Below, piece by piece: positions 1 through 64,000 of a stretch of 64,000 nt of DNA. The notes below the pieces were generated by a model. It saw nothing but the letters and a program-made list of their open reading frames with translations, was not told the origin of the DNA and made no database searches. Origin of the DNA: a virus; IMG/VR virus record IMGVR_UViG_3300036760_000150, positions 82,674-146,673 of that record. The stretch is one strand, 5' to 3'. Position numbers and translations under genes: made by a program. The first letter of the stretch is position 1. Every line of letters begins with the position of its first letter.

Positions 1-310
1 CCATGTCTGAGAGGATACTATGATCGACCGGCAGCCGCAAGCACGTCGCCATGGTTATCGCAGCTGCGTTGGCATGGATCTCTTGCATCTTGTTTGTCAC
101 TGTCCCCTCAGGCATCCAGTAGAGCATTATGGCATGACCTATCTCGTGGAGTATGACGAGCTGTTGTGCCGACTTGTTGTACGGCATCTCGTCTCTCAAC
201 CATATAACTCCGTTGCCGAAGTAGATCGCTATGTTGTTTTTCGGGTACCTTGCCGTTATACCAACGGACTCTGGGGTAGGACCAACCTTGATGTCAAGGC
301 CAAGCTCCAT
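1..310 (-). CDS. Partial ImmA/IrrE-like HExxH metallopeptidase (runs off the left edge; probable indel near 206)
   Basis: The - strand frame reads LVILHEIGHAIMLYW...QEIHANAAA (HExxH plus downstream E-x-x-A-N). The apparent N-terminus lies in another frame. Confidence 0.45.
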   Translation of the reverse strand, partial: MELGLDIKVGPTPESVGITARYPKNNIAIYFGNGVIWLRDEMPYNKSAQQLVILHEIGHAIMLYWMPEGTVTNKMQEIHANAAAITMATCLRLPVDHSILSDM

Positions 311-353
311 AGATAATGTGTGTACTGCAGGTGAGATCTTGGTTTTGTACAGC

Positions 354-722
354 TTACCTAGAGAACTTCTTGATGTACTCCGCTGCGTCTTCGTGCGGCT
401 CATCCTTACCCTCACCCTTTCGTACTATATAGATCTCAACCCAGTTGTCTCCTATTGGCATTACCTGGATCTGGTACGAGACCGAGTTGCATGTACCGAG
501 AAAAAATAATATGGCTGCCACTAACTGTTCTGTGAGAGTCTGATAGTCTACAGCAAGCGCCATAGATGTAAGTGCGCAGTCTATCGCGTTTTGTACGCCG
601 CGTCTGTACTCCTCATCTCTCTCATCTGTGAAGTATAAACCAGACACATACTCAGGTGCACACTCCGAACACTCTGTTACGGGCCAGTCTTCGTCGTCAG
701 CCATACTTGTACCTCTTACCAC
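354..722 (-). CDS. Hypothetical protein
   Basis: ORF in a tightly packed - strand operon; the start may be the internal M (MADDED). Confidence 0.55.
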   Translation of the reverse strand: MVRGTSMADDEDWPVTECSECAPEYVSGLYFTDERDEEYRRGVQNAIDCALTSMALAVDYQTLTEQLVAAILFFLGTCNSVSYQIQVMPIGDNWVEIYIVRKGEGKDEPHEDAAEYIKKFSR

Positions 723-869
723 ATCGACAGACGATCATCTTCACCGGCATGCCGACGCGGCCTCTCACCATCCTGAGCTTGTCCATGCCGTGGTCACATT
801 TGGCCACATCGAAGATCGTAGACTTTTTGACCACGTCTTTCATCTTAAGGAAGTCGTTGTAGTGCATCA

Positions 870-1877
870 TTATCCCCTTTTGTTCTCGTCACTGCTATAG
901 TCATTTGAACCTATGCCCATACGTCCTCTACCTGAGTCGTCCGACTTAGGTGAGTACTTCATCTTACCCAGCCTGTTGATCGTCTCTTGTGTCGGCATGC
1001 CGAGGCAGAAGATGCTCACGATCATGTCTCTGAGATGGGCGAACGTGAATCCTTTGGTGACAGTTGCTAGGTTGATATGCTCAACCTCACCGGTCTGCTG
1101 GTTAGTCTCCTTGTGGATATGGTTGCCTTCCCCTAGTTTATGCTCGATGTAGAACTGTCGAGCTTCCTCGCTTGGGTACCCGATCTCCACTATCTTGTCG
1201 AACCTAGACGGTCTGTTTACGAGTCTGGGAGGAAGCTTCTCTGGGTAGTTCGTGGTGGCGATGTACACCACGTTGTCGGCCTGAACTGATCCGTCCAACA
1301 AGTTCAACAGGTGGTGCTCGTTACCGTGCATCAAGATGTCGTCAACATCCTCTAATAGGACCAAGATCTTCCTGTTAGGCTCTACCTGTCTGATAACTCT
1401 CATGGCCTCTTCAAGAGTCTGAGGGTTCTGTGACAAGAACACAAGCCCATCCTGCTTGTTGATCATCTCCTGGGCAACCAACGACACGGTGCAGGACTTC
1501 CCGCCACCCGGAGGTCCCCACAGTAGAAATCCTCGTTTGTGGACGAACCCGTACTGCTCGAACTTAGGCTTAAGACTCCAGAACTTGTCTATCTCGCTCA
1601 AGATCATGGCACTCTTGCTGTCTGGGAACTTCAGTAGGTTGTCTGTGACGATGTCTTCGCGAGAGAAGACTATCCCTGCATTGTCTATCATGAGTCGGTA
1701 CAACGCAGACGGCATCTTGTCTACAGTCTTGGTGGCTGGTCTGTAGTACTTACCGTCTAGGGTTGTGTACTGGACGAACGAGGCGGCACGTTTGGCCTGT
1801 ACGAAGTCTTTTGTGCTTGATATCTTGTCATTTTCGCCAACGATCGTGGGTATAGCGACATTTTTCAGTTCATCCAT
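870..1877 (-). CDS. AAA+ ATPase
   Basis: Walker A GPPGGGKS, Walker B VLLEDVD, sensor ATTNYPE and SRH motif NRPSRFD. Confidence 0.92.
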   Translation of the reverse strand: MDELKNVAIPTIVGENDKISSTKDFVQAKRAASFVQYTTLDGKYYRPATKTVDKMPSALYRLMIDNAGIVFSREDIVTDNLLKFPDSKSAMILSEIDKFWSLKPKFEQYGFVHKRGFLLWGPPGGGKSCTVSLVAQEMINKQDGLVFLSQNPQTLEEAMRVIRQVEPNRKILVLLEDVDDILMHGNEHHLLNLLDGSVQADNVVYIATTNYPEKLPPRLVNRPSRFDKIVEIGYPSEEARQFYIEHKLGEGNHIHKETNQQTGEVEHINLATVTKGFTFAHLRDMIVSIFCLGMPTQETINRLGKMKYSPKSDDSGRGRMGIGSNDYSSDENKRG

Positions 1878-1883
1878 CTCGTG

Positions 1884-2117
1884 TTACTCCTGTCGAATGT
1901 TGTTTAACACCAACGACATGGCGTCTGCCATGGCATCTATGTAGCCGTTGTGGTAGTCGAGCTTGCGATCCCACAGCTCATCTTCCGTCATCTGGTGCAC
2001 GGGTAAGGTGTGTGCGAATATCTCAGCCGACGACCTGGCCATGTTAAGGATGTTATCACGCTCGTCGGCGTCGAGTCCAGCTTGTCTCAACTTTTCCTCA
2101 GACGTCATGTTAGTCAT
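1884..2117 (-). CDS. Hypothetical protein
   Basis: ORF overlapping its neighbour in the - strand operon. Confidence 0.55.
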   Translation of the reverse strand: MTNMTSEEKLRQAGLDADERDNILNMARSSAEIFAHTLPVHQMTEDELWDRKLDYHNGYIDAMADAMSLVLNNIRQE

Positions 2118-2373
2118 AGCTCTCTTCGTCTTCCCAGAATTCTACATTTGATTGGTCGTCACCAAGCCGTCCTTCATCGATCTCAACCTCTTCGATGCCG
2201 TTGTTGCACTCGAAGCACAGCGATGGCGCACAACTTTGAGCCATGAGATACGCCTTTTTCTCAGAGTCGTTCATGGCCTCGAAAGATTTAAGTTCTTCTC
2301 CGGACAACTTTATATTGTTGTAGCCGGTGCCATACACAGGGAATGAGATCTTGAACGTCTTACCCTCGCCCAT
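2110..2373 (-). CDS. Hypothetical protein (CxxC)
   Basis: ORF with overlapping start/stop and a LCFEC motif. Confidence 0.55.
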   Translation of the reverse strand: MGEGKTFKISFPVYGTGYNNIKLSGEELKSFEAMNDSEKKAYLMAQSCAPSLCFECNNGIEEVEIDEGRLGDDQSNVEFWEDEESYD

Positions 2374-2653
2374 CTGTCTCTCCTTTTATTCTTTTAAAGA
2401 TCTTAACACATCGCGGACAATTTATCGCATCTAATGTACAATCGTCACGAGATTTTATGTCGAACTTTCCTTTTCTACCGCACAGCAGTTGATACTGAGA
2501 CCTTGTTATGCGGCCTACTGTTAGGTAGGAGTAGTTAACGTTTGGGTTGTTAGGCACGAATTGAGCGTGCACAACAGAATGTTTATTTGTTCCTGTCCCC
2601 AAAATCGTTTAACTTCTGGTCAATGATCAATGTGTGTGCACTTCAGTTAGAGC

Positions 2654-2682
2654 TTGCTTTGTATCTACGTAGATGTTACGAT
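2654..2682 (+). promoter_or_regulatory. sigma70-type promoter, probably leaderless for the ORF starting at 2689
   Basis: TTGCTT-N17-TACGAT with an extended TG; ATG lies 6 nt after the -10 box. Confidence 0.55.
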
Positions 2683-2688
2683 GTTGTG

Positions 2689-4438
2689 ATGAGTAAGTAT
2701 GTCAAGATCGTTCTTCTTTATCTAGTGCTTCCAGTTGTCGTAGTTCTGTCTGCTCGTGTCTACATACTTGACTGGGCCACTATGTCGTTTAAGTTCGGAT
2801 GTGACACTGCGGCAGAGCGTGTCTACAGGTTCAACAGCAAAGCTCTAGGTCGAGAGCTTCAGCATTTCTGTGTCGTGTATACCGGCAACATAAAGAAGGA
2901 GTTCGGCGATGGCTTCGATCACTAAAATGTACACATATTTACTGGTAGTCATCCTTTTTCTAGGAGTTGGGTTAGGATGGTACTGTGATCATGGTCAACA
3001 ACAGAGGAAGATAAGGCAAGCTTACTTCGACGCATGTTATTCTTTCATGTCAACAGCGGCGACGCAGATGGTACAAGACAACGATAAAGAAACTCTTGAT
3101 GTGCTACCCTTGGATATCATCTACGAACAATGTAGCAAATTATCTAAAGAGTACATGCAGTAGTACGATAGATGAAGTTAATCGAGTTATGTCAATTTGT
3201 TGTCAAACCATGTGAGACCGATCTTTGTCGTCATGTTGTGTACGGCGCGATCGCTTTGGCATTTTTAGTTGTTGTGGTATGTGGCATAGGCCTGTACTCT
3301 GGTGAGTACCAGAGACGCGAGCAGGAGAGGTTTAAGAGTGTGCTTAAGCTGAGAAGGAAGAGATGACTGAGGACGGTAAGAAACTAGTATACCTGCAAGC
3401 TTACAGTCTTGCTAAGCAGTACACAAAAGGATTCTTTGCGGCTTTGCCCACCAACCATCGTTTGATGTCTCCTAAGGTGTACGATGCCGTTCAGGGCGCC
3501 ATATTCAACTCTTACGTCGATGCCTACAACCAAGGTGCACGAGACATGGAAGTGGCAAGGGCTAGGGAGCTGTATGAAACGAAGTGAGCTAGTTAAACAC
3601 ATGACCGAACACTGGTGCGGACTCTCGTTCCAGTACATACCTGACGAAGATTCGTACGACGAGGTCATGGAGAACATGGATATCATGTTAACTTTGATCG
3701 AGTTCCATGGTATGCTTCCACCTCCTACGTTTGGTCAGATCGGCTATGGTGCTTCACAGATAAAGCATGACACCATATTCTTCCAATGGGACCCTGAAGC
3801 AGAAGACAAGCAGGATGCGTGATGTGTTGCATGATATGTCAACTTATAGATCGTGAACGTCTAACGTATGAGGAAGCCTGGAAGGCTGCGGGTGGCGGCG
3901 AGCATATCGTTGAGCCTGAACATGCAGACGAGTTGATCGGTAAGATCGATCGATTGTACCGTGGTGAACAAGGAGCTGCTGTAGAGCATGGCACTGAAGA
4001 AGACGAAGAAGAGTCATAGGAAAGACAACAAGGTAGACACGAAGCTAGACACGAAGCTAGACACGAAGCTAGAGTACTGCCATCACGATCCCAGCGTCAA
4101 GACCGAGGTGATCCACGAAGGCGACCCATACATCTTCGTCTACTGCAAGAACTGCAACGAGTCGATCTACAAGTGGAGAGGGTGGGATTGATATGTACAG
4201 AGATGGTAGACAGTACTTCTTCAAGAACGTTCGGTTGATCAAGAGTAGGTGGATCAGCAGTTGCCTTGTCGTGGACGGTTACGAGTACAACCCGTTCTTG
4301 TTGCTTGAGATCAGTCCGAACCTGACTAAGTTCCCTAGAGGGAAGCGCCTGTGGGACAATGGCTACGTGTCGTTTGGCCTCTTTCGTCTCAAGCTCACGC
4401 TGTACGTGACCTTGACATTTCTAAGGTATCTGAGGTAG
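2689..4438 (+). CDS. Operon of about 8 small hypothetical proteins, several with TM/signal segments (2689-2925, 2909/2927-3163, 3172-3366, 3363-3587, ~3574-3822, 3819-4019, 3988-4191, 4193-4438)
   Basis: Consecutive overlapping ORFs; the first three have hydrophobic N-terminal stretches. Confidence 0.6.
4034..4072 (+). repeat. 12-bp tandem repeat (TAGACACGAAGC x3) encoding DTKL repeats
   Basis: Seen directly; in frame in ORF 3988-4191. Confidence 0.9.
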
Positions 4439-4475
4439 TTTACAGGTACATGTCTGTTACCATGAAGGAGTACAC

Positions 4476-4799
4476 ATGAACAACGTATTATCTATATCTC
4501 CAAGGAAGATCACGAAGAACGGGCAGATCGTCCTGCCCAAGGCAGTGCGCGACACACTAGGCGTGAAGAACGGTGACTTCGTGTCGTTCAACATCATAGA
4601 CGGCCTAGTCACCGTCACCCGAGAGCCCATCAACGAGGCTGTCCAGAGTGGTCGGTCTTTGTCTACCAAGGAGTTAGACGAGGCGTTTGACGAGGTCGAG
4701 GCGACCATCCAGAAGTCTGTGGCGATCAGCCCAGAGACCCTGACTGGTGGTCCTACAACCGCAACTGAGGTTGCGGACGACGGGTTGGCGCCGTTCTGA
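4476..4799 (+). CDS. AbrB/MazE/SpoVT-family DNA-binding protein
   Basis: KITKNGQIVLPKAVRDTLGVKNGDFVSF is a canonical swapped-hairpin signature; GGAG RBS. Confidence 0.85.
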   Translation: MNNVLSISPRKITKNGQIVLPKAVRDTLGVKNGDFVSFNIIDGLVTVTREPINEAVQSGRSLSTKELDEAFDEVEATIQKSVAISPETLTGGPTTATEVADDGLAPF

Positions 4800-4977
4800 T
4801 GACATCAGATCATTTTAAAGTGGCACTGACCACTGCGGCGATCTTCGCCGTCTTCATTGTAGGGTATGCGTACTTCATCGGTGCCCCATTGGCACAGGCC
4901 TCGAAAGGTATGGCAGCGGCCATATGTCAATCCTGGCACCTTAACTGCTACTTTGGTCCGTGACGGTTCCTGAATAA

Positions 4978-5009
4978 GATCAACAAGTTAGGGTAAAGTC
5001 TTAATCTTA
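4978..5009 (+). promoter_or_regulatory. Putative late promoter (TCTTAATCTTA) with an upstream IHF-like box
   Basis: TCTTAATCTTA at 4999-5009 and GATCAACAAGTTA at 4978-4990; the same motif recurs before other + strand structural blocks. Confidence 0.6.
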
Positions 5010-5039
5010 TTGAAGAATCTATAAAAGAGGAGCCTCACC

Positions 5040-5450
5040 ATGAGACTAGGCCTAGTCATACTCAGCCCCTTCTCAACTCTCAACAACCTGCAGCACCTCA
5101 ACCAGGCCTCTGTGTCTCAGGGCGACACTGCTGACGTGTACTTCCAGCTCGTTGACATGGACACCATATCTGAGAGATTCCAGAGAGGTATCAGGTACAT
5201 GCCAGCTTCTGGTGCCACGATGCAGGTGACCATGAAATCTATCAACGATGCGAACACGGTCGCGAAGGCAGCCACGATGGCGTTCCCTTCGGACGACAGG
5301 TCTATCTGGAAGTTCAGCCTGTCTGCTGCGGAGACGCAAAAAGTGGCCGGTGTGAACCTCAGAATCGTCTTGACAGAGGGGTCCAACATCAAGTCGGCCA
5401 ACGCAACCAACGTCATATCTGTGACGCCTGCGAACCAGTTTCAGTGTTAG
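5040..5450 (+). CDS. Putative virion structural protein (beta-rich)
   Basis: Strong GAGGAG RBS; first gene after the late motif. Confidence 0.6.
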   Translation: MRLGLVILSPFSTLNNLQHLNQASVSQGDTADVYFQLVDMDTISERFQRGIRYMPASGATMQVTMKSINDANTVAKAATMAFPSDDRSIWKFSLSAAETQKVAGVNLRIVLTEGSNIKSANATNVISVTPANQFQC

Positions 5451-5451
5451 T

Positions 5452-5589
5452 ATGAGTTGTCTAAACTGTGGCAAAAAGTTAAGGCTACAAAATACTATTG
5501 GATATTGTCGTAAACATAGAGGCCATGCACCTAAGGTTGTTGAATATCATAAACAATATCAACGAGATAATAAAGAAATTAAAGGGTAA
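5452..5589 (+). pseudogene. Truncated homing-endonuclease-like remnant (Zn-finger N-terminus)
   Basis: AT-rich 45-aa ORF MSCLNCGKKLRLQNTIGYCRKH...EYHKQYQRDNKE. It resembles N-terminal CxxC modules of phage HNH endonucleases, but no nuclease domain follows. Confidence 0.45.
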
Positions 5590-5607
5590 TAAGACAGGGG
5601 CAATTTA

Positions 5608-6492
5608 ATGTCTGAATATAGTCGTACAAAACCTATCCCAAATCGTAACTATCCATCAAAAAGTGTAGTTGGTGGTGTTGCTGGTTTTTCACGTGTAGAA
5701 GCCATGTTAACAGTAGATAGATTACGTCAAGAATTTTTGTTCGGTATACCATTAGTTTCTTTCATCACGAAGGAGACCCTTAAGGACGAAACTATCAGGA
5801 ACATCTTGAATCGTGCTGCTGCTCGCGTAGAGCTTGAGTGTAAGATCGACGTCACTCCTGTGCAAAGAGAGGGTCATTTTCCATTTGATAGAGTTAAATT
5901 CCTGCAAGGATTCAACCAGATCGACCTCAGCAACGTGCCACTCAGGAGTCTTGAGGAGTTCTCAATTCGAGCAGTCAACAGTGCGAACACGCCAGACAAC
6001 GTGAGTGGTGGAGGTCCTGACGGTAAAGGGACGGTTATATACACCCTGCCACTTGATTGGATTGACCTATCACAATCACATAAAGGTATCTTGCATGTGT
6101 TCCCATTGATCAGCACGTTCACCGGTACTGGTCAGGTTGCCGCTGCAGTCATGGGGCCGTCAGCATCTCTGTTCATGAACTTGATACATCAGACATATAT
6201 GCCTGCTTATTGGTATGTCCGTTGGACGTCAGGGTTTGACGAGAATGCCGTTCCTGCAACGCTGAATGAACTTATAGGTTGTTTTGCTGCCTTAGAGATC
6301 TTGAGTTTGATCGGTCCTCTTCGTCTATGGAACTCACAGAGTATCAACATCGACGGATCTGGACAATCTGTAGCAGGACCAGGTTCGCAACTGTTCAAAC
6401 AACGTATAGATGAGTTGACCAGTCGTATCGCTGAGCTTAAAGATCTGATCAAAGCACGCTTTAGCCAGAAGATCGTGATGGTTCATATCTAA
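5608..6492 (+). CDS. Putative head-tail adaptor/neck protein
   Basis: Adaptor-like pattern (ARVELECKIDV...YVRWTSGF...PATLNELIG...SQSINIDGSGQS) and position in the late operon. Confidence 0.6.
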   Translation: MSEYSRTKPIPNRNYPSKSVVGGVAGFSRVEAMLTVDRLRQEFLFGIPLVSFITKETLKDETIRNILNRAAARVELECKIDVTPVQREGHFPFDRVKFLQGFNQIDLSNVPLRSLEEFSIRAVNSANTPDNVSGGGPDGKGTVIYTLPLDWIDLSQSHKGILHVFPLISTFTGTGQVAAAVMGPSASLFMNLIHQTYMPAYWYVRWTSGFDENAVPATLNELIGCFAALEILSLIGPLRLWNSQSINIDGSGQSVAGPGSQLFKQRIDELTSRIAELKDLIKARFSQKIVMVHI

Positions 6493-6496
6493 AGTT

Positions 6497-9400
6497 ATGG
6501 AAGATAGTAATCGCAAAGACATCTTGACATCAAAAGATATCAACGAATCGTTGACGTCAGATGATACCAACTTAGAGAAGTCGGTGAATACCAAGCTTGT
6601 TCATCTAGCTACTATAGCCTCACTTCTCGGTGTCCCGTACTCTTCAAACATGCAGCCACCTAAAGCTGTGGCGGCAGCTCCAGCAGTTGTCCCCAGCGCC
6701 ACCCCTCATCCCGGTCTTGAGCCCATAGCGTACATGGAGTCCAGGAATGGTAGGAACCAGAGGCACAAGCTTGTGACATGGGGCCTCAACTCTGGAACCA
6801 AGGCTGTAGGCAAGTACGGCCTCATGCCACTGACTGTCCACGAGACTGCCAAGCATGACAGCACCATCGGCAGGATGTACCCTGAGTTTAAGACTCTAGA
6901 CCCTATCAAGGATCACGACAAGTACGAGAAGATCTTGCTTGCCAACCCGCAGGTGCAGGACCACATCGCCAACTCACACTGGGGTAGGTTGACTCGCACC
7001 TTCGGTAAAGACAAGAACAGGGCAGTCTACGCCTGGAAGTACGGCATCACAGGTGCCAAGACTGCATCACATAGCGATGTTTCGTCTGCTCCTTACGTGA
7101 GGGAGTACAACAAGCATCACAACATGCTGAATGTTCAGACCAAGAAGAGTCTTCGCAAGTCAGAGTTTCAGCTGCCGCAGCACTTCAGTTTCATATCAGC
7201 TCAACGCGGTGGTGATCACAACCATGACGTACATCAACGTCTGTACCAAGACCTGAGAGACTCAGGGTTCGACCCCGTTGAGGTGACGGGCCACTACGGC
7301 TACCAGGAGAGGTCTTTCCTAGTACCACACACAGGCTCTGCTGTCGATCGCAACAAGGTCGAAGATCTAGGCAGGAAGTACAATCAGGAGAGTGTGTTAC
7401 ACTCGTCCGACTTGAACAACGAGCTGGTCAACCTAGAAGATCCAACGAAGAGTATGAGGGGTTCTGGCATCAGCAACGATTACAGTGATGCCATGTACAC
7501 CGAGCTGCCTGGTGGTAGTAGATTTAAGTTGAACCTAAGGAAAACAGAGGTCCTTGAGAAGGCTGACGGACAACCTAACCCACAAGCTCGTCAGGTGGCA
7601 GAGGGTTACGCCAACTCAAAAGGTATCAAGCTGCGGCGTCTGACTCCGGTTAAGGTAAACCCACAGTTCGCGACGCATGTCGCTGGCGCCTACGAGAAGA
7701 TGCCTCACTCTCCTAGCAGTCCAGACACCAAACGTTCATACGACGCCTTGATCAGCGAGACGCTGGATCAGTTCCAACACATGAAGAACGCAGGCCTTAA
7801 GATATCAAAGATCAAGCCTGGCATGGAGAACCCCTACAAGTCTTCAAAAGACTTGTTCCATGACGTTCAGCACAACAACCACATGTGGTACTTTCCAACT
7901 GAGAGTGGGTTTGGATCATCTGAAACTCGTAGCGACCATCCTATGCTTGCTCCAACAGAAGAGATGCATGAGGGCAAGCCGATGCTTGCGAATGATGTGT
8001 TCAGGGTAGTTCATGATTACTTCGGACATGCAAAAGAAGGTCATGCCTTTGGCCCCAACGGGGAAGAGAACGCCTGGCAGACTCACGCTCAGATGTACTC
8101 GCCGGAGGCTAGACGGGCAATGACCGCCGAGACTCGTGGACAGAACAGTTGGGTTAACTTCGGGCCGCATGCTGCACACAACAGGTCAAACCCACACCAA
8201 ACTGTATACGCTGATCAGAAGGCTGGGCTGTTGCCTGACTGGGCTCATGCAGTAGATCCTACACAGGCGTTTAGTAAATCAGAAGATGATGATAAAGTTC
8301 TCTACCACTACTCACAGCATCCTGAGCCGTTGAAGATCATAGACCCTGTCTTCCACGGTACTGGTTACCCTGGTGCTGAAGGCAAACGTGACGACAGAGT
8401 GGCTCGTGCGTACTACTACGACACACCGACGGGTCATGAACCTGATGTTATCTCTGGTGCTACGCATATGTACACTGTGAAGCATCCAGGCAACATACTT
8501 GACGTCGCCAGCGAAGAGGCCGAACCGTTCAAAGAGAAGGCTCGCAACCAATATGGTATCATAGACTACTCAGACCTTGAGCGTCACATGAAAGATGCTG
8601 GGTACAACGGTTACAAGAACACAGCGAGCGCCATCCCTAACGCAGTCGCTTTGTTTCATCCTCAGCAGGTTGATGAGTCGAGAGATCTACGTAAGTCGGA
8701 AGAGCTTGAGAAAGCATCTCATAACGTGCGAGAACAAAAGGCTAAGGTATTCGGCACAAAAGCTAATCCTCCTGCTGGATCGCAGATGCGTGAGAAACAC
8801 ATCGAACACATCAACAACTTCGCCAAGAAATTCCTTAACCTAGAGATCCGTCCTTCAGGCGGTAAGATCAACGAGGCAACAGGACAGAGACGATCTGAGA
8901 GTCCTAAGATAGGTACCGACAAACCGGACTGGAGAAGTGGTCAACTTGAAGCTCAATGGAACCCGGAAGCTATCATGCATGAGCTTGCACACCTTATGTT
9001 GCTACCTTCAGGTGTTGGCTTAAAAGAAGGCCAAAGGCTGATGGACAAGCAGTACGGAGAGGTTCAAAGTAAATACGGATATATGCAGCAGAAAAGATCT
9101 CAGGGTGAGGTACAACCTATGGCTGCGGAGCAGATCATACGTAGACACCTAGGTCTTCCAGCCAGTCGAGTGAGCATTCCTGTTGAGTCGAAAGATGCCC
9201 CACCTAGAGTGTCAGTTGAAGCTCCAGATGTGGTTATAGGTACACGAGTTCCACAACCCACTAAGAGTGGTGCAGTTAAATGGGTCGATCTGATCAGACA
9301 GTCCCGCCTTTTGAACACAGAGAATCGAAAGAGGTTGGAAGATATCTTTAGTGGTAACATCAAATTTCATCCAGAGTTGGGTTGGATACCGAAGAAGACA

Positions 9401-11098
9401 TCTATATCCACACAGAAGCCCAAAGATGAACTGCCTACTGGATTGGTCAACGATGATGTCGAACCTTCTAAACTTGCGTCTAGCGAGAAAGTATATACAT
9501 CAGACGTCTTAGAAAAAGGCGTTAAACAAAGGCTGTTCTACTTTAGTCCTGCAGAGGTGCCAGAAGAACATAAGCAGAAGGTGGCACAGTGGACAGATCC
9601 ATTAGAGACAAATATATCTGGTGACAGAGAAGTGATACCTAGATTAGAAGGAAATGCTAGGATGAGGGCTCTGCATACTTTATCCAGCAAAACAAAGACT
9701 AGATGGAATCCTGATAAAAAAGAGAGAGAATTTTTATTACACCGAGGAGTGTCTGGAAGTGAACACAATCGTGTAATAAATAACGGACATGTAGAACATC
9801 CTGGTAAATCTTCGTGGTCTCCCAAACATACAACTGCCGTTAATTGGATGGATCAATATGGCGGTCTTGCTGATGAAGACCCCAGTGTACTATCTGCGTG
9901 GATACCAGAATCTAAGATACATCATGTTCCTATGCAGATTGGTGCCACAGAAAGAGTAGAGACCGTTAAGCCGGGTAATAAAAGATTTTCGCCAACAGGA
10001 AAGTTACAAGGTCCTATGGAGTGGCGCAACGAACACGAAGTGATCGTTGATCCTGGTAGTCATAAGGTGGCAACTGAAAAGGAAGTTAAGTCAACCGACA
10101 AGACCTCTGAGCCTACCGACATCAACGAGCGAATCAACCGTAAGATGACCAAGTCTGAGTATGATCCTGCCAAAGACGTCACAGCCTTCACATCTTTCTC
10201 TACAGAGCCTGGCGACATAGAGCTTGTGCGAGAGATCAACGAGATGATCGAGGCTGGTCACACCAGGCCGCTAGGTGAGAAAGGCTTGTTCACCGAGGAT
10301 AGCTTCGTCGTCGGAGAGAAACCAGATAACTCTTGGCTTATCAAGGTTGAGGTAGGAAACACGCCCGGCATTAAAGCTGTTCAGTACACCGGCCCTCAGT
10401 CTGTTAAAGAGGCCGCCTTCTACAAGGCCTCAGAACAAGTGTTCGGTCTGTCTCGCTTCGTGCCCAAGTCTGTGCTCGGTGAGGTGCAGACCAAGGACGT
10501 ACCCAAACTGGCGGTGGCCATCAAGATGCTGCCTCCTGAGTTCAAGAACGCCGCCGAGACAGAGGGTGACATCAAAGGTATGATGAAAGGTCTCCTTGAG
10601 AAGTACAAGGAGGCAGGTCTCTCTCACATGCTTGCGTTCATGCTCTACGTGTTGGGCGACCTCGATGCCCACGGCAACAACTTGATGACAGACGGGTACA
10701 ACGTCGTGTTGATAGATCATGGCAGCTCGTTTGCCGACCTGTCTTCTGAGGACAAGTCTGACAAGAAGCAGTTCGTACCTTACATCTTGAGGCATGAGGG
10801 TTTCAAAGGTAAGTTGTCTGACAACGACAAGCAGTCTCACATGCCGTTGATCGATAGCCCCGAGATAAGGGCTAACTTGAAAGAGTACATCATGTCTGTA
10901 GATCCTAAGAAGTTACATGACGTCGTAGTCAGCTACGGTCTAAATCCGGTACCATCAGTCACACGTCTTAAGGTCGCGCAGAAGATGCTTGAGCACTCAG
11001 ACCACCCTGACGTATTAGTGAACTACGTTTGGATAAAAGGTGCACCTGCGGACCTAGTTGAAGAGCAAGAAGGAGTCGCACATGAAGTTGGAGCCTGA
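6497..11098 (+). CDS. Polyvalent multi-enzyme protein (SLT-like, DUF3293-like, HDxxGH domain, ART-like, HExxH peptidase, R-S-E ART, PI3/4K-HipA-like kinase)
   Basis: Motifs: IAYMES...AVGKYGLMPLT...AWKYG; FISAQ...YNQESVL; FRVVHDYFGH...GEENA; LYHYS...RAYYY...AGYNGY; HELAH...EVQPMA; LHRGV...SSWS...EHEVIV; LIKVE...KEAAFY...DLDAHGNN...IDHGSSF. Confidence 0.85.
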   Translation: MEDSNRKDILTSKDINESLTSDDTNLEKSVNTKLVHLATIASLLGVPYSSNMQPPKAVAAAPAVVPSATPHPGLEPIAYMESRNGRNQRHKLVTWGLNSGTKAVGKYGLMPLTVHETAKHDSTIGRMYPEFKTLDPIKDHDKYEKILLANPQVQDHIANSHWGRLTRTFGKDKNRAVYAWKYGITGAKTASHSDVSSAPYVREYNKHHNMLNVQTKKSLRKSEFQLPQHFSFISAQRGGDHNHDVHQRLYQDLRDSGFDPVEVTGHYGYQERSFLVPHTGSAVDRNKVEDLGRKYNQESVLHSSDLNNELVNLEDPTKSMRGSGISNDYSDAMYTELPGGSRFKLNLRKTEVLEKADGQPNPQARQVAEGYANSKGIKLRRLTPVKVNPQFATHVAGAYEKMPHSPSSPDTKRSYDALISETLDQFQHMKNAGLKISKIKPGMENPYKSSKDLFHDVQHNNHMWYFPTESGFGSSETRSDHPMLAPTEEMHEGKPMLANDVFRVVHDYFGHAKEGHAFGPNGEENAWQTHAQMYSPEARRAMTAETRGQNSWVNFGPHAAHNRSNPHQTVYADQKAGLLPDWAHAVDPTQAFSKSEDDDKVLYHYSQHPEPLKIIDPVFHGTGYPGAEGKRDDRVARAYYYDTPTGHEPDVISGATHMYTVKHPGNILDVASEEAEPFKEKARNQYGIIDYSDLERHMKDAGYNGYKNTASAIPNAVALFHPQQVDESRDLRKSEELEKASHNVREQKAKVFGTKANPPAGSQMREKHIEHINNFAKKFLNLEIRPSGGKINEATGQRRSESPKIGTDKPDWRSGQLEAQWNPEAIMHELAHLMLLPSGVGLKEGQRLMDKQYGEVQSKYGYMQQKRSQGEVQPMAAEQIIRRHLGLPASRVSIPVESKDAPPRVSVEAPDVVIGTRVPQPTKSGAVKWVDLIRQSRLLNTENRKRLEDIFSGNIKFHPELGWIPKKTSISTQKPKDELPTGLVNDDVEPSKLASSEKVYTSDVLEKGVKQRLFYFSPAEVPEEHKQKVAQWTDPLETNISGDREVIPRLEGNARMRALHTLSSKTKTRWNPDKKEREFLLHRGVSGSEHNRVINNGHVEHPGKSSWSPKHTTAVNWMDQYGGLADEDPSVLSAWIPESKIHHVPMQIGATERVETVKPGNKRFSPTGKLQGPMEWRNEHEVIVDPGSHKVATEKEVKSTDKTSEPTDINERINRKMTKSEYDPAKDVTAFTSFSTEPGDIELVREINEMIEAGHTRPLGEKGLFTEDSFVVGEKPDNSWLIKVEVGNTPGIKAVQYTGPQSVKEAAFYKASEQVFGLSRFVPKSVLGEVQTKDVPKLAVAIKMLPPEFKNAAETEGDIKGMMKGLLEKYKEAGLSHMLAFMLYVLGDLDAHGNNLMTDGYNVVLIDHGSSFADLSSEDKSDKKQFVPYILRHEGFKGKLSDNDKQSHMPLIDSPEIRANLKEYIMSVDPKKLHDVVVSYGLNPVPSVTRLKVAQKMLEHSDHPDVLVNYVWIKGAPADLVEEQEGVAHEVGA

Positions 11099-11729
11099 GA
11101 TGATATTGCACAAAAGTATCGTAGGTATCTATAAAGACGGACCCGTATGTCATTTAGTTACTAAGGGTGGATATCATATGATGTATTCCGCACGTCCTAA
11201 TTGTGCATATGAACTACTGTCTGTTGGCAGCCATCGGGCAGTCGCAAAGCATATGGCAGATATGAAATATAATGGTGAGATAAAATGGGACAACGAGAAA
11301 CTCTACAAGGCAGACCGCTTGGAAGTTCTACCTGAGTCCAACCCTTCAAACCATATGGCATTGGCCGATCATCATGCGGTGTTACACAACAAGTACGTCG
11401 AGATGGGAAAGAATCCGTCTAAGCATGCAGACGAGGTCAACTCATACTACAGGGCTTTCATACCGGACCACAAAGACATGGATGACTTCCAACTGAAGCA
11501 TGACATACACATGCATGCACTGGGACATGAAGATACTGCCATCAAAAATTACCAGATGGCAGGTTTGGATAGAAAAGCTGCTTACGAACGGTTGAAGTCG
11601 CAGGTCAACCACGCTACACCTCTCAACGCCAAAGCTCCGTTCAGTGATGATCAACTTCACAGGGCGTGGAACCATAAACACGCAGACCAGCGTGCGCCAG
11701 GCGGCATTGGGTATGATCAAACTAAGTAA
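11082..11729 (+). CDS. Hypothetical virion-associated protein
   Basis: AGGAG RBS before ATG 11082; contains the LYKA motif. Confidence 0.7.
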   Translation: MKLEPEMILHKSIVGIYKDGPVCHLVTKGGYHMMYSARPNCAYELLSVGSHRAVAKHMADMKYNGEIKWDNEKLYKADRLEVLPESNPSNHMALADHHAVLHNKYVEMGKNPSKHADEVNSYYRAFIPDHKDMDDFQLKHDIHMHALGHEDTAIKNYQMAGLDRKAAYERLKSQVNHATPLNAKAPFSDDQLHRAWNHKHADQRAPGGIGYDQTK

Positions 11730-11737
11730 GGTAGGTT

Positions 11738-12616
11738 ATGTCAGACTCATCAGATAGAAAACCAGAAGATAGGGTAGATATACCAATACAGTACCATGAT
11801 CCCTTTGAGGCCGTAAGAACTTCTCTTGACGCCGAAGGCTCTTTCATCTCAAACAACGGAGTGTTGTTCGCTCACTGGAAAGCCATGCCGTGTGTAATCG
11901 GTCAAAAAGATCTGGATGGCATAAGGAAAAGTTTTGACCATGCTTACGAGAATGCTGGATGTCCGATGAAGTGTGAGAACGGTTTTTCATACGAGTTCTC
12001 TGGCTACGTCTATGGAATCTTTGTTAGTAACTCGAAGAACTCGGCCAAGATGCCAGGTGGATTCGTGCCTAACGGCCAAGCATACGTCACCCTTAATAGG
12101 TACTACAAGAACACCGAGACATCAGCCTACTTCAGCGAGTACGACAAGCTCATACCTCACGAGTGTCCTGAAGACTTCAAGGCTGAGAATTTCCAGAAGT
12201 TCCAACATAACCCTAGCGGCGTAGACCGTCTTCAGTTCCCTGCTCACAAAGTTCAGTTCCTACACGACTCTGACGGCAAGAGGTACACCCAAGACGTCGA
12301 CTTCACCGTGGTAGACGGTCAGATAAAGTGGGGAGACAACCGTCCTGGATTCGACAACCAAGGTAAGCCTAAGATCTGCTCTGTCAGGTACACGTACCAA
12401 CCGTACTACTACGTGAAGTACGTGCTGCACGAGCAGAGGCTTAAGGTGCAGGTTGATCCTTACACCCAGGAAGGAAAGGTCAAGACAGGTCCTACACAGT
12501 GCCTAGTCGAGCAGGACTTCGTGTTCCTAGACAGCAGGTTCAAGGACAACCAGAAGGACAGCCAGCTCGAGTCGGGCAAAGGCGGCAACAGCGGGCCTGA
12601 GTACGGGCCTCGTTAA
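11738..12616 (+). CDS. Putative neck/head-completion protein
   Basis: W-x-A-x-P-C...CxxxC-x-N-G-F N-terminus and beta-rich body, reminiscent of neck proteins of SPO1/Twort-like myoviruses. Confidence 0.55.
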   Translation: MSDSSDRKPEDRVDIPIQYHDPFEAVRTSLDAEGSFISNNGVLFAHWKAMPCVIGQKDLDGIRKSFDHAYENAGCPMKCENGFSYEFSGYVYGIFVSNSKNSAKMPGGFVPNGQAYVTLNRYYKNTETSAYFSEYDKLIPHECPEDFKAENFQKFQHNPSGVDRLQFPAHKVQFLHDSDGKRYTQDVDFTVVDGQIKWGDNRPGFDNQGKPKICSVRYTYQPYYYVKYVLHEQRLKVQVDPYTQEGKVKTGPTQCLVEQDFVFLDSRFKDNQKDSQLESGKGGNSGPEYGPR

Positions 12617-12623
12617 CTAGTGA

Positions 12624-12674
12624 AAACACATACTTAGCTTAAAGTCTTAATTTTACTGAAGAATCTTAATCCTA
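12624..12674 (+). promoter_or_regulatory. Tandem putative late promoters
   Basis: TCTTAATTTTA at 12645-12655 and TCTTAATCCTA at 12664-12674, preceded by AAACACATACTTA. Confidence 0.6.
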
Positions 12675-12685
12675 GGAGAAGTGAG

Positions 12686-13069
12686 ATGGGCAAGAGAACA
12701 AGACAGTCTGGAAGTAACTATGACCCGCAGTCGGCTGCGGCGAACACGTACAGTGAGTACTCCGGTGCTCAGAAGAACGTGCCGTCCGGTTGGGCTCGGT
12801 CTAGGTTCATCGGTGACGCCACCACGGCAAAAGCCATCCTCCCTGGACAGAACTTCGCCATCTACAACAACGCCGGAGCCGTTGCCTTCGTCTCATTCTA
12901 CCCGACAGGATCTGCTGTTGCAGCAGACTCCACCAACGGCGTTCCCATCCCCCCCAACGATTACCTGTACCTCAACAGCTCCGACAACGACTTCGTGATC
13001 GCCAGCGCAGCCACAGTTCTGATCTACGAGATCAGAGACGAGACCTCATACCAAAGACCTCCAGCGTAA
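12686..13069 (+). CDS. Putative virion structural protein
   Basis: AGGAG RBS, strongly biased codon use, follows the late motif. Confidence 0.65.
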   Translation: MGKRTRQSGSNYDPQSAAANTYSEYSGAQKNVPSGWARSRFIGDATTAKAILPGQNFAIYNNAGAVAFVSFYPTGSAVAADSTNGVPIPPNDYLYLNSSDNDFVIASAATVLIYEIRDETSYQRPPA

Positions 13070-13081
13070 GAGAGAACCTAG

Positions 13082-14029
13082 ATGCGATACGACAAGCTAC
13101 TTAAGTCTGTGATGGGTGAGGACCTCTACGAGAGTCTTCACAAAGCCCTGCAGAAGCTGACGACAAGCTCTGTCGTCGACATAGGCGAGTTGTACCACAG
13201 CCTCAAGGTTGCCCCCAAGGCGGTGGTAGCCTTCCTGGTTCGCGAGCTTAAAGACATGAAGGACGCCAAGGAAGTCAAGCTACCTTGGGCTGAGAACGCA
13301 TCGATGCTGGTCAACAAACTAGACAGTGATGTGTACCAAGGTCACATCGTCGAAGATGGTCACATCAAACATGAGTTTCGACTGTCATCTCTACCTGCCC
13401 TGGCGGCTCACCTAACCTCTCATTTTGAACTATACGACGAGGACCAGGAAGAGGAGGCTAAACCTGATCAGTTAGATGACGGTAAAGTCAAAGCTCTTGA
13501 GTCTAAACTCAACCAGCTGCAGATACAGGCCCTTGAGGCTAAGATAAACAGCCTGATGGCACTTGTCTCTGCTAAGGTGACACAGCCAGTGGTGAAGGTA
13601 GACGACCTCAGCAAAGCTGGTCTCATGCCTAAGATGCCCTCACCTCCCAAGCCTGGGATCAAGGTAGGCGGCAACCAGGGCATAATGACGGGTGGTGTGA
13701 AGGGCGACAAGACCGCAGCCACCGACAGGATGAGTAAACCCGTCAAGTCTCTCATCGGTAAACCGATGCTGAACACACCTCCTGTTAAGTCTAAATTGTT
13801 GACGTTCAACAAGTCCGACATGATGAAGAACTGCATGGAGTGCAGAAAAAATGAGTTTGATAAATCTGGCAACTACACTGGATGTGATTGTTGGAAAGGG
13901 ATGAGTAAGCCTAAGGTAAAGAAGAGTGATTCTGACACTGTAACTATTGAGCTACCTCAAGATTGGGACTCCGACGCCGTCGTCGCATTGATAAGGTCTG
14001 TGAAGAAGTATGGAAGAGAGTCAAACTGA
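13082..14029 (+). CDS. Hypothetical virion-internal protein with multiple xxKS/KA motifs and a C-terminal Zn-ribbon
   Basis: LLKS, LHKA, LSKA, FNKS and VKKS motifs; CMEC...CDC. Confidence 0.7.
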   Translation: MRYDKLLKSVMGEDLYESLHKALQKLTTSSVVDIGELYHSLKVAPKAVVAFLVRELKDMKDAKEVKLPWAENASMLVNKLDSDVYQGHIVEDGHIKHEFRLSSLPALAAHLTSHFELYDEDQEEEAKPDQLDDGKVKALESKLNQLQIQALEAKINSLMALVSAKVTQPVVKVDDLSKAGLMPKMPSPPKPGIKVGGNQGIMTGGVKGDKTAATDRMSKPVKSLIGKPMLNTPPVKSKLLTFNKSDMMKNCMECRKNEFDKSGNYTGCDCWKGMSKPKVKKSDSDTVTIELPQDWDSDAVVALIRSVKKYGRESN

Positions 14030-14882
14030 CAAGGTAGTTGCCATAGTCAGCGTCTACCTGTCAAATCAGATAAAAGACGACGACGATCTACGTGACCAGA
14101 ACATGTATGTCAGTCGTCTTGAGAAGTTATGTCATGCCGTCGTGGTAAGCAAAGGTGGACAGGTCACACCTGTGCCTGCTGCCATGGGTATGGGCGACGC
14201 GTTCAAACTAGACATCCCCGTCGATGAGATCACATGCGTGAAACAGCTTGTCTGTCAGGCCAAGGAAGACGAGAGTCTACGTCTGTGTGTTGGTCTAGGA
14301 CATGACATAGTAGAGGCTAAGTACGCACTAGAGCATGCTATGCTTGAAGGACCATGCTCCATAGTCGTCTACCACCCTGACATGGAACCTAAAGAAGAGG
14401 TCAAGAAGTCAGAGCCTGAGCGTGAGAAGGCTCTACAGATACTGCAGACCATCAAGCAGAACATGCAGGTGTTTGAGAAGATGAAGCAAGAGAACCCTCA
14501 GATGTACTCGCATGTGTTAGAGACGCTTAAAGGTCTTGTGCAGGCTGTTGGCTCCAAGAAAGGTCACGCCGACAAGATCAACAACACTGGTGATAACATA
14601 CAAGATCTGATAGACAACGTTCAGTCAGGCTACGAAGACGACGATCAAGATGCAGCCCAAGAAGCTGTGGATGCCCTACCTAAGCCTGACGCTGTTCCTC
14701 AACAACCGCAACCTGCAGAAGAGCAGCAACCTCAAGTTGGCCTCAACAAACAGCTGCTTGCTGCTGCCCTTAGACAGGGTGGCAAGACAGATGATTCTCG
14801 TCCAGACTTCAGCGATAGTGAAGATCCTGAGTTCATGGAGGCGCTGTACGACGTCATAATGAGTGGAGACACAAGTGCCTAA
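14010..14882 (+). CDS. Protein with a degenerate mCpol/GGDEF-like palm domain, VKKSE motif and acidic tail
   Basis: KGGQV...GMGDAF...P...LCVGLGHDIVEAKYALEHAMLEG resembles the palm-domain pattern GG...GGD...SVGVG...EA..AL..AK..G. Confidence 0.5.
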   Translation: MEESQTDKVVAIVSVYLSNQIKDDDDLRDQNMYVSRLEKLCHAVVVSKGGQVTPVPAAMGMGDAFKLDIPVDEITCVKQLVCQAKEDESLRLCVGLGHDIVEAKYALEHAMLEGPCSIVVYHPDMEPKEEVKKSEPEREKALQILQTIKQNMQVFEKMKQENPQMYSHVLETLKGLVQAVGSKKGHADKINNTGDNIQDLIDNVQSGYEDDDQDAAQEAVDALPKPDAVPQQPQPAEEQQPQVGLNKQLLAAALRQGGKTDDSRPDFSDSEDPEFMEALYDVIMSGDTSA

Positions 14883-17800
14883 GATCCAGAAGATGCCAGC
14901 TGCAGAGGCTGAGCAACATGTAAACAACCTGAGCTTGCCCGCCAGCAAGTTGGCCGAGATAGCTGGTCAGCACACAGACAACCCTGAGATCATGCAGGCT
15001 ATCGCTAAGCATCCTAATGCCGGACCTCAGGCCCTAGACATAGCCTACAGGTCAGATATGGCTGACAGTGCCCTTGAGCACCCTAACGTGTCGCAGAAGA
15101 CTGTCGAGCATGCGTTCAACAGGTTCGTTGAACCAAACGAGCCTAAAGATCTTGAGTACGAACATAAAGACATAGCACTTCATCCCAAGTTGCCTCAAGA
15201 AAAGAAAGACACTTTGGTCATGAAGATCATGAACTCTAAAGACAAAGGTACTTGGAGTGACATGATAGCTAACAATTACTTTGACAAAGGTCATGCTTCA
15301 GAGGCTATGGTACAGCATGCACTTCAACACCCGGATGTTGACTACACAGCTCATGCCTTACAGTCTCCCACGGTGTCAGATGAGCATGTTAAGACTGCAG
15401 CGGCCAGGAAAGACTTTGACTACGAGCAAGCCAAAAAGGCGATTGAGAACAAAGCCCTGTCACCTGAGTCTATAGCTTTCTTGTACAACAAGTTCAGGGG
15501 CAAAGAGGGTGAGAACACCTACTGGCGAGATAAGATCGAAGGTAACCTGACAGAGAACCCCAACACCCCACCTGAGATAATCAGCAAGCTTGCGAGTAAG
15601 CGTAGTCCTCACCGTCGCGATGCCATGCAACACCCAGCTTTTCCCGAGAAAGAGTTGCACAACATGGTCAAAGAAGGTGACGAGGATGCCATAGATGCAG
15701 CGTTGCCTCGCAGCGACACACCTGAGGAAGTACTTCGTCACATACACGCACACCTGCCAGATGACGCAAACTACAAGTGGGGTAAAGGAAGATCTTTGGT
15801 CAGGCATCCTAACTACCCAGAGGATCTTCAACTTAAGAGTGCTAAAGGTAGCACAGATGAGGCCAGAGCCTTACTTAAGAGGGAGCAGCTGTCTAAGCCC
15901 GTCTTAGATCAACTTGTGAGCCACAAGAACACCAACCTGGCTGTCGATGCTTTGAAGCATAAGGCAATCACTCCAGAGACAGTGTTGCTGGCGTACAACA
16001 GGAAAGCTAAAGATGTCGCTGGTGCTGCTGGCCTACATCGTCTGTTGCCCAAAGAGTTGAAGATCAACCGAGCTGTCGAGAACGAAGACACAGCTGTAAA
16101 ATTAGCCGACATATCAAACGACAAAGATGTCCTTAGGTCTATCGCTGAGAGGTGGGGTAACAAAGATTCAGTTCGTGGAAGACTGTTACGTAACCATAAC
16201 TTAGACGGTGACACCCTGCACAATCTGGTGAGTCACCAGATCCAGGCCACAGGTAGTCGAGCGACTTATTTTCCCAACAACTTAGATGAACATCCCAACA
16301 TGAAGCCTGAGACTCGCATGATGATGATCAAACATCCAAGTGCTTCATACAAGGCTTTCTCTCACATCAACTTGACCCCAGATGAGGCTAGAGAAGGCCT
16401 TCGTCACTGGGCAACTGAGGATCGCGACCTAGCTGGCGACTATGCTACTGGACTTCTCACTCATCCTAACACAGATCCTGAACTTGCCAAAGAGATCGTC
16501 TCTGGTACATACGGGAAGCTTAACAACCGACAGCTGCGTTCAGATGAGCTTGAGGAGTTCGTCAAGTCGCATCCTTTGGTGTACACCAAAGGTGTTGTCA
16601 AGGCTGCCCTTGAGACTCCTCACGAGTTGACTGACAAGAACGCCGTTGGACAGATCGCCAAGGGTGCTGATAGCTTGTCTGCCAAAGACATAGCTGAGTA
16701 TGTAGATGGCGTCAAGAAGATGAAGTTCGGCGGTGATCGTGACAAAGAAGATTTCTACCATTCAGTAGCTGTGGACATGGTTAGAAATCCTAATGCAGAT
16801 CCTCATTTTTTAGTTGGACTTGTAGATAGGTCACTCAATAACAGTCAACAGACACAGCATGATATCAAACTTGCCAATGCTGCCATACACAACCCAAGCT
16901 ACCCTAAAAAACATCTAGAAGAGATCATAAGACACCCCAAGTTCCCTGAAGACAACGGTAACTTACGTGGTGACCTAACAGGTTTCATAAAAGATAAGAT
17001 CTACGAACCTGAGATGAAAGAACTCAGAGACAAAGCGTTGGTCGAGTCTAATCATCCTCAGTTCGTTACAGATCTACTAACTACTAGGTTTAAAGACCAA
17101 GAGGACCCCAAGCTAGTCGAGAAGGCTCTCTCTAACCCACACCCTGAAGTTGTAAAAGACGTATTGGGCTACCTGTCTAACAAGTCAACGCAGATGTCAG
17201 GCGCTAATGACTCACGCAGCAGGCAGATAAGAGACTACGTAGATCAACTTGCAGACCACGCAGATCCGTCAGTGCGAGCTGCTGCGTTTGAGATGATGTC
17301 TCCAGAGGCACAAGCTAAGATGACCCAAGGTCAAGACTTGATGTCAAACCCAGAACTCATACAAGGCTTATCAAGAGAGAACGCCGAGAAGTTGAAGATA
17401 GAGTCACATCATAGTTTGGACGCTATCCAGCAGCTCCTAAAACATAAGTACGCTCATTGGCAGCATTTTGAGCAGGCAGTTAACCACTCCCAAGAAGGAG
17501 CTGAGCTAGCACATAAGATATTATCTGCTAAGATCGAAGGTGAGGATCGTCCATCAAAGAAAGACGTAGAAGGTCTAGGTTACATACAAGAGAAACTACT
17601 TGATAAGTACTCAGACTCCTCTGCCTCAAGGTTCATAGCTAGAACCACACCCAACACACTTGTGCTGGACAAGATAGTCAACGACCCTCGTCTGTTCAAC
17701 AAGTTTGGTGGTAACATAACAGAAAACGACCATGCCTTGTCTCGTCACCTTGACAGCTTCACTAAGTTGAAAGGTGAGAGTCACGCCAGCCTGATGAGCG

Positions 17801-20679
17801 ACCTGGCCGCTCATCCTAAGGCTAGCACGAAGCTGCTGGAGCACATCGCTGCAAACTACCCAGAGGAGATGGTCAAGGTTGCAGGACATCCAAAGGCTTA
17901 CTCAAGCAAGGTGCTTCGTACCATACTTACATCAGGCAACAAAGAGGCTATAAAACAGGTAGCCAACAACGACAAGGTACCTGACGAGGTCAGAGAGCAG
18001 CTAAAACGTGACCCTGAGATCATGTTGAATTTAGATGGTAAGTATGTAACTCCCGACGATCTTACCAGAGCTGTCCCTGAGGCTGACGCGCATAGGCTAG
18101 AACAGATCGTAGACCATCGATCAGCAAACGATGAAGTGTATAATAAAGTCCTTGATGCGGTTGATAGTGGTAGGTTCTCAGACGAAGAGAAACAGATCAC
18201 ACTGAACAATGTGGCGGATAAGCGAAACTTGAGTAAGACAACCATAGATAGGATCATAAGTCATACTAACGCCACTTCACGCAGCATATCTCATGTGTTG
18301 TCTAAAAACAATGTGGATAACGAGCAGTTCAACAAGATCGTGGATAGGTTCGACTCTGATCAACCAGTTATGGCTTACCTTGCCGATAACTTGTCATCAT
18401 GGCGCGACGGAGATGTTGGCCAAGCAGCAGATAGACTTATTGACCACATCGATGTTGGAGCAGAACCAAATCTGGTCTCTCAACTTATAAGTAACCAGCA
18501 TGGTAAACTGCACCCTCAGTTCTTCGATAAAACTCTTAGCAAACTTGAGGCCGCACGAGGACCTCAGTACCAGTACACAGACAAGCCTAAGAGTATGTTA
18601 GAGTCTGACGGTGAGCTACTGAGTCATATCGCAGAGTTCGCACCTACGTCGTTGCATGGTAAGTTGGTGCAGTACCCAGAGTTACAGCCGATGTTGTTGA
18701 GGTCTGGCAATATTAACAAGACCTCGTATGACAAGATGGTAGAAGATCTTCCAAGATTGCATGAGATAGCTGCTAAGTCTGACAGCGATTACTTGAAGAA
18801 ACGTTTTGTCGAAGAACATATTAAACGTCTGGTAGATAGCCCACACTCTGATGAGTCTGCCATCAACTTGATCTACAAGACTATGGTTGACAAACAGACG
18901 CCTGAGGAAAACGGTGTGATGGTATCAGCCATACTATCATCTCCTAAAGCACCATCTAAGCTGATAGATGACATGTTTAAGGCTGGCAACATCAGGGCTC
19001 TGCGTAGTCCTAAGTTATCTAGGCATATAGTTGATGAACAACTCTCTAACCTGACAATGACCAACTCTGAAGATCTGGCTCAGAACCCCAACGTGTCTAT
19101 GGGTGATCTTAACAAAGCCGTAAAAGATAAACGAAATTCTCCAGTTGCTTACAGAGATGCATACGGCACGATGTTGTCTCGACCCTCCTTGAGGTCAGAA
19201 GACCTTGAGCAATTATATGATATGTTCTCAAAGAACAAAGGTGCACTTCCCACCGAAGATCAAAATTACCTCACCAAGAGGATCATCCAACGTCCTGAGG
19301 TGACTGAGTCTATATTCAACGATGCCTATGGTAAAGGCCTCATAACTAATGATCAAGCGTACTCCAACCCTAAATGGGGTGGTCGTCTGTTCAGGGCTAT
19401 GGATCACAGAGTTCCAAGTGGTGTTCCCAACTTGACGACTAAAACTCCTGTGACTAACCAGCAGGTGTTGAAGCCAAGAATGGAGAAGCTGCAGTCAGTC
19501 GCCTCCATGGTACCACCTGAAGGGTACATAGACTGGGCCACCTTCAAGAAAGATAACCCCTCTATGGCTGGTGACCCTCTTGTGCAACGCATGTTCACGT
19601 CTGCCCCTAAGCAGCGACTTACGCAGGAGCATGCGCAGAAGTACCTGTCTGAGGTTCCTGGCAAAGAGTTTCACATGTCTTACACAAAATGGACAGGCAT
19701 GCAGCGTCATAGGTCTGTGCCACAGTTGGTTGTCCAGGTGAACAACGGCTCTTTCATGGACGACGTGCTTGCCAAAGACCCTGAAGCTTACAGGCTGTAC
19801 TCCTTCATGCAGCAGGCGTCTAAGAACTCCGGTCATCCTACCACTCCTCAGTCTATAGGTTGGTCTCGCGTCGACACTGGTGATAAGGATCACTGGTTCA
19901 TCGATGAGGTACAATCAGATTTTGGTGCTGGCGTTGCTAGGGAGCTGAGCAAGATACAGGAGAACCCAGAGCACGCAACTGCGTTTGCTAGCAAAGTTGG
20001 TATACCTGTCGAGAAGGCTCAGAAGGTTTTGCATAGGTTGGTCGACGTCATGCAAGGGTGGGATCGTGCGTTGGTGGAGCACGTGATCGATCTCGCTAAG
20101 CGTAACGGTGTCAAGCAGGTTTCTATGCACTCTGGTAAGTCTAAGACTGTCACCAACAAAGGTGGAGAGTCCGAGATCACGAACAAGTACGACAAGCTGT
20201 ACAACAAGATGCCTCAGGAGATGGGATTCCACGGTGACTTCTACAAGAACTTACCTGTGGCTACCGATAAATCATTGATGGAACAACCTGTATGGACGTT
20301 GAACATCCCTCAGGAGATTAAGAAATCTGAGTACGACGAGAGGTCTGTGTTGGTCAAAGCTGGCCAAGTCATATCGAAGCTCAAGAATGAGGAAGTTCAG
20401 AACTACTCACCGGAGGCGTTCCAAGCTGCTCTTGAGGCTGTCCAGGCTCTGGTGCAGGTCTTGAAAGAAAGTGGCTACACATCTCCAGGGCATGCCGACG
20501 TAAACAACCATCCGTCGGTTCCAGGAGAGACTTCGCCTAGACCTAAGGAAGATAAGCCGCTGACACATCAGCATAAGATGTACTCACCAGGTGCCGTTCG
20601 CATGTACGACAGCCACGAAGAGCGTCAGAAAACTCCAGAAGGCAAGTGGGTCAACGTCAGCAGGCAGGGTGATACATGA
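14863..20679 (+). CDS. 1938-aa protein: long alpha-helical (A/L)xxHPN repeat solenoid plus a C-terminal EVQSD/GNAT-like domain
   Basis: Many repeats such as IAKHPNA, ALEHPNV, LTENPNTP and LLTHPNTD. The C-terminus has IGWSR...FIDEVQSD...ALVEHVIDLAKRNGVKQV...KLYNKMPQEMGF, then IKKSE. Confidence 0.8.
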   Translation: METQVPKIQKMPAAEAEQHVNNLSLPASKLAEIAGQHTDNPEIMQAIAKHPNAGPQALDIAYRSDMADSALEHPNVSQKTVEHAFNRFVEPNEPKDLEYEHKDIALHPKLPQEKKDTLVMKIMNSKDKGTWSDMIANNYFDKGHASEAMVQHALQHPDVDYTAHALQSPTVSDEHVKTAAARKDFDYEQAKKAIENKALSPESIAFLYNKFRGKEGENTYWRDKIEGNLTENPNTPPEIISKLASKRSPHRRDAMQHPAFPEKELHNMVKEGDEDAIDAALPRSDTPEEVLRHIHAHLPDDANYKWGKGRSLVRHPNYPEDLQLKSAKGSTDEARALLKREQLSKPVLDQLVSHKNTNLAVDALKHKAITPETVLLAYNRKAKDVAGAAGLHRLLPKELKINRAVENEDTAVKLADISNDKDVLRSIAERWGNKDSVRGRLLRNHNLDGDTLHNLVSHQIQATGSRATYFPNNLDEHPNMKPETRMMMIKHPSASYKAFSHINLTPDEAREGLRHWATEDRDLAGDYATGLLTHPNTDPELAKEIVSGTYGKLNNRQLRSDELEEFVKSHPLVYTKGVVKAALETPHELTDKNAVGQIAKGADSLSAKDIAEYVDGVKKMKFGGDRDKEDFYHSVAVDMVRNPNADPHFLVGLVDRSLNNSQQTQHDIKLANAAIHNPSYPKKHLEEIIRHPKFPEDNGNLRGDLTGFIKDKIYEPEMKELRDKALVESNHPQFVTDLLTTRFKDQEDPKLVEKALSNPHPEVVKDVLGYLSNKSTQMSGANDSRSRQIRDYVDQLADHADPSVRAAAFEMMSPEAQAKMTQGQDLMSNPELIQGLSRENAEKLKIESHHSLDAIQQLLKHKYAHWQHFEQAVNHSQEGAELAHKILSAKIEGEDRPSKKDVEGLGYIQEKLLDKYSDSSASRFIARTTPNTLVLDKIVNDPRLFNKFGGNITENDHALSRHLDSFTKLKGESHASLMSDLAAHPKASTKLLEHIAANYPEEMVKVAGHPKAYSSKVLRTILTSGNKEAIKQVANNDKVPDEVREQLKRDPEIMLNLDGKYVTPDDLTRAVPEADAHRLEQIVDHRSANDEVYNKVLDAVDSGRFSDEEKQITLNNVADKRNLSKTTIDRIISHTNATSRSISHVLSKNNVDNEQFNKIVDRFDSDQPVMAYLADNLSSWRDGDVGQAADRLIDHIDVGAEPNLVSQLISNQHGKLHPQFFDKTLSKLEAARGPQYQYTDKPKSMLESDGELLSHIAEFAPTSLHGKLVQYPELQPMLLRSGNINKTSYDKMVEDLPRLHEIAAKSDSDYLKKRFVEEHIKRLVDSPHSDESAINLIYKTMVDKQTPEENGVMVSAILSSPKAPSKLIDDMFKAGNIRALRSPKLSRHIVDEQLSNLTMTNSEDLAQNPNVSMGDLNKAVKDKRNSPVAYRDAYGTMLSRPSLRSEDLEQLYDMFSKNKGALPTEDQNYLTKRIIQRPEVTESIFNDAYGKGLITNDQAYSNPKWGGRLFRAMDHRVPSGVPNLTTKTPVTNQQVLKPRMEKLQSVASMVPPEGYIDWATFKKDNPSMAGDPLVQRMFTSAPKQRLTQEHAQKYLSEVPGKEFHMSYTKWTGMQRHRSVPQLVVQVNNGSFMDDVLAKDPEAYRLYSFMQQASKNSGHPTTPQSIGWSRVDTGDKDHWFIDEVQSDFGAGVARELSKIQENPEHATAFASKVGIPVEKAQKVLHRLVDVMQGWDRALVEHVIDLAKRNGVKQVSMHSGKSKTVTNKGGESEITNKYDKLYNKMPQEMGFHGDFYKNLPVATDKSLMEQPVWTLNIPQEIKKSEYDERSVLVKAGQVISKLKNEEVQNYSPEAFQAALEAVQALVQVLKESGYTSPGHADVNNHPSVPGETSPRPKEDKPLTHQHKMYSPGAVRMYDSHEERQKTPEGKWVNVSRQGDT

Positions 20680-22151
20680 GTATCAGGGTTTATATAGCTG
20701 AGGAGTCTTTGAAAGAGCTGGGCAAAGACCTTGAGAATCTTAGTGCTGCTACGCAAGAAAAAGTAAAGGCATCTCTGCAGATCTTGGCTGCGCAAGTTCA
20801 TGGATATGTGATACAAGAAGTTAACGCTACTATGAAAAGTACGAGAAGCGTGTACATCAAGAGCATAGTTGGACCAACTGAAGTTGGTGAGAATATGTGG
20901 ATGGTAGGGCTCAAGAAAGATGCCGAGTGGATCGAACAGGGGTATCCTGCATATGATATGATCCCCAAACTCACAAGTGGTCCAAAATCTAAAGTCTCTA
21001 AAGATGGATGTGTTTTAAATCCTCGTAATAAAATTTTAACCATTCGTGGATGGGTAAAAATAAAAGATATTAAAGTGGGAGATTTTGTTTTAACACATTC
21101 TGGTAAATTTCGCGAAGTTAAAGAAGTTAAAATTCAAAAAGCTGGTATAAATACTGAATATATAACAATATATCCTAAAACAATCGATAGCTCCCGTCCT
21201 GTAACTAAAAAATATAATGATTTAACTTGTCCATCTTTATCCTTAACTTTAGATCATTTAGTATTAACGCCATTGGGGTGGATTCCAGCTGAGAAACTTA
21301 AAAAAGGTGATTTAATTGCTACTCCAGGTGATTTAAAGAAATTATGTAAAAAATGTGGTTCTCCAGTACCAATTAATGTATTAGATTACTCGTTCTGTCT
21401 AAATAATAGATGCAATAGATCGTACTTAGCACAAGAACGTGATAAATATAAAGAAAAGGCATGCGTTCGTGATGGCATAAAATTACTTAGGATATCTAGT
21501 CATAAAATTTATAAAATTGGCTCAAATATATCAAGACATCTTTCTTTATGGATAAAAAACCACTCTGGCGAATTAGGTGTTGCTTGGGTAAAAATTTCAA
21601 AAATTAAAAAAGGAAAAGTAAATAGACCTGCTCATGTATTTGCTAAAAAATATGATTTATGTTTGGATGCAGAAGAGCATTCTTTTTGTTGTGAAACTGT
21701 ATATATACATAATTCTAGATACACAGTGATTCCATTCAAACATAACAAGCGACCTTCTGATATGTCTCGTGCCGAGATGAACCTGGCGAACTACGCCAAA
21801 GCTGAGCTGAAAGCTCGTGGTCTAGACAAGGTGATAAAAGATAGTCAAGGGCGGGCTCTCTCTGGTAAAGTTGCAACAGTTAACCTCACCGGACCTGGTG
21901 CACCGATGTCTAGACACAACACACCATTGCTTGCCGGTTTGACTGTGTACCAAACTATCATGAAGAACCAACAGACAGGCAAAGAGACTGTTCGTAGAGA
22001 TGTGATGACGTTCAGAACCGTCAGCGAGAAACAGAAAGGTACTGGCAAGTGGTACAACAAAGGTATGGCTGGTTTTAGGATCTTTGACAAAGTTCAAGGG
22101 CAGGTAGATGCCGCGTGGGGCAAGATGGTCGCGGAGCTTCTAAATGAGTAG
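20676..22151 (+). CDS. Putative neck/tail-completion protein interrupted by an intein
   Basis: Extein motifs (WIEQG...DMIP...SKDG | SRYTVIPFKH...MTFRTVS...KW) fit myovirus neck/tail-completion proteins. Confidence 0.65.
   Translation: MSIRVYIAEESLKELGKDLENLSAATQEKVKASLQILAAQVHGYVIQEVNATMKSTRSVYIKSIVGPTEVGENMWMVGLKKDAEWIEQGYPAYDMIPKLTSGPKSKVSKDGCVLNPRNKILTIRGWVKIKDIKVGDFVLTHSGKFREVKEVKIQKAGINTEYITIYPKTIDSSRPVTKKYNDLTCPSLSLTLDHLVLTPLGWIPAEKLKKGDLIATPGDLKKLCKKCGSPVPINVLDYSFCLNNRCNRSYLAQERDKYKEKACVRDGIKLLRISSHKIYKIGSNISRHLSLWIKNHSGELGVAWVKISKIKKGKVNRPAHVFAKKYDLCLDAEEHSFCCETVYIHNSRYTVIPFKHNKRPSDMSRAEMNLANYAKAELKARGLDKVIKDSQGRALSGKVATVNLTGPGAPMSRHNTPLLAGLTVYQTIMKNQQTGKETVRRDVMTFRTVSEKQKGTGKWYNKGMAGFRIFDKVQGQVDAAWGKMVAELLNE
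21009..21713 (+). mobile_element. Intein (235 aa) with a degenerate endonuclease region
   Basis: Block A: CVLNPRNKILTIRGWVKIKDIKVGDFVLTHSG. Block B: LTLDHLV. Blocks F/G: KYDLCL...HSF...IHN, followed by +1 Ser. The DNA is sharply AT-rich relative to its flanks. Confidence 0.92.
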
Positions 22152-22301
22152 GTTTACCAGATCTCTTATGACCACCACTCCACCTATGATCACGCTGGCG
22201 TACAATATCGTGAACATGATAGCTATGCTAGCCACAACAGTCATACCTACAACTGCAGCGATCAGCATCTCCCTTGCCAAATGTCTGAGCACACCTCTCA
22301 T
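22140..22301 (-). CDS. Antisense 53-aa membrane protein (moron-like)
   Basis: MRGVLRHLAREMLIAAVVGMTVVASIAIMFTILYASVIIGGVVVIRDLVNLLI, with its own sigma70 promoter. Confidence 0.6.
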   Translation of the reverse strand: MRGVLRHLAREMLIAAVVGMTVVASIAIMFTILYASVIIGGVVVIRDLVNLLI

Positions 22302-22308
22302 AACTTAC

Positions 22309-22337
22309 ATGGTAGATCAACCCGTCAAGGTTGTCAA
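22309..22337 (-). promoter_or_regulatory. sigma70-type promoter, leaderless
   Basis: TTGACA-N17-TACCAT on the - strand; ATG lies 7 nt downstream of the -10 box. Confidence 0.65.
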
Positions 22338-22356
22338 CCTCAGCGGGTACTGACGT

Positions 22357-23349
22357 ATGGCTGGTTTCTTCAACGCAGACCTGATCATCTTCACATCTCT
22401 CAAAGAGGGTATAAGACGCATCAAGGATAGTCTGTACCTTGTGGACAGCATCAACGGTCTACTTGTGGAGGACCAACTCCTTGCTGACTTGTATGGTAAG
22501 CAAGAGGTGGACCGTTTCCGTAAGTTCGTCGACAAGACGTACATAAACGTCGTGCTAGACCACAGACCTCCTGAGCAGGCTAAGTACCCGTGCATCTCTG
22601 TTGGCATAGGCCAAGGAGCCGAGGAACCTCAGCAGAAGCTTGCTTTGGGCGACGGACACGACACCATAACAGTGGACCCCAACAGCCTGCAAGGCCTGAA
22701 GGTTACTCCTAAGACCTTGGTAGGTCCTGTTACCCCAGAGAGCTACGACAAGATGACTGGCACCTTGGTTCTACCTGACAGTGTGTCCTTGAAAGACGTG
22801 TACCAGGGGATGGTGGTGCTAGATGAGGTCAACAACACCTCCTACGACATAGAGATGGTCATAGACAACCAGACCCTCATGATAACCCCAGACTCAACCC
22901 CCAACCTGAACGGCATGACGATACGTCCTAGATCGAAGCTTGTAGGTAACACGAGAAAATCAGTGTACTGTCGCGAGAACTACGATCTCACTGTAGTGGC
23001 CACAGACCCCACCGAGCTTCTCTATGTGTTCAACCTTACCATGCTGATACTGCTCAGGTTCAAGAAGGAACTGTTCGAGCTTAGAGGGTTCGACGTCCAG
23101 ACGTTCAACTACGGGCCTATCATGAATGGTGACGACGGCAGCCCAAACAAGATCTGGTTTAGGACGATCAGCCTGTCGGGTCGTGTTGAGTACCAGTGGA
23201 GCAATGAAATCTCTGAACAAATCGAAGGACTTAAGGTTGATCTTCGTGTGACAAACACAGATGGTGATGATTTGAAGTCACCAGACGGTGTGCTAGCTCA
23301 AGTTCAAGCGCAAGGTTGGTCCGAACCAGGCGACCCAGATGCTGAGTAA
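22357..23349 (+). CDS. Putative tail terminator/completion protein
   Basis: YPCISVG...ENYDLTVVA...IWFRTISLSG pattern; lies upstream of the sheath. Confidence 0.55.
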   Translation: MAGFFNADLIIFTSLKEGIRRIKDSLYLVDSINGLLVEDQLLADLYGKQEVDRFRKFVDKTYINVVLDHRPPEQAKYPCISVGIGQGAEEPQQKLALGDGHDTITVDPNSLQGLKVTPKTLVGPVTPESYDKMTGTLVLPDSVSLKDVYQGMVVLDEVNNTSYDIEMVIDNQTLMITPDSTPNLNGMTIRPRSKLVGNTRKSVYCRENYDLTVVATDPTELLYVFNLTMLILLRFKKELFELRGFDVQTFNYGPIMNGDDGSPNKIWFRTISLSGRVEYQWSNEISEQIEGLKVDLRVTNTDGDDLKSPDGVLAQVQAQGWSEPGDPDAE

Positions 23350-23360
23350 GTACTTGGAAA

Positions 23361-23401
23361 TCTTAATCTATCCGATAGTTTATGCTTCAGTCTTAATTTT
23401 A
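23361..23401 (+). promoter_or_regulatory. Tandem putative late promoters
   Basis: TCTTAATCTAT at 23361-23371 and TCTTAATTTTA at 23391-23401. Confidence 0.55.
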
Positions 23402-23411
23402 AGTGGTAGCT

Positions 23412-25038
23412 ATGAATATAAGTAAGTCTCTTCTTGAGAAGATCATACAGTTACGAGACCTTAGGCAGGCTATCAGTGCCGTCAGGAAGAACTCAGCAAT
23501 AAAGAAAGCTGATGATCCTCCGTCAACCAAGTGGCCTAAACCAGATCTGTCAGACAAAGCTAAGGCCAGACAGCCTGGCCATCCTGCTCGCTCTGTTTCT
23601 ATAGAAGCTCCTGAGGTGGGTGATAAAAAAGCATACGGTCTGAAACATCTCGGTGTAAAACGTACATACGGCGGCGTCGTTCACATGGTCGGCGTCCCCG
23701 GTAGCAACAGGCACTACGAGATTCATGTGAACAGGTCCTCACCCAAGATCGAGCACACTATACGTCTTGTGACATCAGATGGGTCCACGTTGAACAGGTC
23801 GCCAAACGTCCACGGCGATATCAAATCGGCTGTTGAGGACGTCGCTCATCATTTCAACAAAAGAGAGTGGTTGAGGCGATGAACGACATCTACAAGAAGC
23901 TGCAAGATTTCTTGACGTTGGCTAAATCTAACCCAGACCCATCTGGTGCACACAAAGAACTTGCCATAAAGGTCCATCAAGCCCTTAGTAAGAGGGCGGC
24001 TAGTGTGTCATCAGCCACCGTGTCTTCTCCTGGGATAGTGAACACACCTGGTACAGTTTCTCTACCATTTGAAGTTGCTGGTCCTACCATGCTGAACGTC
24101 CGTGGTGGTGCAGTCAAGAAAGGACAGCCGATGTCTAAAGATCTTTTCAAGTCCTTGCATGAGAAGTTATCCAGCGCATTGAACAAGAAGTGGGGACAGA
24201 AACAATCTCAACCTGCTGTACAAGACATCGGGAACCAGATGTACCACATACATGATGTAAGTGGTGATAAACCTCTAAGGATAACGACCAAACCGATGAA
24301 ACTCAACGATATACACAATCGATGGGGCAAGAACATAGAGAGTAAAGGGTTCAAGTTGATCCCACACAACCTAGATAAACCCCAAGGTCCTGCAGGTCAG
24401 TGAGGAGTGATATGAAACGAGAAGATCTCATCAAGATGTGTCATGAAGTGGAAGAACTGGCCAAGCAAGAGTTGGCCAAGTTAGACCCTAAAACCAAACT
24501 TCCTGGAGTCATGATCGACAAGAAGGAGTCTAGCACAAAGAAGACCTTGTCTGCTTCTGAACATCTGAGTAAACCTGTGCCTAAAGGTGTGGACCCGGAG
24601 AAGTACGACAGCTGTGTTGATCAGGTGAAAGACAAAGGTGGAGCTAAGAACGCCTATGCTGTATGTGCAGCTAGCTTGAAGAAAGACCAGTACCATGATC
24701 TTCACAGTAAGATGAAAGAGTCATTTAGCAAGAGTGGCTACCTTAAGAAAGACGACAAGCCTCATCCAGCTGGTAGCCCAGAAGAGAGATCACACGCAGT
24801 CGCTGAAGGTAAAGAGAAACTTCCAGATGCTATAAAAGATCTAAAGTCCCCCGGCGACCAGAAGAAGATGCTCGATCATCTTCGTACCCTTAAAGATCCT
24901 TCTCAGCACAGGAGTCCAGAGAACATCATCAAGGAAGAGATGAAGAAGGATGGCCCTGCTCCTACCCCTAGTCCTGGTCCTACCCTTAACCCACAAGCAG
25001 TTCAGGGATTTCTGTCTGGGTTCAGAGGAGTCAAATGA
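23412..25038 (+). CDS. Three Lys-rich hypothetical proteins with xxKS/KA/KD motifs (23412-23882, 23879-24403, 24412-25038); putative internal head proteins
   Basis: ISKS, IKKA; LAKS, LFKS; FSKS, LKKD, MKKD; overlapping starts and stops. Confidence 0.65.
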
Positions 25039-25289
25039 GCAAGAAGAGACGGCAGCAAGAGCAGCCTAAGGAGATTGAGTCTGAGTCGAGGCCTGGACAC
25101 CAAGATGTCCAGAATGAACCACCTATGTTATGGGATAGCTGGGAAGCTTTCTGGAACTCATGTGTCAAGGGTGGTACACCGTCGCTCATGGTTGCATGCA
25201 AAGAGCATGTCAGATGTCTCGGTTGGTTAGGCGATCAATCTCGTTGGATAAAAGGTGCAATTCATTTCGGTATAACAATTGAGAAATAG
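25035..25289 (+). CDS. Hypothetical protein preceding the tail sheath
   Basis: ORF with ATGA overlap and GAGGAG RBS. Confidence 0.6.
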   Translation: MSKKRRQQEQPKEIESESRPGHQDVQNEPPMLWDSWEAFWNSCVKGGTPSLMVACKEHVRCLGWLGDQSRWIKGAIHFGITIEK

Positions 25290-25295
25290 TATAGA

Positions 25296-25327
25296 TATCA
25301 GCAACTTAGAACTAAATCTTAATCTTA
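25296..25327 (+). promoter_or_regulatory. Putative late promoter with IHF consensus box
   Basis: TATCAGCAACTTA (WATCARNNNNTTR) at 25296-25308; TCTTAATCTTA at 25317-25327. Confidence 0.62.
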
Positions 25328-25351
25328 TGCTAGCACAATAGGAGAAGTAAG

Positions 25352-28183
25352 ATGGCGCTACAACAAGTCAATTCTGATGGCTCGGTACTTATTGTCCCGT
25401 CGTCATCTGTAAACATAACGGTTGCCACACAACCCACTGGTATCGCCACAAGTGGCATCTTAGCATTACTTGGTGAGGCGGACGAAGGTCCTGCTTGGAA
25501 CGACTCAGGAGAGAGTCTGTCAAGCCTCAGCTTTAGTCCTGTTGACAGCGATCGTGTCGCTGCCAAGTTCGGCTCAGGCCGTCTCGTCGACGCATTCAGG
25601 AACATCGGTCAACCCTCAGCTTCTCCTAAGGTCGGTGGTGGTCCTAACAGGATCATCCTCATCAAGACGAACTCGTCCACAAAAGCCTCCAGCACAACTG
25701 CTGATAGTTCTGGTACGTTCAGCGCCAAGCGTGCTGGACAGCCTGGGAACCTCATAAAATACAGCATCTCAGACAACGTCTCTGAGTCTGCTCCTACCAC
25801 AGACTCTTTCTCCTATGTGCCCTCGTCATCTTCGTCAGCTCTGGCTGCCAGGGTGAACGGTGGGTCTAGGCAGACCTTGTCTATCTCTGCCAACACTACT
25901 CCTACAGCGTTGGCCGCCTCTATAACGGCGCTCTCTAACTTGAACGCCGTAGGCGGCATCAACCGGAGTGTTCTCTCTGGTTTGTCTGGTCAGAACATCA
26001 GCCTGACAGTTGTGTCAGGTCAAGTCGTCGATATAGCGCTTGCTCTAGGTCAAGTTTTCGCAACCGCACCTCAAGTAGGTGACACTGCTCGCATACCTGC
26101 TGGATCAGTTATAGAAGGTGGTTCTGCTGAGAACGTAGGTTGGTACCTCGTGACGGCAGTCGTCAACACGACCTCGACGGCCAAGATCACTGCGACCAAG
26201 ATCACCTCTGGTGCTCCTGCCAACGTGGCAGCGACCCCTATCTCCGGCACCCCAGACAACGACCTTATCGACTACAGCTACATGAGAGTCGACGACATGA
26301 GTGGTGAGAACCGTAACATACTCACCGGTCTGGTTGGTCAGACAGCAACTGTGACTGTGGCAAGCTCTAGCTTGACGTTCACCCTGGCCTCTGGTCAGGT
26401 GTTCCCTTCGTCTCCTAAGATCGGTGACATAGTCTACATCCCATCAGGCTCTGCGTACCAAGGTGCAGGTAACGCCAACGTAGGTTGGTACTCTGTCACC
26501 TCGGTCAGCAACACGACCTCGTCAGCATTCCTGACCGCATCTCGGTTGTCAAATGGCAACCCTGTCGCTGTCGGCTCCACAGCCATCGTAGCTACGTCTG
26601 ATGTCCAAGACTACAGACGTGACATCGACGGTGTAGGTAAATCCCTTGAGATCCGTGACAACAGTGGCACCGTGAGTATCACGACCATATTAAAGCAGCT
26701 GGGTGTCAACTCATCTGTCACGTGGATCAGCTCCTCGTCATCGCCTCAACTCCTCGTCTCAGGCGCTGAGATGCAGAAGTCCGTCAGGTTGGTGAGAAGC
26801 TCCACGAACAGCTCTGAGACGTTCAACATCGGTGGTAACATATCGCTTCAGGTGAGCTACCAACCTAGCTCTACGTCTGGTACAGCTACCTTGACCATCT
26901 TGACGTCGTCTGGCACACGTAGACTTCAGACCTCTGTGTCTGGTGGTCCTGGTGTCAACCTAGACATCGACCTCAGCACGGTGCCTACGATCAACGACCT
27001 AGTCAACATAATCAACTCCAACACTGGCTACAGTGCCCAGGCGTTCACCGCCACTGAAGGACAGAGAAGCACCATGGTCCTTGACCAAGTGACAGCTATG
27101 GGTATCTGCACAGAGCTTGGAACCAAACCTGGCCGCATCAAGTCTGACCTCTACGACTTGACGCTGGGTCAGTCAGGGTTCAGGAACTCTGTACTCATCA
27201 CGTACTCGTCAGCGTCGCTCGCTGGCCTGCCCGAGTCTCAGTCTGACACATTCCTCTCTGGTGGAGCTAAAGGTGCATCTACCGGTCTTCAGTTCTCAAA
27301 CGCCATCGATGCGTTGAAATCTGTCAGATGCAACTTCGTCATCCCGTTGGTCAGTCAAGACGCGTCTGACGATGCTGCTGATGGTCTCACAGATGGATCT
27401 TCCACCTACCAGGTGGACGCTGTCAACCAACTCGTGAAGTCTCACGTGTTGGCTATGTCGACGCCTAAGATCAAACGTCACCGCATCGCTGTGGTGTCCA
27501 AGAAGGATACCTTCGACAACGCGAAGCAATCTGCTCAGAACATGTCTAGCTTCAGGGTCGCCCACACGTTCGAGGATGTGCTAGGGGTAGGGTCTGACGG
27601 TAACACCAAGCAGTTTCAGCCTTGGTTAGCAGCAGCTACAGCTGCCTCGTTCCAAGCTGCCGCGTTCTCTCGCACTATCTTCAACAAGGCCATCAACATC
27701 AGCGGTGCCCTTCAGGACGCTGGCGATTGGCACGACGAGAACGTCACAGACGTAGAGAATGCCCTACTCGCAGGTTTGCTGCCAATCGTTCGACAGTCTA
27801 ACGGTCAGTTGGTGTTCGCAAGTGACCAGATGACGTACGGTGTCGACAACAACTTCGTCTACAACAGCATGCAGGCTGTGTACACCTCAGACCTCATGGC
27901 TCTGAGTCTCGCTGACAGTCTCCAGACAGCTTTCGTCGGTGAGGTCACAGCTGATGTCACACCTGCTGCAGTCATCGCCTTCATCAAGTCTAAGATGATC
28001 GAGTTTTTGAACCTCAAGTTCACGGCCTCGACAGACAAGTTCCCCGCTGGATGGAAAGATATAACCGTCAACATCAGTGTACCTTCAATGTTCGTTAAAG
28101 TAGTTGCCATTCTATCAAGTGGGATTTACTTCATTCCTATCGATCTTGTCATTGAAGGTGTAAGTTCCAGTGCGGCTGCTTAA
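25352..28183 (+). CDS. Contractile tail sheath protein (enlarged)
   Basis: N-terminal GILALLGEADEGP...FGSGRLVDA, central FLSGGAKG, C-terminal FIPIDL; immediately followed by a tube-sized gene. Confidence 0.9.
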   Translation: MALQQVNSDGSVLIVPSSSVNITVATQPTGIATSGILALLGEADEGPAWNDSGESLSSLSFSPVDSDRVAAKFGSGRLVDAFRNIGQPSASPKVGGGPNRIILIKTNSSTKASSTTADSSGTFSAKRAGQPGNLIKYSISDNVSESAPTTDSFSYVPSSSSSALAARVNGGSRQTLSISANTTPTALAASITALSNLNAVGGINRSVLSGLSGQNISLTVVSGQVVDIALALGQVFATAPQVGDTARIPAGSVIEGGSAENVGWYLVTAVVNTTSTAKITATKITSGAPANVAATPISGTPDNDLIDYSYMRVDDMSGENRNILTGLVGQTATVTVASSSLTFTLASGQVFPSSPKIGDIVYIPSGSAYQGAGNANVGWYSVTSVSNTTSSAFLTASRLSNGNPVAVGSTAIVATSDVQDYRRDIDGVGKSLEIRDNSGTVSITTILKQLGVNSSVTWISSSSSPQLLVSGAEMQKSVRLVRSSTNSSETFNIGGNISLQVSYQPSSTSGTATLTILTSSGTRRLQTSVSGGPGVNLDIDLSTVPTINDLVNIINSNTGYSAQAFTATEGQRSTMVLDQVTAMGICTELGTKPGRIKSDLYDLTLGQSGFRNSVLITYSSASLAGLPESQSDTFLSGGAKGASTGLQFSNAIDALKSVRCNFVIPLVSQDASDDAADGLTDGSSTYQVDAVNQLVKSHVLAMSTPKIKRHRIAVVSKKDTFDNAKQSAQNMSSFRVAHTFEDVLGVGSDGNTKQFQPWLAAATAASFQAAAFSRTIFNKAINISGALQDAGDWHDENVTDVENALLAGLLPIVRQSNGQLVFASDQMTYGVDNNFVYNSMQAVYTSDLMALSLADSLQTAFVGEVTADVTPAAVIAFIKSKMIEFLNLKFTASTDKFPAGWKDITVNISVPSMFVKVVAILSSGIYFIPIDLVIEGVSSSAAA

Positions 28184-28202
28184 AAGTTAAGGAGATCATA
28201 AG

Positions 28203-28676
28203 ATGTCAGACATCATCCACGGTAGTAGAGCTTTAGTTAAGATCCAAGGGCAGCCTGTGGGTTTGTTCACACAGTGCTCATGGGGTCAGGCTATGGGCTT
28301 GGTACCTATCCACATCCTAGGTGCTTTCGCACCAGTTGACACAGTATGGACTCACCAAGACGCCATCGCGGTCGACCTGACTGGGTTCCACATGATCGAG
28401 AAAGATGTGTACGTGAAAGCTGGCATGCCTAAGCTGCAAGAGATGCTCACGAAAGGTGACATCACCATCACTGTCGAGGACAGGCAGACTGGCAAGGAGA
28501 TCATGAGCGTGTCCAACGTGAAGATGTACCGTTGGGGCACTGCCACCAACGCCCGCGACATCTCGACGTTCACGGTAAGCGGTCTCGGACTCAAGATCAC
28601 GACGTCTGGTAACCTCAGTGACGGTGAAGCGCCGAACGCGGCCCATCTGCCTTCTGACACCAGTCGTATAGTTTAA
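28203..28676 (+). CDS. Tail tube protein
   Basis: 157 aa directly after the sheath; G-x-x-A-x-V-K-I-x-G-x-x-V-G...V-E-D-R-Q-T-G pattern of myovirus tubes. Confidence 0.8.
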   Translation: MSDIIHGSRALVKIQGQPVGLFTQCSWGQAMGLVPIHILGAFAPVDTVWTHQDAIAVDLTGFHMIEKDVYVKAGMPKLQEMLTKGDITITVEDRQTGKEIMSVSNVKMYRWGTATNARDISTFTVSGLGLKITTSGNLSDGEAPNAAHLPSDTSRIV

Positions 28677-28703
28677 GAGTTTTTACTTGGGAGAATGTGA
28701 AGT

Positions 28704-29416
28704 ATGTTATCAAATGACCTAAAATTTAGGTTGACACATGCACTAACGAGTGAGCCTCTATCTGAGGAGTTATCTAGTACAATAGATGACATCAACAAGA
28801 GGTCAAGTGGCGAGAACGCGTACGACGGTGATAAGTCCTTTCAGCCGATCGCTCCAGATCTCAGCGTGTCTGATGACGTAGGCAGCGATGATGGGTCTAA
28901 CCCTAAGTTCATCGCAGCTGTGATGGGCAACATCCTTGGAGCGTCTCTAACCAAAGCTGCCAACTACCTTGCCGGTGTGATAGGTGCCTTCAGCGTCACT
29001 GGAACTAAAACATCTACCTACCCAACTGGTGCAGTCCTTGCGCAGGTCTCCGACGGTGTCACACAAGCTGACGGTGCAGTTGTCGCGTACGTCGACGGAG
29101 ACAGTGCAGTTACGAAGGCTAACGCAGCATTCAAGGCCATGTCTAACAACAGCAACGCTGGGTCTGGCTTTGACTACGGACTTGATCTTCGTTCACCTGG
29201 CCACGACGGCTACAACGCCCTCGCTATACTTAAGGCCAACAGTCGCTCCCCCAACGAGGTCTGTGACCTCGAAGGAAGTGGAGCACCAGTTGACGGTACA
29301 ACCGGCTTGAACTTCGCAGGCAAAGGTTCCCGCTACACCGACTACGCAGCTGGTGAGATGTACATCAACACCGGCACTAAAGCAGCCCAGTCTGGAAACA
29401 AGTAACTCACGCTTAA
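28704..29416 (+). CDS. Putative fibre/decoration protein (probable 1-nt deletion at 29386-29388; annotated stop 29405)
   Basis: The C-terminus GSGAP...AGKGSRYTD...MYINTGT continues as APVWKQVTHA* if one C is restored. Confidence 0.6.
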
Positions 29417-29435
29417 CTAAGGAGAAGAATATTTT

Positions 29436-30473
29436 ATGAGCGCACTTTCTAAAGAAGCAGCCGACCGCCTCAAAGGTGCTTTGACATCAAACGAGATCGG
29501 TGATGAGATCGCAGAGATACTTCATAAAGTATCACATCTTGGTAGTTCTTTGTCTAGGTATGTAGACCCCAACAAGGGGAGTGATACCAAGGGAGACGGA
29601 ACTGCAAGTAGCCCATTCAAGACGTTGAAGAGGGCTCAGTCTACGATCACAGATGCATCGATAGACAGGCAGTACGTCTTGTTCTGTTCTCCAGGTACTT
29701 ACTTGGAAGCGTCAGACTACGAGTACAAACCAAACATCTCCATAGTGGGTGCTGGCATCGGGGTTACCATTATCGGTAGAGAAGATAACGGTCCTATGTA
29801 CCTTCACTACGGTACAGATCCATCTTTCAACTTGTTCATGAACGCGTCCTTCAACAGCAGCGAGAACATCATCGAGCGTCGTCCTGGTGAGTTCAACGAC
29901 GGTAACACCTGGTTCCTCGACTCTGAGGTCTTTGGACTGTCCGCTACTGGGTCTGGACTTGATGACCTGATCGGGTACGATGCCATAACAGTTCAAGGCT
30001 GTCTTATCAGAGGGTCTCCGTTCTTCGGTGCCGTCTCTGCTAACATAGTTAACTCACGTACCAACCCAGATGTGTACATCTACACGGAAGGGGTTGATGG
30101 AGTTAATACATCGCCAGTCAGAAGCACCATCTACAACTGCAAACTTAGCCGTGTAAAGGTCTACGAGTTTGCCCAGGTGGTTGCACGTAACTCCCAGGTC
30201 AACAAGTGGTTCCTGAACGGTACAGACTGTTTTGTGTCTAGAGATGTTGTCTCTATGACAACTACCCCAGACGGCTACATCGGTGGGGCAACTGTCGACC
30301 AGACTGAGATGGTCAGTCCAGTGTCAATGTTGGATCAAGGTACAGTCAAGACGTCATCGATGACCACAGCTGAGCGAGATGCACTTACTGCAAAAGCAGG
30401 TATGATCATCTTCAACACAAGTACGTCAAAGCACCAAGGTTTTGATGGTACATCTTGGAACAACTTATACTGA
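29436..30473 (+). CDS. Fibre/spike-like protein with a pectin-lyase-like beta-helix
   Basis: YVDPNKGSDTKGDGTASSPFKTLKRA...PGTY (DUF1565-type start); C-terminal MTTAERDAL...GMIIFNT...GFDGTSW. Confidence 0.7.
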   Translation: MSALSKEAADRLKGALTSNEIGDEIAEILHKVSHLGSSLSRYVDPNKGSDTKGDGTASSPFKTLKRAQSTITDASIDRQYVLFCSPGTYLEASDYEYKPNISIVGAGIGVTIIGREDNGPMYLHYGTDPSFNLFMNASFNSSENIIERRPGEFNDGNTWFLDSEVFGLSATGSGLDDLIGYDAITVQGCLIRGSPFFGAVSANIVNSRTNPDVYIYTEGVDGVNTSPVRSTIYNCKLSRVKVYEFAQVVARNSQVNKWFLNGTDCFVSRDVVSMTTTPDGYIGGATVDQTEMVSPVSMLDQGTVKTSSMTTAERDALTAKAGMIIFNTSTSKHQGFDGTSWNNLY

Positions 30474-30491
30474 TAGGAATAAGGATAATAT

Positions 30492-30668
30492 ATGGCAAAA
30501 CCAACTAAAACTACGAAAACAGTTGTGGTCTGCAACAGCAACGACCCCGATAAGCGTCCTCTGAAGGCTGCGACATGGGAGAAGGAAGATGAACCATGTT
30601 TGAAGATCGAGGATGTCAAGAGTGGCCCCAACGCAGGTAAATGCGTCGCCACAGTTCAAGACGGCTGA
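30492..30668 (+). CDS. Small hypothetical protein (58 aa)
   Basis: AAGGA RBS; MAKPTKTTKTVVVCNSND...; lies just before the terminator. Confidence 0.55.
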   Translation: MAKPTKTTKTVVVCNSNDPDKRPLKAATWEKEDEPCLKIEDVKSGPNAGKCVATVQDG

Positions 30669-30694
30669 TATCTTCCTAACATTCTTTTAAATTA

Positions 30695-30731
30695 ACCCCT
30701 GATGGTTACTCTGTCAGGGGTCTTTTTTTTT
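30695..30731 (+). terminator. Rho-independent terminator ending the late operon
   Basis: ACCCCTGATGG-loop-CTGTCAGGGGT followed by a T run, at a convergent gene junction. Confidence 0.9.
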
Positions 30732-30735
30732 GAAG

Positions 30736-31278
30736 TCACATTAAACTATGTGAATTGCATATGACGGCAATTATGACGTAGTGAGTTAGATGGTGAACCA
30801 TCTGATCAAAGCCTAACGACCACCAGAACAGCTTGTTGCTGCGAAGACGATCGTGCCACTCAAGCTTCTCCGTGTTCAGTCCAGCTCGCACCTCGGCAGC
30901 CATAGGAAGAGTTTCTTGTGATAAACTGAGATCTCTAATCTCTTGTGTGAACTGAGATACTACGTCGTTGTGTTCTTTAAAATCATCCTTAGTCAACGCG
31001 GTGTAACGACCAAGCATCTTGGGTGAGGCTTTTATACGATCCATGATGAAGTGTGCAGTGAAGTCGAACAATGCCAGACATGACGCTAACAGGCCAACCC
31101 CAGCATACATAGACGCGATAACTATGGTGAACAGGCTGTGAACTGCGCAGTGTGTAGCCAACGGTTGCACCCATCCTTTATCTTTGAACTTCCCCAGCAT
31201 GTAAGGTGTCTGAAGCGGGTAGTCGGCCAGGAAGTGTTTGATCTGGTATATGACAATCAACAGCAACATTTCGTTCAT
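30736..31278 (-). CDS. DUF3307-like membrane protein
   Basis: KHFLADYPLQ...H..VH...HFIMD..K...GFDQMVH. Confidence 0.8.
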   Translation of the reverse strand: MNEMLLLIVIYQIKHFLADYPLQTPYMLGKFKDKGWVQPLATHCAVHSLFTIVIASMYAGVGLLASCLALFDFTAHFIMDRIKASPKMLGRYTALTKDDFKEHNDVVSQFTQEIRDLSLSQETLPMAAEVRAGLNTEKLEWHDRLRSNKLFWWSLGFDQMVHHLTHYVIIAVICNSHSLM

Positions 31279-31899
31279 AGGACTTCTTTTAATACCTTCT
31301 GTAACTTCTTGATCCCAGCTTTCTTGAGTATTACTGTAGAGTTCATCATGTAGCTGCCACCCACATACTGGCTCAATACGATGTCGCCGTCAGAATAGAC
31401 TTCGGCATGTATCGAGAACTTCCTGCCAACTCTTATCTTCGTCGTTTTAATCTTCATGAGAGACATATTCTTTATCCCTCACCCTCTTTGGTTATCAGAT
31501 CGTTAAAAGCTGTCACTTCTTCTGCAGAGAGCGCAGCGGATTTACCCTCGTCTAAGAAACATTCAGCCTCATCTTTGCTTAGAACTCTGACCGATACTTC
31601 ACTTAGTTCACGAGAGGTGTCATACTCGGTTTGGTCGATCGGTGAGTTGCATTGGTAAGACTCAAGCTCCATCAAGCCGTAGATCTCATAAACATGATCG
31701 TCTTCGTCTGGATTGATGCCAGCTTCCTTGACGAACTCCTCAAGCTCGCTCCATTCCATCATAGATAGCTCTTCTCTGGCCCACCCACTAGCGTCGTTAC
31801 CTAGTGTGAACGTGAAAGCTAATGGGAACACGTCGTTGTGCAACACCTCGATGCCACGGTGACTGTCAACTCTCTCGCATATGACTCTGAAGTAAGCTT

Positions 31900-32205
31900 T
31901 CATGAGTTTTCCTTGGTTGTGATCTTCTTAACTTTCATCTCAGCCCATCTATCATGAGCGATATTATCGCATTCCTCGAATTTTTTCAAGTTCTTCTTTG
32001 TGCCCTCGATGACTATCTCTGTGCGCCCTTCATGATTATGTAGATCTATGAGATCTTTAACTTTAAGAAAGGTTGTAACTGTCTTGTGTTTGGTTATCCA
32101 CGTGAAGCTACCAGTTCCATCACCAAAGATAATCCCTTCAGCCACCACGCCAACGCCGCTGTTTCCGTGCACATCGATATGTCTCATAAGATAGAACTTC
32201 TTCAT
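31900..32205 (-). CDS. Conserved phage hypothetical protein
   Basis: FYLMRHIDVHGNSGVGVVAEG...HNHEGRT pattern. Confidence 0.6.
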   Translation of the reverse strand: MKKFYLMRHIDVHGNSGVGVVAEGIIFGDGTGSFTWITKHKTVTTFLKVKDLIDLHNHEGRTEIVIEGTKKNLKKFEECDNIAHDRWAEMKVKKITTKENS

Positions 32206-32849
32206 TTTCTTTCTTCTACCCAGCTACAGCATCCTCTTCTACATCGACCCATCATGGTGTTAGGATGTACAAGTAGAACTGGCCCATACCACTTAAAGAG
32301 GTGTTTTTTACCCTTCCAGTTAGGCCTTCTCAAGTCTAACAGATCTACCTGCAGTAACCAGCCGGATCTAAGCTTCTTGAGAAATCTCATGTCTCTTCCT
32401 TATATGTGTCCAACAGTTTCATGCCACGATCCTTTGTGTCTACAAGTAGACGCTTGGCAAGGATTGCAGATCTCTGCTCATCCAACGTGATCTGGTACAG
32501 TCTGTTGTCGATCACTATGTTGATGTTCAATAGGCCGTGCGTGTTGAAGTATGCATCTAGGTGATTCATACCGAGGTCTTCCGAGAGGTCATGGAGCTTC
32601 TTCCTGTAGATCTTCGATGTGATATTCCTGGACGTCACGGTGCTTTTGATGTTCATACTGCCTCCATAACATGAGTTATCTCTCCCATAGCTACCCTGAC
32701 GCCCTCTTTGGTGAAGTACCACACGAACCTCGTTCGATCATCTCTGCGGTCTATCGTCACAGTGCCGTTGTAGTAGATAGAACGCCAGTACCGCACCTTG
32801 GTGTCCTTTGGTAGATTTGTCTTGTCTATGTGAGGTTGGTATGAACCTA

Positions 32850-33582
32850 TCATGCGGCCTCCATCTTTGAGATCTTCTCTCTTATAGATGACTTGGGGAA
32901 CCACGTGTTGACGTGTGTGGTTGTTTGCAGCGAAGTTCTCAGCTCGTCGAGAGATCCTTCGGTGAAGCTCACGCCGATGTTCTCAGCGCATTATAGGGCC
33001 AATGCCAGCAGTGACCGACCGAGGATCTGTCAAGGTGAGACCGCAGATGGCGCACCGCGACATCCTCTGCCCAGACAGGATGAAGGTGGCCTTGTAGGCG
33101 CGGTCTGTCTCGCACTCAACAGACGTAACCTCAAGCGTGTAGTGCGGCCTCGTCAGCCCTGCCTTCTGTCCCACCTCTCTGGCCAGCCACCTTGACACAT
33201 TGATGATGTCGCCAGGTTTGAGACTGAAGTTGGTGGTCTGTCGTGCAGAAGTAGGTTGTACAGTAGTTCTGGTGATCGCTTTCCTGACGCTGGCCACCTG
33301 CTTGGGTGAGAGGTGTCCTTTGAACGCCAGCTGCGACTTGAGGCTGATGTAGAAGTGGAAGTTGCCGGTGTACTGTTTCAACCACTCCACGACGTCGGCG
33401 TTCTCCACGTGGAACGGTTTGGTAGAGTGCACCTGGGATACGCCGTGGAAGTCGTCGCAGTTGAAGTTGTCTGGCACACACAAAATAGTAGGCTCGGCGG
33501 TCGCTGTTGCGCCGCTGCTCATGAGGAAGTCGCGGAACTGCGATATGTACTTAGGATCTGTCTCAGTGATCTTGACCAACAT
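32850..33582 (-). CDS. DUF6011-like Zn-ribbon protein (probable +1 A near 32991; annotated ORF stops at 32983)
   Basis: CAICGLTLTDPRSVTAGIGPI(C). Removing one base restores GIGPIC and gives an ATGA overlap with the next gene. Confidence 0.65.
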
Positions 33583-33600
33583 GATACCCCCTAGACACAT

Positions 33601-33630
33601 AGGATACTACGATGTGGTGTTGAAAGTCAA
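33601..33630 (-). promoter_or_regulatory. sigma70-type promoter
   Basis: TTGACT-N18-TATCCT. Confidence 0.55.
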
Positions 33631-33662
33631 CTAGTATAAAATGTAATGATAATAAGTAGTTA

Positions 33663-34052
33663 TCAGCAATTATTCATCAAATAGGCGCTGTAAGCTCTAA
33701 AACACTTGGAAGAGCATACGGTATTGTCATTGTAATCTTTGCCTACGTAATACATCTCGCCGCAGTTGGCACATCTACCTCTAGGGTAATTTCTGACTGG
33801 GTGTGAGTTGTCCACCTCTTCGTAGGATATAATAGCTGGGAACTGTGCTTTAGTTGGGTCAATTACCGCACCGTCTGGTGTCTTCAACCACCAATGCTCT
33901 CTCTTGCCCCAGAATGCATCTTCTACGAAGCCGTTGGTGATCTCTAGTTCGGGGTACTCAGCTTTCATGAGTTTTACAGCCTCTGCGCATAGACCGCAGG
34001 CTGTATCGCGGTTGTACTTAGATTTTATCCATTCTTCGTATCTGTCCATCAA
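33663..34052 (-). CDS. Hypothetical protein with a transglutaminase-like C..H..D pattern and C-terminal Zn finger
   Basis: GLC...EHWWL...VIDPT; CANCG...CSSKC. Confidence 0.5.
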   Translation of the reverse strand: MMDRYEEWIKSKYNRDTACGLCAEAVKLMKAEYPELEITNGFVEDAFWGKREHWWLKTPDGAVIDPTKAQFPAIISYEEVDNSHPVRNYPRGRCANCGEMYYVGKDYNDNTVCSSKCFRAYSAYLMNNC

Positions 34053-34681
34053 TCTACACCAAAGAACCTAGGTGTACCATCAGGATAGAACCTCAAGGTA
34101 TCTTCTTTTGGGTTGTTGTAGTCTATGGTTGCGCATGCTTTGGATATTTCAAGTAGTGTGCCGTTGCAGGCTGTGTAGCCTTTCTGGATGTACTTCTGCA
34201 TGCGCTCAAGTGTTGATAGTGGAAATGTGATCTTGTTGACACGCAGATGTTTGGCCAACGTGTCTTGGAAGAATGTTTGGTTACAACGGAAGGCATCATC
34301 TACCAACATGGCACAGCATATAGTGTAGTCGAACGAGTCGATCACTGCTGTAGTGGTCATATCGTAGTACTTACTTTTGATTAACTGGAACCATCTGCCT
34401 TCCCATTTGATGTTCAACAAGGCGTCGTTCTCATTGATGATCTTAACTGCGTCGCCATTCTTAGCTAGCTTGTTCCAATATTTTATCAAGGTATCTTCTG
34501 CCTCTTTGTCGTTTGAGAATATGTCGATGTCCTTGATCTCAACGTCAGATAGGTAGTCTCTTATGGCTCCACCAGCTATTGCATACTTCTTTGGATCAAG
34601 CTGATCAGCTGCGATCTTCTCAAAGAAGATCTTCTTGTAGTAGAACTTCATCTTGTCAAGGTTTTTCATCATCAGTCCCAT
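34049..34681 (-). CDS. Pol-beta-superfamily nucleotidyltransferase (PAP/CCA-enzyme-like head)
   Basis: IAGGAIRD...KDIDIF...SFDYTIC. Confidence 0.85.
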   Translation of the reverse strand: MGLMMKNLDKMKFYYKKIFFEKIAADQLDPKKYAIAGGAIRDYLSDVEIKDIDIFSNDKEAEDTLIKYWNKLAKNGDAVKIINENDALLNIKWEGRWFQLIKSKYYDMTTTAVIDSFDYTICCAMLVDDAFRCNQTFFQDTLAKHLRVNKITFPLSTLERMQKYIQKGYTACNGTLLEISKACATIDYNNPKEDTLRFYPDGTPRFFGVD

Positions 34682-35156
34682 AAGTCACCCATGTAGCTAT
34701 AGGTTCATCGTTCCATCCAAGGATGTGTAACTTACTCTTCTTTCTGCGTGTGACACCATTGATGTACTCCGGGCAGTCTGCGCACTCTAGTATCTCAGCT
34801 CTCAGATGAGGGTGTTTCTTCATGGCCTTCCAGTACGCATGTGAGTACACTTTTCGTTGCCACCAGAAGAACACTTCATGTAAGAACGGAATCTTGTTTA
34901 GGAAAGGAGTGATGACCTTCTGATCTAAGGTGATGAGCCATCCAGGGAACCACCCGTAGTTGTACCATCCAGGGAGACATAAGCCGTGCAGTGATAAGTT
35001 ACCGAACTGGGCATAGAATCTTAAAGTGCCGTATTTTTCTTTTGATTGTCCGCCAAGTCGTCCCCAACGTACACATGTACTCTTTACGATGTATACACAG
35101 TCGTTAAGTCCTTCCCAGTCGAAATCTTCCTCACCCCATTGATGATCAGCCATCAC
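34656..35156 (-). CDS. Hypothetical protein
   Basis: QSKEKYGTLRFY motif, common in phage proteins. Confidence 0.6.
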   Translation of the reverse strand: MMADHQWGEEDFDWEGLNDCVYIVKSTCVRWGRLGGQSKEKYGTLRFYAQFGNLSLHGLCLPGWYNYGWFPGWLITLDQKVITPFLNKIPFLHEVFFWWQRKVYSHAYWKAMKKHPHLRAEILECADCPEYINGVTRRKKSKLHILGWNDEPIATWVTYGTDDEKP

Positions 35157-35728
35157 ATCCTCCTTCCAGATCTACCGTAACCCTTCCACTCAGCTGTGGT
35201 GCATAGATCGCGCTCAGCTTGTACCCTGGTGGCCCACTCGTATGGTACAATAAGTTTACCTTTGGTCAGCCATCCTTCCAGGGCGATCTTGACGTCAAGT
35301 AACACATCGGAACCTGTGTCTGGCACGACAACCCATCTGTCTAGCATGTTTTTGTCCTGTAAGATCTCTGCCTGCTCTTTGGTGGGAGGAGTGTCCTCTA
35401 TCATGAACCACTGGTCGTCAAGGCCACCAGTGGTGTAGATAGCCTGCAGCTTCTCCGCTCTACCAGCAAGCGGGTGCCATCCTGGGTCTTTGTTGACCTT
35501 GAAACCCTTCTCGTCTGTCTCTGTGGGCCACCAGTTGTGTATCACTTCACCTTCGCCAGCTGCAATCATGACAACCATGTCTTTCCTTGAGTTGTAGCTG
35601 ACCCAGTAGATGTCGAAGTGCTTTTTCGCCCAGTTGACCAAGGTCTTGATGTAAGGCCTTAGTTGCCACTCACCTCCGTAGTGGGCGTACAGGACTCCGT
35701 CGATGTCTAAGTACAGACGTCCTTTCAT
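35153..35728 (-). CDS. HAD-superfamily phosphatase
   Basis: LYLDIDGVL (DxD), WVS, K...IED. Confidence 0.75.
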   Translation of the reverse strand: MKGRLYLDIDGVLYAHYGGEWQLRPYIKTLVNWAKKHFDIYWVSYNSRKDMVVMIAAGEGEVIHNWWPTETDEKGFKVNKDPGWHPLAGRAEKLQAIYTTGGLDDQWFMIEDTPPTKEQAEILQDKNMLDRWVVVPDTGSDVLLDVKIALEGWLTKGKLIVPYEWATRVQAERDLCTTAEWKGYGRSGRRM

Positions 35729-35956
35729 GAGTTTTTTAAGCTCCTCACATATTCTCCTATCAATCCAATTTTGTTGGAAATTTAAGTGCCATATCTCGTA
35801 ACTTCTTCTCTCCGTGAATCAGCCGTATAAGGTGGTAGTTGACGAAGTTAAGTTTCCTGGTAGTGGTGATCTCCCGCCCTTTACGATACCAGTACATAGT
35901 TGAGTAGTAGAACAGACCTCTCCTGTGCCAGTACGTGACAGACACTGTCTTAGACG

Positions 35957-36391
35957 TCATCCGCTTAACCTCTCTGTTAGTTTGATCCAAGACTTCTTTG
36001 GGTCGTCCTTGTCGAAGTGGAAGAACTCACCTTTGAACTTCTTGCCCCACTGCTTGATGTCGTCATCTACCAGTATGTCTCCCAGCAGCAGTCCTTTGTC
36101 GCATGTAAGCATGATACGTTTTAACAGGTATGGGAAGTGCTCTTGTACCCACTTGTACTTCTCTATGGTGCTCCATAAGTTCTTGGTGGATGGTTTGGTG
36201 GCTATGTAGAGCTTGAAGTGGCTTTGTTTAAGTGCCCAGTCCACGAATTCTTTAGCACCCTTGTGAGGCTCAAGGTTCCTGAAGAAGCCCTTGACGAACA
36301 TCTCTGGAGGATCTTTGACTATCTCCTTGAGAGATCCCTCGAAGTCAGCCAGCACACCGTCAAGGTCGAGGAAAACAGTGAGCTTCCTCAC
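35957..36391 (-). CDS. 5'(3')-deoxyribonucleotidase (NT5C-like HAD)
   Basis: FLDLDGVLADF...FFRNLEP...EKYKWV...DILVDD. Confidence 0.88.
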   Translation of the reverse strand: MRKLTVFLDLDGVLADFEGSLKEIVKDPPEMFVKGFFRNLEPHKGAKEFVDWALKQSHFKLYIATKPSTKNLWSTIEKYKWVQEHFPYLLKRIMLTCDKGLLLGDILVDDDIKQWGKKFKGEFFHFDKDDPKKSWIKLTERLSG

Positions 36392-36940
36392 GGATCTCCT
36401 CCTCCAGGGTCTAGTAGACGTAAGGCTGTTGCTTGTATGTCACTTAGCTTCTGAAGTGCATCGATATGGTTTATAAGCTTGCCCATGTCACGTTTAGCAC
36501 ATGCCACGAAGATGCCGTCGTCGTAGTGCCACATATCTGCACCTCGTTTGGTGCCCTCATGTTTGCTGAGGCTAGGGCGAGGTTTCTCAAGCACCACGTA
36601 GAAAGGGATGTTTGCCGTGCCGGTCCATTTATCTTCTGGCGCAGCCTTCTCCCAACGTAGTTTTATGTCTCTGAACTCTTCCTCGGTCATCCTGCCTCCT
36701 TAAATATCCTCTGCCTTCAGGCTGCTGGTTAACTTCATATTTATCCAGTCCTTCATGTAGGTCAGCTCTGCGTTGGCATACTTCATGGCTTTGGCTTTTG
36801 ATAGCAGCCTGATCTTGACCTTATCGTCGACCATGGACTCGGCCATCAGGAACGCGCTCACGATGCTTTGCTCGTTCGCCGCTATGCGACGATCCAGTTT
36901 GTTCAGTACAGCGTTAACTTTTTTGCTCATAGTGTACATG

Positions 36941-37534
36941 TTAGTCCCTCCTCAGTAGCTTGTCAACAGCCCACTGTAGCTTCCATTGGATGGTTCGGTG
37001 GTACCGCCAGTAGAACCTAGATATGTTGTACCAGATCGCCCTCTTTATTCTAGTAAGTTTTTTTTGTAAAGAACTAGACTTGAGGTACCTCTCCACCTTG
37101 AACATGTCTCTGGCAGTGAAGCCGTTGTACGGGTCGGTCAAGAACAAGTTGCCCATGTATGGGTTCATGTCTCTGTCGTCGTCCAGTATGATGATATCTT
37201 CTGACTCAACAGGCACGTGGAACATCCTCAGGAAGGACCTGATCTCGTGTCCACGGTGCCCACCTCTCAAGGCTGGTGTAACACCGACAACTCGTGGGCC
37301 TATCTTGGGGCCTAGTATGTCTCTAAGCTCTGCCAGGGGATGGCCAAGGCGCCATGTAGAAGACACGACGACACTGATATCCTTGTTCTTCTCAAGCAGG
37401 TGTGCTAGAAGTGACATAGCCACTGGGTCAAGCTCATGCCTAGGGGCACGTTCAGCATCGGAGTTAACCTGATGGTGTATGCAGCCGCCAGCAGTGAACA
37501 AGACTCCGTCGATGTCAAGGAACAGAAGTTTCAT
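36941..37534 (-). CDS. HAD domain of the Swiss-Army-Knife RNA-repair type
   Basis: LFLDIDGVL...VVSSTWR...RGHEI...IILDDD. Confidence 0.82.
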   Translation of the reverse strand: MKLLFLDIDGVLFTAGGCIHHQVNSDAERAPRHELDPVAMSLLAHLLEKNKDISVVVSSTWRLGHPLAELRDILGPKIGPRVVGVTPALRGGHRGHEIRSFLRMFHVPVESEDIIILDDDRDMNPYMGNLFLTDPYNGFTARDMFKVERYLKSSSLQKKLTRIKRAIWYNISRFYWRYHRTIQWKLQWAVDKLLRRD

Positions 37535-38257
37535 CTGTATCTTTCTTTATGATGGACGATAACCTCATGATGTAACCATACTGCGAGAATTCGTAGTGGT
37601 TAAAGGTGAAACTGTGATTGATACATTCCAATTCGTTGCAGCTGATAAATTTGCTGATACTTCGGTACCATTTTTTTGTTGTCTCAACCTGCTCCAGAGT
37701 CCTACATGATCCTAGCACCTTAAGCACGTACTTGAACTTGTCCTTGTTACTCATTTTTTACATCTCGGTTTTATACGACCGTTCAGTAGGTATGCCAGTG
37801 CATCTTTCAGTTGTCGGAATGTTTCTATGCCGAACAATATATGTTCGGCATCAAGCATGTCGTTGTCTCGTAGGTATATGTTGCCTAATTTGTTGTCGCA
37901 CTCATCATCCTTCCAGTATACCTGGTAGTAGTCACCGTAGTCTTCAACTCGTATGGTTACTTTTACCTTAATCATTCGACGTCTTTAGGAAACAGTATAG
38001 AGAATATCCCTATTCTGGGGCTAAACATGCCACCGTTGCCATCTTTTTTTCTGGCTTCTTCTTCGGTGTTATGTACATGTTTACCGTATGGTATATAATA
38101 TTCGCCATCGCCACCTTGTAGTACAGTCACATACCCCGTCTTACCAGACCATCGTTTGCATACATTGTCATCTATTTGGATGTAGAATTCGGTAGGTTGA
38201 TCTTCCATCTTCGGGTACGTTTTTGGCAACGTTAATAGAAAGTTCATCTGTTTCTCC

Positions 38258-38779
38258 TTACTCATCGTCTTCCTCTCGATGATGATGCTCGTTAGTTATC
38301 TGTCCATCGCTTGTGATAGTGAACGTGCAATGGTCATCGTCGGTTGTGGAGTATGTTCCGGGTGACAGTACCGACAACCTAGTGTTGTTGCCGTTGAACT
38401 TGTCTGACAGAGAGGCCAGGATGATGCCGTTGTACAACCTCAACAGTACCTCATCGTTCACTCCTGATGCGTCACCACATGGGTTGATAAGCTCGGTGGT
38501 CATGTAAGGGCTAGATGCTACGCCAAGGCCGTCTTTACCATCTTGACCGTCAAGACCGTTGCATATCTCCTGCGACATGATGTTGCTGTCTGACCCTATG
38601 TCCAACCGCCCGTTGTCGTTCGTGTCGACAGCTGTAAGTAGTGTTACCCCGCCGTTGGAGCAGCTGGCAGCCGTAGGTGCAGTTGACACAACTGCGTTGT
38701 GGCCGTTGCCACCAGTACCACCTACCTGAGGTGTACATGCCGTTAGCATGAGTGTTGTAAGTATCAACAATGACTTCAT
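38258..38779 (-). CDS. Lipoprotein with a CxNGG...DxNxNG..D module and collagen-like triplets
   Basis: Lipobox LTAC; CSNGG...DTNDNGRLD...ICNGLDGQDGKDG. Confidence 0.75.
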   Translation of the reverse strand: MKSLLILTTLMLTACTPQVGGTGGNGHNAVVSTAPTAASCSNGGVTLLTAVDTNDNGRLDIGSDSNIMSQEICNGLDGQDGKDGLGVASSPYMTTELINPCGDASGVNDEVLLRLYNGIILASLSDKFNGNNTRLSVLSPGTYSTTDDDHCTFTITSDGQITNEHHHREEDDE

Positions 38780-40062
38780 TTATCTACCCTTTCCTACGCT
38801 AAGCTTTTTGGCAAGTTTGGCGCGCTCTTTCTTGGACGCGAAACCGCCAGCGTCCAACCTTGCAAGCTGTTGTTGAGGTGTGCACCTGGAAGCCTCAGCT
38901 TGGCGAACCTTCGCCTCTTCATGCTTCTTCTGTTTCAATTGCGCAGCGATCCCTTTCTTACGACTGTTGTCTTTTGGGCCTTTATTGAGCAAGCTCATGT
39001 ATCCTCCTAGTTTTTTATCCTCTTCCCGGTGTGTCTTCTCGCAAACCCAGATGGCAGCCTTGACAAGTGTCAACAACAACTCAGAGAGCATTGAGCTTTA
39101 TCATCGTTGCGTTGAGCTGTCGACGAGCGAACTGTATCTTCTTGCGGTCTGACTGTCGACGTTCAGGAACGCCGTTGATGATATGGTCAAGGTTCGTCGT
39201 CATCTCGATGAACTGTTGGTAACCCTTGATAGCCTTCTTCAAGTTCTCTGTCTTAGACATTCGTTCCTCCTGTTTGTGGTACCCCGAGGTACTTGTGATC
39301 CTTAAAATTTCGTTGGTGCGACCCTTTCTTGTTGAGCCAAAGGGGTGCAGATAAGTCCAGTTGGGTTGATGACCATCACTAGGTCCAGCTTGTCTGAGTA
39401 ATGAGTTCTGATCACCACGTTTCTCATTATATTGTTCCTCACCTCAACTATCTCAACTCTAACTTGAGAGAAGTCCACGTGACTTGGCGGAGTTATCACC
39501 CCATGTCTGTCGAGAAGCTCTCCCCTGGCATGGTCGCTGAGCTTTAGTCTGACAGGCGCTGTTGGGAACTCACACCTCGGCAACCCCTTGAGCAGGTGGT
39601 ACCTGCCATTCCTGTACGATCCAACAAGCTTCATCGTTCTAACTTGCAGGAGTAGATCGTATCCCCTGTCTGTTCGTTCATCTGAACGTAGTAGAATCCT
39701 AAACTGTCGTATCCTGCTGATCGTCCAGGACCTCTGCTCTTTTGGCAGTGACCTTCAAAACCAAGGCCGCTGCTTTTTACAAGTGTGACTCTGTTGCCAC
39801 CAGAGGCTACCTTCAGTGCTGCCATGATCTTTGGTTTGCGTGGATCTGTAGATTTCACATGTCTAGACATTTTTCACCTCTTCGTTCTCTATCATAAACG
39901 CGACGTCTGCACCGTCGTCCATGGTCACGTCAGCGCTCATCATGGTACTTTTAAGCACCATCTCTGTCACCTGTTTGAGGGCATTCTTGAGTGACCCTCC
40001 CCTGGTCACGTCGATCTCTATCTTGAGCTTCATACACGCTTCCTTCAAGGGGAAGGCAGCCC

Positions 40063-41025
40063 TTAGGCTGCCACCGCCATCGCCACTGCAGTCTCAAGTG
40101 CACGTTTGTTGAGCTGAGCACTCTGTCCGAACCACATCTGGTCGAGTCGAATAGCGTTGTCTTCACCACGGACAAACTGGAGATACTCGTTCACCGAGTT
40201 GTATGCTCCCCAAAGTGTACCTTTGACGCCGGGAAGGTCGTTGCCACGGCCCTTCTCGAAGATAGGTTGCACAGCGGCCAAGATCCGTTTGTTGTTGATG
40301 TCGGCGACATCGCCGCCAGCTTCGATGATCTTCTTGTTGGAGTTGAACACCAGCTTCACGTACCTCTCGAAGTCTTTCTGGTTGATCTGACGTGACGCAA
40401 GCGCACGGTACTGGGCTGCTGTGGCCTCGAACTCAGCGTTGGCCAAGTTCATGATACCACGGATGTCTTCGAGGTTCTGGGTGACGTTCTTCGTGTGGCG
40501 GACTCGGATGAGCTTTGATCCTTCATGTCCGTGAGCCATGGCCAATGTGTTAGCGCACACGACCCTCACAGGAGTGAAACCGACTCGGACGGCGAGTGTG
40601 CCATCGTGGCTGTTCGACAGCAGGACGTACTTCTCGACGGCGTCACCTTTGACGATCTCGGTTGGGTCGAGGGCCAACTTAGCAAGGACGAACACACGTT
40701 GTCCACCACGAAGCGAACCTGCAGTCTCGATGGCAGCCTGCTTCTCGTCGATGAATGGACGGAAGAAGTTGAAGGCGTCGGTGTTCTGGAGTGGGACGTA
40801 GGCTGGACCGACCACGCCCAAGATCTTGTTGTCAGACGACCTGCGTGTGGCCAGGGCAGGAAGCTCTTCCTGGGTGCCAGAGAACACCTTCTCTGTGGTC
40901 ACCTTCCAGTCGAGACCGGCAGCGATGATGGCCTCGTCTAGGGTGGGAGGTTCTGTGAACCGTTGACCGAGATTGTGCCAAGGAACATTACCAACATACA
41001 TGATCTGTTCTACTTCGTGTGCCAT
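40063..41025 (-). CDS. DUF932/DUF945-family phage/plasmid protein
   Basis: PWHNLG...LDW...LQN...ETAGSLRGG...LLSNSHDG...TPVRVVCANTL...GTLWGAYNSV. Confidence 0.9.
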   Translation of the reverse strand: MAHEVEQIMYVGNVPWHNLGQRFTEPPTLDEAIIAAGLDWKVTTEKVFSGTQEELPALATRRSSDNKILGVVGPAYVPLQNTDAFNFFRPFIDEKQAAIETAGSLRGGQRVFVLAKLALDPTEIVKGDAVEKYVLLSNSHDGTLAVRVGFTPVRVVCANTLAMAHGHEGSKLIRVRHTKNVTQNLEDIRGIMNLANAEFEATAAQYRALASRQINQKDFERYVKLVFNSNKKIIEAGGDVADINNKRILAAVQPIFEKGRGNDLPGVKGTLWGAYNSVNEYLQFVRGEDNAIRLDQMWFGQSAQLNKRALETAVAMAVAA

Positions 41026-41079
41026 CTTGAACCTCCTAGAAATGGTTATAGGAACATTGTACAGTCAACCGGGTAAGAT

Positions 41080-41096
41080 TGCAACCATCATGCCAA
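41080..41096 (-). promoter_or_regulatory. sigma54 (-24/-12) promoter
   Basis: TTGGCATGATGGTTGCA on the - strand versus consensus YTGGCACG-N4-TTGCW; 55 nt upstream of the DUF932 start, which has an AGGAGG RBS. Confidence 0.65.
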
Positions 41097-41216
41097 CCTG
41101 AAGTCGTTTTATACGCATAAAAACGACCACAATGTAGACGTTGCCTACTTTATACGCATAAACATCGAATTTTAAGTTGAAACAATTACTTAGATTGGTT
41201 TGGCGACATGTTGTGC

Positions 41217-43298
41217 CTAAACGTTCGCCACCGTTGTGTCGACGACCACTACTGGGGTATCGTCCACCTTGAACGATGGTATACCGTTCCACGGAGCCAT
41301 GAGCATGACAGCGCTAAGATCCGGCATCTCCTCCACGTATCGCCTGACCTGTCTGTAGACGTCGGCCCTCTTCTGTGAGTTGACCTTGAGTTCTATGGCG
41401 ATCTTCTCGCCGTGGCGGCTGACCATGAAATCAAGCCTACTCCTGCTGGTTATCTTGACCTCTCGTTCAACAACAGCGTCTGGCACCAAGCCGGGCAATA
41501 CCTTAGACAAAGCCTCCTGCATCTCTTTCTCGTTGTTTGTAGGCAGCCTTACTCGTCTGAGAGCCTGTGCAACGTCTCCTATGAGACCGACCTCAGGGAC
41601 TGGCTCTGGTATATCCTCCCCGATCTTCTTTAGGTACTCCTTGGCCATGTCACGCACCCTGTCCACGTTGAACCCAGCATCCCTGAGGATCTCTGCCTGA
41701 CCATCTTTACCTTCAACCAGGCCGTCATGCTGGCTGCGCTTGACGCCTAGGATCTTCATCATGAATGGGTCGGAGCCGTCTGGTATGGTGATATAGAATG
41801 CTTGAACTGGTTTTGTCTGACCGTCACGGTCCAGCCTGGAGACAACTTGGTCCATCACGTGTGGACTCCAGTCAAGCTCTCCGAACACAACAGTCGAGCA
41901 CGCTCTCTGGAGACCGTCTAGACCAGCACCACTTCTTAGGCTGATGATGAACACCCTAGCCTCACCTTCCACGAACTCCTTAACTGCTTTGTCTTTCTGT
42001 GCGGCAGACTCGCTGCCTGTGTACATGACAGGGTTGTAGGATGCAAGCTCTTTAAGCCAAACATCATAGCAATCCCTGTGCCATCCAGCCAAGACAACCT
42101 TGTCGCCTCCGTCTAGGACCATCTTCATGAACTCCGCCACCGGTTTAGCCTTGGCTACCCCTGTGGCGTGACGTAGCTTCCAGTCGAACTCCCTCGCACT
42201 CTCGCTGCTGTCTGTGACGTTTCCACTGAGAACGCTGATAGCTAGTAATTTCGCCACATCCTCGACTTCTTTAAGCTTGTCTATGTCGGCGTCGACCGTG
42301 TATACGTGTTTGGCGCAGTCACCGAACTTCAGTCCAGCCTCCTCTGGTGTCCTGCGGAGCATGAGTCCTTGACTCTTGAGGTAACTATGTAAGATGCTTG
42401 GTTCTGTCACTTTTCCCCATGTGCACCACTCGTCCATGAAGTCGTACTCTTCCCCTAGACACCCTTCTTTTATCACGTCGAGCACGCTCCATATCTCAGA
42501 GCCGTAGTTGTAGATGGGAGTACCTGTGAGGCCAAGGCAGTACTTCATGTTGTTAGATATCATCTTGCACAAGTTACGCTTGGCAGTGCCTGTGTGTCTC
42601 AGCTCGTGAGCCTCGTCTAATATCAGTGTTTTAACCTGTTTTGACAATGGTACCAGGACGTCTTGCCACGGTGCTAGCCTGTTGTAGCTAGTGACCACTA
42701 CGTCTACCTGTGGAAGCTCGTAGTTCTTGAACCCTTTTATGATATGCGTTGTGACTTCTGGAAGAAATCGTTTGATCTCCCTGTCCCACTGGGTGCATAG
42801 GTATGGAGGTACGACGATTATCGCCGGTCTACGCTCTGGCTCACATAGTGTAGATATCGCACTGGCCGTTTTACCTAACCCCATTCTATCAGCCAGAAGC
42901 ATCCTGCCCATCTTGGCGAACATGTTGTTGAACTTGACCTGGTGATCTCTTAGTGGTAGAGCAAGCTTAAGAGCTTCTTCGCTTATCTTGTAGACTCCGT
43001 CTTTATGAGAGTTGATGACAGCGTCTATTATCTTGTCGTACTCTTCACTCTTTGATGTGATCTGATGTAAGTCTGACTCGCTGATCTGCAGGTTGTACCT
43101 CTGCAGTATCCATGTGATATCTTTGGCTGCGTTCATGGTAAGCGGGAATGATATAGGCTTGTGGGTGAACTTACCTTGGTCGAAGTGAGGTTTGGCGTTG
43201 TCGAACAGTTTGCGAAGCCGCATCATTATGTGAGGTTCGGCATCCACAACAAGTCTACAATCTTGGTTGTCTAAGTAGACAACACCTTGGTAGTTCAT
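41217..43298 (-). CDS. SNF2-family helicase with a C-terminal PD-(D/E)xK nuclease-like domain
   Basis: LLADRMGLGKT, ILDEAH, GLTGTP, GAGLDGLQ, QVVSRLDRDGQ; C-terminal EREV...LDF...IELK...QVRRY. Confidence 0.88.
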   Translation of the reverse strand: MNYQGVVYLDNQDCRLVVDAEPHIMMRLRKLFDNAKPHFDQGKFTHKPISFPLTMNAAKDITWILQRYNLQISESDLHQITSKSEEYDKIIDAVINSHKDGVYKISEEALKLALPLRDHQVKFNNMFAKMGRMLLADRMGLGKTASAISTLCEPERRPAIIVVPPYLCTQWDREIKRFLPEVTTHIIKGFKNYELPQVDVVVTSYNRLAPWQDVLVPLSKQVKTLILDEAHELRHTGTAKRNLCKMISNNMKYCLGLTGTPIYNYGSEIWSVLDVIKEGCLGEEYDFMDEWCTWGKVTEPSILHSYLKSQGLMLRRTPEEAGLKFGDCAKHVYTVDADIDKLKEVEDVAKLLAISVLSGNVTDSSESAREFDWKLRHATGVAKAKPVAEFMKMVLDGGDKVVLAGWHRDCYDVWLKELASYNPVMYTGSESAAQKDKAVKEFVEGEARVFIISLRSGAGLDGLQRACSTVVFGELDWSPHVMDQVVSRLDRDGQTKPVQAFYITIPDGSDPFMMKILGVKRSQHDGLVEGKDGQAEILRDAGFNVDRVRDMAKEYLKKIGEDIPEPVPEVGLIGDVAQALRRVRLPTNNEKEMQEALSKVLPGLVPDAVVEREVKITSRSRLDFMVSRHGEKIAIELKVNSQKRADVYRQVRRYVEEMPDLSAVMLMAPWNGIPSFKVDDTPVVVVDTTVANV

Positions 43299-43552
43299 CA
43301 GGTTAACCTGTTCGCCAACTCTATAGCTTCTTTGGCTAGCGGATGTCTTTCATCGAAGTCGACGCAAGGAGAGGTTTCATCTTCCTTAAGAAGTTCGAGT
43401 GCTCGTCCCATGATATACCAACTTTTTTCTAGGCCATCGTAAGACGCGTCGCTGAGGTAAGGTTTGCATGCTATGTAGTATGCGTACTTGGCAGCTAAGA
43501 GTTTAACCGTGGCGTCGTGGTACAACGACTGGCAGAAATCCTTCTCTACCAT
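43298..43552 (-). CDS. Stand-alone NAD-dependent DNA ligase N-terminal (domain Ia)-like protein
   Basis: AYY...PYLSDASYD.L...SP corresponds to the LigA YY..D.P.I.D.EYD motif. Confidence 0.6.
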   Translation of the reverse strand: MVEKDFCQSLYHDATVKLLAAKYAYYIACKPYLSDASYDGLEKSWYIMGRALELLKEDETSPCVDFDERHPLAKEAIELANRLT

Positions 43553-44410
43553 GATCCTATTTTTGAACGATATCTCTCTCTCGACTTCTTGTTGATTTAT
43601 GATGGTATACCACCTTCCTTGTAACGTCTTATGCCTCGAAAACCCTTCATATCAGGACCGTCTACTGTGTGAAACTTACCGCTTCTCTGTATAAACCAAC
43701 CTTTATACCATGTTTGACCAGTGGTGTCACATGTGAAATCGTTAAGTTTGACACAACTGACGATCTTCATCCATCCTCTTATCCTACCACGCCATACGAT
43801 GAAGCACCTATCTCCTGCGTTGACGTTTGGTTTGAATGGTACTCTGTAGTTCATAACATAAGATCCATCGGATACATGATTCAATTCTTTCTGGTAATCT
43901 TCCCATTTCACGGTTTGCGGTATGGTTATAACCCAATCAACTACAGGATTATCATTTGAATTTTTCTGTTTCAAGTTTACTGCTCGTCCTTGTCGTTGAT
44001 GTCCCACACGTAGTTGCACAGGTTGCATATGCATATGACGCCATACGGTAACACCTCTGTGGTGACCACTGAGTTCTTACATCTTGGACAGTACAAAAGT
44101 TTCATCTTCTCTTTCTTCCAGGACGAGTGTCCCACAACATACCGTTACGTATGTAGTTTCTCAGCTCCTCAAGCTCCTTCACCACAACTAGTTCTGACTC
44201 GCTCATCTTGGCGAGCCAACCTGGCCTGAAGACCGGATCGTACTTGCTTGTTATGAGCGATAGCCTATGATCTATAGTTGCCACGATCTTCCTCTTAGTA
44301 TCGAAGAACACGTCAGAGCGTGCGCTCATTTCCCAAATTCTTCTTCGAGTTGTCTGCATCGTCTGTAGAGGCTCTTCACCTGCTTCTTTTTGTCGTTCAA
44401 GGTTAATTTA

Positions 44411-44857
44411 TCAGAGAGGAGTACGTCTCGTATCCTGTCTGGGATAATATTTAACTTCTTTGACATCTATATTTCCCTCAAGTGTGATTCGTTCGGCGGA
44501 GACGTCGCGCTGAAGAGCTGCCTCTTCAGTGAACTGTGTGCCATATCGTTTCATGAGTTTAGCCGCGTTTGCAGCCATAGCTTCTTCAAAAGATGATCCT
44601 AGTGTGTCAAGCGTTCTGGCTAGATACCACAGTATATCACCCGATTCTTCTATGAGGTTTACTTTGTCAAGTTCTTTACCGTAGGCTATGTATTTCTTCA
44701 GTGCATCTTGTAGCTCGCCCAACTCTGTGCACATGCCAATTGAGTAATGAATTAGAGCTGCAACGTCTCCATTACAGAGACGCTCCTTCACCACTTGGTA
44801 GTCTGATCTATCAAGTTTCTTTGCAGCTTTCATGAACGAGTTGTTATCCATTCGCAC
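44411..44857 (-). CDS. MazG-like NTP pyrophosphohydrolase
   Basis: GMCTELGELQDALKK...IEESGDILWY...N..KL..RY. Confidence 0.88.
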   Translation of the reverse strand: MRMDNNSFMKAAKKLDRSDYQVVKERLCNGDVAALIHYSIGMCTELGELQDALKKYIAYGKELDKVNLIEESGDILWYLARTLDTLGSSFEEAMAANAAKLMKRYGTQFTEEAALQRDVSAERITLEGNIDVKEVKYYPRQDTRRTPL

Positions 44858-45777
44858 CTCTCGCCTTGGTTCTTAGCCAAGATCCACCACGTTTAGTCAT
44901 GATATGTATGCATTTTCTACAGGTTATGTCGCTGCTGTCATGTGGGTTGATTGTCCCGTATTTTTGGCCACACAACAGAAGGTATGCTGGGCTACGCCAC
45001 CGCCAATGGTGCAGTTTCTTCACAATCTCTTCGTCTCCGTTATCTCGGGCATCTTGGCAGCCTCAGCAGCGTACACTGTTATGGTGACCTGGTTGGCTGA
45101 CATGTCGTTGGTTTGAATCATCAGTCTGTTGCGATCGTCGAACTCAAGTCCGATCTGCACCGCGTAGACTTTGTTCTTCATGTACTCCAACGCCTTCTCA
45201 AGGTCTTTTACGTTGAACTTGGTCATCTTCGACACCTATGTTCCCATGTCATGTGTTTGGCACCGCATCTAGGACAAGTGAAAGGTAAAGGTACAATTTT
45301 AACCCAACTGTCTGTGGAGATCAGCACCCTCATCTCTTCCACACCTCAAAGGTGTAGACTTTCATCTTGTCACACTTCTGCACGTTTGCAAGTGTGATCT
45401 TCATTGGCATGTCGCAGAACAGTAGCTCATTACCTCGATGCATCGATTTCTCGGCCTCTAGGATGACTTGGTCCAAACTCCAGTCGTAATTATCTGAGAA
45501 GTCGAACGTATACAAGGGCTTGTCATCCTCTGTCTTTTGACCAAGCAGGTAGTTTAATATAGTATCTAACATACTCACGACAGCTCCTTGATTTCTACCT
45601 TAGCGTCGTCGTAGGTGTTCACCTGGGTGTTGTGTGACTTGATGTAGAAGTTGTTGGTGGTGTCACCTCTGAAGTTGTCGGTGATCCTTTTGAAGTGTCT
45701 AGGCAGGTCGAGTATGAACGCTCCCCATGCAAGTGTCTGTAAGATGCTAAGAGTGATGGTGACAAACAAGAAGATCT

Positions 45778-46149
45778 TCATAACTGTCCTCTCCACCAGC
45801 CAGCATACTTGGTCTGCTCTCTCTCTTCCATCTTCTTCACGACTTGCTCCATCCTCAGACCGCCAGCGGGGTTGTAGGTGATGAGCATGATCTCCTTGGG
45901 GCAGTAGAACGGCTTCTCCTCAAGGAAACACATGATGTCGTACCCTGTCTTGGGGCCTCCTAAGTCGTGGTCTAGCAGTAGTAAGTCCCAGCGGCCTTCC
46001 TCTTGTAAGAGTTCAAGGCCTTCCTCAAAAGTGCGGGCTACCTGTACCTCTTCCTCTGTGAATCGTCTTGCTGGGTCGTCCCAGTGTTGACCAGGCTTTG
46101 GTACCCAGTTAACCTCTTTGGTGTCATCTATCATGAGAACGCGTTTCAT
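45778..46149 (-). CDS. Receiver-like domain of the cyclic-phosphate-processing type
   Basis: LMIDD...ART...LLLDHDLG..KTGYD...NPAG. Confidence 0.75.
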   Translation of the reverse strand: MKRVLMIDDTKEVNWVPKPGQHWDDPARRFTEEEVQVARTFEEGLELLQEEGRWDLLLLDHDLGGPKTGYDIMCFLEEKPFYCPKEIMLITYNPAGGLRMEQVVKKMEEREQTKYAGWWRGQL

Positions 46150-46168
46150 AACCGTACCTCTAGTGGAG

Positions 46169-46197
46169 AGGATACATCATCTACGGTGTAAAGTCAA
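46169..46197 (-). promoter_or_regulatory. sigma70-type promoter
   Basis: TTGACT-N17-TATCCT. Confidence 0.65.
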
Positions 46198-46716
46198 CAA
46201 GATGTAACTATTCATTTTTAAATGAATAGTTACATCTTTTAGATTCTTAGCCATCTGCCGATGGATCTGGCTAGGTAGAAGGACACGATGAATGCAGCAA
46301 ACTGAGGTGCAACCCCCATAGTCGCATCGACACCTAAGAGTAATATGCTTAGGACAACTACAGCAGCCCAGTTTGGAAGACATACGTAGGCGATCTCTTG
46401 GATCATACTTTTAGAGAAGTCTCCAACTCTACCTTTGAACAAGTCAGTAAGGTTCCCTTTGTATTGGTACCGTAGACCGGTGAGCACATCTTGCACCGTG
46501 GCTTCACTCAACTTCGCTTTTATATTGGCCACAGGAGCTTCGTCTGTGCCGCTCATCATGACGATGATCTCTCCCAATGCATGTTGGGTAACAGGGCCAA
46601 GTGGTACTTCAAGCTCGTTTTTGTCTCCTGTGAACGTAAGTTCAGTGTCACCAGAGACCGAGTCGAACGACGTGACGCCTTGTATGGTTACGCCAGTCTT
46701 GGTGACTATCTCTACC

Positions 46717-47346
46717 TTATGCCAGTCTGGGTGATTCTTGTTGAACAGCATGACTACCTCCTTCGACTAATTTGACTATGTCGTCTAGTTTTACCGGTCG
46801 ATAGCCATGCACGTCAACTCCGACGTTTATCATCCTCTTGTTGTCGCTGACCTTCCATGCATTGTGCACATGACCGTGTAGCAGGTACGTGTTTGGATCT
46901 CCGTCATCTATCAACTGCTCGTCGTACGATCGTTTGTCGACGTTGTGACTCTTGTACGGGAAGTGCGACATCCTGAACCTGTAGCCACCTTGCTCTATGG
47001 TGAGGGTGTTAAGCACCTTCTCGAAGCCTATGTCGAGCCATCTGTGCGGTTTGATATGCCAGTCGTGGTTACCTTGTATCAACACCTTGTGACCCTTGAG
47101 TTCTCGCAGGATCTCCTCAGCTTTCTTCACACCGCAGAACGCGAAGTCGCCTAAGATATACACAGTGTCGTCGTTGCTGACAGTTTGGTTGTAGTAGTTC
47201 ATCAGGGTGACGTTCATGTCACGAACAGACTCCTCGCTGACCTTCTCTGACTTGCGTTCCTCATCTGAGGCGAACGGCCTGTTGCAGTAGAGTATGACTC
47301 GACGGTGCCAGTAGTGCGGATCTGAGGTAAGGTAAATGTTACTCAT
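46717..47346 (-). CDS. Calcineurin-like metallophosphoesterase
   Basis: SDPH, LGDF, GNHD, SHFP, HGHVH, NVGVD. Confidence 0.92.
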   Translation of the reverse strand: MSNIYLTSDPHYWHRRVILYCNRPFASDEERKSEKVSEESVRDMNVTLMNYYNQTVSNDDTVYILGDFAFCGVKKAEEILRELKGHKVLIQGNHDWHIKPHRWLDIGFEKVLNTLTIEQGGYRFRMSHFPYKSHNVDKRSYDEQLIDDGDPNTYLLHGHVHNAWKVSDNKRMINVGVDVHGYRPVKLDDIVKLVEGGSHAVQQESPRLA

Positions 47347-47786
47347 AGTACAGGTGTCAGTATGTTGGTTGTCAGGTCGAAATCTATGACTTGGTTCATG
47401 TTGAGGATAGTCTGCTTGAACATACCCGTCTCTGTGAGCACGTGCTCCTCGGTGACCTCGACCCCTTCTTCTGGCTGGTCAAACCTCTTGGCTGTCATCT
47501 GAAGTAGTAGATGGCTGCTACAGGTTGATGTGCTGGGAACTGATCGTCGTCGGTGATCACGTTGTACATGACCTTTATCGCCAACATAGTCACCAACAAT
47601 GTCAGACCAATCGTTATCTTACTCATCTTTTGTCCTTTGCAGAGACTATCTTGTTGTAGGTCTTCTGATCTCTTCGCTCGCCCCACCTGGTGAACCGTCT
47701 CATGCCGTAGTACACGCCTAGGTGTATGATGAACACTTGAAGCACCACAGGCACCAACATCATGGCCACCGAAAGTATCAGTTGGA

Positions 47787-48487
47787 TCATGTTCTATCTC
47801 CTTTAGACATCACCATGTCGGTGATGAGTGGCACCAGGTTGTCAAGCGAACCCTTAACTTGATCCAACGAACCGTTGGCGTCCACGACCTCGTGTCTTAT
47901 GGGGTCGTTGGCTACGAGGTCGTTGAAGGTGTCGATGACCTTGTTCAGGTAGCCTTCGCCTTTGGCCTCTATCGCATCAACTGCAAGGCCGCGTTTGACT
48001 CTGCGTTGACGAGCTGTCTCTTGGCTTATTGACATGTAGACGATCAAGTCTTCCTTCTGGGTCATAGTGCCCACAAGATCGTTGTAGAACCTATCGACGA
48101 ACTCTGCAGACACGTTGTGTGTGGTGTACGCGATGTGACTCCACCACCCCCGGTCGCTTACTATGATGTCGTACTGGTCGGCTACCGACTCGTAGTACCT
48201 ATGTGTCTCAAGACGCATAGCTGCGAAGACGAACTCCATAGCAGCTCCAGACATGTTGAGTGTAGGGTCTAGTATGATCTTGCGAAGCTCTGGCATTCCT
48301 GGCACCATCGGCGCTCCGACTTCCCTAGTCTCAAGGACTCGTAGGCCTTTGTTTTTAAGTTTCTCTGTGAGGTATTTGACGGCTGTTGTTTTTCCAGATC
48401 CATCTAAAGCCCCTCCAGTGCCATGAAAAATGGCAGTTTTTTGTTATTTTTTTGCGTCGTCATATTTTGCGCCCTTTCTTTGATCAT
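47787..48487 (-). CDS. tmk: Thymidylate kinase, frameshifted in the P-loop at about 48406-48413 (pseudogene or sequencing error)
   Basis: FMALEG in one frame joins LDGSGKTT...TREVG...FAAMR...IVSDR...S.IAY in another. Confidence 0.8.
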
Positions 48488-48792
48488 GTTTCCTTAAGCT
48501 CTAGCCTTCGTTCCACCGGTCATCTTAAGTTGCTGTTTCTTTAGCACTCCTGCGACGTTTGCCCAGAAATCGGCAGTCCTCTTGGCTTCTTTGGTGTCTT
48601 CAAGTGGTATGTCAGTCTTCGTTGACTTGTCGCGGGAGATCTTCTCCATGTTGGAGGCGTTGATGATAGCTCCATCGTATGAGCCAACGCTGATGGCGTA
48701 CTGGGCTGCGAAACTGGTAGCATCCACTCGTTCAACTTTGGGCTTCTTGTGTTTCTTCTGAGACGGCATGTTACCTCCTTACGTGTTTAAAA

Positions 48793-48993
48793 TATGGGCA
48801 GGATTTCATACCTGCATCTTGCACGGACCCTGGTGTTTAGTGTCGCCAGCGACTGTGCTGATCTCCATGCTACCCGAAGGGTCGTTCGTCACGATCCTAT
48901 CCCGACGATTTGCGTGTCCTTATGATATCCTACTATCCTCGAACGTCTAGTGCGTTACCGTCTATGACTCGGAATTCGGTCCACGCCGCCATA
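48793..48993 (-). ncRNA. Candidate ~200-nt tRNA-like structured RNA
   Basis: TATGG/CCATA terminal pairing; GCGTG...CACGC D-like stem; ACCC-TTCG-GGT hairpin; T-arm-like GCAGG-TATGAAAT-CCTGC next to the 3' end. Confidence 0.4.
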
Positions 48994-49679
48994 AATATCC
49001 TAGGTAAGTCATCTAGAGATACTTGTTCATGATGTTTGCGCATCATCTTCACTTTCCCTCTAGACTAGCCAAACGCCGGGCCGCAAAACCCTCAATGGCA
49101 CGTTCGTGTTACTTAGCTTCTTTCTTGAGTCTCTTCAGGAACTTCTCTTTGTCCTCTATCTTCACCTCAAATCGACGGACACCGGCAGGCCTGAACACTG
49201 TGTTGGCTGTCTCGAAGTTGTCAACCACCGTGACAGCTTGATCTCCGATGAACTGTGCCTTGGTGGCCCCTGTACCCTGAACGACGAGCAGCTCCCTTGT
49301 CACAGCGTCAAGCTCTTCATACAGGACCTTTGCCGCCTCGATCTTCTTGGCGATCTCGATCGCTTTCTTGGCAAGATCTACTGCTGTGGACGGTTGATTT
49401 GTCTCTGAGGCGTTTGTTAAAGTGGTCATCTCCATAATTTCCTCCAGTATAATTATATTAAGCCATCTGACTTGTTGAGTCAAGATCTACCATCTTGTGG
49501 GATACTTTTTCCCAACCGATAGACTCAAGCTCTTGTCTTGTGACGATGATGGGCTTAGACAGCATGTCGTTCTCTAGCCACTTTAGTCCTACCAAGCCGT
49601 CGATCCACTTAACCAACAGACGCAAAACGCACTCTTGGTGTTCCCAAACTTCCATCTCTGTCATCAACATCTCCTTAAA

Positions 49680-49756
49680 TGGTAGGCCCTGTGGGATTTG
49701 AACCCACGACCATTCGGTTATGAGCCGAGCGCTCTGACCTGCTGAGCTAAGGGCCT
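49680..49756 (-). tRNA. tRNA with CAU anticodon, probably tRNA-Ile2 (lysidine), with encoded CCA
   Basis: AGGCCCTTAGCTCAGCAGGTCAGAGCGCTCGGCTCATAACCGAATGGTCGTGGGTTCAAATCCCACAGGGCCTACCA. It folds as a cloverleaf, lacks initiator features and resembles bacterial Ile2 tRNAs. Confidence 0.9.
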
Positions 49757-50267
49757 ACGATGAGAATATACTTGTCTTGGTAGTTATGTCAACTTAATTT
49801 GTCACCGCATTTGTTGCAGTAGTTGTACGACTCGATGAAACCTACGTACAGTTTTGGTTCGTGAAGGCATGTCATATTAGACGAATCATACTTGTAGACG
49901 CCGAAGGTTGCGTTGTACCAACCAACAACCTCTTTTTTAAACTCTTCAACACTAAGTTGCCTGAAAGTTATGTCGTTGTCTTTGAACACCGTTACTCTAT
50001 CTGTGTCTAGCTCCAGCAGACAGAAGAACCTCACAGGTGAGTTTTCTACCACCATCCTAAGATGAGCATGATATACCCAGTCTGTATCTTTAAAGTTGTC
50101 GTTGTGGTTTTTTACCAGTTTGATATCGTCTGACATACCTATTATGTATGCAAACACGCCAGGTTCCACCAGTATCCTATGTATCATTATCTCGTACTCA
50201 GGAAGTATTGGGTACAGTAGTTTTCCAAGTGTCATCAGTGACGTGTCAAACTCTTGTTGTATGTTGT

Positions 50268-50921
50268 TCATATCTCTATCTCCGCTGCTTGATATACTAG
50301 TTTATACTTGTCATCTAGCACCGCCACGTTCCTGAACTTGGTGAACAGGCCGTCGTATGTGCCGTGTGCTTCGTGTAGGTGTCCAAACATGTGAAAACGT
50401 GGCTTAACCCTAAGCACCGCTGACAACAATTCTTCGCACCCCTCATTTATCACTTTTTTGTCTCCAATTTTGTTCTTGCGCACAACTTCGTCCAAGATGC
50501 CCTTGGGTGGCGAATGAGTGATCAGCACGTCCACCTTGTCTGGGATCATGTCCCACACCATCTTCATCTTGCTTTGATGTAGACCAAACGCCCAGTTGTT
50601 GAACTTTAATGTCCAAGGTGATCCATAAAATGTCACACCATCTACTTGCGTACTCGAATCTTCAAGGTAGATGATATCGTTGTCCTTGCACATCTGCTTG
50701 GCAAGGCTTGGTTCTCGCTGGAACAACCAGTCGTGATTGCCAGCAACTAATATGATGGATTTGAACAATTTGCCCTTGTCTTTGAGTATGATCAGCTCTC
50801 TTGACACTTCTACCAACGAGCCACTACTTGTTAAATCGCCAGCATGGATGAGAACGTCACCGATAGGTAGGTCGATCTTATCTAGTTGACAATGGGTGTC
50901 ACTGATGGCTACGATCTTCAA
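50268..50921 (-). CDS. Metallophosphoesterase (MPPED-like)
   Basis: ISDTH, HAGDL, AGNHD, YGSPW, THSPP, FGHLHE. Confidence 0.92.
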   Translation of the reverse strand: MKIVAISDTHCQLDKIDLPIGDVLIHAGDLTSSGSLVEVSRELIILKDKGKLFKSIILVAGNHDWLFQREPSLAKQMCKDNDIIYLEDSSTQVDGVTFYGSPWTLKFNNWAFGLHQSKMKMVWDMIPDKVDVLITHSPPKGILDEVVRKNKIGDKKVINEGCEELLSAVLRVKPRFHMFGHLHEAHGTYDGLFTKFRNVAVLDDKYKLVYQAAEIEI

Positions 50922-51371
50922 CTAGTACCTCTTGTGGTTCTTGATCACGTTGAGCAACTTCCTGCTCATCTCCCTGTAGTTTGGGTCGTCCCTGAAGTCT
51001 ACGTGTCGGTGATCACTCATGAGGCGTCTTATTTTCAGCATAGCCACTCGTCTAAGCTTCTTCACCTTCCTGAGGTACGAGTTACCTGAGATGTTAGCCA
51101 TCTGTTAAAGCCTCTCCGGTGAATAGTGTCTTACCCTTTCTCACGTAGTGTCGGTTGGTTACGACGTCTTTGGTGTGGTGCTCGACGGATGCCATGATGT
51201 AAGGTATCTTCTGCATCCTCAGCCTGTTCTTCCAGAACTCGATCTCCTCCATATCCCTTGTGGGGTCGATGTACATGTTGTTTTCAACAAAGGCGATGTG
51301 TTGCCCATGAGAGTTATCCTCGATGACCTCTACGTTTCGTATGTTGGGTTGTTTGCCTGGTGCCGGGTAGT

Positions 51372-51965
51372 TCATCGTCTACACATCTCCCACTGTGACT
51401 TCTTGATCCTGTTCTGAGGAGTTATGCCTAAAACTTCAAGCCCCTTCTCGTACCGTTTGGCGACCTCAGATGCCCCTTCTTCCGACCCATGATCTACATC
51501 TTTCCTGGCCTCCACCTCGATGTAGCGACCCTTCTCGTTCATGTCTGAGTCGTACACTAGGTAGTAGACGGTGGTGGCATCGGCGAAGACGTGTATGTAG
51601 CATATCTTGTAGATGACGACGTTTAGTGTGAACCCAAGTTGTGCACAAAACTGGGTTATGTCGTCGATCGTACATCGCTGGGGGTCAAGCGGCACGTCTA
51701 TCTCTATCCTGTCGTTGTTGTTATTCTCGTTCAGCTTCACCTTGATGGTCAGCTCTGGCTTCGGACCTTGTCTGTAGCGGATGAACTCGAAGTTGAACTT
51801 GGTGTTCTCACTGCTGAAGTAGAAATCCCAGCTGCCCACCTCTATGAAGTCGACAGGTTTATGGGACTCTGCGAACTTCATGTAGTCCTTCAACTTTATG
51901 GAGTCTGCGTTGTACTTGAACTCTATCTCACGATATTTACTGACGTACCGCTGATCTTCTGTCAT
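51372..51965 (-). CDS. CYTH (triphosphate tunnel metalloenzyme) domain protein
   Basis: EIEFKY...DFYF...IRYR...ELTIK...RIEID...IEVEA; RBS before ATG 51965. Confidence 0.8.
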   Translation of the reverse strand: MTEDQRYVSKYREIEFKYNADSIKLKDYMKFAESHKPVDFIEVGSWDFYFSSENTKFNFEFIRYRQGPKPELTIKVKLNENNNNDRIEIDVPLDPQRCTIDDITQFCAQLGFTLNVVIYKICYIHVFADATTVYYLVYDSDMNEKGRYIEVEARKDVDHGSEEGASEVAKRYEKGLEVLGITPQNRIKKSQWEMCRR

Positions 51966-52094
51966 GGCTTCCTCTTCCTTGTGGGCTGGCTGACCAAGCC
52001 CACCGCAGTGGGCTTGACCTGCCAGGGAGACGTCTGCGACATCTCTCCCTTGGATACATATAAGATCTGTGTTGGTGTTCGTCATGTTAACCTG

Positions 52095-52123
52095 ATGGTA
52101 GAGGAAGTTTAGACAGTTGTCAA
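52095..52123 (-). promoter_or_regulatory. sigma70-type promoter
   Basis: TTGACA-N17-TACCAT. Confidence 0.65.
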
Positions 52124-52714
52124 CTACTTAGTTACAGGCTTGTCCGTCTCGATGAATGCGCGGTCCACTCTGACTGTGAAGGTCTTGTGTGTGGACGGTC
52201 TGTAGACCGTGAGTGTGACATAACCACCTTGTTGGCCTATGATTTTTTCGTGAGCACTTGTCGTATCACTCATAGTCTGACCATTTACGGCTACGATCAC
52301 GTCGTTGACTTTAAGGCCAGCGTTGTACGCTGGGTAACCTTCTATGACATTTATCAGACATTGTACGTATTTACCTGCGCCTGGAGTGTAGTCACCAACA
52401 TCTACAACGTATATCGCGCCTATGCCGTAGAAGCCGATCTTCGCCTTGTCTGTTCTGTTGGTGTTGGTAGACTTTGGGATGATGTTCACATCTATATTTT
52501 GACTTTCACTACTCCCTTGGTTGTTCACTTCTTCGTCGGGCACTGAGAACTCAACATATGAACCTCTGCCACTACATCCACCGAACGCCACAGGCATGAA
52601 CAAAAGGACATGTATCGCCAGCGATATCATGATGGCACGCTTCAGAGTTATGGTCTTGTACGGTACCTTATCGAAGTTTTTGGTTCTTCTGCTGACCATC
52701 TTCGTCTCCAACAA
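52124..52714 (-). CDS. Membrane-anchored PDZ-domain protein
   Basis: TM segment AIMISLAIHVLLF; FYGIG...VIEGYPAYNAGLKVNDVIVAVNG...VTLTVYR (S41-type PDZ). Confidence 0.8.
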   Translation of the reverse strand: MLETKMVSRRTKNFDKVPYKTITLKRAIMISLAIHVLLFMPVAFGGCSGRGSYVEFSVPDEEVNNQGSSESQNIDVNIIPKSTNTNRTDKAKIGFYGIGAIYVVDVGDYTPGAGKYVQCLINVIEGYPAYNAGLKVNDVIVAVNGQTMSDTTSAHEKIIGQQGGYVTLTVYRPSTHKTFTVRVDRAFIETDKPVTK

Positions 52715-52861
52715 GAGTCTTAAGCTCTGACCTGAGTCGGTCGAGCTGGTCGTTCAGTGGGCTGTTGACGAGGTCTTCGTCGCAGGCACGCTTTGTGAAC
52801 TTGATCAGCAACCTTAGGTACTCAATATTATCTGTCTTCTTCATCAGGCCTCCACAACCCA

Positions 52862-52890
52862 ATACTACATGACGATCATGGTCATGTCAA
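52862..52890 (-). promoter_or_regulatory. sigma70-type promoter at the head of the long - strand block
   Basis: TTGACA-N17-TAGTAT; divergent from the late motif CCTTAATTTTA at 52932-52942. Confidence 0.65.
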
Positions 52891-53021
52891 TTTGTATTTT
52901 TATCTAGTAGTTACGACTATTTAGATCAAAACCTTAATTTTAACAGTACGGGGTTGCTCGTCTTCCTTCATATGGTTGAAGGTCGTAGGTTTGGATTTCT
53001 TCAAAAAAATCGAGTATATAG

Positions 53022-56000
53022 GTGGCTCTAGAGAAGCGCTGGGAACAAGTCTCTGCCAACTTCACGGCAGACGGCACATCTGACGGCATAGTGCCAGTGG
53101 CTGATGCCTCTGGGTTCTTCGCCAAGCAGAAGGTCACTGTCAAGTCTGATACCCAGCAGCCTATATTCCTTGAAGTGAAGCGGGTGTACCCTACCAAGGT
53201 CGTGGTAGGCCTTGACGACAAAGGCATCGACCACAAGCAGAACATGTCGGCCTACCTGGTGGTAGACAACGCCAACATATTCGCAGCCGAGCAGACGAAG
53301 ACTAAGCTTCAGCCTGACGAGATCTTCAACGCCGTCTACGAGCGCGACCCAGCTGTAGCTCTACGTGGCCTGCTAGTTGATAGCTTCGGCAACGTCTACA
53401 AAGTCACCAACCCTTTTCCTGTAAGTGTCGGTGACGGTGAAGATCAACTTGAAGTTAACGACGATGGGTCTATAAATGTCAACATAGTAAACTCTCCGGT
53501 AAGCAACGAGAACATAGTAACTGAGTTTAACGAAGCTCCCTCGGTGGCATCTGGATCAGAGACGTCTGTTGTCTCCTATGTGGTACCTGCTGGAAAGGTG
53601 GCCATGCTACAGAGGATCACGTACTCTGGGGAGAACGTGGCTACATACAACCTTTACGTAAACAGCATCTTAAAGGAGCGTATGAGAACACATTTTGGCG
53701 GTGACCTAAGTGGAGAGATGGTCTTTGAGGGCGCCTCAGAGGAGGGGCCAAAGTACAGCACTGGGGATCTTATAGAACTTAAGGTCCTGCACACCAGGCC
53801 AAGTGTTGGCTCTTTCAACGGACGTATACAGATCATGGAGATAGGTTGATGACCAGTTCCTTAGAGATCAAGAAGATAGAAGCAGAGAGAGCTAGAGTAT
53901 ACTCTGCTAGGTTGGACTTAGAGTTGCGTCTGGAAGAACTTCGAGAGTCTGTAAGAAGAATCGAAGAACACATACAGGTTCAACTAAGCAAAGAGAAAGA
54001 GCTTGAAGATAAGCTTGTAGAAGCTAGAGAAAAGAGGTAACACATGTCAGATCAGGCCACAGGCTTACCAGTAAGAAGTGAAGCTGACGGGACAGACGAG
54101 AGGGTACACTCTAAGATAGTTGGTAGCCCAACAGGGGCCAGCCCTGCTACCAACCAGGTCGCCGTCGACGACGACAAGAACGCCCACGTAGAAGTACACG
54201 GTAACGATCCTGCTGGTACAGACAGGACTCTTAGGCTGAGTGAAGCTGGGGCAGTCACACCTGACGGTGTGTACAACGTCTCCACCAACACCAAGCCGGG
54301 TAACGTCGGTGTGATCGCAGCGACGAGGGCAGCGTCTCCGTCTGACACTGAGCAGACGCAAAGGGTCACTGCAGTGACCAGCGGTACGGTGCATGCCTTA
54401 GATGTCGCCTTGCATGATGAAGACGGTGTTCCCTACTCGACGTCTAACCCTCTGCCAACAACATCTGTGGACAGTGAGGGTTCAGAGGTAAACAACTACA
54501 ACACCAGTGCTGCGTTGGCTGCTGGAGCTTCTAACAACCACGACTACACCGTCACCGCTGCCACAACATTGAAGCTAAGTCATATCTGGGCAGCTGCCTC
54601 TGGCAAGATGAAGATCCAGGTTCAAACTGAGACTGGAGTTGCAACTGGAACTTTCACCACGAAGTTTGTAGGTTTCAACTCAACTGCCAACCCTAACATC
54701 AACCTTCCGATAGACGAGAACATCTCGGTAGCTGCTGGGGTCCGAGTTAGAGTTATCAGAACCAACAACGACAACCAATCACAAGATGTCTACTCAACCA
54801 TAAGTGGACATGAAATTTAATGGATGCTTAGATGGCCGATCTTGATGACATCAACGCAGCCCAGACAGTTAAGGTAGTTGGCGCCAGCGTCTCTGGCACA
54901 GAGACGAACGCTGTAAACGCTACCTCTGATGGTAGGCTGACAACAGAGAGTATCATACTAGGAGCCACTGCTGCGACTAGGATCGGTAATGTCACTGACA
55001 AACTTAAAGTTATCGACCAAGATGTGGTGGCGATCCTCAACATTATAGCGTCAGGGCTGGGAACTGTTGCCGCTGGTATCTTAAAACAAAATGAGTTGGC
55101 AGTTACGACAAAGAGTGAGGTAGATTTCACAGGTACCACGTACACTGTACCCACCGGTAAGACATTCTTGCTCACCAGCTTCATAGGGTCATACGATGCT
55201 CAGGCCACAGTACTGCTGAGGCTTAAAAAACAAACAGGCGGCACTGGTGCGTTCAGTACGTTGTTCAGGATAACCCTTGAGGTCGGTGGCCAAGGCTCTG
55301 GTACCATACCGTTGAATTTTGGCAACGGGATCTTAGTTGGCACTGCCGGTGACGTGTTCAAGATAACCATCGAGTCGTCTCTTATAAAAGGAACGGTATG
55401 GGCTGGCTACAGTGGAAGTGAGTTGTAATGGGTAAGTCAGGTGGGTCAGGTGGAGGCTCTAGCATATTCACCACCAACATCACAGGTCCACCACCTGGCC
55501 CGTCAACTGTAGGGGCCGATGCGTACATAAGTTTAGGTACCATACCAACGGGGCAAAGAGTGTGGTTTGGATCAGCTCAATATGCTTCCCCTGATAAATC
55601 GATCACATTTGAGGTGCGCACCAACAACATAGGTCAGAGTACAGGATCAGACTCCGCTACTTCTCTACTGGCATCCACAGCTGTGGTTCCTAGATCTGGT
55701 CTATTGAATGTGGACTACTACAAGAAAGGTCAGCTACATATAACCAGCGTGACAGGTACTGGAGTCGAGAGTTTCTGGCTCAGACTTAAGTCTAAGTCTG
55801 GAGCTGTCGGTGAGTATTTCTTTAGCATGAACTACACGGTGGAGTAGATGGCACAGATCATACCGATATTTGAGTTATTATGTCTAGGTAGTGTAACAGC
55901 GTCAGGCACTGACAACTGGGTTGACCTATCATCTTATGGGCCAAACGCTAACTCTCCTATACCTAGTGGTAAACAAATTTGGATCGGCTACGTAACCTGC

Positions 56001-56270
56001 ATCTCACAAGATAAAATTGCTACGTTTGAACTTCGCCCTAACCTTCCTACCAAATCTGCTGGTAACACGACTGACACACAGCTGAGAGGGTTTGTAAACG
56101 TCCCTGGTGGCGAGTCAAGAGACCTAGATGTCTACTACGGAGGAGCGATAACATCGTTTGTTCCAGTTACGGAGCTGAGCACTGGTGTTGAGAAGTTGTG
56201 GCTTAGGATCAAGAGTGGAAGTTCGTCCACAGCCACCTATGAGTTTATATTGTACTACACACTTTACTAA
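53022..56270 (+). CDS. Array of related putative virion proteins (53022-53849, 54044-54820, 54832-55428, 55428-55847, 55848-56270) plus a coiled-coil ORF at 53846-54040
   Basis: G/S/T-rich beta proteins sharing a C-terminal module that starts Y[VT]V[PT]xGK / IPxG[QK]; preceded by the late motif. Confidence 0.7.
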
Positions 56271-56280
56271 AAGGTCTTCT

Positions 56281-57036
56281 ATGAAAGTTTTCTTACCATG
56301 GGGCAGTTTCAAGGCTGAGATCAAAGATAAGTCTAGGGTCAAGTACGTCGACCGTGAGACTTTCTACAAGATCGAGTATGAAGATATCAGCGGTGATGGT
56401 TTTGAATGCTCTATCGAGAAAGATGATGGCGCTGACCAAACAGACTTCGAGTCTCACTACAAGAGCTATGCCAACAAATCTAAGTCTATCATGCCCATCG
56501 ACTCTGATGGTTCGCCGCTGCAGAGGGTCAAGATCACCACATCCGGCTGGCACTACCAGCTACACGGCCTAGAGTGCCAGACATCTCAGCTGGACTCTGT
56601 GTTCTCTAAGAAGGAGGACGGCTCAGACTTTGGATTCTGCACCATCAGGTGTTATGCCGCTGATGGATCTCTACTGACAATCCAAGAGGACTGCGACACA
56701 CAGGCAGTTAAGACTGTGGTTGACTGGGAGCCCACCCATGACTACGAGATAGTTGGGGGGTTCTTCAAGCAATTAAGTATTCCTACGTCAGATGTTAGGT
56801 TGTGGGTTGTCGGAGTGCCTGATGTTCCAGCAGTATATGGTGGCAGCAAGTTGTTCTGTGCGAACATAAACTTGAAGTTCATAGGGGTAGAAGAGGGTAT
56901 CAAGGTAGATGGTAGGGCGCCTAAGTACATGACGTACAGCGCTACTTATCACACGAACAAGCTCAGGATGATACTGAAACATGACAGCGGTGTAAAACAT
57001 AACCTCAACATAATCTTCGAGATGTTCAAGAATTAA
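56281..57036 (+). CDS. Putative virion-associated protein
   Basis: DQTDFESHYKSYAN motif; lies within the late operon. Confidence 0.6.
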   Translation: MKVFLPWGSFKAEIKDKSRVKYVDRETFYKIEYEDISGDGFECSIEKDDGADQTDFESHYKSYANKSKSIMPIDSDGSPLQRVKITTSGWHYQLHGLECQTSQLDSVFSKKEDGSDFGFCTIRCYAADGSLLTIQEDCDTQAVKTVVDWEPTHDYEIVGGFFKQLSIPTSDVRLWVVGVPDVPAVYGGSKLFCANINLKFIGVEEGIKVDGRAPKYMTYSATYHTNKLRMILKHDSGVKHNLNIIFEMFKN

Positions 57037-57054
57037 CAGGTTAAGAGAAGACAC

Positions 57055-57402
57055 ATGATGTTGAAACACATAAAAGATGTTGTACAAGGAAAAGCACCTG
57101 TCGGTGCGTTAAGAAGCGCTGAGTGGCCGAAGGTGAGGGCAAAGCATCTTACCAAGAACCCTAGATGTGCTCTATGCTCTGGTATAAAAAAGTTAGAAGT
57201 TCACCACATCCAGCCCTTCCACTTAGACCCCTCTAAGGAGCTTGATCCAGGTAACTTGATCACCTTGTGTGAGTCCAAAGAGAACGGCATCAACTGTCAC
57301 CTAGCCTTTGGTCACCTGGGTAACTACTCTTGTGTCAACCGGTCGGTTACTTCTGACTCTAAACAATGGAACCAGAAGATAAAGAACCGAGGTAAACTAT
57401 GA
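57055..57402 (+). CDS. HNH endonuclease
   Basis: CALC...EVHHI.P...NLITLC...CH..FGH. Confidence 0.88.
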   Translation: MMLKHIKDVVQGKAPVGALRSAEWPKVRAKHLTKNPRCALCSGIKKLEVHHIQPFHLDPSKELDPGNLITLCESKENGINCHLAFGHLGNYSCVNRSVTSDSKQWNQKIKNRGKL

Positions 57403-57884
57403 AACTCATATGGACAAGAAGTAGCCTTATCCTCAGTAAGTTCATCAGGTGGAGTCTTGGTACAGACTGCAGCCACTTCGCGATGGTGTTCGAGAGCCCA
57501 GCTGGCGGTATAATGTTCGAGTCCAACCTCCTTGGTACGCACCCTAAGTTCTACAGGACCGCACAGAAACACATGACTGTCGTGCACGAGATCGACCTGC
57601 CTATCAGTGTGGGGCAGGAAGATGCTATATGGGACAAGGTAGTTGACCAGTACGACGACAGAGGTTACGACTATGGAGCGTTCATGTACTTCTGCTGGCG
57701 ATCGTTCTTGAGGAAGCTCTTCAGGATACCGCTGCCGATGACCAACCCATGGTCTAAGGGAGACCACTACCTCTGCGACGAGCTTTACAGAGCGGTAGAG
57801 TCGGTGGCTAGGTCTGTGGATGTGGACCTCTCAATAACACCACCACACCAGTTGTACGAGCTTCTTATACGTGATCGCGTATGA
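57399..57884 (+). CDS. Permuted papain-like (YiiX/NlpC-P60) enzyme
   Basis: SKFIRW...SHFA...YDY...YLCDEL (His precedes Cys). Confidence 0.75.
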   Translation: MKLIWTRSSLILSKFIRWSLGTDCSHFAMVFESPAGGIMFESNLLGTHPKFYRTAQKHMTVVHEIDLPISVGQEDAIWDKVVDQYDDRGYDYGAFMYFCWRSFLRKLFRIPLPMTNPWSKGDHYLCDELYRAVESVARSVDVDLSITPPHQLYELLIRDRV

Positions 57885-57892
57885 GATGCGTT

Positions 57893-57936
57893 TTATACGT
57901 CGTAGCGTATAACACAGTGTTATACGCTAGCGTATA
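57893..57936. repeat. Cluster of nested palindromes built from TATACG half-sites
   Basis: TAGCGTATAACAC-A-GTGTTATACGCTA (57903-57929) and TATACGCTAGCGTATA (57921-57936). Confidence 0.85.
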
Positions 57937-58022
57937 TAAAGGTTAAAAATAAGTGTTTACAACTACTTAACACAAACACTTAATGTTCTTAAGGTACCAG
58001 GAAGGATTTAACATCGTGGTGT

Positions 58023-58379
58023 ATGTCCAATAAGCTTGATGAACTCTCAGAAGCGATAGGATGCCTTCGGGCTACGTCTGAGGCTCATGCCCAGACGCTC
58101 AGGGAGATCAAGGACGAACTCCACGACATGAACCGTAACTGGTCAGACAACACGAAGTCTCTTCAAGAGCACATGATGCAGACAAGCTTGGTCAGGGAGA
58201 GAACTGAGCTTATGAAGGAAGAGTTAGATCTGTACAAGCAACAGATGGCACCGGTCGAAGAGACCGTCAAATCTATCAAGTGGTTGGCAAACGTCTACAA
58301 GTTCCTGATACCCCTTCTAGGTATACCAACCGCAGCTTACTACATACTAAAGATCATGCATGAGTTCCTCGGACACTAA
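58023..58379 (+). CDS. Coiled-coil protein with a C-terminal TM segment (holin/spanin-like candidate)
   Basis: Heptad-rich N-terminus and hydrophobic C-terminus. Confidence 0.5.
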   Translation: MSNKLDELSEAIGCLRATSEAHAQTLREIKDELHDMNRNWSDNTKSLQEHMMQTSLVRERTELMKEELDLYKQQMAPVEETVKSIKWLANVYKFLIPLLGIPTAAYYILKIMHEFLGH

Positions 58380-58672
58380 CTCAAGGTATGTCTACCCCAG
58401 CCTCAGTCAGAGCGTCTTCCAGTTCTGACACCCTACTCTCATATTCATCGCGCTGATATCTAACATAGCCAGCGTCTTCCTCAACGTCTTCGATCTTGCT
58501 TTGTCCAACATCCCTAGCCTTGTCGATCAGGTATGTTGCCAAGTCCATAAGTTCCCAGAACAACTTGCCTTCAGTTAAAGTTTCCATAGCATCTTGTGTC
58601 GAGATCCTCTTCAACAACCTCCTAAGTGCGTAGGAGTTCTTCTCTACTTCTGATGACGTTTTATTTTTCTGC

Positions 58673-59239
58673 TTACGTTTTGCCATCGATCATCTCCTTG
58701 AACTTCTTAAGCACAGCCACAGCAGCTTGGTTGTCACCTCGGGCGGTGTGACTGTCATGTGGGATACCGAACAACTGTGTAAGTTTCTCTAGTTTGACGG
58801 ACTGATCTTTGTCCATCTTGCCGAAGTACTTCATCAAGACTGCACCAGACACCGAGTCAAGCATGTGGTATCTGACAGCTTTCTGCCAGATGTAGGACTT
58901 GAATGTGGCCTCCATGAACCCTCTGTCAAAGGATGGGTTGTGCCCCAGCAGCATCAACTGAGTCTTGTAGCTTCTGGTGTACGGAGACAGCATGTTGTCT
59001 ATGAGGGTCTGGGCGATCACGATGGACGTTGCTTTGGCGTCGTGTTCTATTAGATTGATCTTGTTGATGCGAAGGGCTTCTGCTGTGACATGGTATGTGT
59101 CATGTTTGATGCACAGGTCAAGTTCCTCCATTGTGTCTAGATCTTCTGACAAGATGGTTAGGTTCAAGGTAAGTAAGGAGTGTTTGTCTTTGTCGAGACC
59201 ACCAGTCTCTACATCGATACCGAGGAAGGTTGGGTTCAT
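58673..59239 (-). CDS. DEDDh 3'-5' exonuclease
   Basis: IDVETGG, GHNPSFD, HTARGD. Confidence 0.9.
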   Translation of the reverse strand: MNPTFLGIDVETGGLDKDKHSLLTLNLTILSEDLDTMEELDLCIKHDTYHVTAEALRINKINLIEHDAKATSIVIAQTLIDNMLSPYTRSYKTQLMLLGHNPSFDRGFMEATFKSYIWQKAVRYHMLDSVSGAVLMKYFGKMDKDQSVKLEKLTQLFGIPHDSHTARGDNQAAVAVLKKFKEMIDGKT

Positions 59240-59370
59240 TTTTTACCTTTTGTTTAATGATGTCATCAGAGCACACAATGGCTGGTACTCTTAGTTATTT
59301 GAACAGATTGAGCTAGCAAAGTCAAGTCCTTACGGTTATTTAACTGACATTCTTAATCTTCAATAGTATC

Positions 59371-59721
59371 ATGAACTTACAAGTTACGAAAGACAGATGG
59401 AATAGCTGGGTTGATCATCTAAACAAACATGGTGTACCCTTGCCGCTGGTGCGTGATCCTCGCACTGGTAAAGGGTCAGTTTCACTTACCATGACCTTCC
59501 TCAGCTTCAACCTGTGCGTACTGTCTATCCTAGGCAAGGCCACGCTAATCATCCTTAAGGCTCTCCACGTAGGTGGTCTCGACAAAGACACTGCCAACCT
59601 CTTGTCCTCTATAGACGCTGGCCAGGCTCTGAGCCTGTTCATGGCGTGCGCAGGGTTGTACTGGAGTAGGAGAGTTGGTGCCACCAAGGTAGACTCGAAA
59701 CCTGACGAGCCTGCCTCTTAA
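59371..59721 (+). CDS. Membrane protein, holin candidate
   Basis: Two hydrophobic segments; own late motif TCTTAATCTTC at 59351-59361. Confidence 0.5.
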   Translation: MNLQVTKDRWNSWVDHLNKHGVPLPLVRDPRTGKGSVSLTMTFLSFNLCVLSILGKATLIILKALHVGGLDKDTANLLSSIDAGQALSLFMACAGLYWSRRVGATKVDSKPDEPAS

Positions 59722-60200
59722 AATCCACTCGGCAGATCTACGTTCTCTTTACCATACAAGAACAACTCTTTTAGGTAGTATCCTTTGAATCTCTCGTATT
59801 GAGAGTTGTCGACGCTAGACTCATGCATTATGCTGAGTGGATGATTCTTCACCATGTCATTTCTATGTTCTCGTCTTAGTAGGCAGTGACCTAGCTCGTG
59901 GAACATCACGTTCTCTCGCTCTGACTCATGAAAACTAATCCACCACGTCTTGTCTACCACTACCTCTGCCCGACGGATCGAGCACTCGGCTATGGTGGAT
60001 CGTCGAGGGTCTTTTGGCCTGCCCGTCTTACCGAAATGTATTGTTAGACCCTTACTTGGCAAGTTAACGCCGTATGATCTAGCGTAGGTTAGAAAGTTCA
60101 TGTAGTAGCCGACAAAGTCTGAGTCTACACGCTCTTGCACATGGGATGCGTCGAGCAGGACAGCGAGTAGTGCCGCTATGACCATAGCTCTCTTAGGCAT
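59718..60200 (-). CDS. Secreted zincin (matrixin-like) metallopeptidase
   Basis: Signal peptide MPKRAMVIAALLAVLL; HELGHCLLRREH...SIMH (Met-turn). Confidence 0.8.
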   Translation of the reverse strand: MPKRAMVIAALLAVLLDASHVQERVDSDFVGYYMNFLTYARSYGVNLPSKGLTIHFGKTGRPKDPRRSTIAECSIRRAEVVVDKTWWISFHESERENVMFHELGHCLLRREHRNDMVKNHPLSIMHESSVDNSQYERFKGYYLKELFLYGKENVDLPSGF

Positions 60201-60413
60201 AGAAGTAACCGTCGACGTCTGATCGTCTGATGTGCTTCTGCTCGACGAGTGTCTCAAGATAAACTGTGATCTCTCTCTCGGAGATGTTGAGGCCGCGCAT
60301 GCTCAACTTCTGTGTCACCTCGCTGGCGTTCATCAGACCGAAGTACCGCAAAGCATTCCAGGTTTGAAGCATAGGTAACGTCATGGATAATACCTCCCCT
60401 AAAGTATCTATCC

Positions 60414-60442
60414 ATGATACTACTCATTATCTACCCAGTCAA
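60414..60442 (-). promoter_or_regulatory. sigma70-type promoter
   Basis: TTGACT-N17-TATCAT. Confidence 0.7.
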
Positions 60443-60500
60443 GAGATATTACTTTAGTCAGAACAAAGACTTAGAGAAATACTATCTATTCAAAGAGGTA

Positions 60501-61505
60501 TCACTTCAACAAAGACTTAGAGAAATCTTCCCTGTTCATCTTCCTGTACAGCTCGTTCACAGGGTTGGCGAAGCTGGAAGGCATATAGTAGACGTCGTCG
60601 GGGTACTGGGCTGCTGTTGCCTCGCACTCCCTGATCTTGTAGGTCGTGTTGGTGGCTGGGTCAAAGCCAAGGTATGGCACATTCTCATACGCTGGCCTGA
60701 GGTACGAGTAGATCTTCCTGGCGACCCACATGGTGGGTGTAGGCAAGAACCTCTTCGACATGGATAAGAACCTGCGAGTGATCACGTCGTCGCCGACGTT
60801 GTACTTTCCGTGCAGGCTCCATGAGTTCGGGTTGGTGGGGTTCACAGACTTGGGGTAGTCCTGCACCAGGAAGTACAGGCCTAGCTTGTCGGCTAGCCAC
60901 ACACGAACGGAGCCAGGCTGGCGACCTTTGACTAAGCAGATGACGAGTATGCTTAGGATCTGGTACAGCTCCATCAGCATCAACAGAGGGTACGGCACCA
61001 GCATGAGTGGTTTTGGCCAGTTCACCTTGATCCAATGTCCCACACCTAGGTAGTGATGACTGTACAGTGATGCCCAAAGAGACCTGTAGTACAGAGCCAG
61101 GTCTATCGGCCCCACAATGTCGCCGTTCGGTGTCCTCAAGAACCTCTTGAGGTCTGCAAGGAAGGCTTGGACCACAAGTCTTGTCATGCCCATAGAACCC
61201 ATCGCCATCACGGCTTGGGTCTTGTTGTCCCTGGACATATCACGTGGGTCGTTGTACGGAGGCAGCGAGTATCGGACGTAGTCTCCGGGGTTGAACGGAT
61301 CTTCAAGGGCGTGTAGTGCTGTGTGGAAACGCTCCTTGTTGTACTCGAAGTTGGACTCGGTGCGGTCGTCGCGGGTCATGCCGATGTACTGAAATACGTT
61401 CCCGGTTCGACCTAATGCATCGCCAGAATCGCCGTTGGTCTGTAGAATTATATTCTTTGAGTCTGCGTTGAACTCTAGGTCGTCAACCAACATCAGTCTT
61501 TGCAT
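60501..61505 (-). CDS. Hypothetical protein (DSGD...MSRD motifs)
   Basis: 334-aa ORF with genome-typical codon use. Confidence 0.7.
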   Translation of the reverse strand: MQRLMLVDDLEFNADSKNIILQTNGDSGDALGRTGNVFQYIGMTRDDRTESNFEYNKERFHTALHALEDPFNPGDYVRYSLPPYNDPRDMSRDNKTQAVMAMGSMGMTRLVVQAFLADLKRFLRTPNGDIVGPIDLALYYRSLWASLYSHHYLGVGHWIKVNWPKPLMLVPYPLLMLMELYQILSILVICLVKGRQPGSVRVWLADKLGLYFLVQDYPKSVNPTNPNSWSLHGKYNVGDDVITRRFLSMSKRFLPTPTMWVARKIYSYLRPAYENVPYLGFDPATNTTYKIRECEATAAQYPDDVYYMPSSFANPVNELYRKMNREDFSKSLLK

Positions 61506-62679
61506 AATTTCTTCCTGAGAGATTTAACTTTTTTTTCGAGAAACTCTATCTCCTTCCTGAGTTTTAAATTTCTCTTGGCTAATTTAGAAGATGAATGCGT
61601 TAGATTTTTCGCATAGAACCAACCTGTACCAAAACTTGGATGTTTAGTTGACACAGTACTGTCATGGTGTATTCGTATTACTTTCATCGGTTTATCACCC
61701 CATACGGAGTTTTTTGTGGCATACACCTCGTCGCCTGGTTTGAACATCACGTTTTTCTATCTATATTCTTGATCCATCTTTGATACCACTCGATAAAATT
61801 TTTCTCTTTGACTTTGCCAAGTACTCTAAGGACGTTGTATTGAATTATATGCAACGTCAAGAATACTACATAGAAAGATGACACAGCAACTGCGAGTAGA
61901 AGTGCGAGAAAGGCTAGAACAGCTAGAATATTGGTCATAACCTGTCGATGATCTTTTTGATTTGTTTAAGTCCGTTGGTCCAGTCGTCAGCTGTGGTAGC
62001 CACGTACCCGTGAATCATATCAACGTCAAAGGTTGTCGCGATGTACTCGTCGATATCAACTGTCATTTTACCATCTTTGTCTACCTGGAACTTGGTGCCA
62101 TAGAGGGTGCCGCCTTTGACGTAGTCTACACGAACGTACAACCACCAGTAGTCTGATGCCTTCTTAGGCGCATAGTAGCAGTTCCTGTACTTCCAGTAGG
62201 TGCCGACCATGGAGTTCAACTTCGGTGTCAGCACCTCGTCTGTGTATCTCTTCTCTAGCTCGTTCAGCTCATCTCTTACTTGTTTGAACTTGGCACGTTT
62301 GCTGTTCAAGACGTTGATCTCTGACTTGGTCATAAAGTATCCTCTATGCCAACCTTCTCGATCTTCATGGACCCATGCAGGAAGCTGCCAGCTGACATGC
62401 CATCTTCGGCAAGTATCATGGAGTCTACCCTGTCTGTCCCCTCGTAGGTGTCGTGGAAGCTCTCGTTGAAGTTGTTGACAGCTTCTTCAAGAGCCTTCTT
62501 TGACTCTGGCAACGACGAGTGCTCGCTGATGGTGGTTGGACTGAAGGAGTCGTAGTACCTGATCAACTTGTACATGACGCCGAATGAGTTCCCAAGGAAA
62601 GACCCATCGACCTTGCCTACAGTACTGTACGACTCCATGTTGAAAGACATGCCTAACATAAAACTAACCTCCTGTTGGT

Positions 62680-62708
62680 ATCATAGCATCACATGAGATC
62701 GAAGTCAA
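62680..62708 (-). promoter_or_regulatory. sigma70-type promoter
   Basis: TTGACT-N17-TATGAT with extended TG, followed by an AGGAGG RBS. Confidence 0.72.
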
Positions 62709-62747
62709 CCGTCTACTTCTATTTCTGCCCTTGAGAAATTTTAAGTA

Positions 62748-62768
62748 ATCCCGCCATTTTGGCGGGAT
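62748..62768 (-). terminator. Probable terminator hairpin
   Basis: ATCCCGCCA-TTT-TGGCGGGAT in AT-rich intergenic DNA. Confidence 0.6.
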
Positions 62769-63359
62769 ATATATTTGTCATCATTTCTCATGAACATAAA
62801 ATTACTCCTTGCCTGATATTACGGGTGCATGGTTGTACACCTCGCTGAACGGGACGTACTGTGTCGTCTCGTGAAGACCTATCAGCACGTTGTGCTTCGG
62901 GTGCTCCTTGGTGAGGAACTCCTCTGTCTCCGTGGCCGCCAACCGGTGAGCTGACCCGCAGTCCTTACACTTGACCACGCACCGCACGTTGAAGCCGAGC
63001 GCCTTAGCCCTGAGCTGCTCCTGGTAGAGCCACTTGAGTTGGACGACCTGCTTCAGGGTGAGGTTTTCGCTGGTACTAGGTATGTTCATGATACCTCCGA
63101 TATGAGTCTCTCGATCTTCTTCGATTTCTTCGCTAGGGCGGTCAACATCTTTTGAAGTTTCTTCTTGCCAGCCTCTATCGCCTCTGTCCTTGTCTTGAAG
63201 GCTGTGCCTCCCAACTTCTCGAACACGCTGTTATACACATGCCCTGTGTTTTTAGAAGCATAGCCGGATTCGACGTAGCTGCAGTTCTCGTGCATGATGA
63301 TCCCTTTGGTCTCGATGTACTTGATGGAGTAGATCGTGAATGTGTCGTTGCTCATGAGA

Positions 63360-64000
63360 TTACCCTTTCTTGTGTAGACCCAAGACTCTGACTTGCTTGC
63401 ATCTAATCTTGGTCAAGTTCTTTGAGTAGACTGCTATATCTTTTAGCTTCACGGCACATCTCAGAACAGTTCCTTGATGGAACGACAGTGCCAACTCCGG
63501 CGTTGGTGATAGGTGCAAGCCATTACCACACTCTTTGCTTGCATCTCCATCCCAGTCTGGACATTTGACAAGTCCTTCGTACTTGATCTTTCCAGTTTGG
63601 TAGTCACACATGGTTGCTGGGTTCACAGATTTGTATAACACAACTTCATCGTCTGATGGTCTCTCTAGGTCATGGATGTCTGCGAAAGACGATGCATCGT
63701 ATTGGGTTTGTTTGCGCTTCCTGATCAGGGAGTTCTTAGATTTTCGTGGGAGTTTTATGGTGTGTGCGTCTTCTTCCAGTGTGATAACAGCCCAATCTTT
63801 GATGGCTTTCAGTACGACGTAGATGGACAGTATCATGATGATGGAGTTGCCGTACGCCGTGACCTGGCTTGAGCCGTACGCCCTGACCTGGCTTGAGTCG
63901 CACGCCCTGACCTGGCTTGAGTCGCACGCCGTGACCTGGCTTGAGTCGCACGCCGTGACCTGGCTTGAGCCGTACGCCCTGACCTGGCTTGAGCCGTACG
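63360..64000 (-). CDS. Partial protein with octapeptide beta-helix repeats and a C-terminal YK...CxxGLH domain (start lies beyond the window)
   Basis: A[YC][GD]SSQV[RT] repeats run in frame into ...VLYKSV...KECGNGLH...KIRC. Confidence 0.8.
   Translation of the reverse strand, partial: YGSSQVRAYGSSQVTACDSSQVTACDSSQVRACDSSQVRAYGSSQVTAYGNSIIMILSIYVVLKAIKDWAVITLEEDAHTIKLPRKSKNSLIRKRKQTQYDASSFADIHDLERPSDDEVVLYKSVNPATMCDYQTGKIKYEGLVKCPDWDGDASKECGNGLHLSPTPELALSFHQGTVLRCAVKLKDIAVYSKNLTKIRCKQVRVLGLHKKG
63849..64000 (-). repeat. 24-bp coding tandem repeat (at least 6 units)
   Basis: G[CT]CG[TC]ACGCC[GC]TGACCTGGCTTGA units with no spacers. Confidence 0.95.

Follow-up and report, generated by a model that had tools for sequence, protein, structure and literature searches.

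Joints matching the predicted capsid maturation site in a putative polyvalent cargo polyprotein of an Mx1-like myovirus

The DNA analysed here (the window, 64,000 nucleotides) comes from a 147-kb phage genome related to Myxococcus phage Mx1. Among its late and virion genes is a gene (P0001) that lies between the virion genes assigned to phrog_772 and phrog_1004 and 5' of the tail sheath gene (Table 1), with synteny around it that is identical in L003. An earlier note, made from the sequence alone, had read this frame as an effector polyprotein of about seven domains, and the observation behind that reading is confirmed: the frame is open throughout and its product comprises seven homology blocks. 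The domain content is shuffled among its 541 homologues. As part of the best explanation of the locus, we regard P0001 as a polyvalent cargo protein of an Mx1-like myovirus, encoded in the late structural operon. In Listeria phage A511, the capsid gene is followed by a 293-aa gene, which can be likened to the phrog_772 gene by size and product name only.

Table 1. Genes, modules and joints at the polyprotein locus. Positions are nucleotides of the window unless stated otherwise; the vertical bar in a motif marks the predicted bond.
Feature	Position	Strand	Basis or remark
Upstream late gene, 294 aa, phrog_772	5608..6492	+	Ends 4 nt before polyprotein gene
Polyvalent cargo polyprotein gene P0001	6497..11098	+	Open frame, 1533 aa
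Leader, aa 1-28, ending LEK|S (motif aa 26-29, nt 6572)	6497..6580	+	Motif match
Module 1, SLT/lytic-transglycosylase-like, aa 74-190	6716..7066	+	Block borders
Joint LRK|S, aa 219-222	7151..7162	+	
Module 2, SAM-lyase/DUF3293-like, aa 232-343	7190..7525	+	Near-cut-off Pfam scores
Double joint LRK|TEVLEK|A, aa 347-356 (LRKT 347, LEKA 353)	7535..7564	+	
Module 3, widespread phage domain (phrog_3170), aa 360-585	7574..8251	+	phrog_3170, E 4e-18
Joint FSK|S, aa 592-595	8270..8281	+	
Module 4, small conserved domain, aa 602-723	8300..8665	+	38 homologues
Double joint LRK|SEELEK|A, aa 731-740 (LRKS 731, LEKA 737)	8687..8716	+	
Module 5, HExxH metalloenzyme-like, aa 740-963	8714..9385	+	H-E-x-x-H at least 90% conserved
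Joint LEK|G, aa 1005-1008, at conserved module 6 N-terminus	9509..9520	+	
Module 6, R-S-ExE ADP-ribosyltransferase-like, aa 1005-1190	9509..10066	+	Conserved triad
Joint MTK|S, aa 1217-1220	10145..10156	+	
Module 7, PI3/PI4-kinase-like, aa 1228-1526	10178..11074	+	Weak profile scores
Downstream virion structural gene, 292 aa, phrog_1004	11738..12616	+	
Tail sheath gene	25352-28183		Downstream of phrog_1004 gene
Serine prohead protease gene	76897-77841 of the genome (outside the window)		Between portal and capsid; phrog_1028, E 4e-8

Module borders were taken from the ends of the BLASTP segments of 119 homologues and were drawn independently of the joint motif described below. The seven blocks differ in their family affinities, meaning that several unrelated domains are combined in one polypeptide, as in polyvalent proteins. 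Module 3 is found in 112 of the homologues, followed by module 6 (40), module 4 (38), module 1 (30), module 2 (16), module 5 (15) and module 7 (5), and relatives carry other domains, including GNAT, NUDIX, VTC, mCpol and Zeta toxin, which indicates the shuffling typical of this class. None of the LPD, ART-PolyVal or MPTase Pfam signatures scored above cut-off in P0001; LPD3, LPD22, LPD38 and ART-PolyVal are present in homologues that have module 3.

Most of the domain labels proposed earlier hold as leads. In module 1, E81-S82 and G-x-Y-G-L-M-P are conserved (30 sequences) and the closest Atlas clusters are viral SLT proteins (score 0.93-0.94); Pfam gave no match. Module 2 of P0001 scores slightly below cut-off with PF23780 (25.5 bits, cut-off 28) and PF11697 (23.7 bits), and its orthologues in P0002 (36.8 bits) and P0003 (32.2 bits) score above it. 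The label of SAM-lyase or DUF3293-like can be kept at this level, as can the R-S-ExE triad of module 6, in which H1082-R1083, S1106-W1107, E1179 and E1181 are at least 90% conserved (52 sequences; no Pfam match). Module 7 resembles the PI3/4-kinase loop: PF00454 gives E 0.075 and 13.4 bits (cut-off 27.1) at aa 1377-1418, NCBIfam RisK1 PI3-kinase gives E 0.004, and the homologous module in P0025 reaches E 1.2e-5 and 25.8 bits with PF00454, against the same cut-off. The HExxH of module 5 also stands; the best structural rows for its AF2 model are YfcM (4pdn, Z 6.0) and the metalloprotease domain of ArdC (6sna, Z 3.8), both below the safe level. Module 4, previously called ART-like, has a weak BLASTP match to a segment of P0086 outside the ART-PolyVal hit of that protein, and its alignment contains no conserved catalytic triad; an ART-like identity is not established.

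The label that found no support is that of a zincin-like domain for module 3. This module has 880 short homologues with an invariant H-D..H..E..H, and its motif, H-D-Y-F-G-H, is not HExxH. Its AF2 model found no match in the PDB (Foldseek E>0.6, VIA Z<=2.6), the weak VIA rows including minigluzincin zymogens at Z 2.3-2.4, and its Atlas neighbors are unnamed viral clusters only. As modeled, module 3 is an orphan fold.

All nine motifs reported in the earlier note are present at the positions that it gave, and with independently drawn borders a site falls at every junction between modules and at the end of an N-terminal leader. Both ends of the AlphaFold models of modules 3 and 5 (pLDDT 95.4 and 94.4) lie no more than a few residues from the motifs on either side. 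The leader may be a propeptide or, possibly, a targeting peptide. The strict pattern L-[ER]-K-[SAGT] occurs 7 times in P0001, compared with 0.28 expected from shuffles and 0.40 from its rate in the rest of the proteome (just 12 copies in 46,285 aa), and a looser pattern occurs 11 times against about 4-5 expected (P 0.0016). Because both patterns were defined after the data had been seen, we also used a control motif derived from capsid proteins alone, [LIMVF]-x-K-[AST]. It has 10 sites in P0001, 8 of which lie in the 16.4% of residues outside the homology blocks (binomial P 1.7e-5).

The same motif is predicted at the capsid maturation site of this phage. The head proteins that the phage encodes include a portal, a capsid protein, a scaffold-like protein and a prohead protease, the last of which is homologous to the protease of A511 (E 1e-9; LGYSVEG against LGFSIEG). 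In the capsid protein, ELRK|A (residues 10-14) is in exact alignment register with the annotated K23|S24 bond of A511 (mat_peptide start after ALK). Across 102 representative capsid proteins of the lineage, hydrophobic-x-K|[AST] is nearly invariant: this column holds K in 101 and R in the exception, followed by A, S or T. The joint motif of P0001 (LRK|S, LRK|T, LEK|A) therefore matches a predicted capsid maturation site, and both the protease gene and the shared motif that the earlier note had proposed to look for elsewhere in the genome were located. Over the whole genome, [LIVMF]xK[SAT][ED] is found 39 times where 21.5 are expected. The surplus comes mainly from the polyprotein (6 observed, 0.67 expected), the scaffold-like protein (5 and 0.5), the portal (3 and 0.35) and the protease (2 and 0.27), together with a late protein of 315 aa. 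The K-S-E flavor of the motif is concentrated in the scaffold-like protein, the portal and the protease. With a site matrix trained on the capsid sites of other phages, the five other head proteins account for 11 of the top 100 positions (3.5 expected, P 0.0009), and SEELEK|A in P0001 ranks 7th of 46,516 positions.

That the joints carry a predicted capsid-trimming signal suggests that the chain is loaded into the prohead, cut there by the prohead protease into about seven enzymes and then ejected, a course of events that we consider probable. Once P0001 is built into the prohead, the serine protease would cut after Lys in hydrophobic-x-K|[S/A/T/G], at the leader and in the six inter-module linkers. 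This would free the SLT-like enzyme (aa 29-221), the SAM-lyase-like enzyme (222-349), the orphan module (356-594), module 4 (595-733), the HExxH module (740-1007), the ART-like enzyme (1008-1219) and the kinase-like enzyme (1220-1533), which, ejected with the DNA, may open the wall and blunt host defenses.

Some features count against cleavage. Module 7 has two or three matching sites in its interior (FYKA 1308 and MMKG 1362, loose matches that had not been listed before, and VPKS 1322 if V is permitted). The capsid-trained matrix gave no enrichment over the full polyprotein, which holds 3 of the top 100 positions (3.2 expected), the extended capsid consensus is well matched by SEELEK|A alone, P2' is Glu rather than hydrophobic at most joints, and the Leu of the A511 bond is at P2, not P3. 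Packaging without cutting is on record for certain large virion proteins, N4 vRNAP among them (Iyer, Burroughs, Anand, de Souza and Aravind 2017, PMC5512222). One alternative is that the motif is a conserved linker or docking peptide, binding for example the scaffold, the portal or the capsid interior, in a protein that stays whole in the virion. The cleavage model is drawn from sequence, the linkers are rich in K, S and E, and the protease bears an uncut-looking copy of the capsid N-arm that could serve docking. However, conservation is position-specific at P3, P1 and P1', the motif coincides with a bond whose cleavage is annotated in A511, and the two sites of each double joint are only 6 residues apart. 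Enrichment in the linkers, which the earlier note had suggested checking against shuffled sequence, also survives a within-linker shuffle that controls for their composition (7 observed vs 1.4 expected, P 3e-4). We thus regard docking without cleavage as unlikely.

The predicted cleavage sites are conserved across relatives. LEK|G or LEK|S is present within aa 9-24 of orthologues, and the joint between modules 1 and 2 is IRK|SEFQ in P0002, INK|SEFQ in P0003 and IKK|SE in P0004. Site positions are kept in P0002-P0004 and sites are re-created at nonhomologous junctions, between modules 2 and 4 in P0002 and between modules 4 and 6 in P0003. The two-part form of LRK|TEVLEK|A is also present in homologues, and in most of them hydrophobic-x-K-S-E follows module 3 at a distance of up to about 25 aa. 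At the start of module 6, about 40 homologues share a conserved hydrophobic-x-K-G-[AS]-x-x-R, as a rule with K-S-E or K-R-E ahead of it. KSE is the tripeptide most often repeated at least three times per homologue (31 of 119 vs 2.9 expected), with a hydrophobic P3 in 69% of cases. In five relatives (P0068, P0070 and P0077-P0079) the prohead protease is itself fused to cargo modules, with the same sites between them.

A second alternative is self-cutting: the HExxH module 5 (or module 3) would recognize the joints and set the modules free, either before injection or after it, as has been proposed for peptidase-bearing polyvalent proteins (Iyer et al. 2017, PMC5512222). The nearly invariant HExxH of module 5 and its weak resemblance to ArdC are in line with this. 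However, module 5 is missing in 104 of the 119 homologues; of these 104, 59 lack any HExxH, and 14 of those 59 have at least three sites. An embedded HExxH module is therefore an unlikely general cutter. P0002 and P0003 retain sites without module 3, which has neither a peptidase motif nor a fold match, and self-cutting does not account for the presence of the motif in other head proteins (scaffold-like protein, portal, protease) and at the predicted site of capsid maturation. Taken together, this makes self-cutting distinctly improbable.

The motif depends on capsid lineage rather than on the domains that it separates. Homologues encoded on contigs of 128-173 kb have 2.1 sites per 1000 aa, compared with 0.34 in the other group. 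Two polyvalent proteins of other capsid lineages, one from Planktothrix phage Pag-Yong1 and one from a contig whose capsid is of the SU10 type, have no such motif around module 3. Many trypsin-like enzymes cut bonds after Lys. Post-injection processing was considered by Iyer et al. (2017, PMC5512222). Cutting confined to that stage, whether by a protease of the host or by an enzyme injected alongside, is very improbable here, the motif co-varying with capsid lineage and occurring also in head-assembly proteins that never leave the head.

The interpretation of the earlier note, that the protein is packaged, cut in the head and injected, is supported in part, by the match to the predicted capsid site, the occurrence of that site in several head proteins, its retention or re-creation in orthologues, and the cargo-protease fusions. 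We found no proteomic or biochemical data on this phage or on Mx1.

The proteases T4 gp21 (acting on the internal proteins and Alt), phiKZ gp175 and SPN3US gp245 belong to systems in which capsid, scaffold and packaged proteins share a short motif and the cargo is ejected into the host; they cut after Glu and typically strip a propeptide from single-function proteins. As with cargo of the T4 IP/Alt type, P0001 carries the predicted motif of its capsid and the phage encodes a putative prohead protease, but here cutting is predicted after Lys, and a single chain would give rise to about seven distinct enzymes. A511 (SPO1-like; Cps mature from residue 24) has a homologous capsid protein and protease and a post-Lys bond in the same alignment column, and differs in its P3/P2 pattern (A-L-K|S) and in having no comparable polyprotein between the capsid and tail genes in the region examined. 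The closest cultured relative, Mx1 (OR576727.2), has a capsid protein that is 53% identical, with ELRK|A, a 1479-aa and 619-aa polyvalent pair, and scaffold and portal proteins with the same sites. It differs in domain content (NUDIX and others) and in that roughly 1000 aa of its 1239-aa prohead protease are cargo, the modules again being separated by the same sites.

Polyvalent proteins of phages and conjugative elements were described by Iyer et al. (2017, PMC5512222), who likened them to RNA-virus polyproteins and invoked embedded peptidases (MPTase, or assemblin-like at the C-terminus); that paper does not describe a joint motif, and the word "linker" occurs in it 0 times. Like those proteins, P0001 has many unrelated effector domains, including predicted lysozyme, ART, kinase and peptidase modules, which are shuffled between relatives, and its gene lies beside virion genes. 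Unlike them, it has a conserved joint code matching the site predicted for capsid maturation; the implication is that a separate prohead protease would cut it in trans. The polyprotein analogy was thus already published in 2017, and the new part is this capsid-matched joint code.

The window is the final 64 kb of one phage contig of 146,673 bp, whose nearest cultured relative is the Myxococcus phage Mx1 (53% identity in the capsid protein), with the SPO1-like Bacillus phages related at a greater distance. No near-identical sequence was found by Megablast against phage records or by a pattern scan of viral contigs. More virion genes, including that of the tail sheath, lie downstream of the gene for the polyprotein P0001. 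Two overlapping ORFs on the other side, each matching HNH homing endonuclease families, appear to be one homing endonuclease gene that was split or frameshifted, adjoining the capsid gene.

Features of the polyprotein and head gene region and of related loci (L002, stretch of the same genome upstream of the window; L010, contig with an SU10-type capsid; phrog_, PHROG family)
Feature	Position	Strand	Remark
Sigma-factor-like protein	genome 67598-68884		
Large terminase	genome 70852-72765		head module, just upstream of window
Portal	genome 73817-75793		upstream of window
Prohead protease	genome 76897-77841 (L002:898-1842)		phrog_1028; upstream of window
Scaffold-like protein	genome 78462-79415		charged, low-complexity; upstream of window
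Major capsid protein	genome 79427-80830		phrog_752; upstream of window
Overlapping HNH ORFs	genome 81467-82238 (L002:5468-6239)		immediately upstream of window
294-aa late gene			phrog_772; ends 4 nt before P0001 gene
P0001 polyprotein gene	window 6497-11098	+	1533 aa
Segment from leader site to module 1	window 6581-6715		aa 29-73 of P0001
Seven homology blocks of P0001	aa 74-190, 232-343, 360-585, 602-723, 740-963, 1005-1190, 1228-1526		
Module 3	window 7574-8251		aa 360-585 of P0001
315-aa late protein	window 13082-14029		
1938-aa late ORF	window 14863-20679		no PHROG match
P0103	L010:5910-12365		polyvalent protein of SU10-type-capsid contig

All nine copies of the joint motif that the earlier note had listed in P0001 (a hydrophobic residue, any residue, Lys and a small residue) were recovered at their positions, and its claim that they mark domain boundaries held up. 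With module borders set independently of the motif, from the BLASTP segment ends of 119 homologues, a site is present at the leader and at each module junction, with Gly as P1' at the module 5/6 junction; two or three further matches, absent from the earlier list, lie in the interior of module 7. P0001 has 7 copies of the form L[ER]K[SAGT], compared with 0.28 in shuffled sequence and 0.40 expected at the proteome rate, and the rest of the genome (46,285 aa) has only 12. Searching with [LIMVF]-x-K-[AST], a motif derived from capsid proteins only, gave 10 sites, 8 of them outside the blocks, where 16.4% of the residues lie (P 1.7e-5). When residues were shuffled within the linkers, 1.4 motifs were expected and 7 were observed (P 3e-4), so the sites are not accounted for by the K/S/E-rich composition of the linkers. 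Module 1 is preceded, after the leader site, by a short run of hydrophobic residues (LVHLATIASLLGV) and a spacer rich in Ala and Pro, which may be a segment that associates with the membrane or wall.

The orthologues P0002 to P0004 retain every site though the surrounding linker has diverged, and sites are re-created at junctions that have no equivalent in P0001 (between modules 2 and 4 in P0002, and between modules 4 and 6 in P0003). KSE was the commonest tripeptide recurring at least three times per protein in the set of 119 homologues (31 homologues versus 2.9 expected), with a hydrophobic residue two positions ahead of the Lys in 69% of cases. After module 3 and ahead of module 6, hydrophobic-x-K-[SKN]-E and then hydrophobic-x-K-[GAS] are present in most homologues. 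The same sites separate the parts of P0068, P0070 and P0077 to P0079, in each of which a prohead protease has taken up cargo modules ahead of its copy of the capsid N-arm; the P0079 gene stands where the protease gene would, behind that of the portal. The Mx1 prohead protease is 1239 aa long.

The capsid protein of this phage begins M-Q-E-V-I-Q-K-I-E-E-L-R-K↓A-L-E-A-G-G (arrow, predicted cut). RefSeq annotates the mature capsid protein of the Listeria phage A511 from residue 24, following E-D-A-L-K, and in a MAFFT alignment this maturation bond shares its column with LRK↓A of this phage and of Mx1. The earlier note had proposed to look for the joint motif after the capsid propeptide, and the predicted site ELRK↓A matches it at the level of sequence. 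Among 102 representative capsid proteins (25-55% identity), leaders range in length from 6 residues to over 40, and at the junction hydrophobic-x-K↓[AST]-hydrophobic-x-[AT]-G is nearly invariant, with R for K in one. The prohead protease of this phage is homologous to that of A511 (E 1e-9). A sigma-factor-like protein in which L[ER]K[SAGT] occurs three times was also weighed as the possible capsid protein but was rejected.

Over the whole genome, [LIVMF]xK[SAT][ED] was found 39 times versus 21.5 expected, the bulk of the excess falling in the scaffold-like protein (5 versus 0.5), the polyprotein (6 versus 0.67), the portal (3 versus 0.35), the protease (2 versus 0.27) and one 315-aa late protein. 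In Mx1, the portal tail, the scaffold-like protein and the polyvalent proteins contain K-S-E-type sites, among them the two-part LEK↓SEQWLAK↓A. When a position matrix was trained with the 102 capsid sites, SEELEK↓A of P0001 ranked 7th of 46,516 positions and other head proteins were enriched, but the polyprotein as a whole was not; the matrix is a weak predictor, because its top list takes in sites of unrelated proteins too. Towards its C-terminus (residues ~218-258), the prohead protease repeats the capsid N-arm (KLKK↓ALTAGGSNVPPGNLTNGSAL, compared with LRK↓ALEAGGMNAAPGTLTQGSAL), and this copy recurs in Mx1 and in the fusions P0078 and P0079. The 315-aa late protein, modestly enriched in K-[SAT]-[ED] sites (2 versus 0.3 expected), has the second-best capsid-type site of the genome, VDDLSK↓A at aa 178. 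The 1938-aa late ORF, which has a 1961-aa counterpart at the same position in a relative (L003), has a single high-scoring one, MGDLNK↓A at aa 1418.

As for the modules themselves, conserved motifs and agreeing Atlas features suggest that module 1 is SLT-like. The profile score of module 2, SAM-lyase/DUF3293-like, is just below the cut-off in P0001 and above it in the orthologues. Module 3 is very widespread in phages and highly conserved (880 short homologues at 50-65% identity), occurs standalone in cluster-C mycobacteriophages, and has the invariant residues H-D..H..E..H and a confident predicted model (pLDDT 95.4). The model had no fold match in the PDB, including by Foldseek, or among named Atlas entries, and whole P0001 and the module 3 profile gave chance-level rows only against PDB sequences. 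Many standalone module 3 proteins (P0132 to P0168, ~350 aa) have a conserved leader of ~24 aa with L-L-[SN]-K just ahead of the domain, and their C-terminal tail is hydrophobic and Ala/Gly-rich. An orphan fold in hundreds of phage proteins, module 3 would be a priority target. Module 4 shows no conserved catalytic triad and was assigned to no family. Module 5 contains HExxH and weakly resembles YfcM and the ArdC metalloprotease domain in structure; Foldseek found no PDB match for its model. The R / S / ExE triad is conserved in module 6, and module 7 has a PI3/4-kinase-like catalytic loop.

The equality of the joint code with the predicted capsid maturation site implies that a chain of several enzymes is cut in trans, and we consider it fairly probable, judging from these sequence matches, that the prohead protease, which would act on the same code in the capsid protein, cuts the joints of the polyprotein. 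The earlier note had read P0001 as packaged, cut into free enzymes in the head and injected. The part of this reading that concerns the joints, which match the predicted capsid site and are kept in the orthologues, is supported; its description of module 3 as zincin-like is unsupported, since the module has neither HExxH nor a PDB or named Atlas match. Alternatively, the joint motif may be a docking or linker peptide that stays uncut. Cutting of the chain by its own HExxH module 5 is unlikely and was rejected as a general mechanism, as module 5 is missing from 104 of the 119 homologues, 59 of these 104 have no HExxH anywhere, and 14 of the 59 still carry at least three sites.

Processing by the prohead protease raises the broader, tentative possibility that in the Mx1/SPO1-type capsid lineage this enzyme doubles as polyprotein processor, with hydrophobic-x-K↓S-E as a plug-and-play joint, so that any module so flanked, in a free-standing polyprotein or a protease fusion, might be loaded into the head, set free there and injected. 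The code would differ from one capsid lineage to another, the recurrent M-P-E in SU10-type contigs being an example. The Lys-type motif was not found in two module-3-bearing polyvalent proteins of other capsid lineages, from Planktothrix phage Pag-Yong1 and a contig with an SU10-type capsid, and site density per 1000 aa was 2.1 in homologues on 128-173-kb contigs versus 0.34 in the group of other capsid lineages. The polyvalent proteins P0103 and P0105 to P0117 of SU10-type-capsid contigs, without the Lys motif, have a recurrent element of their own, [RK]-[FYM]-M-P-E, at times doubled (MPEAQRAMPEG). This element, which was not found in the genes neighbouring these proteins, may be a second joint code.

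Prohead proteases are established processors of head cargo in T4, phiKZ and SPN3US. Polyvalent proteins are widespread counter-defence arsenals of phages, and a joint code matching the capsid maturation site would offer a concrete, testable route to module separation, by the prohead protease in trans. Such a code predicts the exact mature enzymes, would account for the free exchange of modules among relatives, and supplies a sequence rule to spot effectors packaged by phages that have not been cultured; since Mx1 can be grown, the mechanism is open to direct test. Our literature search found no Mx1 virion proteome, nor any publication that describes a motif of the Lys type in polyvalent proteins. 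Iyer et al. 2017 (PMC5512222) defined polyvalent proteins and likened them to RNA-virus polyproteins, invoking embedded peptidases and noting assemblin-like domains as rare. Whereas no joint motif was described there, P0001 and its relatives have a conserved one, and the new element is this lineage-specific joint code, equal in sequence to the predicted capsid maturation site.
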